A stretch of DNA of 64,000 nucleotides from Macrostomum lignano (Eukaryota): the NCBI GenBank assembly GCA_002269645.1, contig NIVC01001089.1:310001-374000 (forward strand), read 5' to 3'. Every line of letters starts with the position of its first letter. Position 1 is the stretch's first letter. Of this stretch, positions 1 to 64,000 are shown piece by piece. The position numbers and the translations under genes are program-made. The notes below the pieces were generated by a model. It was not told the DNA's origin. It searched no databases and was given only the letters and a program-made list of their open reading frames with translations.

Positions 1-174
1 GTTAGTTAGTTAGTTAGTTAGCCAGTTAGTTAGTGAGTTAGTTAGTTAGTTAGTTGGTTAGTTAGTTAGTTGGTTAGTTATTTAGTTAGTTAGTTGGTTA
101 GTTGGTTAGTTAGTTAGTTAGCTAGTTAGTTAGTTAGTTAGCTAGTTAGTTAGTTATTTAGTTAGTTAGTTAGC

Positions 175-217
<43 letters not shown>

Positions 218-280
218 CTAGTTAGTTAGTTATTTAGTTAGTTAGTTAGCTAGTTAGTTAGTTAGTTAGTTAGTTAGTTG

Positions 281-317
<37 letters not shown>

Positions 318-318
318 C

Positions 319-353
<35 letters not shown>

Positions 354-371
354 CTAGTTAGTTAGTTAGTC

Positions 372-404
<33 letters not shown>

Positions 405-440
405 AGTTAGTTAGTTAGTTAGCTAGTTAGTTAGTTAGTC

Positions 441-473
<33 letters not shown>

Positions 474-488
474 AGTTAGTTAGTTAGC

Positions 489-531
<43 letters not shown>

Positions 532-545
532 CTAGTTAGTTAGTC

Positions 546-576
<31 letters not shown>

Positions 577-597
577 CAAGTTAGTTAGTTAGTTAGC

Positions 598-643
<46 letters not shown>

Positions 644-700
644 TTTATATATTTATTTATTTAGTTAATTAGTTAGTTAAGTTAGTTAGATATTTAGTTA
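1..700. repeat. (TTAG)n microsatellite, degenerating to AT-rich at its right end; truncated by window start
   Basis: Continuous gttagttagt with occasional gcta/gtca/ggtta variants. Confidence 0.97.
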
Positions 701-760
701 GTTCTTATGAAATTCCCTTGAACAGTAAAATTAGATTTATTCACTGCAAACAGCACTCAC

Positions 761-3700
761 ATCTTTCTCCGTCATGTAGCTGCCGCTGTGCAGGGCGATG
801 ACGGCAAACGAGCGGTCCACTGGGAGGTCCCTGGAAAGATTGAATTCAGCGGTAAAATTTAAATCCACTACACATGGGGAGAATTTAGCCTTGTGATTGT
901 ATTGCGACACAGTTTGGTATAACAGTACGTATGCAGCAGGTTAGAATATTACTATGTATCTCGTTAATTACAGTTAATCACACTTCAATACATCGAAACC
1001 CTACAGAAATTTTGGTAAAAAATCGTTTTGAAGGCCGATTTCGACAGAGATCAGCCTTAAACACCTTGTTGAAACTCAAGCAGAATTTTTTTTTAATTTC
1101 TCCATTTAATAAGATCTGCATAATATAGAAGTCAATACTGCATACTATTATATATTGTACTAATTAGTCTGCGATTTTATTTTACAGAAACAGTATAACA
1201 ATAGATTAAGAATGGGCATAAAAACCCCTCAGCCAGTTTTAACCAGTCCAGGCCAGGGTTTAGGAGAACAATAGACTTTAGCAGAGCTTAGAAGTGGAAT
1301 ATACTTGCACTTGCAGCATGTAATGCGGTACTCATGCAAAAAAACAGAGCGCTATGCTTACCAGCGTATAATCTCAAAAACCGTTCTAACAGCCAACTAA
1401 GGAAAAGAGTGCACGTGCACGTGATCTTACTACTAAGTAAATCACAAACTATTCAAACACAAAGTTCGGATTACACCGCTGCATCTTTGCAACTACGAGT
1501 AACTGTAAGCCCGAAGAATCCCATTCTTTTCAGCTTTTACCTTGCTTATCCTAATCTACGGCAGCCCATACGCCTGTCTGTCTGTCAGTCTGTGTGTCTG
1601 TGTGTCCGTATGTCTGTCTGTCTTAGTGTCTGTCTGTGTGTCTGTGTGTCTGTGTGTCCGTATGTTTGTGTGTCTTAGTGTCTGTGTGTCTGTGTGTCCG
1701 TATGTTTGTGTGTCTTAGTGTCTGTGTGTCTGTGTGTCCGTATGTCTGTGTGTCTGTCTGTGTGTCTGTGTGTCTGTGTGTCCGTATGTTTGTGTGTCTT
1801 AGTGTCTGTGTGTCTGTGTGTCCGTATGTCTGTGTGTCTTAGTGTCTGTGTGTCTGTGCGTCCGTATGTCTGTGTGTCTGTCTGTGTGTCTGTGTGTCCG
1901 TATGTCTGTGTGTCTGTCTGTGTGTCTGTGTGTCCGCATGTCTGTGTGTCTGTGTGTCTGTGTGTCCGTATGTCTGTGTGTCTTAGTGTCTGTCTGTGTG
2001 TCCGTTCTGTGTGTCTTAGTGTCTGTGTGTATGTGTGCCTTAGTTTCTTAGTGTCTGTCTGTCTGCCTGTCTGTCTGTCTGTCTGTCAGTCAGTTCTGGT
2101 CATTTATTCATCAGCCAGTTTGTCTGCCTTAGTGCCCGTCTGTCTGCGTCTGTCTCAATAGATTAATGTCTGTCGTTCCGTCCGACTTTCTTCCCATTCT
2201 CCCTACTTGAGTATCCGGCCGTTAAACTGCATCTCAGCAATGGCTGGCTGGGTTAGTTAAAAAAGGATTGCAGCTGAACACATGGCAGCTTGGCTAGTTA
2301 AGCAGTGAGGTACATAACCCCTAGCGCTCTCAATCTCTATCCTGCTCCCTTATTGAGCCCGGCATAGCGCCATCAATCAGCAGAGCTGCAAGTTGCAGCG
2401 GCAGCGATGTCTGCATTGACGGAGGCACGGAGACGGAGGAGCACAGGCGAGGCTTGCTCGCAAATGATGTAAAGAATTTTTTCCTTATTCCTTCTCTCTT
2501 TCTTCGTCTCTTTCTCGTCTGGCTCCCTGGTGACCAAGCAGTACAGGCACTACCAGCTTTCTTACTGCTTCAGGTGAGCCGCGAGAAAGAAAGAGTGTTC
2601 AACTACAATCTCAACCCCTCCCCCCGCCTTCGAAGCCACCCACTCAGCTCCGATGCTCTGTTTGAGCTCAGTAATTGAGTTTGTTAACGACCAGTTCTGA
2701 TGATTCTGATAGAGTGGCTGAGTGAGCCAGTGGCGGCCCTCACAGTTAAATAAGATCGATGCATCAATGCTGACAATAAAGACGGGGATCGCGGTATCGC
2801 GGAGACCGTGATTTGGCCGAGGCTTCAAAAAGAAGAAAATGTCAGAAGCGCGCAAGTAAATGAAGGTTGAAGCATTAAACCCGGTGTATTTCGCTGGGGA
2901 ATTAAGCGAGAAGTCGAGGCAGAGTCGAAATTAGGATCGAAGCTTGCGCCAAAAAGACAAGACAAGAATTCCAGATTGGCTGTCTTAACAGCTTAGAAGC
3001 GAGAACGAAATCAAATCCGTTCAATCGATGAAACAAATCTGCCCAGCTCAGGGGGGGGGCTTCAGGCCTCAAAGGAACACTCAAAGGGCACCAAGCTTTG
3101 CAGCGAATTCCCCAGAGAGTAGGGAGATGGCCTTACAAAACCACAATAACTTCATTCGAGTTGCAGTCAAGGTCCTGATAAGAACGAGACGCTTTTATGG
3201 CGATAGTTTAATCGCGCTCCAGTGTCAGATTGAGCTTACTTACCAGAATCGAAATGTTTTCAATCAAGGTAACAATGCGCGAAATTTCCCAGAGTCTCAA
3301 GACACTTTAGTATACAAACTGATTTTACTAAGTGAAAATTTCCTAAACTAGGCTTACGAGGGAATTGCTGAGATGTCAAGGCTCACGGGAGGAATTGCTG
3401 AAATGTCAAAGCTCACCGGAGGAATTGCTGAGATGTCAAGGCTTACGAGGGAGTTGCTGAGATATCAAGGCTCACAGGAGGAATTGCTGAAATGTCAAAG
3501 CTCACGGGGAATTGCTGAAATGTCAAAGCTCACAGGAGGAATTGCTGAAATGTCAAAGCTCACGGGGAATTGCTGAAATGTCAAAGCTCACGGGGAATTT
3601 CTGAAATGTCAAAGCTCACGGGGAATTGCTGAAATGTCAAAGCTCACGGGGAATTGCTGAAATGTCAAAGCTCACGGGGAATTGCTGAAATGTCAAAGCT

Positions 3701-4250
3701 CACGGGGAATTGCTGAAATGTCAAAGCTCACGGGGAATTGCTGAAATGTCAAAGCTCACGGGGAATTGCTGAAATGTCAAAGCTCACGGGGAATTGCTGT
3801 AATGTCAAAGCTCACGGGGAATTGCTGAAATGTCAAAGCTCACGGGGAATTGCTGAAATGTCAAAGCTCACGGGGAATTGCTGAGATTTCAAAGCTCACG
3901 GGGAATTGCTGAAATGTCAAAGCTCACGGGGGAATTGCTGAGATTTCAAAGCTCACGGGGATTGCTGAGATGTCAAGGCTAATGAGGGGGAATTGCTGAG
4001 ATTTCAAAGCTCACGGGAGGGATTGCTGAGATGTTAGGGCTGAAGTCAGAAGCTACATGTAGTTTACTCAAAAATTTGTATTCCATTGTTTGTAGGCTCC
4101 CCATCGGGGGGGGGGGCGCTAATTGCTATAGTTTCTACTAAAGCCTGACTAAAAAAAGCACGAGTAGCAATTTTCAACTTACCGACACTTGACTCCGATG
4201 ACCACTTTGGCGCACTCTCGTTCAGTTGGAGACTTCTGTTGCTCGTCCAT
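761..4250 (-). CDS. 5' part of an unidentified spliced gene, possibly starting with a C2-like domain (copine/INPP4 type); continues past window start
   Basis: Candidate exon 4250-4183 ([26 protein letters not shown], donor GTAAGT, phase 2) and exon 830-761 (acceptor ctttcc[25 protein letters not shown], donor GTGAGT) join in frame. The joined [16 protein letters not shown] resembles the first strands of a C2 domain. Intervening exons are not excluded. Confidence 0.35.
1575..2155. repeat. Compound (TGTGTC/TGTC) micro/minisatellite
   Basis: Repeated tgtgtctg and tgtgtccgtatg units. Confidence 0.92.
3355..4035. repeat. 28-bp minisatellite GGGGAATTGCTGAAATGTCAAAGCTCAC
   Basis: Homogeneous core with diverged edge units. 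Confidence 0.95.
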
Positions 4251-4984
4251 CGTCCTGGCTGCTGCTGCTGCTGCTGCTGTTGTTGCTGATAATGGCGTCT
4301 TTCTGTAAAGGCTGCTGCCGCGCGGCACTTTAATATCAATTAAAGACAAATTCGGTGACTGAGACGCCGAACGGGCTGAACGCTGGGAACGGCGCATTCT
4401 TTGATAGAACAAAGAGACAGTCGCCTAACTTAGATAGTAAGTGCCTAAAACTACAAAACAACTTGTTTCAAGAGAAAAAACTAAAGCCTAATTCACTACC
4501 TATCAATTTCTTGAATCAATCTGCTATTATTTTATACAAGAATTAAAAACAACTTAAACTAAAACTAGTTGGAATGAAATGAAAAAAAAAGAATTGGAAC
4601 ACCAAACTAGCTCGTCGCTGGCCAGTTAGTAGCACAAGTGCATAGCAGCAAGTCTGTTCTGTTGACGGTTTTAAAAAAGCACGAAAAAATGAGAGAGTAG
4701 GGGAAGCTGAGAAACTAGAAGCTTCAGGGGGATCTGATCCCGCTAACAACAGGCCCTCCAGTCGCTGACGCAGGCCTGGCGGAAGGGCAAGGGAGCAGGC
4801 CGCTAAACCAGAAATATATTTATCCGCCCCACCTCATCTCCCATCTACCGGCTCAAATGACTTGCGATGCAGGGGAGAAGTTTTAGGATCGGAGGAGGGG
4901 ACTTCTTGGGATTTTGGGGAGGGGGATTCTAGGCTTGCTTGGATGAGAGAGAGGAAAGAGGCCGCCCGAAAGAACTAGCACTGT

Positions 4985-5012
4985 GATTGGGCTTGACGTC
5001 TAATCCAATGGT
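4985..5012. promoter_or_regulatory. Inverted CCAAT boxes flanking a CRE-like TGACGTC; candidate promoter module
   Basis: tgATTGGgcttGACGTCtaatCCAATgg, about 740 bp upstream of the candidate ATG at 4250; motif match only. Confidence 0.2.
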
Positions 5013-6256
5013 TTATAAGCCTGATTTTGGTATCATGGCTCACTCTCACTTGCCGGCTGTGCATTTCCTGTCTCTCTGGATACCCAGACCAGAGAGCAGT
5101 AGTTGCCTGCTGGTCGGCCGTCGCAATATCCCATTTATCAACTAGACTTATCCCGTTCTCAGTTCTAGCTGCCTGTCATTCCTCTTACAGTCTTCACTGT
5201 TCACAGGTCGCCCGCATGTCTTTGAACAATTGCATTGATGCGGCGCCGTTCCGCAGCTCAAAAATCATATATAGCACACAGCAATCATTCTATCCCGCTT
5301 CCACCGGCCCTACCTAATGGCTGCCTCTACAGCTGATCCAGACCAACCGTGCTCCATTAAAATGATAATGCTATATGTGGCATCACAATCTTTTTTACTG
5401 AGGTAGCTTCGTATTAGAAGACGTGGCCAAGACGGATAAGTACAATTCAAGATGACGAGCAGAGAAGGACGTGACAAGCGGGAACTGCACGGGCCATCCA
5501 TACACATCCGTCCCGTATTTTCAATATTAATTATTTAAAGTTAAGAGCGTGGAATGGAATGGCATTTGACATAAACAGCCTGAGCCCACGTTGGACAAAC
5601 CGAAAGAGACGAGAACGAAGACACTGCAGTCCTGATCTTTCAAGCAATCCGTCAAGCTTTCTCTAAACTTGACTTGCCCCAGCTCTGCTAGTTCTATTGA
5701 CTTTCACTTTCAAAGCAAGGAGGGCAGGAATGAGGCGGACTGCACTGGCCCCTGCTGTTTGCGGATGACTCGAATTAGACAACGGAGGCACAAGCTGGAG
5801 ACATGGCTTATCCAGGGCAGACAAAACTTCGTTTCAAAAGCAAATTGGGCCAAGGTTTTCTGCACAAAAATGGCAAATATGGAGAAAGCAAAACTTTCGA
5901 TGCAAACGAAAAATCTAAAATAACAGAATGAAAATGCCCAAGATAAAGTAGATACCTCATAAACTATCGTTAAGAGCAAAAAAATTCCCTACAAGCTAGA
6001 TTTTCTAGTCTGTGCCCTTTCTGCGTTTCTAGACCAATACTTCGGACAAAAATTGCGAGCAGGCGAACAAATTCTAAATACGAAGCCTAGAATCAAGCCT
6101 AGAAATAAAGTTTAAAGATTATGTTAGATATATGAAAAAACGAATAACGTGAACCACATAAGTAGCCTACTTTCAGTAGAAATACGAAAGTTTGTTAAGG
6201 TTTTTTTAAATGCATAAGCTAGCATGTTGTGGAGTATATTGACGCCTGTTGGCTTG

Positions 6257-6757
6257 TCACTGCTGCCACTGCTGGCGTCGACGTCGACCGCCAGACGGCT
6301 TCTCGCGCAGCCGCGGCACAAATGTCAGCTGGCACCTGTTTGACAGGCCGCAGTCGCTCAAAGTGGCTCGATCGTCTAGCAGTTTTTTACTGCCCAGGGC
6401 AAGAGCGAATCGGCGCCATACCTGGCGCCAGCTTACTGACCGGTAGGGACCGCCGAGGCGGCGAATTAGGTGTTTGCTTTCTAAAGCGACCACATGCTTC
6501 AACTCGGCAATGGTGGCCTCGGGCTCGACAAAACAGTCGAGGCTATGCAAGTCGCCTCGACTGACGCGAATTAGCCAGCAGCGGCCGAGCTGCCTCTGCA
6601 GCAATCGGTCAGATTTGAAGGCGGCGTAGCGCCAGGACTCTGTGCCGATGGCGAAGTTCTCTATGCCCGTTAGTTGACTGGCAGATCGCTGAGACGAACG
6701 GCCGACAACTGAAGAAATCGGAGTGGGAAAATACAATGATTTAAGATGACGAGGCAT
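6257..6757 (-). CDS. SNRNP25: U11/U12 snRNP 25 kDa protein (ubiquitin-like fold); true 5' end uncertain
   Basis: ATIAELK...GG...VSWRQVWRRFAL...KLLDDRATLSDCGLSNRCQLTFVPRLREK matches the SNRNP25 pattern ATVLDLK...GG..HISWSYVWRTYHL...KLTEDRKKLRDYGIRNRDEVSFIKKLRQK. Confidence 0.85.
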   Translation of the reverse strand: MPRHLKSLYFPTPISSVVGRSSQRSASQLTGIENFAIGTESWRYAAFKSDRLLQRQLGRCWLIRVSRGDLHSLDCFVEPEATIAELKHVVALESKHLIRRLGGPYRSVSWRQVWRRFALALGSKKLLDDRATLSDCGLSNRCQLTFVPRLREKPSGGRRRRQQWQQ

Positions 6758-7402
6758 TTGGCCGTCACAATTTAGGATGAAACTTGAATAATCACTGAGG
6801 AATATTAGGACGTCGATCTCGCTATTTTAAAGGAAAACAGATCCCTATCAACATGAAAAACGTCTCATTACTAATGCACTGAAAGTAGCTAACTATAATC
6901 TCGCCGAAATGCACTTGACAAACATTTTTTCTTAACTAAGAACATACTATCTACGAGTGTAACTTCGTACGATATATGAGGTGTGTAGCTTTTATTTGTA
7001 ATTTTTTAAAAACTTTAGTAGTTCTAGAATATTTTTTCGCGTCTGAGTCAAGGTTCCCTAGAAGTTTTAGGCATACATTCGAAATCTGGGCTTAAAGAAG
7101 CAATTTAGCAATGTCTTTTAATACGCATGTATATTGCATATTACGTAACAGTATGAATACCAAGACATTTTTCGCTCGTCGAGTTACCCAGGTGTGGGGA
7201 ATTCCTCCGACAATGTTTTGCTGCTCCGAAACAGAACAACGCAGGCAGAAACCAGCAACACCAGCTCCACTGGAACGGTTGCACCGACTACAGGCAGACC
7301 CGCTCTGCAATGCCTAGCCTGAACAGGGAAGTCTCTGAATATTTGACCTCACTTAACTCACTTAACAGAATCGACTCAGGGAGATGTGCATGGTTTTAAT
7401 AG

Positions 7403-7765
7403 ATGGATTCTTCCAAAGACATATCTCGTTGCAAACGTTGCGCCCCCACTTTTCTTTTTTGTGGCATAGGAGAGGAGACCGCGGAGAATCACGTCACGTT
7501 CTGCCCTTACTTTAATAAGGTGCGGCACAAGCACCTCGGCCACTTCCAGCGGATGGACAAGCTGAGCACCCCGGACAACATCTGTAACCTTCGTGCCTTC
7601 GTCCGAGATACTGGCCGGATGAGGGTTTCCGATGCCTCTTCTGCGAACCTGCCGACTACTGGCGGGGCTGGACGCATCCCCAAGGTTAAGCTTTGGTTTA
7701 CTTTACCTTGGGGTTGCGATAGGTTCCTCGCAACCTGATCGCGGCGTGGCGCCCCCAAGTAAGTA
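7403..7765 (+). mobile_element. 3' fragment of a non-LTR retrotransposon (C-terminal CCHC zinc-knuckle region and short AAGT tail)
   Basis: [26 protein letters not shown]...[11 protein letters not shown] fits the C-terminal motif of I/Loa/R1-type LINE ORF2; region ends in ccccaagtaagtaa. Confidence 0.5.
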
Positions 7766-10604
7766 ACGCAGGCAGAAACTTGAGAAATTCGCAACAGGGT
7801 GTCCATAGACACTTCCTGTCACATGCTGAAGGTCCAGAAGCTCCGCCTGGGTAAAGGCCAGTGACTAACGAAGTCAGAGCTGATGGGGTTTATCAAAAAC
7901 ACTCGCGCTTATGAAAAAAATCCGACCTTCTGGCAGAATTTTTTAATATCTCGACGGTCCGGAGGGGTGGCGAATTGTTTCTTGTTTGAGAGAGTGCGTA
8001 AAAAATTGTTTCGGCGCAGAAAAACTTGTCACGGGGGAACTCTTCTTCGGTTCTACTGCTAAATTATTATTTAGTTCTTTACAAAAGCGTACGATACTAC
8101 TCGAAGAAAATTAATGAGATTAGTAAGTTTTTCACACAGATTAAGCTTCAGTTAATCTGCTAACGGAGCAGTAAGAATTTTTCAGGCAACAATAACATTA
8201 ACAAGCAGAAACTCACAATAAGCACACCTGCTAGGGTTTTAAGCGCGTTATTACACCTGCTCTACACAACAGCGATACCAATGGAAATTCATGCCTCTTC
8301 AATACAGCTACGCATTATTGCTAACACAATACACACAATATGCTATAGAAAGTAGTGCGCAGCAAGCAAACACTTCGAATGCCACCAAGGAACAAAATTG
8401 ACTTATTTTCTCTCACACTCCCTCAGATCGCTCTTTAGCTGAGTCTAGCGCCTGAATAAACACAAGAAGAAAAGTGCCTTTCCATATTATTCCCCTTCTC
8501 CGAACAGCCTGTTTACATTTTATGCCTGGAGCCAAACAGAATTCTTCCTTCCTGCCTGCACTAAACCAATGAGAACGCTTTTTTAACTTCTAATGCTAGG
8601 CCATATGAGAAGCACAAATACATTCGAGTCGCCCACTGCGTTTTTATATCACTTATCCGTGCTGAGGTTGTTAGCTTAGCTGCTGGTAAGCAGTGTATTT
8701 TTATTTTATCCAGTCAGCACACACGCAAGGGACTGGAGACGCCACGGAAGAAGTCGAGAAATGAAACCAGCAATTTTTATGCATTTCAAAAACCGAAAAG
8801 TCACGTCACGCGCGCAGCTTCACGAGCAGCTCACTCTAAGCAATTTTATATGCGAGCTTGTAATTTAGACAGAGAACATTTTCTGCGCCTTGCTCGTGTT
8901 TGAATAGCGGAAAATCGTTTTAGCAGATGCACTAATTGATTCAGAGAGCCTTCCCGATTGGATTCATGTCAATAGAGACGAACAAGCTAACGAATCGTCA
9001 AAATCTAGTGAGTAAAGAGGTTGTGCTCGCACTGATATTTGATTCAGAGGCTAACCTCCAACTAATCCTCCTTGAAAATGCCCTTACTTAAAGGGTTTTA
9101 TCGGCAAAGACAGACAGAAGATGCTGTACAGCATCTCAATCTTCTTCGTGCATCTCAGGTCTTTTACCTTCTATTTATCACCCGATTCTCTTTATCTCAA
9201 ATACACTTTGCCTTCTAATCGCTATCTGGATAATCTTCTCTACTAACCTTTGTACGCCTAATCTATTTCTAATCATTTTCACCTATAAAACGAATTACCG
9301 TTGAACTTCAACAAAAGTGCGATTCACTTTAAACAACGTCAACATTTGATTTGTTATAAGAAACTGCATTAAACAAAACGCCAATTATTGACATTCGAGA
9401 GAAAATTTTTGAGTTAAAAGTGTACACTGGACTGGAGAATTTCACGTTACCAAACATTGCCTAAATTGATAACGGGATTTTTTCCCAGTTCGCCCAGACG
9501 GTATTTAATCAAGCACAAGATATGATCTAAACAACAGATTCTATATACACCTAGACGGGTAATAACTCCAGCCGAAGTGCGAAAACCTGGGTTTTGACCA
9601 TAGACTGTAGCTTAGCAGCAGCAGCCAGTGTCTATGGCCCTAACCCGGGGTTCTTCGGAATCTTGGAGACGGCCGCTAAATACATTAGCGAATGCTGGAG
9701 TGACTCATGAAGTTGCGCTAGCTGTTTGAATTGCTTTGGCAAGATTTTGTCATCAAAATCGCCAACACTCACATGTATGCAACATCGACTAGCAGCTAAA
9801 AGCCAAATATTCTTCTTGAATATAAAACTACTTCCTGAAAAATTTTAGTGTAAGAATTTTAAAAATTCTTCAAAAGACTCTAATCACTGTTTTACTGACA
9901 GAAAATTCCAATTATTTATCTATTTTGAGAAACTAAATTATCCCATCTTTCACCTTCAAGGTAGACAGACGGTCTCTTACTCTACGGACGCGATCAAATC
10001 GATCTCAATTATTTGAAATCCTGTATAGTTTAATAGACAGCAGCTAGCAGAAATGCTCACAAACTGCATTTGTATGCACAGCAAAGCTAAGCGCGGATGT
10101 TGCTCAGAACAGACAGACCAGCCGCGTACCAATATGCAAATGGACTAATAATATTATTGCTCAGTCAGGCTTAGGCTGGCAGGAAAGCACCGCCAGCCTC
10201 CTGAAACTGCAGAAAGCGAAATCGTGTCTCCATTGACGGCAACAGCGTGGCGGCTTCTCAGGGGCCACGAGAAATCATAAATTTTATTTATTTTAGCCTG
10301 ATGCGCGCGAATCGGCTGGGATAAAAACTGCTACACTGTGAACCGGGCTCCCATTTGGGCTGGCTTTAGTGTTGAAATAAATAACATCTGACTGCGATCC
10401 CTATGTGAGGAAGATACGGCATTATACCAGCGCATATAATTGTTCAATACCGCTTTTATAGCACTAACCAATGCGTAGCGACTGTGGCGCCAGGAAACTG
10501 CTTGCAAACATAATTCGCTCCTGCTGCTAAGCACAACCCATGCTAATTTTAACGCAATCGAACAAGCCCTCCACTTTTTCCCATTCTTCCCTGTACCTTT
10601 CCCT

Positions 10605-12685
10605 TTCTCAATCTGCCGCTCCTGCTGTCAGTTCCTCAATCTGCCGCTCCTGCTGCTGTCAGTTCCTCAATCTGCCACTCCTGCTGCTGTCAGTTTCAAT
10701 CTGCCACTCCTGCTGCTGTCAGTTTCAATCTGCCACTCCTGCTGATGTCAGTTCCTCAATCTGCCACTCCTGCTGCTGTCAGTTCCTCAATCTGCCGCTC
10801 CTGCTGCTGTCAGTTCCTCAATCTGCCGCTCCTGCTGCTGTCAGTTCCTCAATCTGCCACTCCTGCTGTCAGTTCCTCAATCTGCCGCTCCTGCTGCTGT
10901 CAGTTCCTCAATCTGCCACTCCTGCTGTCAGTTCCTCAATCTGCCACTCCTGCTGTCAGTTCCTCAATCTGCCACTCCTGCTGTCAGTTCCTCAATCTGC
11001 CGCTCCTGCTGCTGTCAGTTCCTCAATCTGCCACTCCTGCTGTCAGTTCCTCAATCTGCCACTCCTGCTGTCAGTTCCTCAATCTGCCACTCCTGCTGTC
11101 AGTTCCTCAATCTGCCACTCCTGCTGTCAGTTCCTCAATCTGCCACTCCTGCTGTCAGTTCCTCAATCTGCCACTCCTGCTGTCAGTTCCTCAATCTGCC
11201 GCTCCTGCTGCTGTCAGTTCCTCAATCTGCCACTCCTGCTGTCAGTTCCTCAATCTGCCACTCCTGCTGCTGTCAGTTCCTCAATCTGCCGCTCCTGCTT
11301 GTCAGTTCCTCAATCTGCCACTCCTGCTGTCAGTTCCTCAATCTGCCACTCCTGCTGCTGTCAGTTCCTCAATCTGCCACTCCTGCTGTCAGTTCCTCAA
11401 TCTGCCGCTCCTGCTGTCAGTTTCTCAATCTGCCGCTCCTGCTGCTGTCAGTTCCTCAATCTGCCACTCCTGCTGTCAGTTCCTCAATCTGCCTCCTGCT
11501 GCTGTCAGTTCCTCAATCTGCCGCTCCTGCTGCTGTCAGTTCCTCAATCTGCCACTCCTGCTTCTGTCAGTTCCTCAATCTGCCACTCCTGCTGTCAGTT
11601 CCTCAATCTGCCACTCCTGCTGTCAGTTCCTCAATCTGCCGCTCCTGCTGCTGTCAGTTCCTCAATCTGCCACTCCTGCTGTCAGTTCCTCAATCTGCCA
11701 CTCCTGCTGCTGTCAGTTCCTCAATCTGCCACTCCTGCTGTCAGTTCCTCAATCTGCCACTCCTGCTGCTGTCAGTCCCTCAATCTGCCGCTCCTGCTGT
11801 CAGTTCCTCAATCTGCCACTCCTGCTGCTGTCAGTTCCTCAAACTGCCACTCCTGCTGTCAGTTCCTCAATCTGCCACTCCTGCTGCTGTCAGTCCCTCA
11901 ATCTGCCGCTCCTGCTGTCAGTTCCTCAATCTGCCACTCCTGCTGCTGTCAGTTCCTCAAACTGCCACTCCTGCTGTCAGTTCCTCAATCTGCCACTCCT
12001 GCTGCTGTCAGTTCCTCAATCTGCCACTCCTGCTGTCAGTTCCTCAATCTGCCACTCCTGCTGCTGTCAGTTCCTCAATCTGCCACTCCTGCTGTCAGTT
12101 CCTCAATCTGCCACTCCTGCTGCTGTCAGTCCCTCAATCTGCCGCTCCTGCTGCTGTCAGTCCCTCAATCTGCCGCTCCTGCTGTCAGTTCCTCAATCTG
12201 CCACTCCTGCTGCTGTCAGTTCCTCAAACTGCCACTCCTGCTGTCAGTTCCTCAATCTGCCACTCCTGCTGCTGTCAGTTCCTCAATCTGCCACTCCTGC
12301 TGTCAGTTCCTCAATCTGCCACTCCTGCTGCTGTCAGTCCCTCAATCTGCCGCTCCTGCTGCTGTCAGTTCCTCAATCTGCCGCTCCTGCTGCTGTCAGT
12401 TCCTCAATCTGCCACTCCTGCTGTCAGTTTCTCAATCTGCCGCTCCTGCTTCTGTCAGTTACTCAATCTGCCACTCCTGCTGTCAGTTCCTCAATCTGCC
12501 ACTCCTGCTGCTGTCAGTCCCTCAATCTGCCGCTCCTGCTGCTGTCAGTTCCTCAATCTGCCGCTCCTGCTGCTGTCAGTTCCTCAATCTGCCACTCCTG
12601 CTGTCAGTTTCTCAATCTGCCGCTCCTGCTTCTGTCAGTTACTCAATCTGCCACTCCTGCTGCTGTCAGTTCCTTAAACTGCCAC
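10605..12685. repeat. About 2.1-kb minisatellite of 28/31-bp units GTCAGTTCCTCAATCTGCC(A/G)CTCCTGCT(GCT)
   Basis: Two unit lengths differing by one GCT; source of the spurious 729- and 720-aa ORFs. Confidence 0.97.
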
Positions 12686-13328
12686 TGGACCTTTCTCATG
12701 AGCATGAGTTGCAAAACCAAAAATCATAAGCAAAAATACACAAAAATTCAGTGTTCCAGCGCACTTGCTTTCCCAAAGCAGAAAAAGTGGAAATTGTTTG
12801 CCACTGGTCACGCCATTGCACTGGGAGAGAGAGAGTTGAGAAATCGAGACAAAAACAGTCTCGGCCTCCGCCAGACTTGCCCTATACACGCACAAACTCT
12901 ACAGTGACACAATACCATTGTAAACCCCTTCCCCGTTCTGTCTCTAATCCTAATAGAGAATTTGGGAATTAGTTCGGCTAATTCTATTCCAACCCCAAGT
13001 ATAATAAACTACGATCAATAGTCAGCGCAGCACGTGAGCAGGAGGTGAAACAGCGCAGCGGTAGGTCGATCGAGTTACTGTAGCGTGCTAAAATTTTGCA
13101 CTGAGAGTCGGCTTGTGAAAGTTTTCAACTGCGTTTATGGCTTATAGGTTTCTAAGGCTCCTTCTACCCATTGCTACACGTATGGTGAGCGTGCGGGTGA
13201 TTTCGTCATAAACATTCCAGGAATGTTTGTATACTTCTCCAAACGTATGAGATCACCCCGATCAAATCCAACTATATCTTTTAGCTTCCTATTTTGTTTA
13301 TTTCTGCAAAGTTCGTTTCACCATTCAC

Positions 13329-13665
13329 CAGGGATCAGCAAACCTTTTTTTACCTGAGGGGCTATATAGAGAAGGGGCCTGAGGAGGGGAGAGATGAGAG
13401 GGAATAAAGGAGAAGAGCGGAGACGAGAGAGGAGAGATGAAATAGAAGACGAAAGATGAGAGGAGAAAGGAGGAAGGAGGAAGAAGAGAGGATAGGAGAG
13501 GTGAGGAGAAAAGAGAGATACGAAATAATACAGAGAAAAGAGCACTGAAGAGAGATATAAAAATTGAGCGGATTGCTATTGAAAAGTTTCAAAGAACCCG
13601 GAGGGCCGGATAGAGAGGCTTTGCGGGCCTCATGTGGCCCGCGGGCCGGATTTAGCCGACTTGTG
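13329..13665. mobile_element. Degenerate hAT-type MITE with internal GA-rich expansion
   Basis: Left end CAGGGATCAGCAAACCTTTTTT; right end GCGGGCCTCATGTGGCCCGCGGGCCGGATTTAGCCGACTTGTG; flanks CCATTCAC / CCATAGAC match 6 of 8 (possible decayed TSD). Confidence 0.55.
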
Positions 13666-13724
13666 CCATAGACTAAGAACTAAAATCACCAGTTTGTCTG
13701 TGTGTACATTATCTCTGCCACGCC

Positions 13725-13980
13725 AGACTGCTGACTGCCTAATGGGCAGATGTGCAGCCGACAGCTCAGCTGCAGCTATTGCGCGGCGCATCTGAAGGCT
13801 GCGTACGGCTGTTCAAAGACTGGGGGATGGTCGTCGCTACAAACACCCTCAATTACCCCAGCTAACGCTGGCACCCATTTTACAGCTTGGTAACTGAGGC
13901 AAGGACACAAATAGTTCCGCGTGGGTCGACAATCGAACCCCAACCTTCCAGTCGTGAGTCCGACGCTTTAACCACTAAAA
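13725..13980 (-). mobile_element. tRNA-derived SINE, copy 1
   Basis: Minus strand has A-box-like AGTGGTTAAAGCG, B-box-like GGTTCGATT and body motif AGCTGTAAAATGGGTGCCAGC; homologous copy at 38355-38512. Confidence 0.6.
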
Positions 13981-14844
13981 CTAAAACCTCTTTCGACAGC
14001 TATGAAACTTTCCAATCGATTGTTTAATTACCCATGCTGACAGATAAACAGCAAAGACAGACTTCAGAAGGAGTCACACTTAATTCTAATCGAAAATCCT
14101 ACGATTTATTGCCGCATAAGAGTATACGCAATGTCATTCTGACTGACAGAGAAATTGCTTAAGCAATAATCCTCTTTGCTGTAGCTTTTACGATCTGGGT
14201 TCGAAATTTTGTCTATGTTGGCCACCCGAGAGGGGGCACATGATTGCTAGTCCTATATACTAAAGTGATTTGTTTTTATCCAGGTGGTCCAAGACTAAGC
14301 TCACGCATTAAGAAAACGCCAATTACGCTATATAGTACAGGTATGCAGACAGACACCGGCCAGTTAGGTACTGTGCCAATAATGCTACAAGCAGAGAAAC
14401 ACAGATAGGAGAAAAAAGTTTAGCAAGAGAAACTGATTGAGTAGTGAAAGAGGATCAGCAGAAGGATAGAGTAGGATCAGTAGGAGAGGCACGAAGGACA
14501 GCTGGCTACAGAAGGAAAAAACTTGCGTGCTTCGCAGACGCGCGAGTCGAGTGGAACTAAGTTCAGAAAAAGAGAACAGACTGGCGGGCAGAAACCGATA
14601 CAGAATTCTTGTCCCGAAATCTGAGCTCTGCTTTGCATCGGATGGATATAGATGGTTTATTCTAAGTTGCGATTTTTGTTTGTTTTGTTAGCCCATCAAA
14701 AAGTATCAAATGTCCAGGAAGTAAATGCGAGAGTAGGCAGGTGAATGATAGAGAAGTTGGAGAGATTTTGCAAGACAAGAATTTTTTAACCATTGGAAAT
14801 GTGACGATATGAGGCAATCATACGCGATGATTGAGGATAAATAG

Positions 14845-15278
14845 NNNNNNNNNNNNNNNNNNNNNNNNNNNNNNNNNNNNNNNNNNNNNNNNNNNNNNNN
14901 NNNNNNNNNNNNNNNNNNNNNNNNNNNNNNNNNNNNNNNNNNNNNNNNNNNNNNNNNNNNNNNNNNNNNNNNNNNNNNNNNNNNNNNNNNNNNNNNNNNN
15001 NNNNNNNNNNNNNNNNNNNNNNNNNNNNNNNNNNNNNNNNNNNNNNNNNNNNNNNNNNNNNNNNNNNNNNNNNNNNNNNNNNNNNNNNNNNNNNNNNNNN
15101 NNNNNNNNNNNNNNNNNNNNNNNNNNNNNNNNNNNNNNNNNNNNNNNNNNNNNNNNNNNNNNNNNNNNNNNNNNNNNNNNNNNNNNNNNNNNNNNNNNNN
15201 NNNNNNNNNNNNNNNNNNNNNNNNNNNNNNNNNNNNNNNNNNNNNNNNNNNNNNNNNNNNNNNNNNNNNNNNNNNNNN
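14845..15278. other. Assembly gap (434 N)
   Basis: Run of n. Confidence 1.
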
Positions 15279-15330
15279 TTTTAGGATACGGAAGCTCGAG
15301 GATTAGGAAGATCAGGTAAAGTGAATTTAC

Positions 15331-15689
15331 CTGAAGTCATTAATCCAGGATTAAGACACGCACCTACGGGAGGAGGTCAAAGGCAAAAAAGAAGAGGGCA
15401 GGTGAGATACCGCTGCCAGAGCTGAAGACAAAAAAAAAGACAGAGGAGACTTAAAAGCAGAAGGCAATCCAGAGAGGCTAAAAAACGAATTAGGAAGGGA
15501 AGGAAAGGGAGAGTCAGACTGAGCGATCGAGATTGAGAAATGATATGCAAATGAGGAGTTGGAAAGGGCTGATCTAAAGCAGATGCTTATTAAAGCTGCC
15601 TTAGAGATACTGGCGCAGGATGCAGGAAAGCCACAGTTACAGGGTAAAATATCTCTGCTTAGCGACTAACTAACTAACTAACTAACTAG

Positions 15690-15745
<56 letters not shown>

Positions 15746-15767
15746 TTAACCAACTAACTAACTAACC

Positions 15768-15810
<43 letters not shown>

Positions 15811-15816
15811 CAACTG

Positions 15817-15885
<69 letters not shown>

Positions 15886-15891
15886 TTAACC

Positions 15892-15925
<34 letters not shown>

Positions 15926-16084
15926 TTAACCAACTAACTAACTAACCAACTAACTAACTAACTAACTAATTAACTCACTAACTAACTAACTAATTAACTA
16001 ACTAACTAACTAACTAACTAATTAACTAACTAACTAACTAATTAGTTAAATAACTAATTAACTAATTAACTAACTAACCAACTG

Positions 16085-16117
<33 letters not shown>

Positions 16118-16458
16118 TTAGTTAAATAACTAATTAACTAACAGACTTACTAACAGACTAACTAATTAACTAATTAAATAACTAACAGACTAACTAACAG
16201 ACTAACTAACTAACTAAAAACAAGAGCCGTGGGAGAAGACTCACCAGGAGCTGCATCGGCCGATGCGGCAAAAGATGGAAGCTGTTGGGTGTCCATCAAA
16301 TCGACGAATGCATCCCGCAGATCTTCTAGCTGAGTAGAGCATTTAATTAGCCGGGCTACCTGTTCCGAGAGCTCGACGAGATCGGATAGCAGCTGCTCCT
16401 CGGCAGCGCAGGACTCAGTGCTGGCAGTCTGGAAGTCTGGCATGCTAGAGGCGGAAGT
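15331..16458 (-). CDS. Two exons of an unidentified gene with an acidic helical segment; probably continues into the gap
   Basis: Exon 16458-16245 (acceptor cttcccacAG, open frame with ATG at 16443, donor GTGAGT, phase 1) and 33-nt exon 15363-15331 (long polypyrimidine tract, GACLNPGLMTS, donor GTAAAT) are phase-compatible. Confidence 0.4.
15665..16216. repeat. (CTAA)n microsatellite, reverse complement of the array at 1-700
   Basis: Continuous actaactaac. Confidence 0.97.
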
Positions 16459-17484
16459 CTGTGGGAAGAGTTTTGATGAGAGATAACAAAACTGATTAAT
16501 TAGCTGTTTTTTAATTCAGCAGCGAAATGCAGCTTGGAACGGGGATTTGTACCTGTTTGGTAGACTTCGGAAATTAATATTGATGGGGCGAGGGCTCAAT
16601 TTAAAATTGACTTAGACACCAACTAAAGCTAGAGCCATCTCCGTATCTGTCTGTTTGTCTGTCTTAGTGTCTGTCTGTCTGTCTGTCTTTCTGTCTGTGT
16701 CTGTCTTTCTGTCTGTTTGTCTGTTTTTCGGTCTATTTGACCAGCCTCCTGTCTATCTGTCAGCAGGTGTCCGCATACCTGCCTGACTGTATGCAAAGCT
16801 AAATTTGATCAATCTACTTATTTATCCACAAGTTTTTCTGTCAGCAGCTTACCTGTCTGTCTGCCAGTATTCACTCTCACAGCTACCCGGTTCCAAGCAA
16901 GCAAGCGTTAAACTTAGCCAACTATAAGCAGCTAATCCCAGCGCCAAGAGAGGCATAACATAACGGCAGGGAACGGGGAAGAGGGATATCTGGGACAGAG
17001 GGGACAACTGTGAGAGCGCCGTGGTTGGCCAGTTTCTCACAGGGACAGCCAGAAGGCTGTACAATGACCCAGCCGCGAAGGACAAAGTTCGCTAGCTGAA
17101 AGGCATAAAATATTTCAGCACCCCTGTGCGTGTCTGCAGTCGCCTATCATGAATAATAGCATTAGGCTCGGCCGGAGCACAGCTTAAACCTATTATCGAA
17201 ATAATAATTGGCTTGCATTACTGCAAAATTTGCCCAAAATTTCAATTCTATACGCAACGCTTTGCACGCGATAGAAAAATTATTCTTTTTTCTATTTCGA
17301 TGAAGAACTTTCGTTGCCGAGGCGAGGCGGGAAGTTTTTGACAAGCAGTAAATGCTGAACTCACTTCCCAAGTTAATTTATCACTCATCAGGAGCTGACT
17401 GCCTGGGGTAGGGTTCTGGTGAAACACAAAACATGCTTGTGTACTTTGTTAACACTGAAGCTCGTTGCAGAGTGCGGAACACTC

Positions 17485-17940
17485 CCATATCTCATCTCTC
17501 CTATCTCACTATCTATTTCACTCTCCCATATCTCTATTCATCTCACCCACTCATATCTCATCTCCCCAATCTCTCTATCCATCTCACTCTCTCATGTCCC
17601 TAATCTCTCTATCCATCTCTCTCCTATATCTCATCTCCCCAATCTCTCTATCCATCTCACTCTCCCATCTCTTATCTCCCCAATCTCTCTATCCATCTCA
17701 CTCTCCCATCTCTTATCTCCCCAATCTCTCTATCCATCTCACTCTTCCCTCTCTCATCTCCCAATCTCTCTATCCATCTCACTCTCCCCTCTCTCATCTC
17801 CGCAATCTCTCTATCCATCTCACTCTCTCATGTCCCCAATCTCTCTATCCATCTCTCTCCTATATCTCATCTCCCCAATCTCTCTATCCATCTCACTCTC
17901 CCATCTCTCATCTCCCCATCTTTCTATCTATTTCACTCTC
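17485..17940. repeat. About 41-bp pyrimidine-rich minisatellite
   Basis: Recurring ccccaatctctctatccatctcactctcccatctc. Confidence 0.9.
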
Positions 17941-18171
17941 ATTTCAATTTGGATGACCAAGTAAATCTCTCCGCTAATACAACCTAATCTAATTTTCTAT
18001 ACAGGCCATCGTGTCCATCGCTTGTCTCCAAGCATATTGCATGCATCCTGACTTTCATGCATTAAGCATCAACACCTAATCAGTGACCCTAACACAGTAT
18101 TGAATTCAAAACACTGGCTTATGCGTGGGTTACTATCACAGTAAGTGAGCATGAAAGACAAGTGTGTTTTG

Positions 18172-18226
<55 letters not shown>

Positions 18227-18624
18227 AGCACCGGGCCCTAGGCAACGAATCGCATGGATGAGTTTTCATTATGGATGACTATAACTAGCACAGTGATTAG
18301 CAATATGATTGATGGAACCCGGCTTCACACAGGCCGCACAAGCACCAAAGACACACAAGCCAAATGGAACTGCTCTAGCCTAGCTATAAGATAGAGAGAG
18401 AGATGGATTGAGAGACAGACAGTCTGCAATCTTTATGGGGTACAGAATTCTGTTTATGGGGAGGAGTGCCGGAAGAAGTTCGCACTTTAAACTCAAACAG
18501 CAGAATTCCTCAATAGCTAATTGGCCAAGGCAGTCTTTATTCAACTTTACTGTGCTAAAATGCGAATAAATAAAAGTTTAATCAACTTGGGCTTCTGCTA
18601 TTGCACGCTTCTAATGGTACGTGC

Positions 18625-19135
18625 TTTTCCCGGTGTGCGCTTATGCTAATGCGCGCTTGTCCGAGTGCGCGCTTATGCTAATGCGCGCTTTTCCAGTGCG
18701 CGCTTATGCCATTGCGCGCTTGTCCCAGTGCGCGCTTGTCCTAGTGCGCGCTTATGCCAATGCGCGCTTGTCCTAGTGCGCGCTTATGCTAATGCGCGCT
18801 TGTCCTAGTGCGCGCTTATGCCAATGTGCGCTTGTCCTAGTGCGCGCTTATGCTAATGCGCGCTTGTCCGAGTGCGCGCTTATGCTAATGCGCGCTTGTC
18901 CTAGTGCGCGCTTGTGCCATCGCGCGCTTGTCCGAGTGCGCGCTTATGCCATTGCGCGCTTGTCCCAGTGCGCGCTTATGCCATTGCGCGCTTGTCCCAG
19001 TGCGCGCTTATGCCATTGCGCGCTTGTCCCAGTGCGCGCTTATGCCATTGCGCGCTTGTCCCAGTGCGCGCTTATGCCGATGCGCGCTTCTGATGGTGCG
19101 CATTTCTAAAAGTGCGCTTGTCCCAGTGCGCGCTT
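18625..19135. repeat. CpG-rich array of alternating 16-mers (TGCGCGCTTGTCCCAG / TGCGCGCTTATGCCAT)
   Basis: GCGCGC recurs every 16 bp. Confidence 0.92.
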
Positions 19136-19739
19136 ACGGTACTCTGTGCCTGCGCATTGAAGCCAGCAAGTTTTTTGCAACAAAATGTACAATAGTAGAG
19201 TTCAGAGCACTGCATGCAAATGCAACGCACTCTTGATGGATTGATTTCAAGACAGACCGATAAACATGAGATCAAGCCTGTCTGTAATTCACACAGAATC
19301 CATGACTTGTCTTCTGTGTCAAACGAAAATTCTGTTTGTGTAAAGCCTAACCAACGATTCTGTACATGCCGAGCAGGGACTTCTATCATCTTTCTCTGTG
19401 CACCATTTTATCAAGCTAGTCAATACCCAAATCCTATTTATCCGATAGCAAAAGCACTGATTGATTGTCGTGATTCTTTTTATAATAAACATTCTATGAT
19501 TTCAGACATTTATTGCTTATGTTGTCGCGAGTGCAATAGCTTGTACCGGACTTAGCTCGTATTGCGACAATAATACCGATTATATATATAATGACAAGCA
19601 CCTATTGGCTGTAACATCGTCTTCTTACGCTCGTAACGTAACGCGTCTTTTCTGTTGTCTGGACAGGACAAGCCTTCCTGATCCTTTTCTGTGTAGGTAC
19701 TTGTCCTTCTACGGTATTCCATTTTCTATTGCCCACTCT

Positions 19740-20905
19740 ACTGTCTACCCTATCTCTCCTCTATCTCTAATGCTTACTCTATCTCCATCTATCTCTAATG
19801 CTTACCCTATCTCCCTCTATCTCTAATATCTACCCTATCTCCCTCTATCTCTAATATCTACCCTATCTCCATCTATCTCTAATGTCTACCCTATCTCCCT
19901 CTATCTCTAATGTCTACCCTATCTCCATCTATCTCTAATGTCTACCCTATCTCCCTCTATCTCTAATATCTACCCTATCTCCCTCTATCTCTAATGTCTA
20001 CCCTATCTCCCTCTATCTCTAATATCTACCCTATCTCCCTCTATCTCTAATGTCTACCCTATCTCCCTCTATCTCTAATGTCTACCCTATCTCCATCTAT
20101 CTCTAATGTCTACCCTATCTCCCTCTATCTCTAATATCTACCCTATCTCCCTCTATCTCTAATGTCTACCCTACCTCCCTCTATCTCTAGTGTCTACCCT
20201 ACCTCCCTCTATCTCTAATGTCTACCCTATCTTCCTCTATCTCTAATGTCTACCCTACCTCCCTCTATCTCTAATGTCTACCCTATCTCCCTCTATCTCT
20301 AATGTCTACCCTATCTTCCTCTATCTCTAATGTCTACCCTATCTCCCTCTATCTCTAATGTCTACCCTATCTCCATCTATCTCTAATGTCTACTCTATCT
20401 CCCTCTATCTCTAATGTCTACCCTATCTCCATCTATCTCTAATGTCTACCCTATCTTCCCTCTATCTCTAATGCCTACCCTATCTCCCTCTATCTCTAAT
20501 GTCTACTCTATCTCCCTCTATCTCTAATGTCTACCCTATCTCCCTCTATCTCTAATGTCTACCCTATCTTCCCTCTATCTCTTATGCCTACCCTATCTCC
20601 CTCTATCTCTAATGTCTACTCTATCTCCCTCTATCTCTAATGTCTACCCTATCTCCCTGTATCTCTAATGTCTACTCTATCTCCCTCTATCTCTAATGTC
20701 TACCCTATCTCCCTCTATCTCTAATGTTTACTCTATCTCCATCTATCTCTAATGCCTACCCTATCTCCCTCTATCTCTAATGTCTACTCTATCTCCCTCT
20801 ATCTCTAATGCCTACCCTATCTCCCTTTCTCTCTAATGTCTACTCTATCTCCCTCTATCTCTAATGTCTACCCTATCTCCCTCTATCTCTAATGTCTACC
20901 CTTTC
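19740..20905. repeat. 28-bp minisatellite CTACCCTATCTCCCTCTATCTCTAATGT
   Basis: Long homogeneous tandem array. Confidence 0.95.
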
Positions 20906-21659
20906 TCGCCCATCTCTCCTTTTTTCCTCCAACTTTAAGCCAAGACACACAAACAGGTTATTAACTATCCTTATATAGAACTAGAAACGTCAGGTGCAAA
21001 TGCGTTTGTGTGTCTGTGTCAAAAATTCACAGCCCAACTCAATCTTCTAGCCCAACTCGAACAACTTAATCTCCTATTCTGGATTCTCATCCGAGATCTG
21101 GGAATTCCAGACTAAGGCCCGGCAGTCAGATAGGCAACTATTAGGCAAATAAAAATGCGAGCATGCACATGTATCCCAGAGAGAAATCTGTGACACAATT
21201 TTATTATTATTAAACCTGGCCAGAGTGCTAATCAAATAATTCAAAGCCTGTTTGCGCTCAAACAGAATAGCTTTATTACAGGAGCTGGCCAGATGCGCAC
21301 ACTTCTCTGTAATAAATTAATCCGATCATGCCAGACTTAGACAAGGAGGGAGAGGAAGCGCAGAGGGAGGGGGGATGCCGGATTGTTATTTGCTTTAATT
21401 AAGGTGCCACGTCAGACCAGCTGCTTATCCGACTCTTGTAAAATGAGTGGCTGAGGCCAAAGCGACCAGCTTCCGCCACGCAGACAGACAGGGGGCAGGA
21501 GAGACTGCAGAGATGCAGGGAGCGGGATGAGGCCGCTCGGGTGCTAAAACATGTACAGGGCGGCAGTGAGGGAGGGGAGTGACTGGGATCAGGACAGAGT
21601 GGCAGATAGACGGGGAAAGTGGGAGATGTGAGAGGGGCAGTGTGAGAATGATTTTTTTG

Positions 21660-21675
21660 ACACAGACAGACAGTC

Positions 21676-21743
<68 letters not shown>

Positions 21744-21751
21744 GGACAGTC

Positions 21752-21786
<35 letters not shown>

Positions 21787-21870
21787 GAGACAGACAGAGA
21801 GACAGACAGAGAGACAGACAGACAGACAGAGAGACAGACAGACAGACAGAGAGACAAACACATAAGACAG
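21660..21870. repeat. (GACA)n microsatellite
   Basis: gacagacaga run. Confidence 0.95.
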
Positions 21871-22329
21871 ACAGAAGCAGAAAAAAAATAAATGTAAGGT
21901 AAGGGAAGGTTCTATTATGAATAAATTATAGCATACCTACGAATTCATACTAGCCGAAGTCATATGGGCTCGAGCTTGGCTAAAGAGCAGCAGTTCTAAG
22001 AAAACATTTGGCCAAATACGCAAATCAAATCGAAGATGGAAGGGACAGAGGGGCTCTGAGACAGCAGAAGTCAGCCTGTCTCTAATGGACCGCAGCCGGG
22101 CTAGAAAATTGGCCCAACAAATCCGGGGAAAAATTCGATTGAATCGACAATTGGAGCACACAGTGGCTTCTCAGAGCTTGATTTGCGCTGCCGGAGCATT
22201 TGCCGGTAATGCTGACTAGCCATGCCTGCCACTGTTCGCGTTGCAGCTGCATGCTGTGCTTAGAATTAGATGCTGCACCGGCTGGTAGTTTATTGCACTG
22301 CTGGAAATCCTCATGACCCTATTCACTCT

Positions 22330-23110
22330 TCTCCTTTCTACCCTCCCTTCCCCTATGTACCCTCACTTCCATTCTCTACCGACTCTTCTCTCTACCCACT
22401 CTTCCCCTCTCTACCCACTCAACCCTCTCTATCCACTCTTTCCCTCTCTACCCACCCCTCCCCCTCTCTACCTACTCAACCCTCTCTATCCACTCTTTCC
22501 CTCTCTACCTACTCAACCCTCTCTATCCACTCTTTCCCTCTCTACCCACCCCTCCCCCTCTCTACCCACTCAACCCTCTCTATCCACTCTTTCCCTCTCT
22601 ACCCACCCCTCCCCCTCTCTACCCACTCAACCCTCTCTATCCACTCTTTCCCTCTCTACCCACCCCTCCCCCTCTCTACCCACTCAACCCTCTCTATCCA
22701 CTCTTTCCCTCTCTACCCACCCCTCCCCCTCTCTACCCACTCAACCCTCTCTATCCACTCTTTCCCTCTCTACCCACCCCTCCCCCTCTCTACCCACTCA
22801 ACCCTCTCTATCCACTCTTACCCTCTCTACCCACCCCTCCCCCTCTCTACCTACTCAACCCTCTCTATCCACTCTTACCCTCTCTACCCACCCCTCCCCC
22901 TCTCTACCCACTCAACCCTCTCTATCCACTCTTACCCTCTCTACCCACCCCTCCCCCTCTCTACCTACTCAACCCTCTCTATCCACTCTTACCCTCTCTA
23001 CCCACCCCTCCCCCTCTCTACCTACTCAACCCTCTCTACCCACTCTTCCACTCTCTACCCCTCTTCCCTCCTCAAACCCCTCTTCTTCTCTTTACCCACT
23101 CTTCACCTCT
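22330..23110. repeat. 57-bp pyrimidine-rich minisatellite
   Basis: 19-codon periodicity in the spurious ORFs. Confidence 0.93.
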
Positions 23111-23574
23111 CTACCCACTTGTTTTCTTGAATTCCCCTTCCGCGTCTTAGCTATGACCGTCCACATGTCTATTCGCAGAAATAACGTCCCTAGTACTCGT
23201 AAAACTCCGACAGCCGAAATTCCACTCTGTCTGAAAGCTTCCTAAAGACGGACAGATGGGAATGAATGGCAGCTGGTCACATCGATGGAGGGAGGTTAGC
23301 GAGTCCAAGCTAACAGACAGAAATACATGTACATAGATTTAGCCTATTGTAAGGAATTATCTAGATTTTGGCGAGCTGCCACTCCATTTCTAACTTTGAC
23401 AAAATCGCTGCTAGTCTTCGTACTTACTTTGTACTTCCCACCTTTATGAGCGTAAATACATTGGACCTCCACCCCTAAGACCGCAGTCACTAAATATCAC
23501 ACCTTTGTCAGCCTGTCCGTACAATGCGAATCTCACAATCTACTTTTCTAGCTTGATTAAATCTTACATCTTAG

Positions 23575-24322
23575 GAATCTCATATCCTCCGAATCTCTAA
23601 CCCTCCGTATCTCTAACCCTCCGAATCTCTCACCCTCCGAATCTCTAACCCTCCAAATCTCTAACCCTCTGTATCTCTAACCCCGAATCTCTAACCCTCC
23701 GTATCTCAAACCCTCCGAATCTCTAACCCTCCAAATCTCTAACCCTCCGTATCTCAAACCCTCCGAATCTCTCACCCTCCGAATCTCTAACCCTCCAAAT
23801 CCCTAACCCTCCGAATCTCACATCCTCCGAATCTCACCCTCCGAATTTCTAACCCCCGAATCTCACCCTCCGAATCTCACACCCTCCGAATCTCTAACCC
23901 CCGAATGTCACCCTCCGAATCTCTGACCCTCCGAATCTCTAACCCCCGAATCTCACCCTTCGAATCTCATTCATCCTCCGAATCTCACCCTTCGAATCTC
24001 ACCCTTTGAATCTCACCCTTCGAATCTCTCGGCCTCCGAATCTCTCGGCCTCCGAATCTCTCGGCCTCCGAATCTCACTCTTCAAATCTCACTCTCCGAA
24101 TCTCACCCTCCGAATCTCACCCTTCGAATCTCTCGGCCTCCGAATCTCTCGGCCTCCGAATCTCTCACCCTCCGAATCTCAACCTTCGAATCTCACCCTC
24201 CGAATCTCACTGTCCGAATCTCACTCTCCGAATCTCACTGTCCGAGTCTCACCCTTTGAATCTCACCCTCCGAATCTCACCCTTCGAATCTCACCCTTTG
24301 AATCTCACACCCTCCGAATCTG
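23575..24322. repeat. Degenerate 15-17-bp array (CCCTCCGAATCTC core)
   Basis: Recurring ccgaatctc. Confidence 0.9.
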
Positions 24323-24717
24323 AATCCGAACCTGTCTCTCCCTCTCTCTTCGTCTCCCTCCAAACACCTCGCGCTTTTCTTGCCATCTTTCCGACCTAAT
24401 TTTTTTCCTGCGCGTCACTTCTATCTTCATCATTAGTCTAAACTTACAGACTTTTTAAATGTCCCTCTCTCATATTCTGGAAAAGCAGGCATATATTACT
24501 AAGTGAAAAATCGATACCGCACTTAACCGACCACTCAAGATTTTCAATCGAGCCTGTCCCGTCTTCACTGCAATTAGGCAGCTCACAGGCCATCCTTGGA
24601 ATTCGGAACTTGAGTAGGGTAAATATTATATTACTAAACAGTATAATTTTTAATGATTCTATTCTTTATGAATTCCATTGGAGAGATGACGCGTCCCTTG
24701 CCATCAAAGTCTTACAG

Positions 24718-24814
24718 GATCGTCAAGAAGAGACAGTGAGGTCGAACTCCTATTTAAATTATCGGAGGGTCCACATGAAGAAGTTTTAGCGCTTGTAGGA
24801 GGCAGAAAAACTAC
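24718..24814 (+). CDS. Possible isolated coding exon, unassigned
   Basis: Acceptor cttacAG, open frame SSRRDSEVELLFKLSEGPHEEVLALVGGRKT, donor GTAAGG; no partner exons found. Confidence 0.2.
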
Positions 24815-25280
24815 GTAAGGGCGATTCTGGATGAGTAAGGGCGCTTCTGGATGAGTAAGGGCGATTCTGGATGAGTAAGGGCGATTCTGGATGAGTAAGG
24901 GCGATTCTGGATGAGTAAGGGCGATTCTGGATGAGTTAAGGGCAATTCCGGATGAGTAAGGGCGATTCTGAATGAGTAGGAGCAATTCTGGATGAGTAAG
25001 GGCGATTCTGAATGAGTAAGGGCGATTCTGAATGAGTAAGGGCGATTCTGGATGAGTTAAGGGCAATTCCGGATGAGTAAGGGCGATTCTGAATGAGTAG
25101 GAGCAATTCTGGATGAGTAAGGGCGATTCTGAATGAGTAAGGGTGATTCTGGATGAGTAAGGGCGATTCTGGATGAGTAAGGGTGATTCTGAATGAGTAA
25201 GGGCGATTCTGGATGAGTAAGGGCGATTCTGGATGAGTAAGGGTGATTCTGGATGAGTAAGGGCGATTCTGGATGAGTAA
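24815..25280. repeat. 20-bp minisatellite GTAAGGGCGATTCTGGATGA
   Basis: 20-nt periodicity. Confidence 0.95.
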
Positions 25281-25699
25281 AGGCGATCCTTTGGTGGTAA
25301 AAATACTAATTACACTAATTTTTGAAGGGTTGAGAGCCATTTTCAAAACTATTTTTTCATCATTTGTTTGTTTTAGTGTAATTCAATTCAGTAAGTCTGA
25401 ATTTTAGGCTACACCCATCACAAATATTTACAATTCAATTGAACAGAAAATGCCATTGAAAGATAAGAGGCCAGTTTATCCTAACTTCTGCAACTTCTGT
25501 TATACTATAATGCATCCGTTATGGGCCAAAAAGTCTGCACTAATTGATTAAATCTGTCAATCACGATTGCCTTTTTTACGTTTATACAATACTGTCCCAC
25601 ATATATCATTATGAAGTTGTAGTGGCCGTATAAGACTGTTAGTGAAATGCAGGTAGAAGCACACACAGTTTGCTGGGGGAGTGGGTAGATACCAAGTCT

Positions 25700-26110
25700 A
25701 CCTGCTTAGTAAGGGTAGAAATTTACTGTTTTATTGGGGTAGAAGTCTACCGATTTACTGGGGGTAGAAGCCTACCAGTTTACTGAGGGTAGAAGTCTAC
25801 CGATTTACTGGGGGTAGAAGCCTACCAGTTTACTGAGGGTAGAAGTCTACCGATTTACTAGGGGTAGAAGTCTAGTGGATCATTAGGGGGGGGGGGGTAG
25901 AAGTCTACCGATTTACTGGAGTTGACTGAGAATAGAAGTCTACCAGTTTACTGGGGGTAGAAGTCTACCGATTTACTAGGGGTAGAAGTCTAGTGGATCA
26001 TTAGGGGGGGGGGGGGGGTAGAAGTCTACCGATTTACTGGAGTTGACTGAGAATAGAAGTCTACCAGTTTACTGGGGGTAGAAGTCTAGTGATTTATTGG
26101 GGGTCAAAAT
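25700..26110. repeat. About 25-bp array GGGGGTAGAAGTCTACC(A)G(A)TTTACT with a duplicated internal block
   Basis: Recurring gtagaagtctacc; block ending in a G-run occurs twice (about 25860-26090). Confidence 0.85.
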
Positions 26111-26614
26111 CTACCAGATTTACTGAGGGCGAGTCTACTCGCTTACTAAAGATGTTGATAGGCTAGAAACCTGGCTAATCACATGTCTAAATAGTAAATT
26201 TCAAACAATCCTTTACCGACTTACCAACAAAGTGGAAGCAATCGCAGTCAAACAGCAGTCTGAGCTAAATATAGAGGGCCTTAAAAAGTACAGTTCCGGA
26301 TAGGCAAGCAAATCAAAGCATTAAAACCGTTTTGCTTCAAGTGCTAGAGAGACTGGTTAATCTGAAATCGAACAGAATTGCTTGTTATATCTCATCATCT
26401 CACTAATCACATGAAACCAAACAAATTTTGAAGAATTCAAGAACTATTGAGCAATTTCCTTTCAAAACCCGTATATACTAATTGTATTACTTAAAGTAGT
26501 ATTGTGAATTCAGATTGTCAATTTGAATTTCCGGGTTAAGCAGATTAAGAATTTTTTGAACAACTTTATTAGAAATAAAGTTTATAGTGATAGAACTATT
26601 TATACTGACCGTTA

Positions 26615-27430
26615 GTGAGAGTTACAGGGAATTCCCCAGTGACAATTTTGTGAGAGGAAGAGGGAATTCCCATGGGGGAAGATTCGTAAGAACCAAAGAG
26701 AATTCCCGAGAGTGACGATTTGTGAGAACCAGAGGGAATTCCCCAAAGTGACAATTTGTGAGAACCAGAGGGAATTCCCGAGAGTGACGGTTTGTGAGAA
26801 CCAGAGGGAATTCCCCAAAAGTGACAATTGTGAGAACCAGAGGGAATTCCCCAAAGTGACAATTTGTGAGAACCAGAGGGAATTCCTCAAAGTGACAATT
26901 TGTGAGAACCAGAGGGAATTCCCGAGAGTGACGGTTTGTGAGAACCAGAGGGAATTCCCCAAAGTGACATTTGTGAGAACCAGAGGGAATTCCCCAAAGT
27001 GACAATTTGTGAGAACCAGAGGGAATTCCCCAAAGTGACAATTTGTGAGAACCAGAGGGAATTCCCCAAAGTGACAATTTGTGAGAACCAGAGGGAATTC
27101 CCCGAAGTGACAATTTGTGAGAACCAGAGGGAATTCCCCAAAGTGACAATTTGTGAGAACCAGAGGGAATTCCCCAAAGTGAAAATTTGTGAGAACCAGA
27201 GGGAATTCCTCAAAGTGACAATTTTTGAGAACCAGAGGGAATTCCCCAAAGTGACAATTTGTGAGAACCAGAGGGAATTCCCGAGAGTGACGGTTTGAGA
27301 ATCATAGGGAATTTCCCAGAGTGACGGTTTGAGAATCATAGGGAATTTCCCAGAGTGACGGTTTGAGAATCATAGGGAATTTCCCAGAGTGACGGTCTGA
27401 GAATCATAGGGAATTTCCCAGAGTGACGGC
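26615..27430. repeat. 36-bp minisatellite containing the palindrome GGGAATTCCC, switching to a 34-bp variant at the right end
   Basis: gagaaccagagggaattccccaaagtgacaatttgt tandem units. Confidence 0.95.
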
Positions 27431-28519
27431 CAGCGAAGGACAGATGGAATTCCCCAGAGAAACAACTTTTGAGTCAGGAAATTTACCACTTTACAAAGAG
27501 GTGAAAGCAAATAGTCGTAGAATTCCCCAAGGGTAGAAACAGCACAGGATGAAAAATAAACATTTTTAAAGAAAATATACACAAGAACTCACAATAACAA
27601 ATTATTGTTTCATGCCATAATTAGATGATTGCCGTTTAGAAAAGAATTTTCCAGATCAGATCGCGTGTTTACCAACTATATATTGTTAATTTAAACATTC
27701 ATTTTTGTCGATTAAAATTGGCAAAAAATTGGTATGCACAAAAACAAATATTCTTTAATCATATTGACAAAGATTTTGGGTAATTAGTTTCATGGTATTG
27801 TAAATGTAATAATTTCTGTAAATTTACCAAGATGGAATGAAATTAAGTCTCTTATTATAAACCCTATATACTACTAAAATAAAAGAAACATTCTAGTAAA
27901 AATAAAACGATAGAACCTATCTAACCCGTTACCCAAGCAGTTTTAAATACCAATCTAAATAGATAATTAGAAGCGAACATTAATACTAAGTAGTATGTAC
28001 TGACTATCTAACCAATAAAGAATACCATCACTAGTTAGCAGATACATAGCAGTCAGTTTCTTAGGCCACAGAAATGTTTTATTGAGGAGAAAAAACACAC
28101 CAAACAGCTAATGCTTGAAAACTAATAATAAACAAATAAGTTCAGGAATACGTGACAGACACTACAACGTGGAAAGCCAGCCTTGGATATTGATGAGTAC
28201 AATTGGAATCCAGTTATAATTGGCATTGATGATCAGGACTCAAGTTAATAAATACGGGTACAAAGCAAAAAACCGAATTACAAAACACTGCTCGAATAAA
28301 GCAATTATTGTCTGCTTGTAACAATTCGGAATTACATTTCAATTATTGACTTCTTAACTAATTTAAAACTGCTAACAGCCAATCTGATTATGCTATTAGA
28401 AAAAAAAACTTTCATGCGCAATAAGGATTTTCATCTACTCTTTAAGAAACACACGTGTACTAAAAATATTTTATTGACGAGGTTCTGCTGCTCAGTTAAA
28501 TGGATTTCCCTCGTCGACC

Positions 28520-28830
28520 CTAGAAATAGTATACACTAGGGGATAGAGAGGGATTTCCCTACTCCCAAGACAGAAATGTACACTAGGGGATAGAAAGGGG
28601 TTTCCCTGCCCCTAGACAAAATGTACACTAGGCGATAGAGAGGCGTTTCCCTGCCCCTAGACAGAATGTACACTAGGCGATAGAGAGGCGTTTCCCTGCC
28701 CCTAGACAGAATGTACACTAGGGGATAGAGGAATTTCACTGGCCCTAGACAGAATGTACACTAGGGGATAGAGGGATTTCCCTGCTTCTAGATGAAATGC
28801 AGAACAATGGATAGGAAGGGATTTGTCTGT
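28520..28830. repeat. 45-bp minisatellite
   Basis: gtacactagg(g/c)gatagagagg...cccctagacagaat units. Confidence 0.88.
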
Positions 28831-29348
28831 CCCTAGGCAGAATGTACATTATAAGTATCTACTAGGAGTTTTGATCAAGCGGTATATAATATCGGGTAAT
28901 TTTCGACTATCCCAATACGTTACAGCAATAAATTTAGCATTAATATATAATTGTAATATACGTTGAACTTAAACATTTGAATTCGGTTTACAATGCTAGC
29001 GAGACAAGATACAATCTAAATTTAAACACCAATTCTAGCCTAACAACTTCACAATGTCCAGCTATATTTAGAAACTTGTATCAATATTTCAATACTGCCC
29101 TCGTATGAATCTTAGCAAATGTGAATAACAATCACTCTCATACTCAAAAAAGACCCTACAAACCTAAATGGCAATAAAAACATGCTCATTAACACAAACA
29201 CAATAGCGGGAATATATCATTTATAAACAGTAGATTATCTAGATAAATATATTATCATCATAAAACACAAGAGTAGCGTAAATCCGACATGCGCAAACAC
29301 ACAATAAAGTCAACCAAATCCAAAATGAAGCCGCCGACCCCCAGCCCG

Positions 29349-31573
29349 CTAGGCATTTCGCGAGGCGGCAGCTGCGGCCGCCTTGCCGCCAATAACGCTG
29401 CTCAGCTCCTCCTGTACTCGCCTCTGCGCTTCTCTGGTGTTCTTCGGCACGGAGGTGCGCATTGTCTCTACAATGCCGTTTAGGCCGTCAAAGTACACCT
29501 GGATCATCTGCTGGCGCATGGAGGTCTCGGTTTCCTAGAAAGAGAAACAACAATTCAGATTAAGGCGACGGTTAAGTGTACATTTCATTTTTATAAATCA
29601 AAAACAAAACTGGGCGAACAACTAGCATGTAAAAGTATAAAATATATATCAATAGCAATATAAAATACCTTCATCTCTCAATCTAGAATACCCCAATCTC
29701 TAAATCTAGAATGATCCGATTACCCAATCTAGAATACCCCAATCTCTAAATCTAGAATGATCCGATTACCCAATCTAGAATAGCCTAATCTCTAAATCTA
29801 GAATACCCAATCTCTCAATCTAGAATACCCTAATCTCCTAACCAAGAATACCCCAGCATTTCAATCTAGAATACCCCAGCATTTCAAACTAGAATACCCA
29901 ATCTCCTAACCAAGAATACCCCAGCATTTCAATCTAGAATACCCCAATCTCCTAACCAAGAATACCCCAGCATTTCAACCTAGAATACCCTAATCTCCTA
30001 ACCAAGAATACGCCAGCATTTCAACCTAGAATACCAATCCCAGACTCACCTCAATCATTCGGCCAATAGTGAAGATATGAGCCTGCATATCAGCCACAGT
30101 GGCCTCCTTCTCCACCTGGCGGGTGAGGCTGCCGCCAATGTCGAACTCGCCAGCGGCTGTGTCGGCAGTCCGCACCCACAGCATGGTGGTGGCGGTCAGC
30201 TTGTATTTGGCACTGCGGCCGCCAATTTTGTGAGCCACCTCCACAACATGAATAGAATCCCATTGGCCGCGTGTTCTAGCCGCGTCGCCGATCTTTTTAA
30301 TTAGCACCACTCCGGCGAAGCCGTTGTCCATGTCCCACAGGTAGGCAGAAGAGATGCCGCCGCCAAAGTACAAATCCTGGTATTGCTCCATCGCCGAATT
30401 CAAATCGATTTCAAGCGAACGGAGTCGATCTGATGGCACTGTGCCGTCCTCTAGCGGCGGGTCGTATCTGGGAGATATGGTTGATATATGCATTGATCGT
30501 GTATGCGAACACTGATAGTGCCCTGCCAAGGCATTTCGGTATCCCAACTTGCTCTTTGGAGATTTTGGTGGCAAGTAGTATCGAGTGTTTCTTATTGTAT
30601 TCTTTTCAAAGGGGGATTCCTATGAAGAGTTTTTCAATGCGATACTTAAACACTTAAGCCTTGTGGGCCTTTTTCTTTATGAAGACGCAATTTTTTGATG
30701 CAGTGTTTGCTAGCAAAATTTTTTGACAATGTAAATTTTAGAGCTTGTGAAGCTTTGAACTTGTGAAGATTCGAGATTTTTTGACAATTCGAACTTGTGA
30801 AGTTTCGAGATTGTGAAGATTCGAGCTTGTGAAGTTTCGAGATTGTGAAGTTTTGAGGTTGTGAAGTTTTGAGTTTTTTTTTTTTTGAGATTGTGAAGTT
30901 TTGAGATTGTGAAGTTTTGAGATTGTGAAGATTTGAGATTGTGAAGACTAGAGATTGTGAAGATTCGAGATTGTGAAGTTTTGAGATTGTGAAGATTTGA
31001 GATTGTGAAGACTAGAGATTGTGAAGATTCGAGATTGTGAAGTTTTGAGGTCGTGAAGTTTTGAGATTGTGAAGATTAGAGATTGTGAAGATTCGAGATT
31101 GTGAAGATTCCAACTTGTGAAATTTCAAAATTGTGAAGAATCGAGCTTGTGAAGAATCGAGCTTGTGGAGAGTCGAGCTTGTGAAGAATCGAGCTTGCGA
31201 AAAATCGAGCTTGTGGAGAGTCGAGTTTGTGAAGAACCGAGCTTGTGAACAATCGAGCTTGGGAAAGATTCGTGTCTGACTTGTATGCATCCGTGATTCC
31301 GTGTGCACAGATTTTCAGTTAGCTAAAGTCTCACTTGTTACTCCAAGGTGACCTGTAGCTGTCGGCATCCCGATTATAATCGCATAGCAAATAGTCTTTG
31401 TTGCAGGACGAATCTCTGGCCACTTTGAGCGGCTGATCAACAGAGCAGAGCAAATTCTCTGTCAGGTCCGGCACCAGGTCGATCAGGTGAGCCAGATTGG
31501 CTTCGACCTCCTGTGGCGGCAGGCGGCGCATCATGTCCAGCGCGCAGTTTAGTCGGCGATCTCCGGCGTCCAT
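29349..31573 (-). CDS. CAPZB: F-actin capping protein beta subunit, divergent C-terminal half; exons 31573-31335, 30467-30050, 29534-29349
   Basis: [62 protein letters not shown] and GGSLTRQ are diagnostic; GT-AG introns in phases 2 and 0 give a continuous frame to TAG. Confidence 0.95.
29670..30035. repeat. Intronic array (CTAGAATACCCCA core), CAPZB intron 2
   Basis: Recurring tagaatacccc. Confidence 0.85.
30770..31265. repeat. 16-bp intronic array GAGATTGTGAAG(TTTT/ATTC), CAPZB intron 1
   Basis: ttgtgaag every 16 bp. Confidence 0.9.
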
Positions 31574-31874
31574 TGTGCTGCTTGCTTGCCAGATGGCTTA
31601 GCTAATTAGCTAGCATGAAATTTTAATTAGCTCGCTTGATAAGAAACTAATGATAGTGAATAAATGTGATATTTAATTTAATTGGTTTGTCCCTAATTGA
31701 GACTCAAACAAACTGGCAAACAACTCCAATTCAGCTTTATTTTAAATGATGCAGATAAGCCTACCTTTCATATCATAGCAAACATACCTTTTCTTTCAGG
31801 TAAGTTGCATTTTGATCAAAAAGTAAATTGTACAGCTGGGTGAAATTTCGAAGTTGGGCATGTATAGTATGCGA

Positions 31875-32058
31875 ATAGACCATACATGTGCAACCTTGGG
31901 AATCACCTAGTCATTTCTATTGGCAACACACACATGTAAGTTGCTATTGGCTAAGAGCAGTCACGTGACTAGTATTCTGTCCAATAGCAACTTAGATGTG
32001 TGTTGCCAATAGAGAAATGGCCAGGTAAATCCCTAGGTAGTGCCCCAATATGGTATAG
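31875..32058. mobile_element. About 185-bp imperfect palindrome, probable foldback MITE
   Basis: Arms CTATTGGCAACACACACATGTAAGTTGCTATTGG and CCAATAGCAACTTAGATGTGTGTTGCCAATAG centred on AGTCACGTGACT. Confidence 0.65.
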
Positions 32059-35000
32059 ACTAAGCCTAGAAAAATAGGTGAAACTAGAAACCAATAAGAG
32101 GGGGGGGGGTAGATTAGGGCACAATATCTAGAATAACTAGATGGCCACTCAGCACACTTGTACATAAACTACTTTCACTTAAGTAGTAAATTAGACAAGC
32201 ATTTTAATGCAGTTTTAAAGCCAATGCTTGTTTATTGGCTCTTATTCCTAGCCTACACCCCCACCCACACACCAAAATATTAAAAATGTATACCCAAAGC
32301 CCAAAATCACTTTTTACTATAGATTAGGTCACAATAAAGATAATTTGCTTATTGATATACTATGTAGACACTTTGTTAAGCCTATAGGGGGATTATAAAT
32401 CTGAAAGGCATTATAGATAAAAAGGTAATTAGAAGTTAGTTTCAGTCTATACTTACCATTATATATGTTGGCATTTTGGTTCTTTGCATCTATCATATTT
32501 AAGAATTTAAGTTTTGAGGTCTTTTTCCCTTGGCCTCAGCCTTTTTCTCTTTTTGTATTTTTGTATTTCCTGAGTTTTGCCAATCCTAGGATTCATGGAA
32601 GTGGGATATCCTAGACTTTTCTAATTCTAGGATCCTAACAAATTAGAAAAAAATTGATAAGGTTTCTAATTTTTTGGTGTAATTTTAGTTTATGAAGCCA
32701 TTCAATAATTATTTCAAAGGGCTTTCAATGATAAAAGTTTAACAGAATAAAATATTCTGCAAATAAGAAACTGACGGTGAGCTCTGAATTGGAGTGTGAT
32801 AGATAGGCTGGCATATTAGATGTGTTTTTTACATGCCAGTATCAGCTTAGGGAAGACCCCACTTGATTGTCATATAACCTGGGGAACAATAGCTTACAGA
32901 GCTATGGCCTAAGGTATTAATACCAGGTTAGAAGGGGATCAGACCTCACCTTCCCAGGGGCACCCGCCTTAGAGAATTGGTAGCTTTGGTTGTGGTCCAA
33001 TAGCAAGGTCCTAACTCCCACTGTTCTAATCCCAACTATAGCCAAGGAGTTAAAAATAGTTCTACCACCAACCCTATTCTAGGTATCTAAAAGGGTGCCT
33101 TGACAATGCTAAGAATGAGGTCTTTTGCATAGGGGGCTTCTGATCTGCACAAGGTTGAGACTTGAGACCCCCGACTTTAGCTAGGTTTGAGATAGAGGGA
33201 GAGTTCAAATGAACAATGATTTGACTCCTATCTAGTAAGCTATAGCAATGACAGCTTCAGTTTTGTATATCATGCAGCCCTAGGCTTCTCACTAGCTTGC
33301 ATGCTTAAAAGATTATTAATCAAAGCAAGACAAATAGTTAATAATTTCAACTGACAAATAGCTCAGCTGCAGATACTACTTGAGAATGAATGATTAAATT
33401 ATTGCAAAACAGGATTGAGATCTTGATGGTCAATTTCAGGATTCTCAAATCCTAGAAAATTGTGATCTTGGGATTTAGAATCCCAGGATTTGGGTCTAAG
33501 CCAAGGATTTTGGGATCCTAAGATCCTAGGATTGTATTCCCTAGTAGCATTTCTAGTTCTCTTTCTCTATATTAACCAGGGCTTTTATATATCTAATATA
33601 TAGATGAAATATATTTAAAATAGCAATATCCTAGTTTTGACACTAGATTTTAAATAAACTAACTAAAACAAATTTATTAATGTGTATTTAAGGTCTTAAG
33701 GTCAAAAAAGAATTACCCAACATAATAATAGATGGCTTCTAGTTAATTCATCTATTGAAAACTGCTAAGTAAACAAAATGCCTTTTTCTTTTAAGACTAT
33801 TTATCTATTAGGAAATAAGGATAGGGAAAAGAGTGGGATAGGAAAGAGAATAGGATAAGGAGCCCCTTAACAATGTCTTTGTTAATATTGTTGAAAATAC
33901 TATGGGTTGCATTATTTTAACAAACTATTTCATAATAGTATATATAATATCTATAGAAAGAATAACAAACTTGACTTTTAGAAACTTTAATAAAATGAAA
34001 ACTGTTGAAAAGTTTCTAAAGATTAAAAATATCAATAGATGGTCTTTCTTGTTTAACAATTTTCAGATGTAAGACATGTGTCATTTCAAATCTAGAGTTA
34101 TCACATATTGTGTCTCCCCCTTTTTAAAACTTTTTTTCTAATTCCTACCTTTATTTTCTAATAGAAAGAGAAAACTTTGTCTGCTTAGCAGATGAAATAA
34201 CTGATACTTTACTAAGGTAAAATTCATCCCAAAATCAAATAATGTATTTTGTATAAAAGTAAAAAAGTTAAATATGTGTATATAAAACTTTATTAAAAAT
34301 ATAAAATAATTAGGGTCCAAACAGTGCTAAAGCCCTATGAGAACTTTAATAAATTAATATTGGCACAAATAATATCATTGCTATATTTAAATTCCAATAA
34401 TGTCTATATAACTATAGCTATGCTTTTTTGGCAAAACATTCACTGTTTTATATACTTTCTATATTGTTTGGATTGTTGGATTGTTTGGATCAACAAAATA
34501 TAGACAGTGATTGACAAACATGTGGTCATGTTAGGAAGCCACTGGTTGGGAAGTGCAAGTTATAGGCTTATGCCTACTAGCTATTGCCTGTTAGTTATAA
34601 AGTCCTAGCAACACATATTGGCTATTGCTAGGCCTAAATAATTGGCAGCACTGACTTAGCAGACCTTAGCTTAAGTATGCTTTTAATAAACTTGTTTTCA
34701 TTCATTTGTAAAAAATTTTATGTCAAAATAGGCCTAATTTTATGTGTAGAACTAGAGGCCTAGGTAGGGGCCTAGGGAATAGGACATTTAAAATTGAAAA
34801 TTGAGAAAAATTTCCATTTTCTAAGATTGAAACAATTCTCAAAAGAGTACCTATGACTATATCCCTAAGCTAATAAACTCAAAATTTAAGGCATTAAGCA
34901 ATACATCCCCTTCCCATGTTGGCTTTTTTGCACAAGTGAGAAAAATGGTGCATGACCAAGATACCTACATACCAAGATGGCCACAGCTTTATATGTCTAA

Positions 35001-35174
35001 ATCAAGAATGATAAGCCTATGTTTATATATTTTAATTATTTCTTATTAATAGTAATTTGAATTAGATGTAGATCTTTAAGTCTTAAAGAGATAGATGGTA
35101 TAATGGAATGGAATTATATTACATTATAATCATCCCATTTGGCTTCAGCTTTTATTATATTATACCCTAGCCTT

Positions 35175-35831
35175 TAGAGCTGTCACGAGATCTTGACAAG
35201 ACAAGATTTGAGACAAGATCTTGACATTTTCTCGTCTCGAGAAATCTCGAATTTTGTCAAGAAATTTGAGATGAGATTCAAGAATTTTTCTGATACCTTT
35301 TTTCAAAAGCTTTTAAGTGATAAGATATAAAAAGGGGAGCAAATTTTCATATAAATACAACTATTTGTTGTAACATGCTTGATAGGGCAATTTTCAAATG
35401 GTAAAATCGAGCAGTTTTAGTTATTTAACGAACATCGTTATATACAAGTTTGCATTGCATATGCGCTCTTTTAGTTATCATTTCAGTTCTGTGGCAAGGT
35501 GTATCACAGCAGACTCGAAGACAATCTACATAGGTCTTTTGACAAATTAGTAATAGACATAGTAGGGCCAAGGGCCTATATGCTACAAGCATAAATGCTT
35601 ATGAATAAATAGCAAAGAATTAAAACTAGAATTAAGAAAGTATTCTGGAAAATCTAAAAAATATATTTTAGAATTATATCATTTAAGACAAGATAAGAGC
35701 AAGACAAGATGCAATTCTAAATATATTTTTTTAGATTTACTTTGTCTTGTCTCGTCTCGAAATTCTCAACTTATAAGCCTTTCTCGTCTCGAATCTCGTC
35801 TCGAATAAAATCTCTAATTTTGATAGCTCTA
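35175..35831. mobile_element. 657-bp hAT-type MITE with exact 8-bp TSD
   Basis: TIRs TAGAGCTGTCA / TGATAGCTCTA; CTAGCCTT at 35167-35174 and 35832-35839; subterminal GACAAGA and CTCGTCTCGA repeats in inverted orientation. Confidence 0.85.
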
Positions 35832-37339
35832 CTAGCCTTAGATATTTATTATTTATCCTAGCGTAGCGGGTCCATTGAGCACTGTGGAAAAGCAGAAAAA
35901 TTAGAAAATTGGTAAAAAGGGTAGGGCCTAGTATTTTTGATTAGGAAAAACACTAAAAATAGAAGTTTTCATGGAATGAAGATAGAAAGGTTCAAAAGAT
36001 TATAAAAATTTTAAATTTTGCTTTAAATAAATATTTTTATAAGAGAATTGGTCAATATTGACAAAAGTTATATATACTCAGCAGCATCAAAAAGTCGCCA
36101 CTCTATGTGCCAATGAGCAATGTCTCTCAAACTATCCTGAAATAAAAAATATGAGAAAACTGATCAGGGTAGCTTTAATCTGTCTAATCCATACACACAC
36201 TGCCCTGGCCCCCTCACTTCATTCTTCAACTCAGGTGTGCCGCGGCATAGCTAAGTTGCGTCACTCACAAAAATTGAGAGACTTTACCTACACTCTCAAA
36301 AGTAGTAACCACAGACAGAATTTTCTGTGATAGCGACTTTTCAATGTTTCTGAGTTATTGAGTATTAGTAATTAGAGTATATATTTAACAAAAACAAAGT
36401 TGTTCATTTTATTGTTTTAATAGCTTGGGGGAGGTCCAAACATGTTATAATCAGCTTTTCAAAGTGGTTTAACACTTTAACATTTTTTAAAACTATTTAA
36501 AATAGGCCCTAGTTTAACAAATGATTCAAGAAGAAAAGAATGCAAATTGATTAAATATGATAATTAATATAATAATAGCTATTAAGTTGCCAACTAGGCC
36601 TAATAGTAGAAAGAGAGTAGATATAATAGAGATTCAATGTTGTGGCCATCTTGGTCCTACCCTTATACTGAATAAATAGGCCTAGGCCTAGGAGTTGCAC
36701 TTTCGTGGCTTAGTCTTCTATCTAGGGAATATAATATCTATGGTCTATACATTGCAAAAATATGCTCAAAATCATAAATATTATATAGGCCTATAGCCAC
36801 ATGCCTAGGTTTCAATAACAGCAATAGAATTTTATAAAAATAGAAGTCAGATCAGAAAATTTTAAATGGCCCTATATTAGTATTCTAGAATTTGAAATAA
36901 TTCTAATAGTTCCTGCGCCATAAAATTTTAGGCCAGTAGAGGGATTGATCTTAAAATAAGGACAGATTTTAAAGCTTACGAACATAAAATTATAACAGGT
37001 AAAAACTACCTGGACATGGACATACTACATAATCATAAACGACAAACCCAGTTAAAACCATTGAACCATAAGCCATTTAGGGAATAGCATGAGAGCAAAA
37101 AAGCGGAATTCACAGGTAATCAAAAAATAAATCACAATTAAGTTTAAAATTATTTTTGACGGAATATTAAATGAATTCTTTGTGATTTATTATAGTCCTT
37201 ACTTTTTCCTCTAATCTTTAAATGCGTATAAAATATATTTTACTTGTTATACCTCAAATCCAATTGGGCTGTGGAAACATTTTCAAATTTTAATTTTACT
37301 GGAAATAAACGACTAAACTTTTAAGAATGAGCGACATTA

Positions 37340-37644
37340 GCTGAAATGGCGGGCCAGAAAAAAAACTTAATAAAATGTGGCTATAAATGACAATTTTAGA
37401 TGATTAGACTAAATAAAACCAACAACCCCACACGGCCCACAGTTCAAACTGATACAGGAATAACGGGGTGAAAGCTAATTTTACTTGTAAAGTTGAATGT
37501 TTCAACACAAAATTGATTCGCGGGCCACTTTTACATTGTTAGATAGTAAGAGTGCTGCGGGCGTGCAGGCCAGACTTGAAGGTGTCGTGGGCCAGATCTG
37601 GCCTGCCTGCAGCCTTTCTATAGGCCAGAGTTTGCCAACCCCTG
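37340..37644. mobile_element. Right end of a hAT-type element; left end not located
   Basis: Terminal AGTTTGCCAACCCCTG preceded by GGGCCAGATCTGGCC and GCGGGCC motifs. Confidence 0.45.
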
Positions 37645-38354
37645 GTTTATAATGCTAAACTGCACGCTTGGCCTAACTTAACATTTTAACAATTACACCT
37701 GTAAATGTTAATTTAAGATATAGCCCATATATGTCTGTACATGATTCAGCTGATTCTTAAGTGTTGTGCTTTGTATTACGCTCTCTCTAACATATTATTA
37801 GATCATGACAGAATGGCCATATGACATTGTCAAAAAGTCCAAACAATAAAATAGCCACATTAGAATTGATAAACAAAGCCCAATGATAGTATATGTAATT
37901 ATTTTTGTTTGCATAGGCCTAGCAATTTTTGACCATAACCTAAATGTAGGCCTACCATAATAACTTTTACTATACCTCTCCTAGCTAAGTTTTTTATGTC
38001 ATTAGTATGCCATGACCATGACATGTCAAAATAAAAAAATGGCATAATGACTAATGAGTAATGATTTTGATGCTGTTATGCCAAAACAACATAATAATTT
38101 TTTGTCATTATGCCATTGCTAAATTGCCAATGCTGAATTTCCAATTCCAAATTTCAATTTTGCTTTTAAATTTGTTCAAATATTACCTTGTTTATTGTGG
38201 CAGTTGCATGATGTTACAATCAATGGCAAGTTGCATTTCATCATTTTATATTTTATGCTAATGGCATGTTGAAATTTAAAATTGCATTATAACAATTTTG
38301 ATGAAAAAACTCAGTGACCAAAAACTGGGGGTCACCATATGCATCCTTGATTTC

Positions 38355-38512
38355 CCTAGCTAATGCTGGCACCCATTTTACAGTAAAGATATAAATAAAG
38401 AAATGCAGAATTAAGTGTCTTCTCAAGGATGCACATTGTTCCAACTTCCAAGTGGGTCAAGAATCAAACTACTGACCTTTCAGTTGTTAGTCTAATGCTC
38501 CAACCACTAGGA
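38355..38512 (-). mobile_element. tRNA-derived SINE, copy 2 (CpG-decayed)
   Basis: Aligns to 13857-13977 (gctaa[c/t]gctggcacccattttacag ... aaccacta). Confidence 0.6.
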
Positions 38513-38662
38513 TACAACTCCTTATATACATGTTGATAGACAGATGGATATAAAAGTTCAACATGTCATGTTTATAGTACAATGCTAGATACGAAATACT
38601 AATCTATATTTGGGATATTTGGCAACTGCATGGGAAATCAGTTTGTCTACTGTCCCATCTGA

Positions 38663-40475
<1,813 letters not shown>

Positions 40476-40477
40476 GT

Positions 40478-41090
40478 CATCATAGAGGGTAGCTGTGATT
40501 CTGGAATCATCATAGAGGGTAGAGGTGATTCTGGAATGATCATAGAGGGTAGCTGTGATTCTGGAATGATCATAGAGAGTAGAGGTGATTCTGGAATGAT
40601 CATAGAGGGTAGCTGTGATTCTGGAATGATCATAGAGCTAGAGGGTAGAGGTGATTCTGGAATGATCATAGAGGGTAGCAGGTGATTCTGGAATGATCAT
40701 AGAGGGTAGCAGGTGATTCTGGAATGATCATAGAGGGTAGCAGGTGATTCTAGAATGATCATAAAGGGTAGCGGTGATTCTAGCGTTATCATGGAGGGTA
40801 GTAGTGATTCTAGAATGATCATGGAGGGTAGAGGTGATTCTAGAATCATCATGGAGGGTAGCTGTGATACTAGAATGTTCATAGAGGGTAGCGGTGATTC
40901 TAGAATGATCATAGAGGGTAGCAGGTGATTCTGGAATGATCATAGAGGGTAGCAGTGGTTCTAGAATGATCATAGAGGTTAGCAGGTGATTCTGGAATGA
41001 TCATAGAGGGTATTGGTGATTCTGGAATGATCATAGAGGGTAGCGGTGATTCTGGTATGGTTTTATATGGTAGTGGTGTTTCTAGAATCA
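40478..41090. repeat. 30-31-bp minisatellite starting just after the GOLPH3 stop codon
   Basis: atcatagagggtagc(a)ggtgattctggaatg units. Confidence 0.93.
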
Positions 41091-41734
41091 TCATAGAGGG
41101 CATTGTTTATTAGTTGATGAGCTATATTTACATATATACTTCTATTTGAATAGTAATCCGGGAAGTTATTTGTAAACAAAGTTTCTTCTGGTCACGAGAC
41201 AGGTTGCATAGTATTTTCGTCTTATGTATAAATACATTCTTTTTAATTGTTTGAGTTGTCCCTTAATAATAAAATCGTGTATCTTTTGTGAGTTTTGATT
41301 GGTTATTAATCTGTAAATACAAGCGTACAGTCTAATTATGTGTGAGCAATATTAATAATCATTTGTTTAAATAAGCTCTCAAATTGGTTTGGATGGCTAT
41401 ATTTGAACCCTCCCTGTACATAATTTACATAGAAATTTTTGTGTCAGATGTTAAATCAATTGGTTGGCTCCTTTTCTCTGGTAATTTAATATTAAACTAT
41501 CATATTTTGGTGCATTGTTATAATGTTATCTTGTTATTTTTAAAGAAAATATGGTGTTTTGCTTTTATGTACTTCTACTGTTCTTACGAAATTATAATTT
41601 TCTAATCAGTTTTAATTTGTAGCAAACAAATACAACAAATCAGAGTTTTATTAACAATAATTTCTGCGCTTTCTGGCATATAAAAAGTAAAGACTTAGCT
41701 TTTAGAGTCCGCGTTTTTTTCAGTAATAATAATT

Positions 41735-42015
41735 CTGTGTGTCAGTGCCGCTAAACTGTGTGTCAGTGCTGCTAAACTGTGTGTCAGTGCTGCTAAACTG
41801 TGTGTCAGTGCCGCTAAACTGTGTGTCAGTGCTGCTAAACTGTGTCAGTGCTGCTAAACTGTGTGTCAGTGCTGCTAAACTGTGTCAGTGCTGCTAAACT
41901 GTGTGTCAGTGCTGCTAAACTGTGTGTCAGTGCTGCTAAACTGTGTGTCAGTGCTGCTAAACTGTGTGTCAGTGCCGCTAAACTGTGTGTCAGTGCCGCT
42001 AAACTGTGTGTCAGT
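41735..42015. repeat. 21-bp minisatellite GTGTGTCAGTGCTGCTAAACT
   Basis: Tandem units. Confidence 0.93.
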
Positions 42016-42239
42016 TCCAAATTATATTTCTTCATACAATCCCAAGTTTTATTAATCCAGTTATTCCTAAACTGACATTGTCTAGGTAGGTAAAATGCTC
42101 TCGAGAAAATAGCTAAAAAATTCTTTAATACAACGTACATTATATGTAGGGATCGACCAGTATTCAACCTTTATTGTACAGTAATTTCCTTCGTAATCAT
42201 GCGATCGATACGTGCATACCGGCTGATGCGATGCCTATT

Positions 42240-42940
42240 TTTGGAGCCACCGAGCTGGGGAGCTAAACCACGGAAATGCCACGGCCTCGCCGAGTAGCTG
42301 GGTAGCTAAACCACGGAAATACCACGGCATCGCCGCGGAAGAACATTCAAACAAGCATCTAATCTATACTGTTTAACAAGTGGCAATTCCATGGGAAATC
42401 ACAGGGCTGGCCGTGTGATGGCCTTCTGCCAGTATATTTCTTTTATTAATCTTGAATTAAATACAAGTATTTTCTCCTTCAAGTACGTGCTATATTGATC
42501 TAAAATAGTGTATTCTTCATTGTTGTCCTAATTCGCGGATTTTTGGTAAGTTGATTATCTAATACCTTTTTTATACTGTATCCTTGCTTAGGGCCAGTCT
42601 AATTTAGTACCGGATTAAGAACCTTCACTTCAATGGTAAAATTCGCACAGTTACTGCCCTTTGAGCTTTATGTACGAATAATAATAATTAAGACCGTACC
42701 CGTATAGTACGAGCTATATGGGCGTATTTATTAGATTTTTCAAGGTAAAATACTCAAACTCTCATTCACGTTTTCCTACTGTATGTCAGCTGTCGAGGAA
42801 ATTCCCACTTAAGTGTGCACTGGGCTTTGTACATGCTATCCCGTTTCTCCCGCGGTAATTCCGTGGCTTTGCCGGCCCGGCCGGCCGCGGCTAATCTGTG
42901 GGAATTCCCCGGGAAAAAAATGGCTTGAAACAAATCGTCT
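42240..42940. mobile_element. Possible non-autonomous DNA element with GC-rich inverted subterminal motifs
   Basis: AAACCACGGAAATACCACGG near 42308 versus CCGCGGTAATTCCGTGGCTTT near 42850; related motifs at about 51015-51045; ends and TSD not defined. Confidence 0.25.
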
Positions 42941-43081
42941 CTTATATAAAATTAAGTGGTAGCATGACTCACCCTCCGATCTCATCTTTCAGTTTCCGAC
43001 CTTTTACCTCTCTTTCTAAGCTCACTTATCACTCATCCTAGAATCTCACTTTTCAGCTGAATTCAAGCTGTTCCGATCAAC

Positions 43082-46000
43082 ATGCAATTCGGAAGTTGTC
43101 TACTGACGCTGTTTCTGATATTACATGCAATTGTCCGAGGGTAAGCTAATGAGCATTGACTACTGATTTACTTGAGTAGTAAGTAACATATGCGCATCGT
43201 AATTTACTGTTCGAAAACTTAATTCTATCACACAGAACCTCTGCCGGTATGCACTTTTGCCTGCCAAAAACAACTACCACTATTGGCATGAAAATGGACG
43301 CACTTCATCAGGACATCGTCACTCTAGTTGCTAGGCCAGATACTTCATCGCCCGCTGCACTTTATGAGTCGTCGAATTTCAACTGCAGCTGGAATTTACT
43401 AGCCAAACCCTGTTCCCGGAACAGTGAGCGGCAGTTGATCCTGATTGGGGATCCATCGAGTAAAGACGGCAATATGAATGCGAGCCCAATGCGGTACCGG
43501 CTGAGTGAGTCCGAGTTTGCAGTGTACCCTGGCCTGATTCACGGAGTCACTCTGGGCGCCAAGTGAGTGCTGAAATATGCCGACTTAATAATGATAATAA
43601 TACTAACGACCTTCATTTGATTCTTGACTTTTGAGCTCTATATAAATCCTTAATAAAACGCAGGAACTGCAATTGGAAGGGTCGCAACCGTAGGGAGCGC
43701 AAATGTTTGGTGTCTTGGTAGGCACCCCTGTCTCTTGGTGGGCGCCCCTGTGTCTTGGTAGGCACCCCTGTCTCTTGGTGGGCGCCCCTGTCTCTTGGTG
43801 GGCGCCCCTGTCTCTTGGTGGGCGCCCCTGTCTCTTGGTGGGCGCCCCTTTCTCTTGGTGGGCACCCCTGTCTCTTGGTGGGCGCCCCTGTCTCTTGGTG
43901 GGCGCCCCTGTGTCTTGGTGGGCGCCCCTGTCTCTTGGTGGGCGCCCCTGTCTCTTGGTGAGCGCCCCTGTCTCTTGGTGGGCGCCCCTGTCTTTTGGTG
44001 GGCGCCCCTGTCTCTTGGTGGGCGCCCCTGTCTCTTGGTGGGCGCCACTGTCTTTTGGTGGGCGCCCCTGTCTCTTGGTGGGCGCCCCTGTCTCTTGGTG
44101 GGCGCCCCTGTCTCTTGGTGGGCGCCCCTTTCTCTTGGTGGGCACCCCTGTCTCTTGGTGGGCGCCCCTTTCTCTTGGTAGGCACCCCTGTCTCTTGGTG
44201 GGCGCCCCTGTGTCTTGGTGGGCGCCCCTTTCTCTTGGTGGGCGCCCCTGTGTCTTGGTGGGCGCCCCTGTCTCTTGGTGGGCGCCCCTGTCTCTTGGTG
44301 GGCGCCCCTTTCTCTTGGTGGGCGCCCCTGTCTCTTGGTGGGCGCCCCTGTCTCTTGGTGAGCGCCCCTGTGTCTTGGTGGGCGCCCCTGTCTCTTGGTG
44401 GGCGCCACTGTCTCTTGGTGGGCGCCCCTGTCTCTTGGTAGGCGCCCCTGTCTCTTGGTGGGCGCCCTTGTCTCTTGGTAGGCGCCCCTGTCTCTTGGTG
44501 GGCGCCCCTGTCTCTTGGTGAGCGCCCCTGTCTCTTGGTGGGCGCCCCTGTCTTTTGGTGGGCGCCCCTGTCTCTTGGTGGGCGCCCCTTTCTCTTGGTG
44601 GGCGCCCCTGTCTTTTGGTGGGCGCCCCTGTCTCTTGGTGGGCGCCCCTGTCTCTTGGTAGGCGCCCCTGTCTTTTGGTGGGCGCCCCTGTGTCTTGGTG
44701 GGCGCCCCTGTCTCTTGGTGGGCGCCACTGTCTTTTGGTGGGCGCCCCTGTCTCTTGGTGGGCGCCCCTGTCTCTTGGTAGGCGCCACACGAGCAATTTA
44801 TTTGAACGTCAATCGCGCAAATCCTCATTGTTGTATTACAACCTGTACCGCTTCTCCCACACCCTGCAGCAGCTGCATCATCAAGGTGTCGGCCCCCATA
44901 ACCTCCCAGCATCCTGCCACCCCGGAGCCGCCCAGTCTCACAGCGGTGCTGCTTCATCCCGAGATCTGTGCCAGGGACTTTCTCCAGTTCAAGGGCGGCT
45001 GCTACACAGCCAGTCGAATCCGTCAGAGCTTCAAGGACTTCTCAAGCAGCATCCTGGGCTCTGCTCAGCTGGCCAGTTTCTCCAGCAAGGCTGAGATCAG
45101 CAGCTTCATCGAAGCGAGTGAGTCCACTCGAGACGAGATTGAGTATTGAGATTGAGTATACAATAGAGGAATTTAAGTAACAGCATTAACTAAATTCACT
45201 TGAGACATCAATTAAGTGAAATAAACTTACTTGCTATTATCCCAGACCTGGTCCGAGCGCGGGTTCATCCGTACAGACCGCCTCTGGACCTGACACAGCC
45301 GACTCAAATCGCCGTGTTTTACAGACCCTCCGATCACAGCGTGCTCTCGCTTGCTTGGAATGAGACTCACTGCTCGCTGGAGCCAGTTGCTGAGCTGCAG
45401 AGCCTGGCAGATCATCTGTGAGTATCTGGGATTCTATATTTTGATAGTTGTTTGTGTGTCTTCTACCTGACTTGTTTGTGTGTCTTCTACCTGACTTGTT
45501 TGTGTGTCTTCTACCTGACTTGTTTGTGTGTCTTCTACCTGACTTGTTTGTGTGTCTTCTACCTGACTTGTTTGTGTGTCTTCTACCTGACTTGTTTGTG
45601 TGTCTTCTACCTGACTTGTTTGTGTGTCTTCTACCTGACTTGTTTGTGTGTCTTCTATCTGACTTGTTTGTGTGTCTTCTACCTGAGTTGTTTGTGTGTC
45701 TTCTACCTGACTTGTTTGTGTGTCTTCTACCTGACTTGTTTGTGTGTCTTCTATCTGAGTTGTTTGTGTGTCTTCTATCTGAGTTGTTTGTGTGTCTTCT
45801 ATCTGAGTTGTTTGTGTGTCTTCTATCTGACTTGTTTGTGTGTCTTCTATCTGACTTGTTTGTGTGTCTTCTATCTGACTTGTTTGTGTGTCTTCTATCT
45901 GACTTGTTTGTGTGTCTTCTATCTGACTTGTTTGTGTGTCTTCTATCTGACTTGTTTGTGTTTCTGAACTTCCAGCCGACGCAGACTGCCAGACCATCGC

Positions 46001-46447
46001 ACAGCCAAAGCGCCCACCCTGCTCTGCGCACACCTCACCGCACCTGCGGAGAAGTCGTTAGCATCAAATTGGTCGATCGTCTTCGCTGACTGCGGCACTC
46101 CGATGCTGTCGCTGGTGGCCACCCGTCAGGCCCCGCAGTGCAACCTCAGCGATGCCATGCTGAAGGCTTTCAACAACGTCGAGACAGAAGCGCCGCTCGG
46201 AGGTGTGCAGAATGAGACCCGGCAGCGGTCTCAGACAGAACTGGGCTCGACTTCTGGATTGGGAAGCTCAGGAGGGACCGCGGCTGCCGCCGTCCTTGTC
46301 CCTGGTTTCTTTATTGTATTTTTATTCGCCGTTTTCTTAATCGCTCGGCGAAGGTTTCCGTCGGTTTGCGAGCATTCTGAGTCAGGTGCTGACGACGCTC
46401 AAACTCTCAGCACAATCAGTTATCCGAGTTCCAGCTGCTCAAATTGA
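43082..46447 (+). CDS. Type I membrane protein: signal peptide, CUB-like, C-type-lectin-like, TM, short tail (paralog 1); exons 43082-43140, 43236-43562, 44870-45117, 45246-45417, 45976-46447
   Basis: All introns GT-AG with phases 2,2,1,2 and one open frame. MQFGSCLLTLFLILHAIVRG signal peptide; SSPAALYESSNFNCSWNL (CUB-like); CARDFLQFKGGCYT...LASFSSKAEISSFI and LLCAHL...W...DC (CTLD-like); VLVPGFFIVFLFAVFLIA-RRR TM. Confidence 0.75.
43705..44787. repeat. 20-bp intronic minisatellite GGCGCCCCTGTCTCTTGGTG (paralog 1 intron 2)
   Basis: Exact 20-nt periodicity. Confidence 0.97.
45447..45960. repeat. 24-bp intronic minisatellite (paralog 1 intron 4)
   Basis: ttgtttgtgtgtcttcta(c/t)ctga(c/g) units. 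Confidence 0.96.
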
Positions 46448-47368
46448 AGCTTTGGCGAGTTTGAGACTATAATTTAGTATAAATTTGCTTAACCAGTTTA
46501 CAGTGAAGTTGGCATTGCAGCTGAAATGAATTGCGAAATAACAAAGAGCACAGGGCTCTGAAAGCTAAGTCACTTTTACTACAGCTTCAAAGGGTGCTAC
46601 TTAACCGAAAATGTTGTCCTAGAAATTTTTTAATCCATAGAGCTCAAGAGCACCCTCTGTCACAGTTTAGATAAGCACACCATAAACTGGCCCGCGAAAC
46701 ACAATGAGGACTGCGAGACCAAAGATGCCTTAAGAGAACTGGACCTGCCTAAATTGCCATGTGTGGAGTAGAAAGTGAAGTTCATTCTCTGTTTAGGTGT
46801 GCTTCCCGTGATAAATTTGAACAGGAAATCTCAGATAAAGTTTCGAATTTAAAAGTCTTACAGCAGAAGTTAAAGTGTTTTCCGAATATCTCTAGAAGAT
46901 AGAGGCCATAATGTAACTTCTAGCAAAATTCATCACTCAAGCAGGCATGACTCAAGCCAGAATGCAGCTGCCCAGAGGCTTCATATTGGTACGTTACCCG
47001 AAAAAAGCTTGAACTCTTTGTTTGCGCAAACGATATTTTAACACTCGTTTCCCCAAAAATACTTCCTCAGCAGCTTTTTTGTATTAACTTATCTCATAAA
47101 ATATAATACTCGGCACCCTCTCTGTAATGCTTATCATAATAATGCTTATCAGTAACAATAATAGTAAAATATAAATAATTTACAAACGCTTGATGCATTA
47201 TTCGTATGTTATTGACTTTGCTTGCAGAAATATATTCAAATAGCTAATGGTATGAGGCATGATGGGTAGGTAAGGTATGTAAAAAGATGGCGCGATTCAC
47301 AGTCAGGCCCAGACAGCGAGCTCTGTCCTCTGTCAGGCCGCCACAGGCTGCTGATAAAGAAAAAATGA

Positions 47369-50300
47369 GAGACAGTCCGATGCAGACTCACAAGGTGTGG
47401 GACAGTCCGATACAGACTCACAAGGTGTGGGACAGTCCGATACAGACTCACAAGGTGTGGGACAGTCCGATACAGACTCACAAGGTGTGGGACAGTCCGA
47501 TGCAGACTCTCAAGGTGTGGGACAGTCCGATACAGACTCACAAGGTGTGGGACAGTCCGATACAGACTCACAAGGTGTGGGACAGTCCGATACAGACTCA
47601 CAAGGTGTGGGACAGTCCGATACAGACTCACAAGGTGTGGGACAGTCCGATACAGACTCACAAGGTGTGGGACAGTCCGATACAGACTCACAAGGTGTGG
47701 GACAGTCCGATACAGACTCACAAGGTGTGGGACAGTCCGATACAGACTCACAAGGTGTGGGACAGTCCGATGCAGACTCTCAAGGTGTGGGACAGTCCGA
47801 TACAGACTCACAAGGTGTTGGGACAGTCCGATACAGACTCACAAGGTGTGGGACAGTCCGATGCAGACTCTCAAGGTGTGGGACAGTCCGATACAGACTC
47901 ACAAGGTGTGGGACAGTCCGATACAGACTCACAAGGTGTGGGACAGTCCGATGCAGACTCACAAGGTGTGGGACAGTCCGATGCAGACTCACAAGGTGTG
48001 GGACAGTCCGATGCAGACTCACAAGGTGTGGGACAGTCCGATACAGACTCACAAGGTGTGGGACAGTCCGATGCAGACTCACAAGGTGTGGGACAGTCCG
48101 ATACAGACTCACAAGGTGTGGGACAGTCCGATACAGACTCACAAGGTGTGGGACAGTCCGATGCAGACTCTCAAGGTGTGGGACAGTCCGATACAGACTC
48201 ACAAGGTGTGGGACAGTCCGATACAGACTCACAAGGTGTGGGACAGTCCGATACAGACTCACAAGGTGTTGGGACAGTCCGATACAGACTCACAAGGTGT
48301 GGGACAGTCCGATACAGACTCACAAGGTGTGGGACAGTCCGATACAGACTCACAAGGTGTGGGACAGTCCGATGCAGACTCACAAGGTGTGGGACAGTCC
48401 GATGCAGACTCTCAAGGTGTGGGACAGTCCGATGCAGACTCACAAGGTGTGGGACAGTCCGATGCAGACTCACAAGGTGTGGGACAGTCCGATGCAGACT
48501 CTCAAGGTGTGGGACAGTCCGATACAGACTCACAAGGTGTGGGACAGTCCGATACAGACTCACAAGGTGTGGGACAGTCCGATACAGACTCACAAGGTGT
48601 GGGACAGTCCGATACAGACTCACAAGGTGTGGGACAGTCCGATACAGACTCACAAGGTGTGGGACAGTCCGATACAGACTCACAAGGTGTGGGACAGTCC
48701 GATACAGACTCACAAGGTGTGGGACAGTCCGATACAGACTCACAAGGTGTGGGACAGTCCGATGCAGACTCTCAAGGTGTGGGACAGTCCGATACAGACT
48801 CACAAGGTGTTGGGACAGTCCGATACAGACTCACAAGGTGTGGGACAGTCCGATGCAGGCTCTCAAGGTGTGGGACAGTCCGATACAGACTCACAAGGTG
48901 TGGGACAGTCCGATACAGACTCACAAGGTGTGGGACAGTCCGATGCAGACTCACAAGGTGTGGGACAGTCCGATGCAGACTCACAAGGTGTGGGACAGTC
49001 CGATACAGACTCACAAGGTGTGGGACAGTCCGATGCAGACTCACAAGGTGTGGGACAGTCCGATACAGACTCACAAGGTGTGGGACAGTCCGATGCAGAC
49101 TCTCAAGGTGTGGGACAGTCCGATGCAGACTCACAAGGTGTGGGACAGTCCGATACAGACTCACAAGGTGTGGGACAGTCCGATACAGACTCACAAGGTG
49201 TTGGGACAGTCCGATACAGACTCACAAGGTGTGGGACAGTCCGATACAGACTCACAAGGTGTGGGACAGTCCGATACAGACTCACAAGGTGTGGGACAGT
49301 CCGATGCAGACTCACAAGGTGTGGGACAGTCCGATGCAGACTCTCAAGGTGTGGGACAGTCCGATGCAGACTCACAAGGTGTGGGACAGTCCGATGCAGA
49401 CTCACAAGGTGTGGGACAGTCCGATGCAGACTCTCAAGGTGTGGGACAGTCCGATACAGACTCACAAGGTGTGGGACAGTCCGATACAGACTCACAAGGT
49501 GTGGGACAGTCCGATACAGACTCACAAGGTGTGGGACAGTCCGATACAGACTCACAAGGTGTGGGACAGTCCGATACAGACTCACAAGGTGTGGGACAGT
49601 CCGATACAGACTCACAAGGTGTGGGACAGTCCGATACAGACTCACAAGGTGTGGGACAGTCCGATACAGACTCACAAGGTGTGGGACAGTCCGATGCAGA
49701 CTCTCAAGGTGTGGGACAGTCCGATACAGACTCACAAGGTGTTGGGACAGTCCGATACAGACTCACAAGGTGTGGGACAGTCCGATGCAGACTCTCAAGG
49801 TGTGGGACAGTCCGATACAGACTCACAAGGTGTGGGACAGTCCGATACAGACTCACAAGGTGTGGGACAGTCCGATGCAGACTCACAAGGTGTGGGACAG
49901 TCCGATGCAGACTCACAAGGTGTGGGACAGTCCGATACAGACTCACAAGGTGTGGGACAGTCCGATGCAGACTCACAAGGTGTGGGACAGTCCGATGCAG
50001 ACTCACAAGGTGTGGGACAGTCCGATACAGACTCACAAGGTGTGGGACAGTCCGATGCAGACTCTCAAGGTGTGGGACAGTCCGATGCAGACTCACAAGG
50101 TGTGGGACAGTCCGATACAGACTCACAAGGTGTTGGGACAGTCCGATACAGACTCACAAGGTGTGGGACAGTCCGATACAGACTCACAAGGTGTGGGACA
50201 GTCCGATGCAGACTCACAAGGTGTGGGACAGTCCGATACAAACTCACAAGGTGTGGGACAGTCCGATACAGACTCACAAGGTGTGGGACAGTCCGATACA

Positions 50301-50554
50301 GACTCACAAGGTGTGGGACAGTCCGATACAGACTCACAAGGTGTGGGACAGTCCGATGCAGACTCTCAAGGTGTGGGACAGTCCGATACAGACTCACAAG
50401 GTGTTGGGACAGTCCGATACAGACTCACAAGGTGTGGGACAGTCCGATGCAGACTCACAAGGTGTGGGACAGTCCGATACAGACTCACAAGGTGTGGGAC
50501 AGTCCGATACAGACTCACAAGGTGTGGGACAGTCCGATACAGACTCACAAGGTG
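47369..50554. repeat. 3.2-kb 30-bp minisatellite GACAGTCCGAT(A/G)CAGACTC(A/T)CAAGGTGTGG with higher-order structure
   Basis: 30-nt periodicity interrupted by seven +1 T units. Confidence 0.98.
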
Positions 50555-51669
50555 TCATAGCTCATATACGACTCAATATTGTCCTATATGACCCAGTGAG
50601 AAAACACACTCCATGTAAGTCAAATGTTTGTGTTCTTCTTTTCTCTCACTTTCTCTCTCTCTCTCTCTTTCTCTTTGACGATGTCTCAGATATCTAATGT
50701 CTCAGTTAAATGTCTCAGTTTTAATCAGTTAAAAAAGTAAAAGGTCCGATAGCCCTTGCTATAACCCTTGCTATGGGTTCCTAGTGGTCCTTGCGCGTGC
50801 CACTAGCCGGCTGCTTAAAACTTGTACTGTACCCTGAATACAAACTTTACTGAATAGCAGCACGTAAGTGTGCATTAGAATGGAATGAAATATTTATGAA
50901 TTATTCATAGTCAAGTAGTTTCCGTTAGCCAAGTCGTCATGGCCCGAAATACCCGCGCCATTCTCATCGCTATTATTGGAGCCTATTCAATGTACACTTG
51001 CTGGAATTGCCGCTCCGCCACGGGGAATTCCGCGGTTAGCCCTCGGTCATGCCGCAATGATTTACTGTCTTCTGGGGATAAATCCAAGGGCATTCCGCAG
51101 ATAATTCCAAGGGCATCCCAAGGAATTGCTTTGTAATTGCCTCCGAGTTTTTCTTAAACTGTGCTTTAACAAAATCTACTTTGAGAGAGTCGTCTTAATT
51201 AGCCTATCTGTCCATGCAAAAAATTGGTAAGTTTCAATTTAAACATCCCCTTTTGTTAAATTTTGTGTTTAACATGCAGAATACCGTAACTCTAACTAGC
51301 TTTATTAGATAATTGTTACAGGTGCTAATTCTTGTTCCAGCTTAGAGCTTTTTAAATAGATGTAAAAATTAAACTACTAAAATAGTTGTTTTAATTACCT
51401 TGCCGCCCAAGCCTTTGCTAAATTGTAGCACTATTTTTAGTTCCATGTTGCTTCTGTACACTTGTAGCAGTACACTGTCAAATGTAATGTAGATATCATA
51501 CTGTACATTGACTAGGGTATGACCGCCAACTGACGAAAAGTACATTTTATATGAAAATAAATTTTACTGCAAAGGACTTATCCGTTCGTTTTTTAATTGC
51601 TACTTAACAAAAAATCATAGCTGGAAAAAAACGAATCGATACTTCAAATTTCAACACTTCAGAATTAAG

Positions 51670-54600
51670 ATGTGTGAGCGTTTTGGCGAAATCCTTATTA
51701 TCATCATTTGCGCTGCAAGCATTCTAAGGTGAGTCTATTGCTGAAATGTCAAAGTAGGCCAATTTTTTTGCCAATTTGCCAATTCAACGCAAATTTGCGG
51801 TCATTTACAATGATTTAAGAAGACTTACACACACTAAATTACGTCTTTCAGCGCCACTGCTGGCGAACACCATTGCTACAACTCTCAAATGAATGAAATC
51901 GACATTGCCCAACGCCATCAAAAGGACGAGACCCTGATTGCGGAACTGGAACCAACCAGTGCTGCTATAAGAGTCTCGCACCCGACACCCACAAACTGTC
52001 AATGGGAGATTTCCTGCTCTGGACTGAGGCCAAATGCGTCAATGCAGATGGCACTCATTGCAGGCAGGTTCAACAGCAACATCGCCATGCGCTATCTGCT
52101 TGGTGAGCAGCAGTACGACGTTTATAACGGCCTGATGCACGGAATCACCCTGGGGAATGGGTGAGTACTAACGCTTGGAGTCTTGGGTTATCATGGTGTG
52201 AGACCAGCTAGCATCTAATCAGCACTCTGAGACAGTGTGAGACCAGCTAGCATCTAATCAGCACTCTGAGACAGTGTGAGACCAGCTAGCATCTAATCAG
52301 CACTCTGAGACAGTGTGAGACCAGCTAGCATCTAATTAGCACTCTGAGACAGTGTGAGACCAGCTAGCATCTAATTAGCACTCTGAGACAGTGTGAGACC
52401 AGCTAGCATCTAATCAGCACTCTGAGACAGTGTGAGACCAGCTAGCATCTAATTAGCACTCTGAGACAGTGTGAGACCAGCTAGCATCTAATCAGCACTC
52501 TGAGACAGTGTGAGACCAGCTAGCATCTAATCAGCACTCTGAGACAGTGTGAGACCAGCTAGCATCTAATTAGCACTCTGAGACAGTGTGAGACCAGCTA
52601 GCATCTAATTAGCACTCTGAGACAGTGTGAGACCAGCTAGCATCTAATTAGCACTCTGAGACAGTGTGAGACCAGCTAGCATCTAATTAGCACTCTGAGA
52701 CAGTGTGAGACCAGCTAGCATCTAATTAGCACTCTAAGACAGTGTGAGACCAGCTAGCATCTAATTAGCACTCTGAGACAGTGTGAGACCAGCTAGCATC
52801 TAATTAGCACTCTGAGACAGTGTGAGACCAGCTAGCATCTAATTAGCACTCTAAGACAGTGTGAGACCAGCTAGCATCTAATTAGCATTCTGAGACAGTG
52901 TGAGACCAGCTAGCATCTAATTAGCACTCTGAGACAGTGTGAGACCAGCTAGCATCTAATTAGCACTCTGAGTCAGTGTGAGACCAGCTAGCATCTAATT
53001 AGCATTCTGAGACAGTGTGAGACCAGCTAGCATCTAATTAGCACTCTGAGACAGTGTGAGAGACCAGCTAGCATCTAATTAGCACTCTGAGACAGTGTGA
53101 GACCAGCTAGCATCTAATTAGCACTCTGAGTCAGTGTGAGACCAGCTAGCATCTAATTAGCACTCTGAGTCAGTGTGAGACCAGCTAGCATCTAATTAGC
53201 ACTCTGAGACAGTGTGAGACCAGCTAGCATCTAATTAGCACTCTGAGACAGTGTGAGACCAGCTTACCCATTGTTGTTTTGCATACTACGAGCCTATTAT
53301 AGAACATATTTTATATATTTTATATATTACCAATGGTAACCGACCCAATCAACCTGCAGGAGCTGCATCATCAAGGTGTCGGCCTCCGTGAGCTCCCAGC
53401 ATCCTCCGGACCCACCCAGTCTAAGAGTGGTGCTGCTTCAACCCACGACCTGTGCTAGGGGCTTTCTCTATTATCAAGGCGGCTGCTACACAGCCAGTGG
53501 AAGCCGTCAGAGCTTCAAGGACTTCTCGAGCAGCATCCTGGGCTCTGCTCAGCTGGCCAGCTTCTCCAGCATGGCTGAGATCAGCAGCTTCATCACTGCG
53601 AGTAGGTAGAGTAGACATGGAGGATAGTGGAGTAGACATGGAGGATAGTGGAGTAGACATGAAGGATAGTGGAGTAGACATGGAGGATAGTGGAGTAGAC
53701 ATGGAGGATAGTGGAGTAGACATGGAGGATAGTGGAGTAGACATGGAGGATTAAAGCGGAGGGAAGCTGAGGTTGATGCAACAGAAAGTGATGAGAAAAG
53801 AAATAAAATATGAGAGCCATGAATAGAGATTTGACAAAACTTCAAAGTCCTTTGCCGAACTTTTCAGACATGGCCATCGTGCCGGACTATTGGCGACCCC
53901 TCAGCTTCACCCAGCCTGTCCGGATCGGTCTGTTCTACCGGACAGCCGATGCTGTCGTCCTGTCACTGGCCTCAAACTCCACCAGCTGCTGGCTACAGCC
54001 GGCGCCTCAGTTTAAACAATTTCGGTGAGCGTCCTGTATGTACTATCTGCACTCTCCGCCTATCCGCTCTCTCCTGACTGTGTGACTCACTCTCTAACTG
54101 TGTGACCCGCTCTCTGACTGTGTGACCCGCTCTCTGACTGTGTGACCCGCTCTCTGACTGTGTGACCCGCTCTCTGACTGTGTGACCCGCTCTCTGACTG
54201 TGTGACCCGCTCTCTGACTGTGTGACCCGCTCTCTGACTGTGTGACCCGCTCTCTGACTGTGTGACCCGCTCTCTGACTGTGTGACCCGCTCTCTGACTG
54301 TGTGACCCGCTCTCTGACTGTGTGACCCGCTCTCTGACTGTGTGACCCGCTCTCTGACTGTGTGACCCGCTCTCTGACTGTGTGACCCGCTCTCTGACTG
54401 TGTGACCCGCTCTCTGACTGTGTGACCCGCTCTCTGACTGTGTGACCCGCTCTCTGACTGTGTGACCCGCTCTCTCTCCTGACTGTGTGACCCGCTCTCT
54501 CTCCTGACTGTGTGACCCGCTCTCTCTCCTGCCTGTGTGACTCTCTCTCCTGCCTGTGTGACCCTCTCTTCTTCTGTCTGTGTGACCCTCTCTCTCCTGC

Positions 54601-56669
54601 CTGTGTGACTCTCTCTCTCTCCTGCCTGTGTGATTCTCTCTCTCCTGTCTGTGTGATTCTCTCTCCTGCCTGTGTGACTCTCTCTCTCCTGTCTGTGTGA
54701 TTCTCTCTCCTGTCTGTGTGACTCTCTCTCTCCTGCCTGTGTGATTCTCTCTCTCCTGTCTGTGTGATTCTCTCTCCTGCCTGTGTGACTCTGTCTCTCC
54801 TGCCTGTGTGACTCTCTCTCTCATGTCTGTGTGATTCTCTCGCCCGCCTGTGTGACCCTCTCTCCTGTCTGTGTGATTCTCTCTCCTGCCTGTGTGACCC
54901 TCTCTCCTGTCTGTGTGATTCTCTCTCCTGTCTGTGTGACCCTCTCTCTCCTGTCTGTGTAAGCGATAGCTTACTGATAGTAAAGCTATTTGAGCATGGC
55001 GCGAATTCCTCACATGGTGGACTAGAAAATGTCGCAATGTGCAAGGGCGCATAAATAGCAGTTCCACTCAGCTGGCTAGAGGTGGAGCCGACCTCGTGTG
55101 GCTATGACTGACTGACGAGGGCAAAAAAGCCCGAATCCGGTCTCAGTCTGCCCCGCATGGTTCGATCCCTACTTTTAGCCGCTGATAGTCAGTGTGACCC
55201 TCTTTCTCCTGTCTGTGTGACTCTCTCTCTCCTGCCTATGTGACTCCTCTCTCCTGTCTGTGTGACTCTCTCTCTCCTGCCTGTGTGACCCTCTCTCCTG
55301 TCTGTGTGATTCTCTCTCCTGCCTGTGTGACCCTCTCTCCTGTCTGTGTGATTCTCTCTCCTGTCTGTGTGACCCTCTCTCTCCTGTCTGTGTGACCCTC
55401 TCTCTCCTGTCTGTGTGACCCTCTCTCTCCTGCCTATGTGACTCTCTCTCTCTCCTGTCTGTGTGACCCTCTCTCTCCTGTCTGTGTGACCCTCTCTCTC
55501 CTGTCTGTGTGACTCTCTCTCTCCTGCCTATGTGACTCTCTCTCTCCTGCCTGTATGACCCGCTCTCTCCTGTCTATGTGATTCTCTCTCCTGTGTGTGT
55601 GACTCTCTCTCTCCTGCCTGTGTGACCCTCTCTCCTGTCTGTGTGATTCTCTCTCCTGTCTGTGTGACCCTCTCTCTCCTGTCTGTGTGACCCTCTCTCT
55701 CCTGCCTATGTAACTCTCTCTCTCTCTCCTGTCTGTGTGACTCTCTCTCTCCTGCCTATGTGACCCTCTCTCTCCTGTCTGTGTGACTCTCTCTCTCCTG
55801 CCTATGTGACTCTCTCTCTCCTGCCTGTATGACCCGCTCTCTCCTGTCTATGTGACTCTCTCTCTCTCCTGTCTGTGTGACTCTCTCTCTCCTGCCTGTG
55901 TGACTCTCTCTCTCCTGTCTGTGTGACTCTCTCTCTCTCCTGTCTGTGTGACTCTCTCTCTCCTGCCTGTGTGACTCTCTCTCTCCTGTCTGTGTGACCC
56001 TCTCTCTCCTGTCTGTGTGACTCTCTCTCTCCTGTCTGTGTGACTATCTCTCCTGTCTGTGTGACCCTCTCTCTCCTGTCTGTGTGACCCTCTCTCTCCT
56101 GCCTATGTGACTCTCTCTCTCCTGCCTATGTGACTCTCTCTCTCCTGTCTGTGTGACCCTCTCTCTCCTGTCTGTGTGACTCTCTCTCTCTTGTCTGTGT
56201 GACTCTCTCTCTCCTGCCTGTATGACCCGCTCTCTCCTGCCTGACTACATGTAATCCACTGTCTCTGCCTCTGTCCAAATGTGTACCAAACATCTCTGGA
56301 ATCTATATTTTCTATACTCGCCCTTAATACACTGCTTTGTTCATTTTCAGGGTGGCCAATGGATCAGAAGGCTTGCTCTGCGGATCTCTAAAGCAGCTGG
56401 ACTCGAGTTCATCGAACTTCAGCATCGAATTCGTAGCTTGCTCCACTCTGTTTCGGTCTCTGGTCAGCTTCCCAGTGAGTGGCAGATCGCAGAGTCGCTC
56501 AGCTTTGTCTTGCGACTTTCTTCGGCTTGAACGTCAACATTCAGTAGCTGACACGCAGCCTCCGGACCCGATGGAGTCCAAGTTGAAAGCGCAGACGCCG
56601 TTGTCAAGGACGCTAATTATCGTTTTCATTGTTGTGGTTCTCGTAGCTGCACGGTGTTCTGCGGTGTGA
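51670..56669 (+). CDS. Paralog 2 of the CUB-like/C-type-lectin-like surface protein, ending in a hydrophobic segment with almost no tail; exons 51670-51728, 51852-52160, 53360-53601, 53868-54024, 56351-56669
   Basis: Same exon count and phases (2,2,1,2) and same 59-nt first exon as paralog 1. TNCQWEI (CUB-like); CARGFLYYQGGCYT, RIGLFY (WIGL-like), LLCGSL...C; LIIVFIVVVLVAARCSAV-stop. Confidence 0.75.
52196..53264. repeat. 39-bp intronic minisatellite GTGTGAGACCAGCTAGCATCTAAT(T/C)AGCACTCTGAGACA (paralog 2 intron 2)
   Basis: 39-nt periodicity; same unit at 58099-58505. Confidence 0.97.
53608..53750. repeat. 21-bp intronic minisatellite GAGTAGACATGGAGGATAGTG (paralog 2 intron 3)
   Basis: Tandem units just after the donor at 53602. 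Confidence 0.93.
54961..55191 (+). mobile_element. 231-bp non-coding insertion, retrozyme or Penelope pseudo-LTR-like
   Basis: Unique sequence interrupting the array; removing it restores ctgtgtgaccc; GTGT flanks both sides (ambiguous within a repeat); contains a hammerhead motif. Confidence 0.7.
55106..55148 (+). ncRNA. Minimal type I hammerhead ribozyme motif with one core substitution
   Basis: GACTGA (stem I) CTGACGA (core) GGGC-AAAAAA-GCCC (stem II) GAAT (expected GAAA) CCGG (palindromic stem III) TC (cleavage) TCAGTC (stem I complement). Confidence 0.75.
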
Positions 56670-57686
56670 TCTACTGGGTGTACACACGTTTAAAGTGATA
56701 TTGTAACGCATCGAATAGACAGAGCAACTTTAAAGTCGTTCCTGACATTGAACAATCATTGTAGTGAAGAGGATGCACTTTTTTAAACCTGAGTTATCAT
56801 CTTCTTTTTTCCTACTCTTAGTAGCCTGTTCTGGGTTTTTCTTATTTATTCTAGGGTCTTTTTTAATATTGTTTAGACATATAATGTACTTATTCTGATA
56901 AATGTCTTTGCCAAGCTGTTTAGGTCTAAAGGTCAATCTTTTAGGGCCGATTTTGATATTCGATCACCTATTAAGCTCCTTGGGGTCTGAGAGGTCGCCC
57001 GGTAGACGCTTGGCCCGGTCTACTTACTCTCCTTCCGTTTCATCGCATTAATGTATCGTGCTCATCAGTGTATACAAATCGTTTAATATATATTACTATT
57101 TAGTACTATTAAATTACAGTTAGCTAATGTATTTAGACAAAGGTTGCAGTGAGAGCTTTTTCGAAAAAAAACTTTTTCTGACATCCCTTCTAGTCAGAAA
57201 CCCGATTTCAAGACAGCTGAAAACTAATTGGAAATTTTCGGGAAACCCCAGCTTGCTTTTGTCCTTCATTCGTTACTCTGTAAAACAATGTATTTGCTTA
57301 ATGCTCATTGTCTGATTCTAATAATTTGTTTTAAGCAACAAATTGATGGAAAACAGCGCTGGTCAAGGTGAAGTATTATAGTTGATCTTACGAGCTAAAA
57401 TAAATTATATTCAAAACTAATTTTTTCAATATAATTCTGTTCACATGTGCAGTATATCCTGTAGATGCTGGCTAAAATGCATGTAATTTACTTACAGCTA
57501 GCTACAGGTAGTCACATGCTGACGAATTTGCGATAAAATCAAAGTTAAAGTCAGCGAATTCCACTGCTGCTTTGAAATTTTGAAATGAGTGCCAAATTGA
57601 ATTCTCTCCGTTAGTCGGGCAGGCGCGCAAATAAAAATGCGAACTTCATCTGTAGGACATGAAAATTGAAAGTGATAAAAGAGACG

Positions 57687-60600
57687 ATGGAGCGTCTTCA
57701 TCAGCTACTAGGACTGCTTTTAGTCTGCTTCCGGGTCACCGGAGCCAGCATTGACTGCTCAGCTGAGCAGCGCACAGGTGAGTGGAGTCTGAGCTTACCT
57801 GCCTCAAACAGATCTATTGGTAGATACTATGAAATATGTTGCAGTGACAGTGCAGCTGAGCAGGGCTGACGTTCTGCGCACCTGGCAACCCAGCGGTGCG
57901 CACTGCCGTTGGTGGGAGAGTCGGCAGTCAGAGACAAACCGATTCCCTGCTGCTGTGCGGTCCGGGCCTCGGTGGCTTGTGATGCAGCTGAGGCAGCCGA
58001 TGATGCTGGAGGCGGTGAGCTTGCGAGACTGGGGTGAGTGACGCTGACCGACTCATTCTCATGATGCATGATGAGGCAGAGGGAGTCTGGGACACAGAGT
58101 GTGAGACCAGCTAGCATCTAATTAGCACTCTGAGACAGTGTGAGACCAGCTAGCATCTAATTAGCACTCTGAGACAGTGTGAGACCAGCTAGCATCTAAT
58201 TAGCACTCTGAGACAGTGTGAGACCAGCCAGCATCTAATTAGCACTCTGAGACAGTGTGAGACCAGCTAGCATCTAATAAGCACTCTGAGACAGTGTGAG
58301 ACCAGCTAGCAACTAATTAGCACTCTGAGACAGTGTGAGACCAGCTAGCTTCTAATTAGCACTCTGAGACAGTGTGAGACCAGCTAGCTTCTAATTAGCA
58401 CTCTGAGACAGTGTGAGACCAGCTAGCATCTAATTAGCACTCTGAGACAGTGTGAGACCAACTAGCATCTAATTAGCACTCTGAGACAGTGTGAGACCAG
58501 CTAGCAGCCAAGCACTCGTGTTGCAGATGGCCAGTGGCACGTAGCAGCTCTGGTCGGCTCGCCCGTGTCAGCGGTCGGAGCCTCGAGCCTTCCGCTGGAG
58601 CTGCAGCTGGAGGACCCGTGCCGCGCCAGCTGGGAGACCTTCAGCACCAGAGGCCGCTGGAAGCGGGTCGTAGCCGGCAGTCAAGCTCTCATCTCTTTCA
58701 TCAGACTGACCAGCGAGAGCTCATTGAGTTGGCAAGCGTTGAGCATCACAGGTGAGCTTAAGTTTATATTTTTGCACACTGATTAGTGCTCTGATCCAGT
58801 AGCCTTTCCTCATCAGGCCGACAGCCACCGGTGCGGCTGAACGCAAGGCTGTCAAGCAAATACCTGAGCCACAGCTACGGCTTGATGGTCAGACGCAAGG
58901 TCCAGTCAAGAATTGCACTTTTTATCGATAGCTGCATCGGCAACAGGATTGTGTGCTGGCTTCTGCGATCTGAGGGCAGACTGAGCGCTGTGCATGTGAG
59001 CTTGTCAACTGTGCGACACCGCACAGGTGCATGTAAAGCCATCTTTAGTTAGTAATCCTTGCGTCTTTGCAGATTGCCTCGTCTACCGGTAATCAGCTTC
59101 AGCAGACCGGAGTACGGACAGCCAAGTTCGAGCTGGTCATTGGAGAAGGCGACCATGACAGTGTGGCGCAGTGCGCTCTGGCTGGGGACAGTCCAGGGAC
59201 AGAGACTGTCCTACTTGAGGAGCCTCTGCTGTGGGAAGGTGTGTAGAGTTTGCTTTGGAATTGGTCTAAGCTGTAGGCTTGCATATTGCACGTATTGCAG
59301 AGAATCTAATAATAGATTCTAATAATCTAATAATCTATATGTTAACTCATTAACACATCCCAGTTCCAGCCAGAACTTTGAATTTGTCGGTGTCGCAAAT
59401 TTTAATCATCGGTTTTGAGGCGGTAGTCAGCCTCACTTCGGAGTCATTTCCAGAGGCTCGACATCGGTGCTCTATCAATAGGTCGCGTGGGTCGCATAGA
59501 AATCTGTCGATTACTCGCCAGGTGAATTTTGATTGCTTTGCCTTTCATTTGCTTTAGGAAACTGCATGCAGTTTATAGCCATAACCTACAGTAGATTTCC
59601 ATTGATGGTGGCTCCAAGGGAGTCAAAGTGTCATATATCTGAATCCTGAATCAAACGCTGGTTTCAATGCGAAAATTTTGTGTAATGTCTCAAAATTTTC
59701 AGAAGATCTCCCGAGCAATCGATTTAAGGAATCGAGCAGTTATCAGAGTTCAGTCGGAGTTCAGGTTCACATTGGAGGCTGCCGATCTCGGTGGCGAAAT
59801 TGTCTGCTCGGGAGAAGTCGTCTCGAACCCGAGCGTGACGGAGAAGTTTCCGCTATTGAGAATCAGCGGTACGCGAAACTATTGTATATAAATTTAGCCC
59901 TCTGGGGCGTCAAAGTGGTTGCTGGGAAACTGCTAAAATTACGGGTGCCATAAAAGTTTCAAGAAGATCCTTGCCCTCACACCGTGCTACGCTGTTGACC
60001 CTGGTATAATGTTAATGGGGCTAACACGGATGTTAATGGGGCTAACACGGATGCTAAGAAGGCTAATACGGATGTTACTCGTAATGGCGCTAACACGGAT
60101 ATTAATGGCGCCTTTCTGCATGTTCCATGACGCCTATTAGGATGTTACTGGCGCTAACACGGATGTTAATAGCGCTAACACGGATGTTAATGACGCTAAC
60201 ACGGATGTTAATGACGCCTATTAGAATTTTCATGAGGCTAACGCGGATGTTAATAGGGATAACAAGGTTGTTAATGGGGCTAACACAGATGTTAATGGGG
60301 CTAACACAGATGTTAATGGGGATAACACGGATGTTAATCAGGCTAAGACGATGTTAATGGGGCTAACACGGATGTTAATGGGGATAACAAGGATGTTAAT
60401 GGGGCTAACACAGATGTTAATGGGGATAACACGGATGTTAATGGGGCTAACACAGATGTTAATGGGGATAACACGGATGTTAATCAGGCTAAGACGATGT
60501 TAATGGGGCTAACACGGATGTTAATGGGGATAACAAGGATGTCAATGGGGCTAACAAGGATGTTAATGGGGATAACACGGATGTTAATGGGGCTAACACA

Positions 60601-63600
60601 GATGTTAATGGGGATAACACGGATGTTAATCAGGCTAAGACGATGTTAATGGGGCTAACACGGATGTAAGCGCCAAAACAGATGTTAATGGGGCTAACAC
60701 GGATGTTACTGGCGCCAAAACGGATGTTAATGGCGCTAACACGGATGTTAATGACGCCTATTAGAATTTTAATGGCGTCAATTTTCATGGTAACCCGCAG
60801 AGCCATGTCAGACAACGGCAGACCTTGGTGAACGCCGACACTGGCAGGTGGGCGAGGCGTGGTGGATAGTGGTCACATCCAAAAATTGCAGCATCTGGAA
60901 TGTGAGCCACAGCTGTCAGCTAATCATTCCAACGGGTGCAGGTGACGAACATCTCTTAGCTGTACCAATTTGGACAGTTCAAGTAAGCGTAATTTTTTAA
61001 CGCTAAATTTAGAAGAACTTTTAGCTATTAGGGAGAAAAACTGATGCTCTAATTATCTAATTATTGATTATTAACATCCAGGTGGAAAGTTTCTCGAGCA
61101 CCCACGCGTTGCTAGTGAACGAAGCGATGTCTCAGAATCGCTGGAAGATTCTGTGCAGCATCAATCAGTCTGCAGTTGCTTATCCAGACTTGGAGGTGCG
61201 CTCCGCCTCCGCCCCAGCTGTATTTGGTGAGTGACTTCAGGTGCTTAAAATGCCTGAGACTATTTTGAGCTCAATTTGCATGCCGTATAATATGTACTTC
61301 CCAACCGGTATACTTCAGGCTATACGAGTACTTTGCTTTCGTTTCTGGTTTTAACTTTGCTTCAATATGCCATTCACTCTCTTTTTGCCTTTTGTCTTTT
61401 TTGTCTCTCACTCTCCTATTTGTATCCCACTCTACTATTTGGTCTTTGACTCTCCTATTTGGTCTTTGACTCTCCTATTTGGTCTTTGACTCTACTATTT
61501 GGTCTTTGACTCTCCTATTTGGTCTTTGACTCTCCTATTTGGTCTTTGCCTCTCCTATTTGGTCTTTGCCTCTCCTATTTGGTCTTTGACTCTCCTATTT
61601 GGTCTTTGACTCTCCTATTTGGTCTTTGACTCTCCTATTTGGTCTTTGACTCTCCTATTTGGTCTTTGACTCTCCTATTTCTATTTGGTCTTTGACTCTC
61701 CTATTTCTATTTGGTCTTTGACTCTCCTATTTCTATTTGGTCTTTGACTCTCCTATTTGGTCTTTGACTCTCCTATTTGGTCTTTGACTCTCCTATTTCT
61801 ATTTGGTCTTTGACTCTCCTATTTCTATTTGGTCTTTGACTCTCCTATTTGGTCTTTGACTCTCCTATTTGGTCTTTGACTCTCCTATTTCTATTTGGTC
61901 TTTGACTCTCCTATTTCTATTTGGTCTTTGACTCTCCTATTTCTATTTGGTCTTTGACTCTCCTATTTGGTCTTTGACTCTCCTATTTGGTCTTTGCCTC
62001 TCCTATTTGGTCTTTGCCTCTCCTATTTGGTCTTTGACTCTCCTATTTGGTCTTTGCCTCTCCTATTTGGTCTTTGACTCTCCTATTTGGTCTTTGACTC
62101 TCCTATTTGGTCTTTGACTCTCCTATTTGGTCTTTGACTCTCCTATTTGGTCTTTGACTCTCCTATTTGGTCTTTGACTCTCCTATTTGGTCTTTGACTC
62201 TCCTATTTCTATTTGGTCTTTGACTCTCCTATTTCTATTTGGTCTTTGACTCTCCTATTTCTATTTGGTCTTTGACTCTCCTATTTGGTCTTTGACTCTC
62301 CTATTTGGTCTTTGACTCTCTTATTTCTATTTGGTCTTTGACTCTCCTATTTCTATTTGGTCTTTGACTCTCCTATTTGGTCTTTGACTCTCCTATTTGG
62401 TCTTTGACTCTCCTATTTCTATTTGGTCTTTGACTCTCCTATTTCTATTTGGTCTTTGACTCTCCTATTTGGTCTTTGACTCTCCTATTTGGTCTTTCTC
62501 CTATTTGGTCTTTGACTCTCCTATTTGGTCTTTGACTCTCCTATTTGGTCTTTGACTCTCCTATTTGGTCTTTGACTCTCCTATTTGGTCTTTGACTCTC
62601 CTATTTGGTCTTTGACTCTCCTATTTGGTCTTTGACTCTCCTATTTGGTCTTTGACTCTCCTATTTGGTCTTTGACTCTCCTATTTGGTCTTTGACTCTC
62701 CTATTTGGTCTTTGACTCTCCTATTTGGTCTTTGACTCTCCTATTTGGTCTTTGACTCTCCTATTTGGTCTTTGCCTCTCCTATTTGGTCTTTGACTCTC
62801 CTATTTGGTCTTTGACTCTCCTATTTGGTCTTTGACTCTCCTATTTGGTCTTTGACTCTCCTATTTGGTCTTTGACTCTCCTTTTTGGTCTTTGCCTCTC
62901 CTATTTGGTCTTTGACTCTCCTATTTGGTCTTTGACTCTCCTATTTGGTCTTTGACTCTCCTATTTGGTCTTTGACTCTCCTATTTGGTCTTTGACTCTC
63001 CTATTTGGTCTTTGACTCTCCTATTTGGTCTTTGACTCTCCTATTTGGTCTTTGACTCTCCTATTTGGTCTTTGACTCTCCTATTTGGTCTTTGACTCTC
63101 CTATTTGGTCTTTGACTCTCCTATTTCTATTTGGTCTTTGACTCTCCTATTTCTATTTGGTCTTTGACTCTCCTATTTCTATTTGGTCTTTGACTCTCCT
63201 ATTTGGTCTTTGACTCTCCTATTTGGTCTTTGACTCTCCTATTTCTATTTGGTCTTTGACTCTCCTATTTCTATTTGGTCTTTGACTCTCCTATTTGGTC
63301 TTTGACTCTCCTATTTGGTCTTTGACTCTCCTATTTGGTCTTTCACTCTCTTTTTGTACTTTACTCTTTCATTGTGCTTTACCCTTCCCTTTCTTTGATT
63401 TTATACTTTTCTCCTATTCATAACTGCTCAAGGTTCTCCCTGCAACCCATTGCTATTTATCTTCTAGGAGCAGCGCACAGAGCCAGTCTGAATGTTCTAG
63501 TTGAGCATCTGTGCAGCAATACGTTAAAAGTGCAGGCCAGTGTAAAATATCGGCATTACACTCTACCTGTAACGAATGTCACCTGCCAGATTGTTGGCAG

Positions 63601-64000
63601 TTCCGAGGTAGGAGAGGATCAACTACAACTATCAAATAGTCTATTCAGTGTTTTCTAATCAGAACTTCACGAGCGACTAAAACAAACTTAGCAGGACCTG
63701 ACGATGCAACGAACAAGCCGGGACACCTGGAGTGCTCTCACTACCTGGTCTGACCTCGGGTCTCAGCCAAATCTCTTGGTGCGATGCATGGCTCTGCAGT
63801 TGTACTTTGGCGAGCTGGTCTTTAAAACAACAGCTGAGGCCAGTGTAACTGCTGAAAGATGCTTTTGTGAGCTGCCTTCGTCTAAAAAATGTCACTCAAA
63901 AATGTCACAAAGCACTGAGTATTCGGATTTTTAATTCCTTAATGTTTGCCCCCCCCTCAGGCGCGAACAAAAAGAAGCTGATTCATTACGCAATGACAGC
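57687..64000 (+). CDS. Secreted or surface protein: signal peptide, F-type-lectin/discoidin-like domain, at least 4 atypical Ig-like repeats; continues beyond window. Exons 57687-57777, 57845-58033, 58527-58751, 58817-58995, 59073-59238, 59364-59521, 59703-59868, 60801-60982, 61082-61226, 63468-63607, 63692-63866, 63961-end
   Basis: Eleven consecutive GT-AG introns with compatible phases (1,1,1,0,1,0,1,0,1,0,1) and no stop. MERLHQLLGLLLVCFRVTGA signal peptide; RWLVMQLRQPMMLEAVSL and SFIRLT; VQSEFRFTLEAADLGGEIVCSG (C2-set Ig-like E-F strands). Confidence 0.75.
58099..58505. repeat. Second array of the 39-bp unit, in intron 2 of the lectin-Ig gene
   Basis: Same unit as 52196-53264. Confidence 0.96.
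60010..60770. repeat. 21-bp intronic minisatellite GATGTTAATGGGG(C/A)TAACACG
   Basis: Tandem units. Confidence 0.92.
61430..63345. repeat. 1.9-kb intronic minisatellite of 20-bp units TTTGGTCTTTGACTCTCCTA with clustered 26-bp (+TTTCTA) variants
   Basis: 20-nt periodicity. Confidence 0.97.

What the first reader, a model, noticed from the sequence alone, without database searches (positions are those of the whole stretch)
57687..64000. Unrecognised lectin-like plus multi-Ig protein assembled from 12 or more short exons
Eleven introns in a row fit in phase without a stop, which is unlikely by chance. Exons 2-3 resemble an F-type lectin/discoidin jelly roll; then four two-exon (phase 1-0-1) modules resemble Ig-like domains. 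Lectin-Ig fusions are known invertebrate recognition molecules (mollusc FREP/CREP/GREP have Ig first); I do not recognise this order and domain type.
Basis: partly seen in the sequence, partly recalled or inferred. Interest (0 to 1): 0.7.

Follow-up and report, generated by a model that had tools for sequence, protein, structure and literature searches.

The report
Flatworm Ig receptor with homogenised head
This is a real, already annotated but unstudied gene of the flatworm Macrostomum lignano for a membrane receptor with four Ig-like domains. Its N-terminal "head" shows no detectable lectin relationship, but part of it is kept almost identical among many otherwise very different sister genes, apparently by DNA copying between them.

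Summary
Twelve GT-AG exons on the + strand (57687-64000) splice into an open 618-codon frame. It is 100% identical to the NCBI protein BOX15_Mlig007224g1 of Macrostomum lignano (744 aa, 13 exons; the last 1.3 exons lie beyond the window).

The protein has a signal peptide, a ~150-aa head, four two-exon Ig-like modules (phases 1-0-1), a transmembrane helix and a ~105-aa tyrosine-bearing tail.

The Ig reading is supported. AlphaFold gives pLDDT 75-94 for modules 2-4, and Foldseek's top matches are SYG-2, KIT, ICAM-5 and CD22.

The lectin reading is not supported. Pfam, PDB profile searches and an exhaustive HMMER search of 1.84 billion proteins gave no lectin hit. The F-type fucose motif is absent. 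AlphaFold could not fold the head (pLDDT 36), so its fold stays open.

The family has 43 protein clusters, all from M. lignano, partly in tandem arrays.

One result is new. Exon 2, intron 2 with its 39-bp minisatellite, and the first ~115 nt of exon 3 are 94-98% identical at DNA level among eight copies compared pairwise (a ninth lacks the exon-3 part) on three contigs. The rest of the genes is unalignable as DNA and 25-49% identical as protein. The few differences look neutral. The most likely cause is gene conversion, as in vertebrate paired receptors.

The parts
57687..57777 (+). Exon 1: start codon and signal peptide (MERLHQLLGLLLVCFRVTGA|S...), ending in phase 1
   Evidence: The hydrophobic core and small residues before the SIDCS motif were read from the sequence. 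Exon 1 is homologous among paralogues but diverged.
57845..58033 (+). Exon 2: first half of the head (residues 32-94). It is the 5' part of the homogenised block.
   Evidence: 94.6-99.5% nt identity to 8 other copies on two further contigs. Peptide 93-98% identical in 10 paralogues, 75% in one and a partial match in one.
58034..58526 (+). Intron 2: 64-nt 5' unique part, 39-bp minisatellite (58098-58506, 10.5 copies) and 20-nt 3' unique part. It is conserved among paralogues as strongly as the flanking exons.
   Evidence: The 5' part is 93-100% identical and the 3' part 100%. Repeat copy number ranges from 1.7 to 33.7 among copies.
58527..58751 (+). Exon 3: second half of the head (residues 95-169). 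Only its first ~115-138 nt belong to the homogenised block. Most paralogues have an extra intron shortly after the block end that this gene lacks.
57845..58645 (+). Homogenised DNA block (exon 2 + intron 2 + 5' part of exon 3), shared by paralogues on at least 3 contigs
   Evidence: Pairwise identity 93.8-97.9% (mean 96.3%) over 387 non-repeat nt in 8 copies. Intron 1, the rest of exon 3, intron 3 and exon 4 show no nucleotide similarity. Differences from the consensus: 10 synonymous and 34 non-synonymous, against a neutral expectation of 24-26% synonymous.
58817..59238 (+). Exons 4 (58817-58995) and 5 (59073-59238): Ig-like module 1 (residues 170-284), phases 1-0-1
   Evidence: (beta strands, pLDDT 50-70 only)
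59364..59868 (+). Exons 6 (59364-59521) and 7 (59703-59868): Ig-like module 2 (residues 285-392), with Cys320 and Cys370
   Evidence: (pLDDT 75-94)
60801..61226 (+). Exons 8 (60801-60982) and 9 (61082-61226): Ig-like module 3 (residues 393-501). It is the best conserved Ig module of the family (EPC..DLG..W...CSIWNVSHSC...).
   Evidence: (30-49% identity among paralogues)
63468..63866 (+). Exons 10 (63468-63607) and 11 (63692-63866): Ig-like module 4 (residues 502-606), the most divergent module
63961..64000 (+). Start of exon 12 (runs to window-equivalent 64061): juxtamembrane segment and transmembrane helix. Exon 13, the cytoplasmic tail, lies at equivalent 65941-66258.
   Evidence: (helix 608-639)
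60009..60753 (+). 21-bp minisatellite filling most of intron 7
61399..63350 (+). 20-bp minisatellite (about 92 copies) filling most of intron 9

Best explanation
The region holds the first 12 of 13 exons of a Macrostomum lignano gene, BOX15_Mlig007224g1. It encodes a type I membrane receptor of the immunoglobulin superfamily. The protein has a signal peptide, a ~150-residue cysteine-containing head of unknown fold with a weak all-beta tendency, four Ig-like domains each split over two exons, one transmembrane helix, and a ~105-residue tail carrying tyrosine motifs (YDVP, YINW).

The gene is one member of a family seen only in M. lignano. The family has 43 protein clusters and is partly arranged in tandem arrays.

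Shown here: the DNA for the membrane-distal two thirds of the head, including the intron between its two exons and a 39-bp minisatellite, is nearly identical among paralogues. The Ig stalks, the introns and the tails have diverged beyond DNA alignment.

Inferred: this pattern is kept up by repeated gene conversion confined to the homologous block, perhaps helped by the recombination-prone minisatellite.

Also inferred: the head is the shared ligand- or partner-binding module. The same recognition event would then be wired to different stalks and at least four different cytoplasmic tail types, as in vertebrate paired receptors (Siglec-5/14, Siglec-11/16, CEACAM1/3). The ligand is unknown, and carbohydrate binding is not indicated by any test.
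For: Gene model and identity.

Ig superfamily ectodomain.

Transmembrane helix and tail.

Family restricted to M. lignano.

Tandem clusters: six head blocks in 97 kb of NIVC01001776.1 and two in NIVC01000712.1.

Block homogenisation: exon 2 is 94.6-99.5% identical, the intron-2 unique parts 93-100%, and the first ~115 nt of exon 3 91-96%. The flanking intron 1, the rest of exon 3, intron 3 and exon 4 give no nucleotide match. At protein level exon 2 is 93-98% identical in most paralogues, against 25-49% for the Ig modules.

Substitutions inside the block are 10 synonymous to 34 non-synonymous, which is the neutral ratio. Recent DNA-level copying therefore explains the identity better than protein-level purifying selection.

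The head predates the homogenisation. Exon 1 and the head's C-terminal third are homologous but diverged in all paralogues. One paralogue, P0042 (A0A1I8I804), has a head only 35% identical over its whole length.

All four tail classes carry the block.

Precedent: conversion limited to the ligand-binding exon region, with relaxed constraint, is documented for paired receptors (PMC5701461, PMC2832619).
Against: No expression or protein data were available here.

The head did not fold in AlphaFold2. It could therefore be partly disordered, or its reading frame less important than assumed.

One copy has a 5-nt deletion in exon 2 (L001 55680), and the neutral substitution pattern gives no positive evidence of protein-level constraint on the block.

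The 5' boundary of the block falls within a few nucleotides of the exon-2 acceptor in all copies, which is sharper than a naive conversion model predicts.

The tail motifs, including an ITIM-consensus SVYLVL in some members, are regex matches only.

M. lignano is a recent polyploid, so some 'paralogues' may be homeologues. This does not affect the contrast between the block and the rest of the gene.
Confidence: 0.6

Rival explanations
1. The head is a jelly-roll carbohydrate-binding domain (F-type lectin or discoidin-like), and the protein is a lectin-Ig pattern-recognition molecule.
For: The head has the right size (~150 aa). Its low-confidence model is mostly beta. By eye it has a 'P-x-W-L-V-x-Q-L ... 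hydrophobic hairpin' and a terminal strand pair reminiscent of galactose-binding-like domains; this is my reading of the sequence. One 93-aa family fragment is named 'F5/8 type C domain-containing' by UniRef.
Against: Pfam gives no lectin or discoidin match at E<=10 for 23 family proteins, including that fragment. PDB profile searches are empty. The exhaustive HMMER search finds no relative outside the family. The F-type motifs are absent in all 43 proteins. UniRef names for this family are mutually inconsistent (PLAT, SRCR, RHD, DUF2531 and others) and none is reproduced by Pfam.
Confidence: 0.15
2. The head is a fifth, highly divergent Ig-like (V-like) domain, so the protein is simply a five-Ig adhesion molecule.
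For: The two Cys conserved across the whole family, including the diverged P0042, lie 74 residues apart (Cys51, Cys125). That spacing is typical of V-set domains (textbook knowledge). The head is beta-rich, and it is followed by phase-1 module boundaries like the Ig modules.
Against: There is no Ig signal for the head in Pfam, PDB or AlphaFold. hhalign of the head against the family's own Ig2 and Ig3 profiles gives probability <1%. That test has no power, however, because Ig2 against Ig3 also fails. At 150 aa the head is long for an Ig domain.
Confidence: 0.15
3. The conserved block is not maintained by gene conversion. Either it is a recently spread mobile or exon-shuffled cassette, or it is conserved for a non-coding or antisense function.
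For: The boundary at the exon-2 acceptor is sharp in all copies. The intron is at least as conserved as the exons. A 96-aa antisense ORF (57827-58117) spans exon 2 and the intron's unique part and is open in 7 of 9 copies. The same 39-mer array occurs elsewhere in the window (52196-53264).
Against: The parts of the head outside the block, and exon 1, are homologous but old in every paralogue, and P0042 keeps a diverged version of the block-encoded part. The block therefore replaces pre-existing homologous sequence, which is what conversion does. No inverted repeats flank the block. The antisense ORF has no Pfam match and no conserved ends. Rfam finds nothing. The unique intron parts occur only inside block copies.
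Confidence: 0.1
4. The locus is a decaying or non-functional member of a rapidly turning-over family, and the long open frame is a young remnant.
For: Substitutions in the block follow the neutral pattern. At least one paralogue has a frameshift. Many fragmentary gene models exist.
Against: The frame is open for 744 codons over 13 exons with all splice sites canonical. The signal peptide, the paired cysteines in the Ig modules, the transmembrane helix and the tail are all intact.
Confidence: 0.05

Closest known systems
Multi-Ig type I cell-surface receptors and adhesion molecules (SYG-2/nephrin, KIT ectodomain, ICAM-5, CD22, nectin, SIRP)
   Same: Tandem Ig-like beta-sandwiches followed by one transmembrane helix and a tyrosine-bearing tail. 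The best structural matches are SYG-2 D1-D4 at E 1.2e-12, plus KIT, ICAM-5 and CD22. Domain boundaries are in phase 1, as in classical IgSF genes.
   Different: Sequence similarity is about 10% identity in the structural alignments, with no Pfam Ig hit for this protein. Each Ig module is split by a phase-0 intron. The N-terminal domain is an orphan ~150-aa head, not an Ig V-set domain. There are no orthologues outside M. lignano.
Vertebrate paired receptors homogenised by gene conversion (Siglec-11/16, Siglec-5/14, CEACAM1 with CEACAM3-like partners)
   Same: The membrane-distal, presumed ligand-binding exon region, including adjacent intron, is kept nearly identical among family members. Stalks, transmembrane segments and cytoplasmic signalling tails differ. 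The converted exons show relaxed constraint (PMC5701461, PMC2832619).
   Different: Here the block is shared by at least 9 copies on 3 contigs and by dozens of gene models, not by pairs. The homogenised domain is not an Ig V-set domain. A minisatellite sits inside the converted tract. No activating adaptor-type charged transmembrane residue was seen, and the inhibitory or activating nature of the tails is untested.
Invertebrate lectin-Ig immune molecules (mollusc FREP/CREP/GREP, amphioxus VCBP)
   Same: They combine Ig-like domains with a different recognition domain. They are lineage-restricted, expanded and clustered families.
   Different: Here the non-Ig domain comes first, matches no lectin family in any test, and the protein is membrane-anchored.
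F-type lectin domain / discoidin (F5/8 type C) domain
   Same: Similar length (~140-150 aa), a beta-rich prediction, and a superficially similar hydrophobic hairpin motif seen by eye.
   Different: No profile match. The fucose motif HX24RXDX4(R/K) and the Ca motif are absent (motif from PMC5712786). No confident jelly-roll model was obtained.

Membership tests
Immunoglobulin superfamily (multi-Ig type I membrane receptor) | Ig-like beta-sandwich fold of the repeated ~105-115-aa modules | tested here: met
   AlphaFold2 gives pLDDT 75-94 for residues 285-606 and 50-70 for module 1. Foldseek against PDB gives 403 hits at E<=1e-3, topped by multi-Ig ectodomains.
Immunoglobulin superfamily (multi-Ig type I membrane receptor) | Sequence-profile match to an Ig family (Pfam I-set, V-set, C2-set and similar) | tested here: not met
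   0 Pfam families at E<=10 for this protein. Only 2 of 29 relatives give a weak C2-set_2 hit, at E=0.0024, below the curated threshold.
Immunoglobulin superfamily (multi-Ig type I membrane receptor) | Pair of cysteines ~50-65 residues apart in each module (B-F strand disulfide) | tested here: inconclusive
   Candidate pairs read from the sequence are C320/C370, C422 or C431/C476, and C516/C579. Module 1 has C208 or C215/C262. Bonding was not verified.
Immunoglobulin superfamily (multi-Ig type I membrane receptor) | Signal peptide, single transmembrane helix, cytoplasmic tail | tested here: met
   N-terminal hydrophobic leader. Helix 608-639 in the model. Hydropathy peak at 612-630 and a ~105-aa tail.
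F-type lectin domain | Fucose-binding motif HX24RXDX4(R/K) and Ca motif h2DGx (PMC5712786) | tested here: not met
   The regex scan of 43 family proteins found no strict match anywhere. The two loose matches lie outside the head, and the head has no Ca motif. Some true F-type domains do deviate from the motif.
F-type lectin domain | Profile match (Pfam/HMM) or F-type jelly-roll fold | tested here: not met
   No Pfam hit at E<=10. No PDB sequence hit. The fold itself could not be assessed because the model is unreliable (pLDDT 35.9).
Discoidin / F5/8 type C domain | Profile match to PF00754-type models | tested here: not met
   No hit at E<=10 in 23 family proteins, including the fragment that UniRef names 'F5/8 type C domain-containing'.
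Discoidin / F5/8 type C domain | Distorted jelly-roll beta-barrel with N- and C-terminal cysteines bridged | not testable with these tools
   AlphaFold2 gave no confident head model, and both structure-prediction jobs are used. The head has Cys24, Cys51 and Cys125 but no C-terminal Cys.
Paired-receptor-type families with concerted evolution of the binding domain | Near-identity of the distal ectodomain exon(s) plus adjoining intron among members that are otherwise divergent | tested here: met
Paired-receptor-type families with concerted evolution of the binding domain | Members with opposing signalling tails (ITIM versus an activating adaptor-coupling transmembrane segment or ITAM) | tested here: inconclusive
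   Four tail classes exist. One carries an ITIM-consensus SVYLVL. There is no ITAM and no charged mid-membrane residue. These are regex results only.
Paired-receptor-type families with concerted evolution of the binding domain | Shared ligand specificity of the homogenised domain | not testable with these tools
   Needs binding experiments.

The most novel reading that the evidence does not exclude
A free-living flatworm has evolved its own large family of surface receptors. A previously unseen recognition domain is kept uniform across dozens of genes on different chromosomes by minisatellite-associated gene conversion. Stalks and signalling tails diversify around it. This would be an invertebrate, non-Ig-headed counterpart of vertebrate paired or decoy immune receptors, possibly serving immunity, allorecognition or gamete and partner recognition.
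Probability: 0.25. Interest if true: 0.7.

Novelty: new variant of a known kind. Interest (0 to 1): 0.5.

Why it matters
Flatworm innate immunity and cell recognition are poorly known, and M. lignano is a genetic model with RNAi and transgenesis. A lineage-specific, clustered receptor family is a concrete candidate recognition system to test. The family also shares an orphan head that current profile and structure-prediction tools cannot place.

The locus is also a clean natural example of concerted evolution restricted to two exons and their intron. A hypervariable minisatellite sits inside the tract, which makes the link between minisatellites and ectopic gene conversion directly testable.

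Against that, the gene is already in public annotation as a hypothetical protein. Its Ig part is ordinary, and no function is shown.

Tried and rejected
- My first splice model used the first good-looking donors of exons 4 and 8 and broke the frame. I corrected it.
- I looked for paralogues inside the window with tblastn and found none. The downstream neighbour on the contig is not a family member.
- Pfam on the protein, on 29 relatives and on fragments gave nothing usable.
- PDB sequence searches with the protein and with two head profiles gave only chance hits, to an EP3 receptor, chymotrypsin-C and DDX52.
- AlphaFold2 of the head alone failed, and Foldseek on that model was meaningless.
- hhalign of the head against Ig2 and Ig3 profiles had no power, because the Ig2-versus-Ig3 control also failed.
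- A search with the diverged head paralogue P0042 found no further relatives, and its locus is not in the assembly index.
- Rfam on the block gave only a sub-threshold snoRNA-like hit on the minus strand (16.7 bits against a cut-off of 40).
- I looked for inverted repeats that might mark a transposon around the block and found none.
- My guess that the upstream exon-like ORFs at 51.8-54 kb encode CUB or C-type lectin domains is not supported by Pfam.
- Literature searches for the locus tag, for Macrostomum Ig families and for Macrostomum gene conversion found nothing relevant.
- In some searches a BLAST database accidentally held both L001 and L002. I repeated the analysis per locus, and only those results are used.
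Full report

Yes. Reading 57000-64000 and listing open segments in the three forward frames gave a chain of short open segments bounded by GT and AG.

My first chain, using the most obvious donors, broke the frame after exon 4 and after exon 8. Choosing CAT|gtgagc at 58995 and CAA|gtaagc at 60982 restored a single open frame.

The model has 12 exons: 57687-57777, 57845-58033, 58527-58751, 58817-58995, 59073-59238, 59364-59521, 59703-59868, 60801-60982, 61082-61226, 63468-63607, 63692-63866 and 63961-64000. Eleven GT-AG introns of 65-2241 nt separate them. The frame is open for 618 codons.

The translation is 100% identical, over its full length, to NCBI 'hypothetical protein BOX15_Mlig007224g1 [Macrostomum lignano]', 744 aa. 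The window is therefore part of contig NIVC01001089.1 of assembly GCA_002269645.1. There the gene continues with the rest of exon 12 (to window-equivalent 64061) and a last exon 13 (65941-66258). The three long introns are filled by minisatellites: a 39-mer in intron 2, a 21-mer in intron 7 and a 20-mer in intron 9.

**2. What the protein is**

The full protein has these parts:
- a hydrophobic leader;
- a head of about 150 residues (21-170);
- four modules of 105-115 residues (170-284, 285-392, 393-501, 502-606);
- a hydrophobic helix (about 608-639);
- a ~105-residue tail with YDVP and YINW motifs.

Pfam recognises nothing at E<=10, and PDB sequences give nothing.

I ran AlphaFold2 with a 29-sequence family alignment. 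It gave confident beta-sandwiches for modules 2-4 (pLDDT 75-94), a weaker one for module 1 (50-70), a long helix for the membrane segment, and no structure for residues 1-201. Foldseek against PDB returned 403 matches at E<=1e-3. The top matches were multi-Ig ectodomains: SYG-2 D1-D4 at 1.2e-12, then KIT, ICAM-5, CD22, nectin-1 and SIRP.

The protein is a type I membrane receptor, not a secreted lectin.

**3. The head: lectin or not?**

Every test I could run was negative or uninformative.
- Pfam at E<=10 on 23 family proteins gave no lectin or discoidin match. This includes the fragment that UniRef calls 'F5/8 type C domain-containing'.
- Profiles of the head (alignments A3 and A4) found only chance hits among PDB sequences.
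- An exhaustive hmmsearch of the head profile against 1.84 billion representative proteins found 22 proteins. Twenty-one are M. lignano family members. The other is a metagenomic repeat protein matching a 30-residue low-complexity stretch.
- The F-type lectin fucose motif HX24RXDX4(R/K) and its calcium motif, as defined in PMC5712786, are absent from the head of all 43 family proteins.
- AlphaFold2 on the head alone gave pLDDT 35.9. Its strands were low-confidence and Foldseek found no match.
- A profile-profile comparison of the head with the family's own Ig2 and Ig3 modules was negative. So was the Ig2-versus-Ig3 control, so that test has no power.

The head is nonetheless a real, old domain. 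A diverged paralogue, P0042 (UniProt A0A1I8I804), aligns over the whole head at 35% identity. It conserves two cysteines (Cys51, Cys125) and a set of hydrophobic and proline positions.

My verdict is that 'lectin-like' is a resemblance by eye and is not supported. The fold remains open; it could be a jelly roll, a V-like Ig domain or something new.

**4. A species-restricted, clustered family**

All 43 protein clusters retrieved are labelled M. lignano. UniRef gives them a scatter of mutually inconsistent names (Ig-like, PLAT, SRCR, RHD, DUF2531 and others). Pfam does not reproduce any of them.

A 97-kb stretch of contig NIVC01001776.1 (L001) carries six head-encoding copies. A 24-kb stretch of NIVC01000712.1 (L003) carries two. 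The window itself holds only one member.

Family members fall into at least four cytoplasmic tail classes:
- YDVP...YINW;
- AYDYP...SVYLVL, which fits the ITIM consensus;
- YEDPDxYxxI;
- an acidic tail ending GHYDLDGxTFVxY.

**5. The unexpected feature: a homogenised DNA block**

Domain-by-domain BLAST showed a strong contrast. The exon-2 peptide is 93-98% identical in ten paralogues, 75% in one and a partial match in one. The Ig modules are only 25-49% identical, or not detectably similar.

At DNA level:
- similarity starts within a few nucleotides of the exon-2 acceptor;
- it runs through exon 2 at 94.6-99.5%;
- it continues through the 64-nt 5' unique part of intron 2 (93-100%), the 39-bp minisatellite and the 20-nt 3' unique part (100%);
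- it ends about 115-138 nt into exon 3 (91-96%).

Intron 1, the rest of exon 3, intron 3 and exon 4 give no nucleotide match at all. Over 387 non-repeat nucleotides, eight copies from three contigs are 93.8-97.9% identical pairwise (mean 96.3%). Tandem neighbours are no more alike than copies on different contigs. The minisatellite varies from 1.7 to 33.7 units.

Differences from the block consensus are 4 synonymous and 16 non-synonymous in exon 2, and 6 and 18 in exon 3. The neutral expectation is 24-26% synonymous. The near-identity is therefore a matter of recent DNA copying. It does not come from purifying selection filtering amino-acid changes, and the intron is if anything better conserved than the exons.

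Exon 1, the head's C-terminal third and the diverged P0042 head show that an old homologous head existed before. The simplest mechanism is therefore repeated gene conversion confined to the block. Once the flanks have diverged beyond recognition, heteroduplex cannot extend into them, which would sharpen the boundaries.

In most paralogues an additional short intron follows 25-45 nt after the block. The window gene has lost that intron.

**6. Rivals for the block**

A mobile cassette is unlikely. I found no flanking inverted repeats. The unique intron parts occur only inside block copies, and the block replaces homologous sequence rather than adding to it.

A 96-aa antisense ORF (57827-58117) covers exon 2 and part of the intron and is open in 7 of 9 copies. 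It is Ala/Ser-rich, has no Pfam match and has no conserved ends. I regard it as a by-product of the GC-rich exon. Rfam finds no RNA family.

**7. How it most likely works**

Shown: the gene structure, the IgSF ectodomain, the membrane anchoring, the family restriction and the block homogenisation.

Inferred: the membrane-distal head is the common binding module. Keeping it uniform while stalks and tails diverge couples one recognition event to different outputs. Vertebrate paired receptors work this way. Gene conversion keeps the ligand-binding exon region of Siglec-11/16 and of CEACAM1 with its partners alike, under relaxed constraint (PMC5701461, PMC2832619).

Membership in that functional class cannot be claimed. 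The tail motifs are only pattern matches and no ligand is known.

**8. Novelty and score**

The gene is in GenBank as a hypothetical protein. I found no paper on it or on the family. An IgSF receptor is a known kind. The orphan head and the many-member concerted evolution with a minisatellite inside the tract make it a new variant of that kind. It is of moderate interest (0.5). It would be of more interest if the head proves to be a new fold, or if the family proves to be a flatworm recognition system.

Noticed in passing
window 52196-53264 (flanks 51851-52162 and 53361-53605): A second array (27 copies) of the same 39-bp minisatellite as in intron 2 of the gene. It lies 4.4 kb upstream, between exon-like open segments bounded by gt (52163) and ag (53360) on the + strand. 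No gene is called there in the assembly's gene list for this stretch. The spliced peptide has no Pfam match.
   Followed up: partly
window 1-64000: The window is extraordinarily rich in minisatellites: 68 TRF rows. Examples are a 30-mer x106 at 47371-50555, a 31-mer x70 at 10607-12686, a 23-mer x98 at 54067-56243 and a 20-mer x92 at 61399-63350. Many appear to sit in introns.
   Followed up: no
window 57827-58117, minus strand: A 96-aa antisense ORF covers all of exon 2 and the conserved 5' part of intron 2. The same frame is open in 7 of 9 paralogous copies. It is Ala/Ser-rich and has no Pfam hit.
   Followed up: partly
window 57845-58033: Exon 2 is open or nearly open in all three forward frames. 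Several UniProt gene models of paralogues (for example P0004, P0027, P0036) read it in a different frame (…CALPLVGESAVRDKPIPCCCAVRASVACDAAEAADDAGG…). This probably reflects indels in an older assembly.
   Followed up: no
L001 55680-55863: One paralogous copy has a 5-nt deletion inside exon 2 that shifts the frame. It is a pseudogene or an assembly error.
   Followed up: no
L001 10001-87216: The annotated gene for P0009 spans 77 kb because two nearly identical 3' halves exist (about 12014-17990 and 80217-87213). A segmental duplication inside the cluster seems to have confused the gene call.
   Followed up: no
window 58646-58751 versus paralogues (alignment A7): Relative to most paralogues, the window gene lacks the short intron that normally follows the homogenised block. 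Its exon 3 is a fusion of two ancestral exons.
   Followed up: partly
proteins P0001-P0043: UniRef names of family members are mutually inconsistent: Ig-like, PLAT, SRCR, RHD, VWFD, protein kinase, DUF2531, F5/8 type C, Bgal_small_N, ASH, VASt, Vitellogenin. The Pfam scans here reproduce none of them, so they should not be used as evidence.
   Followed up: yes
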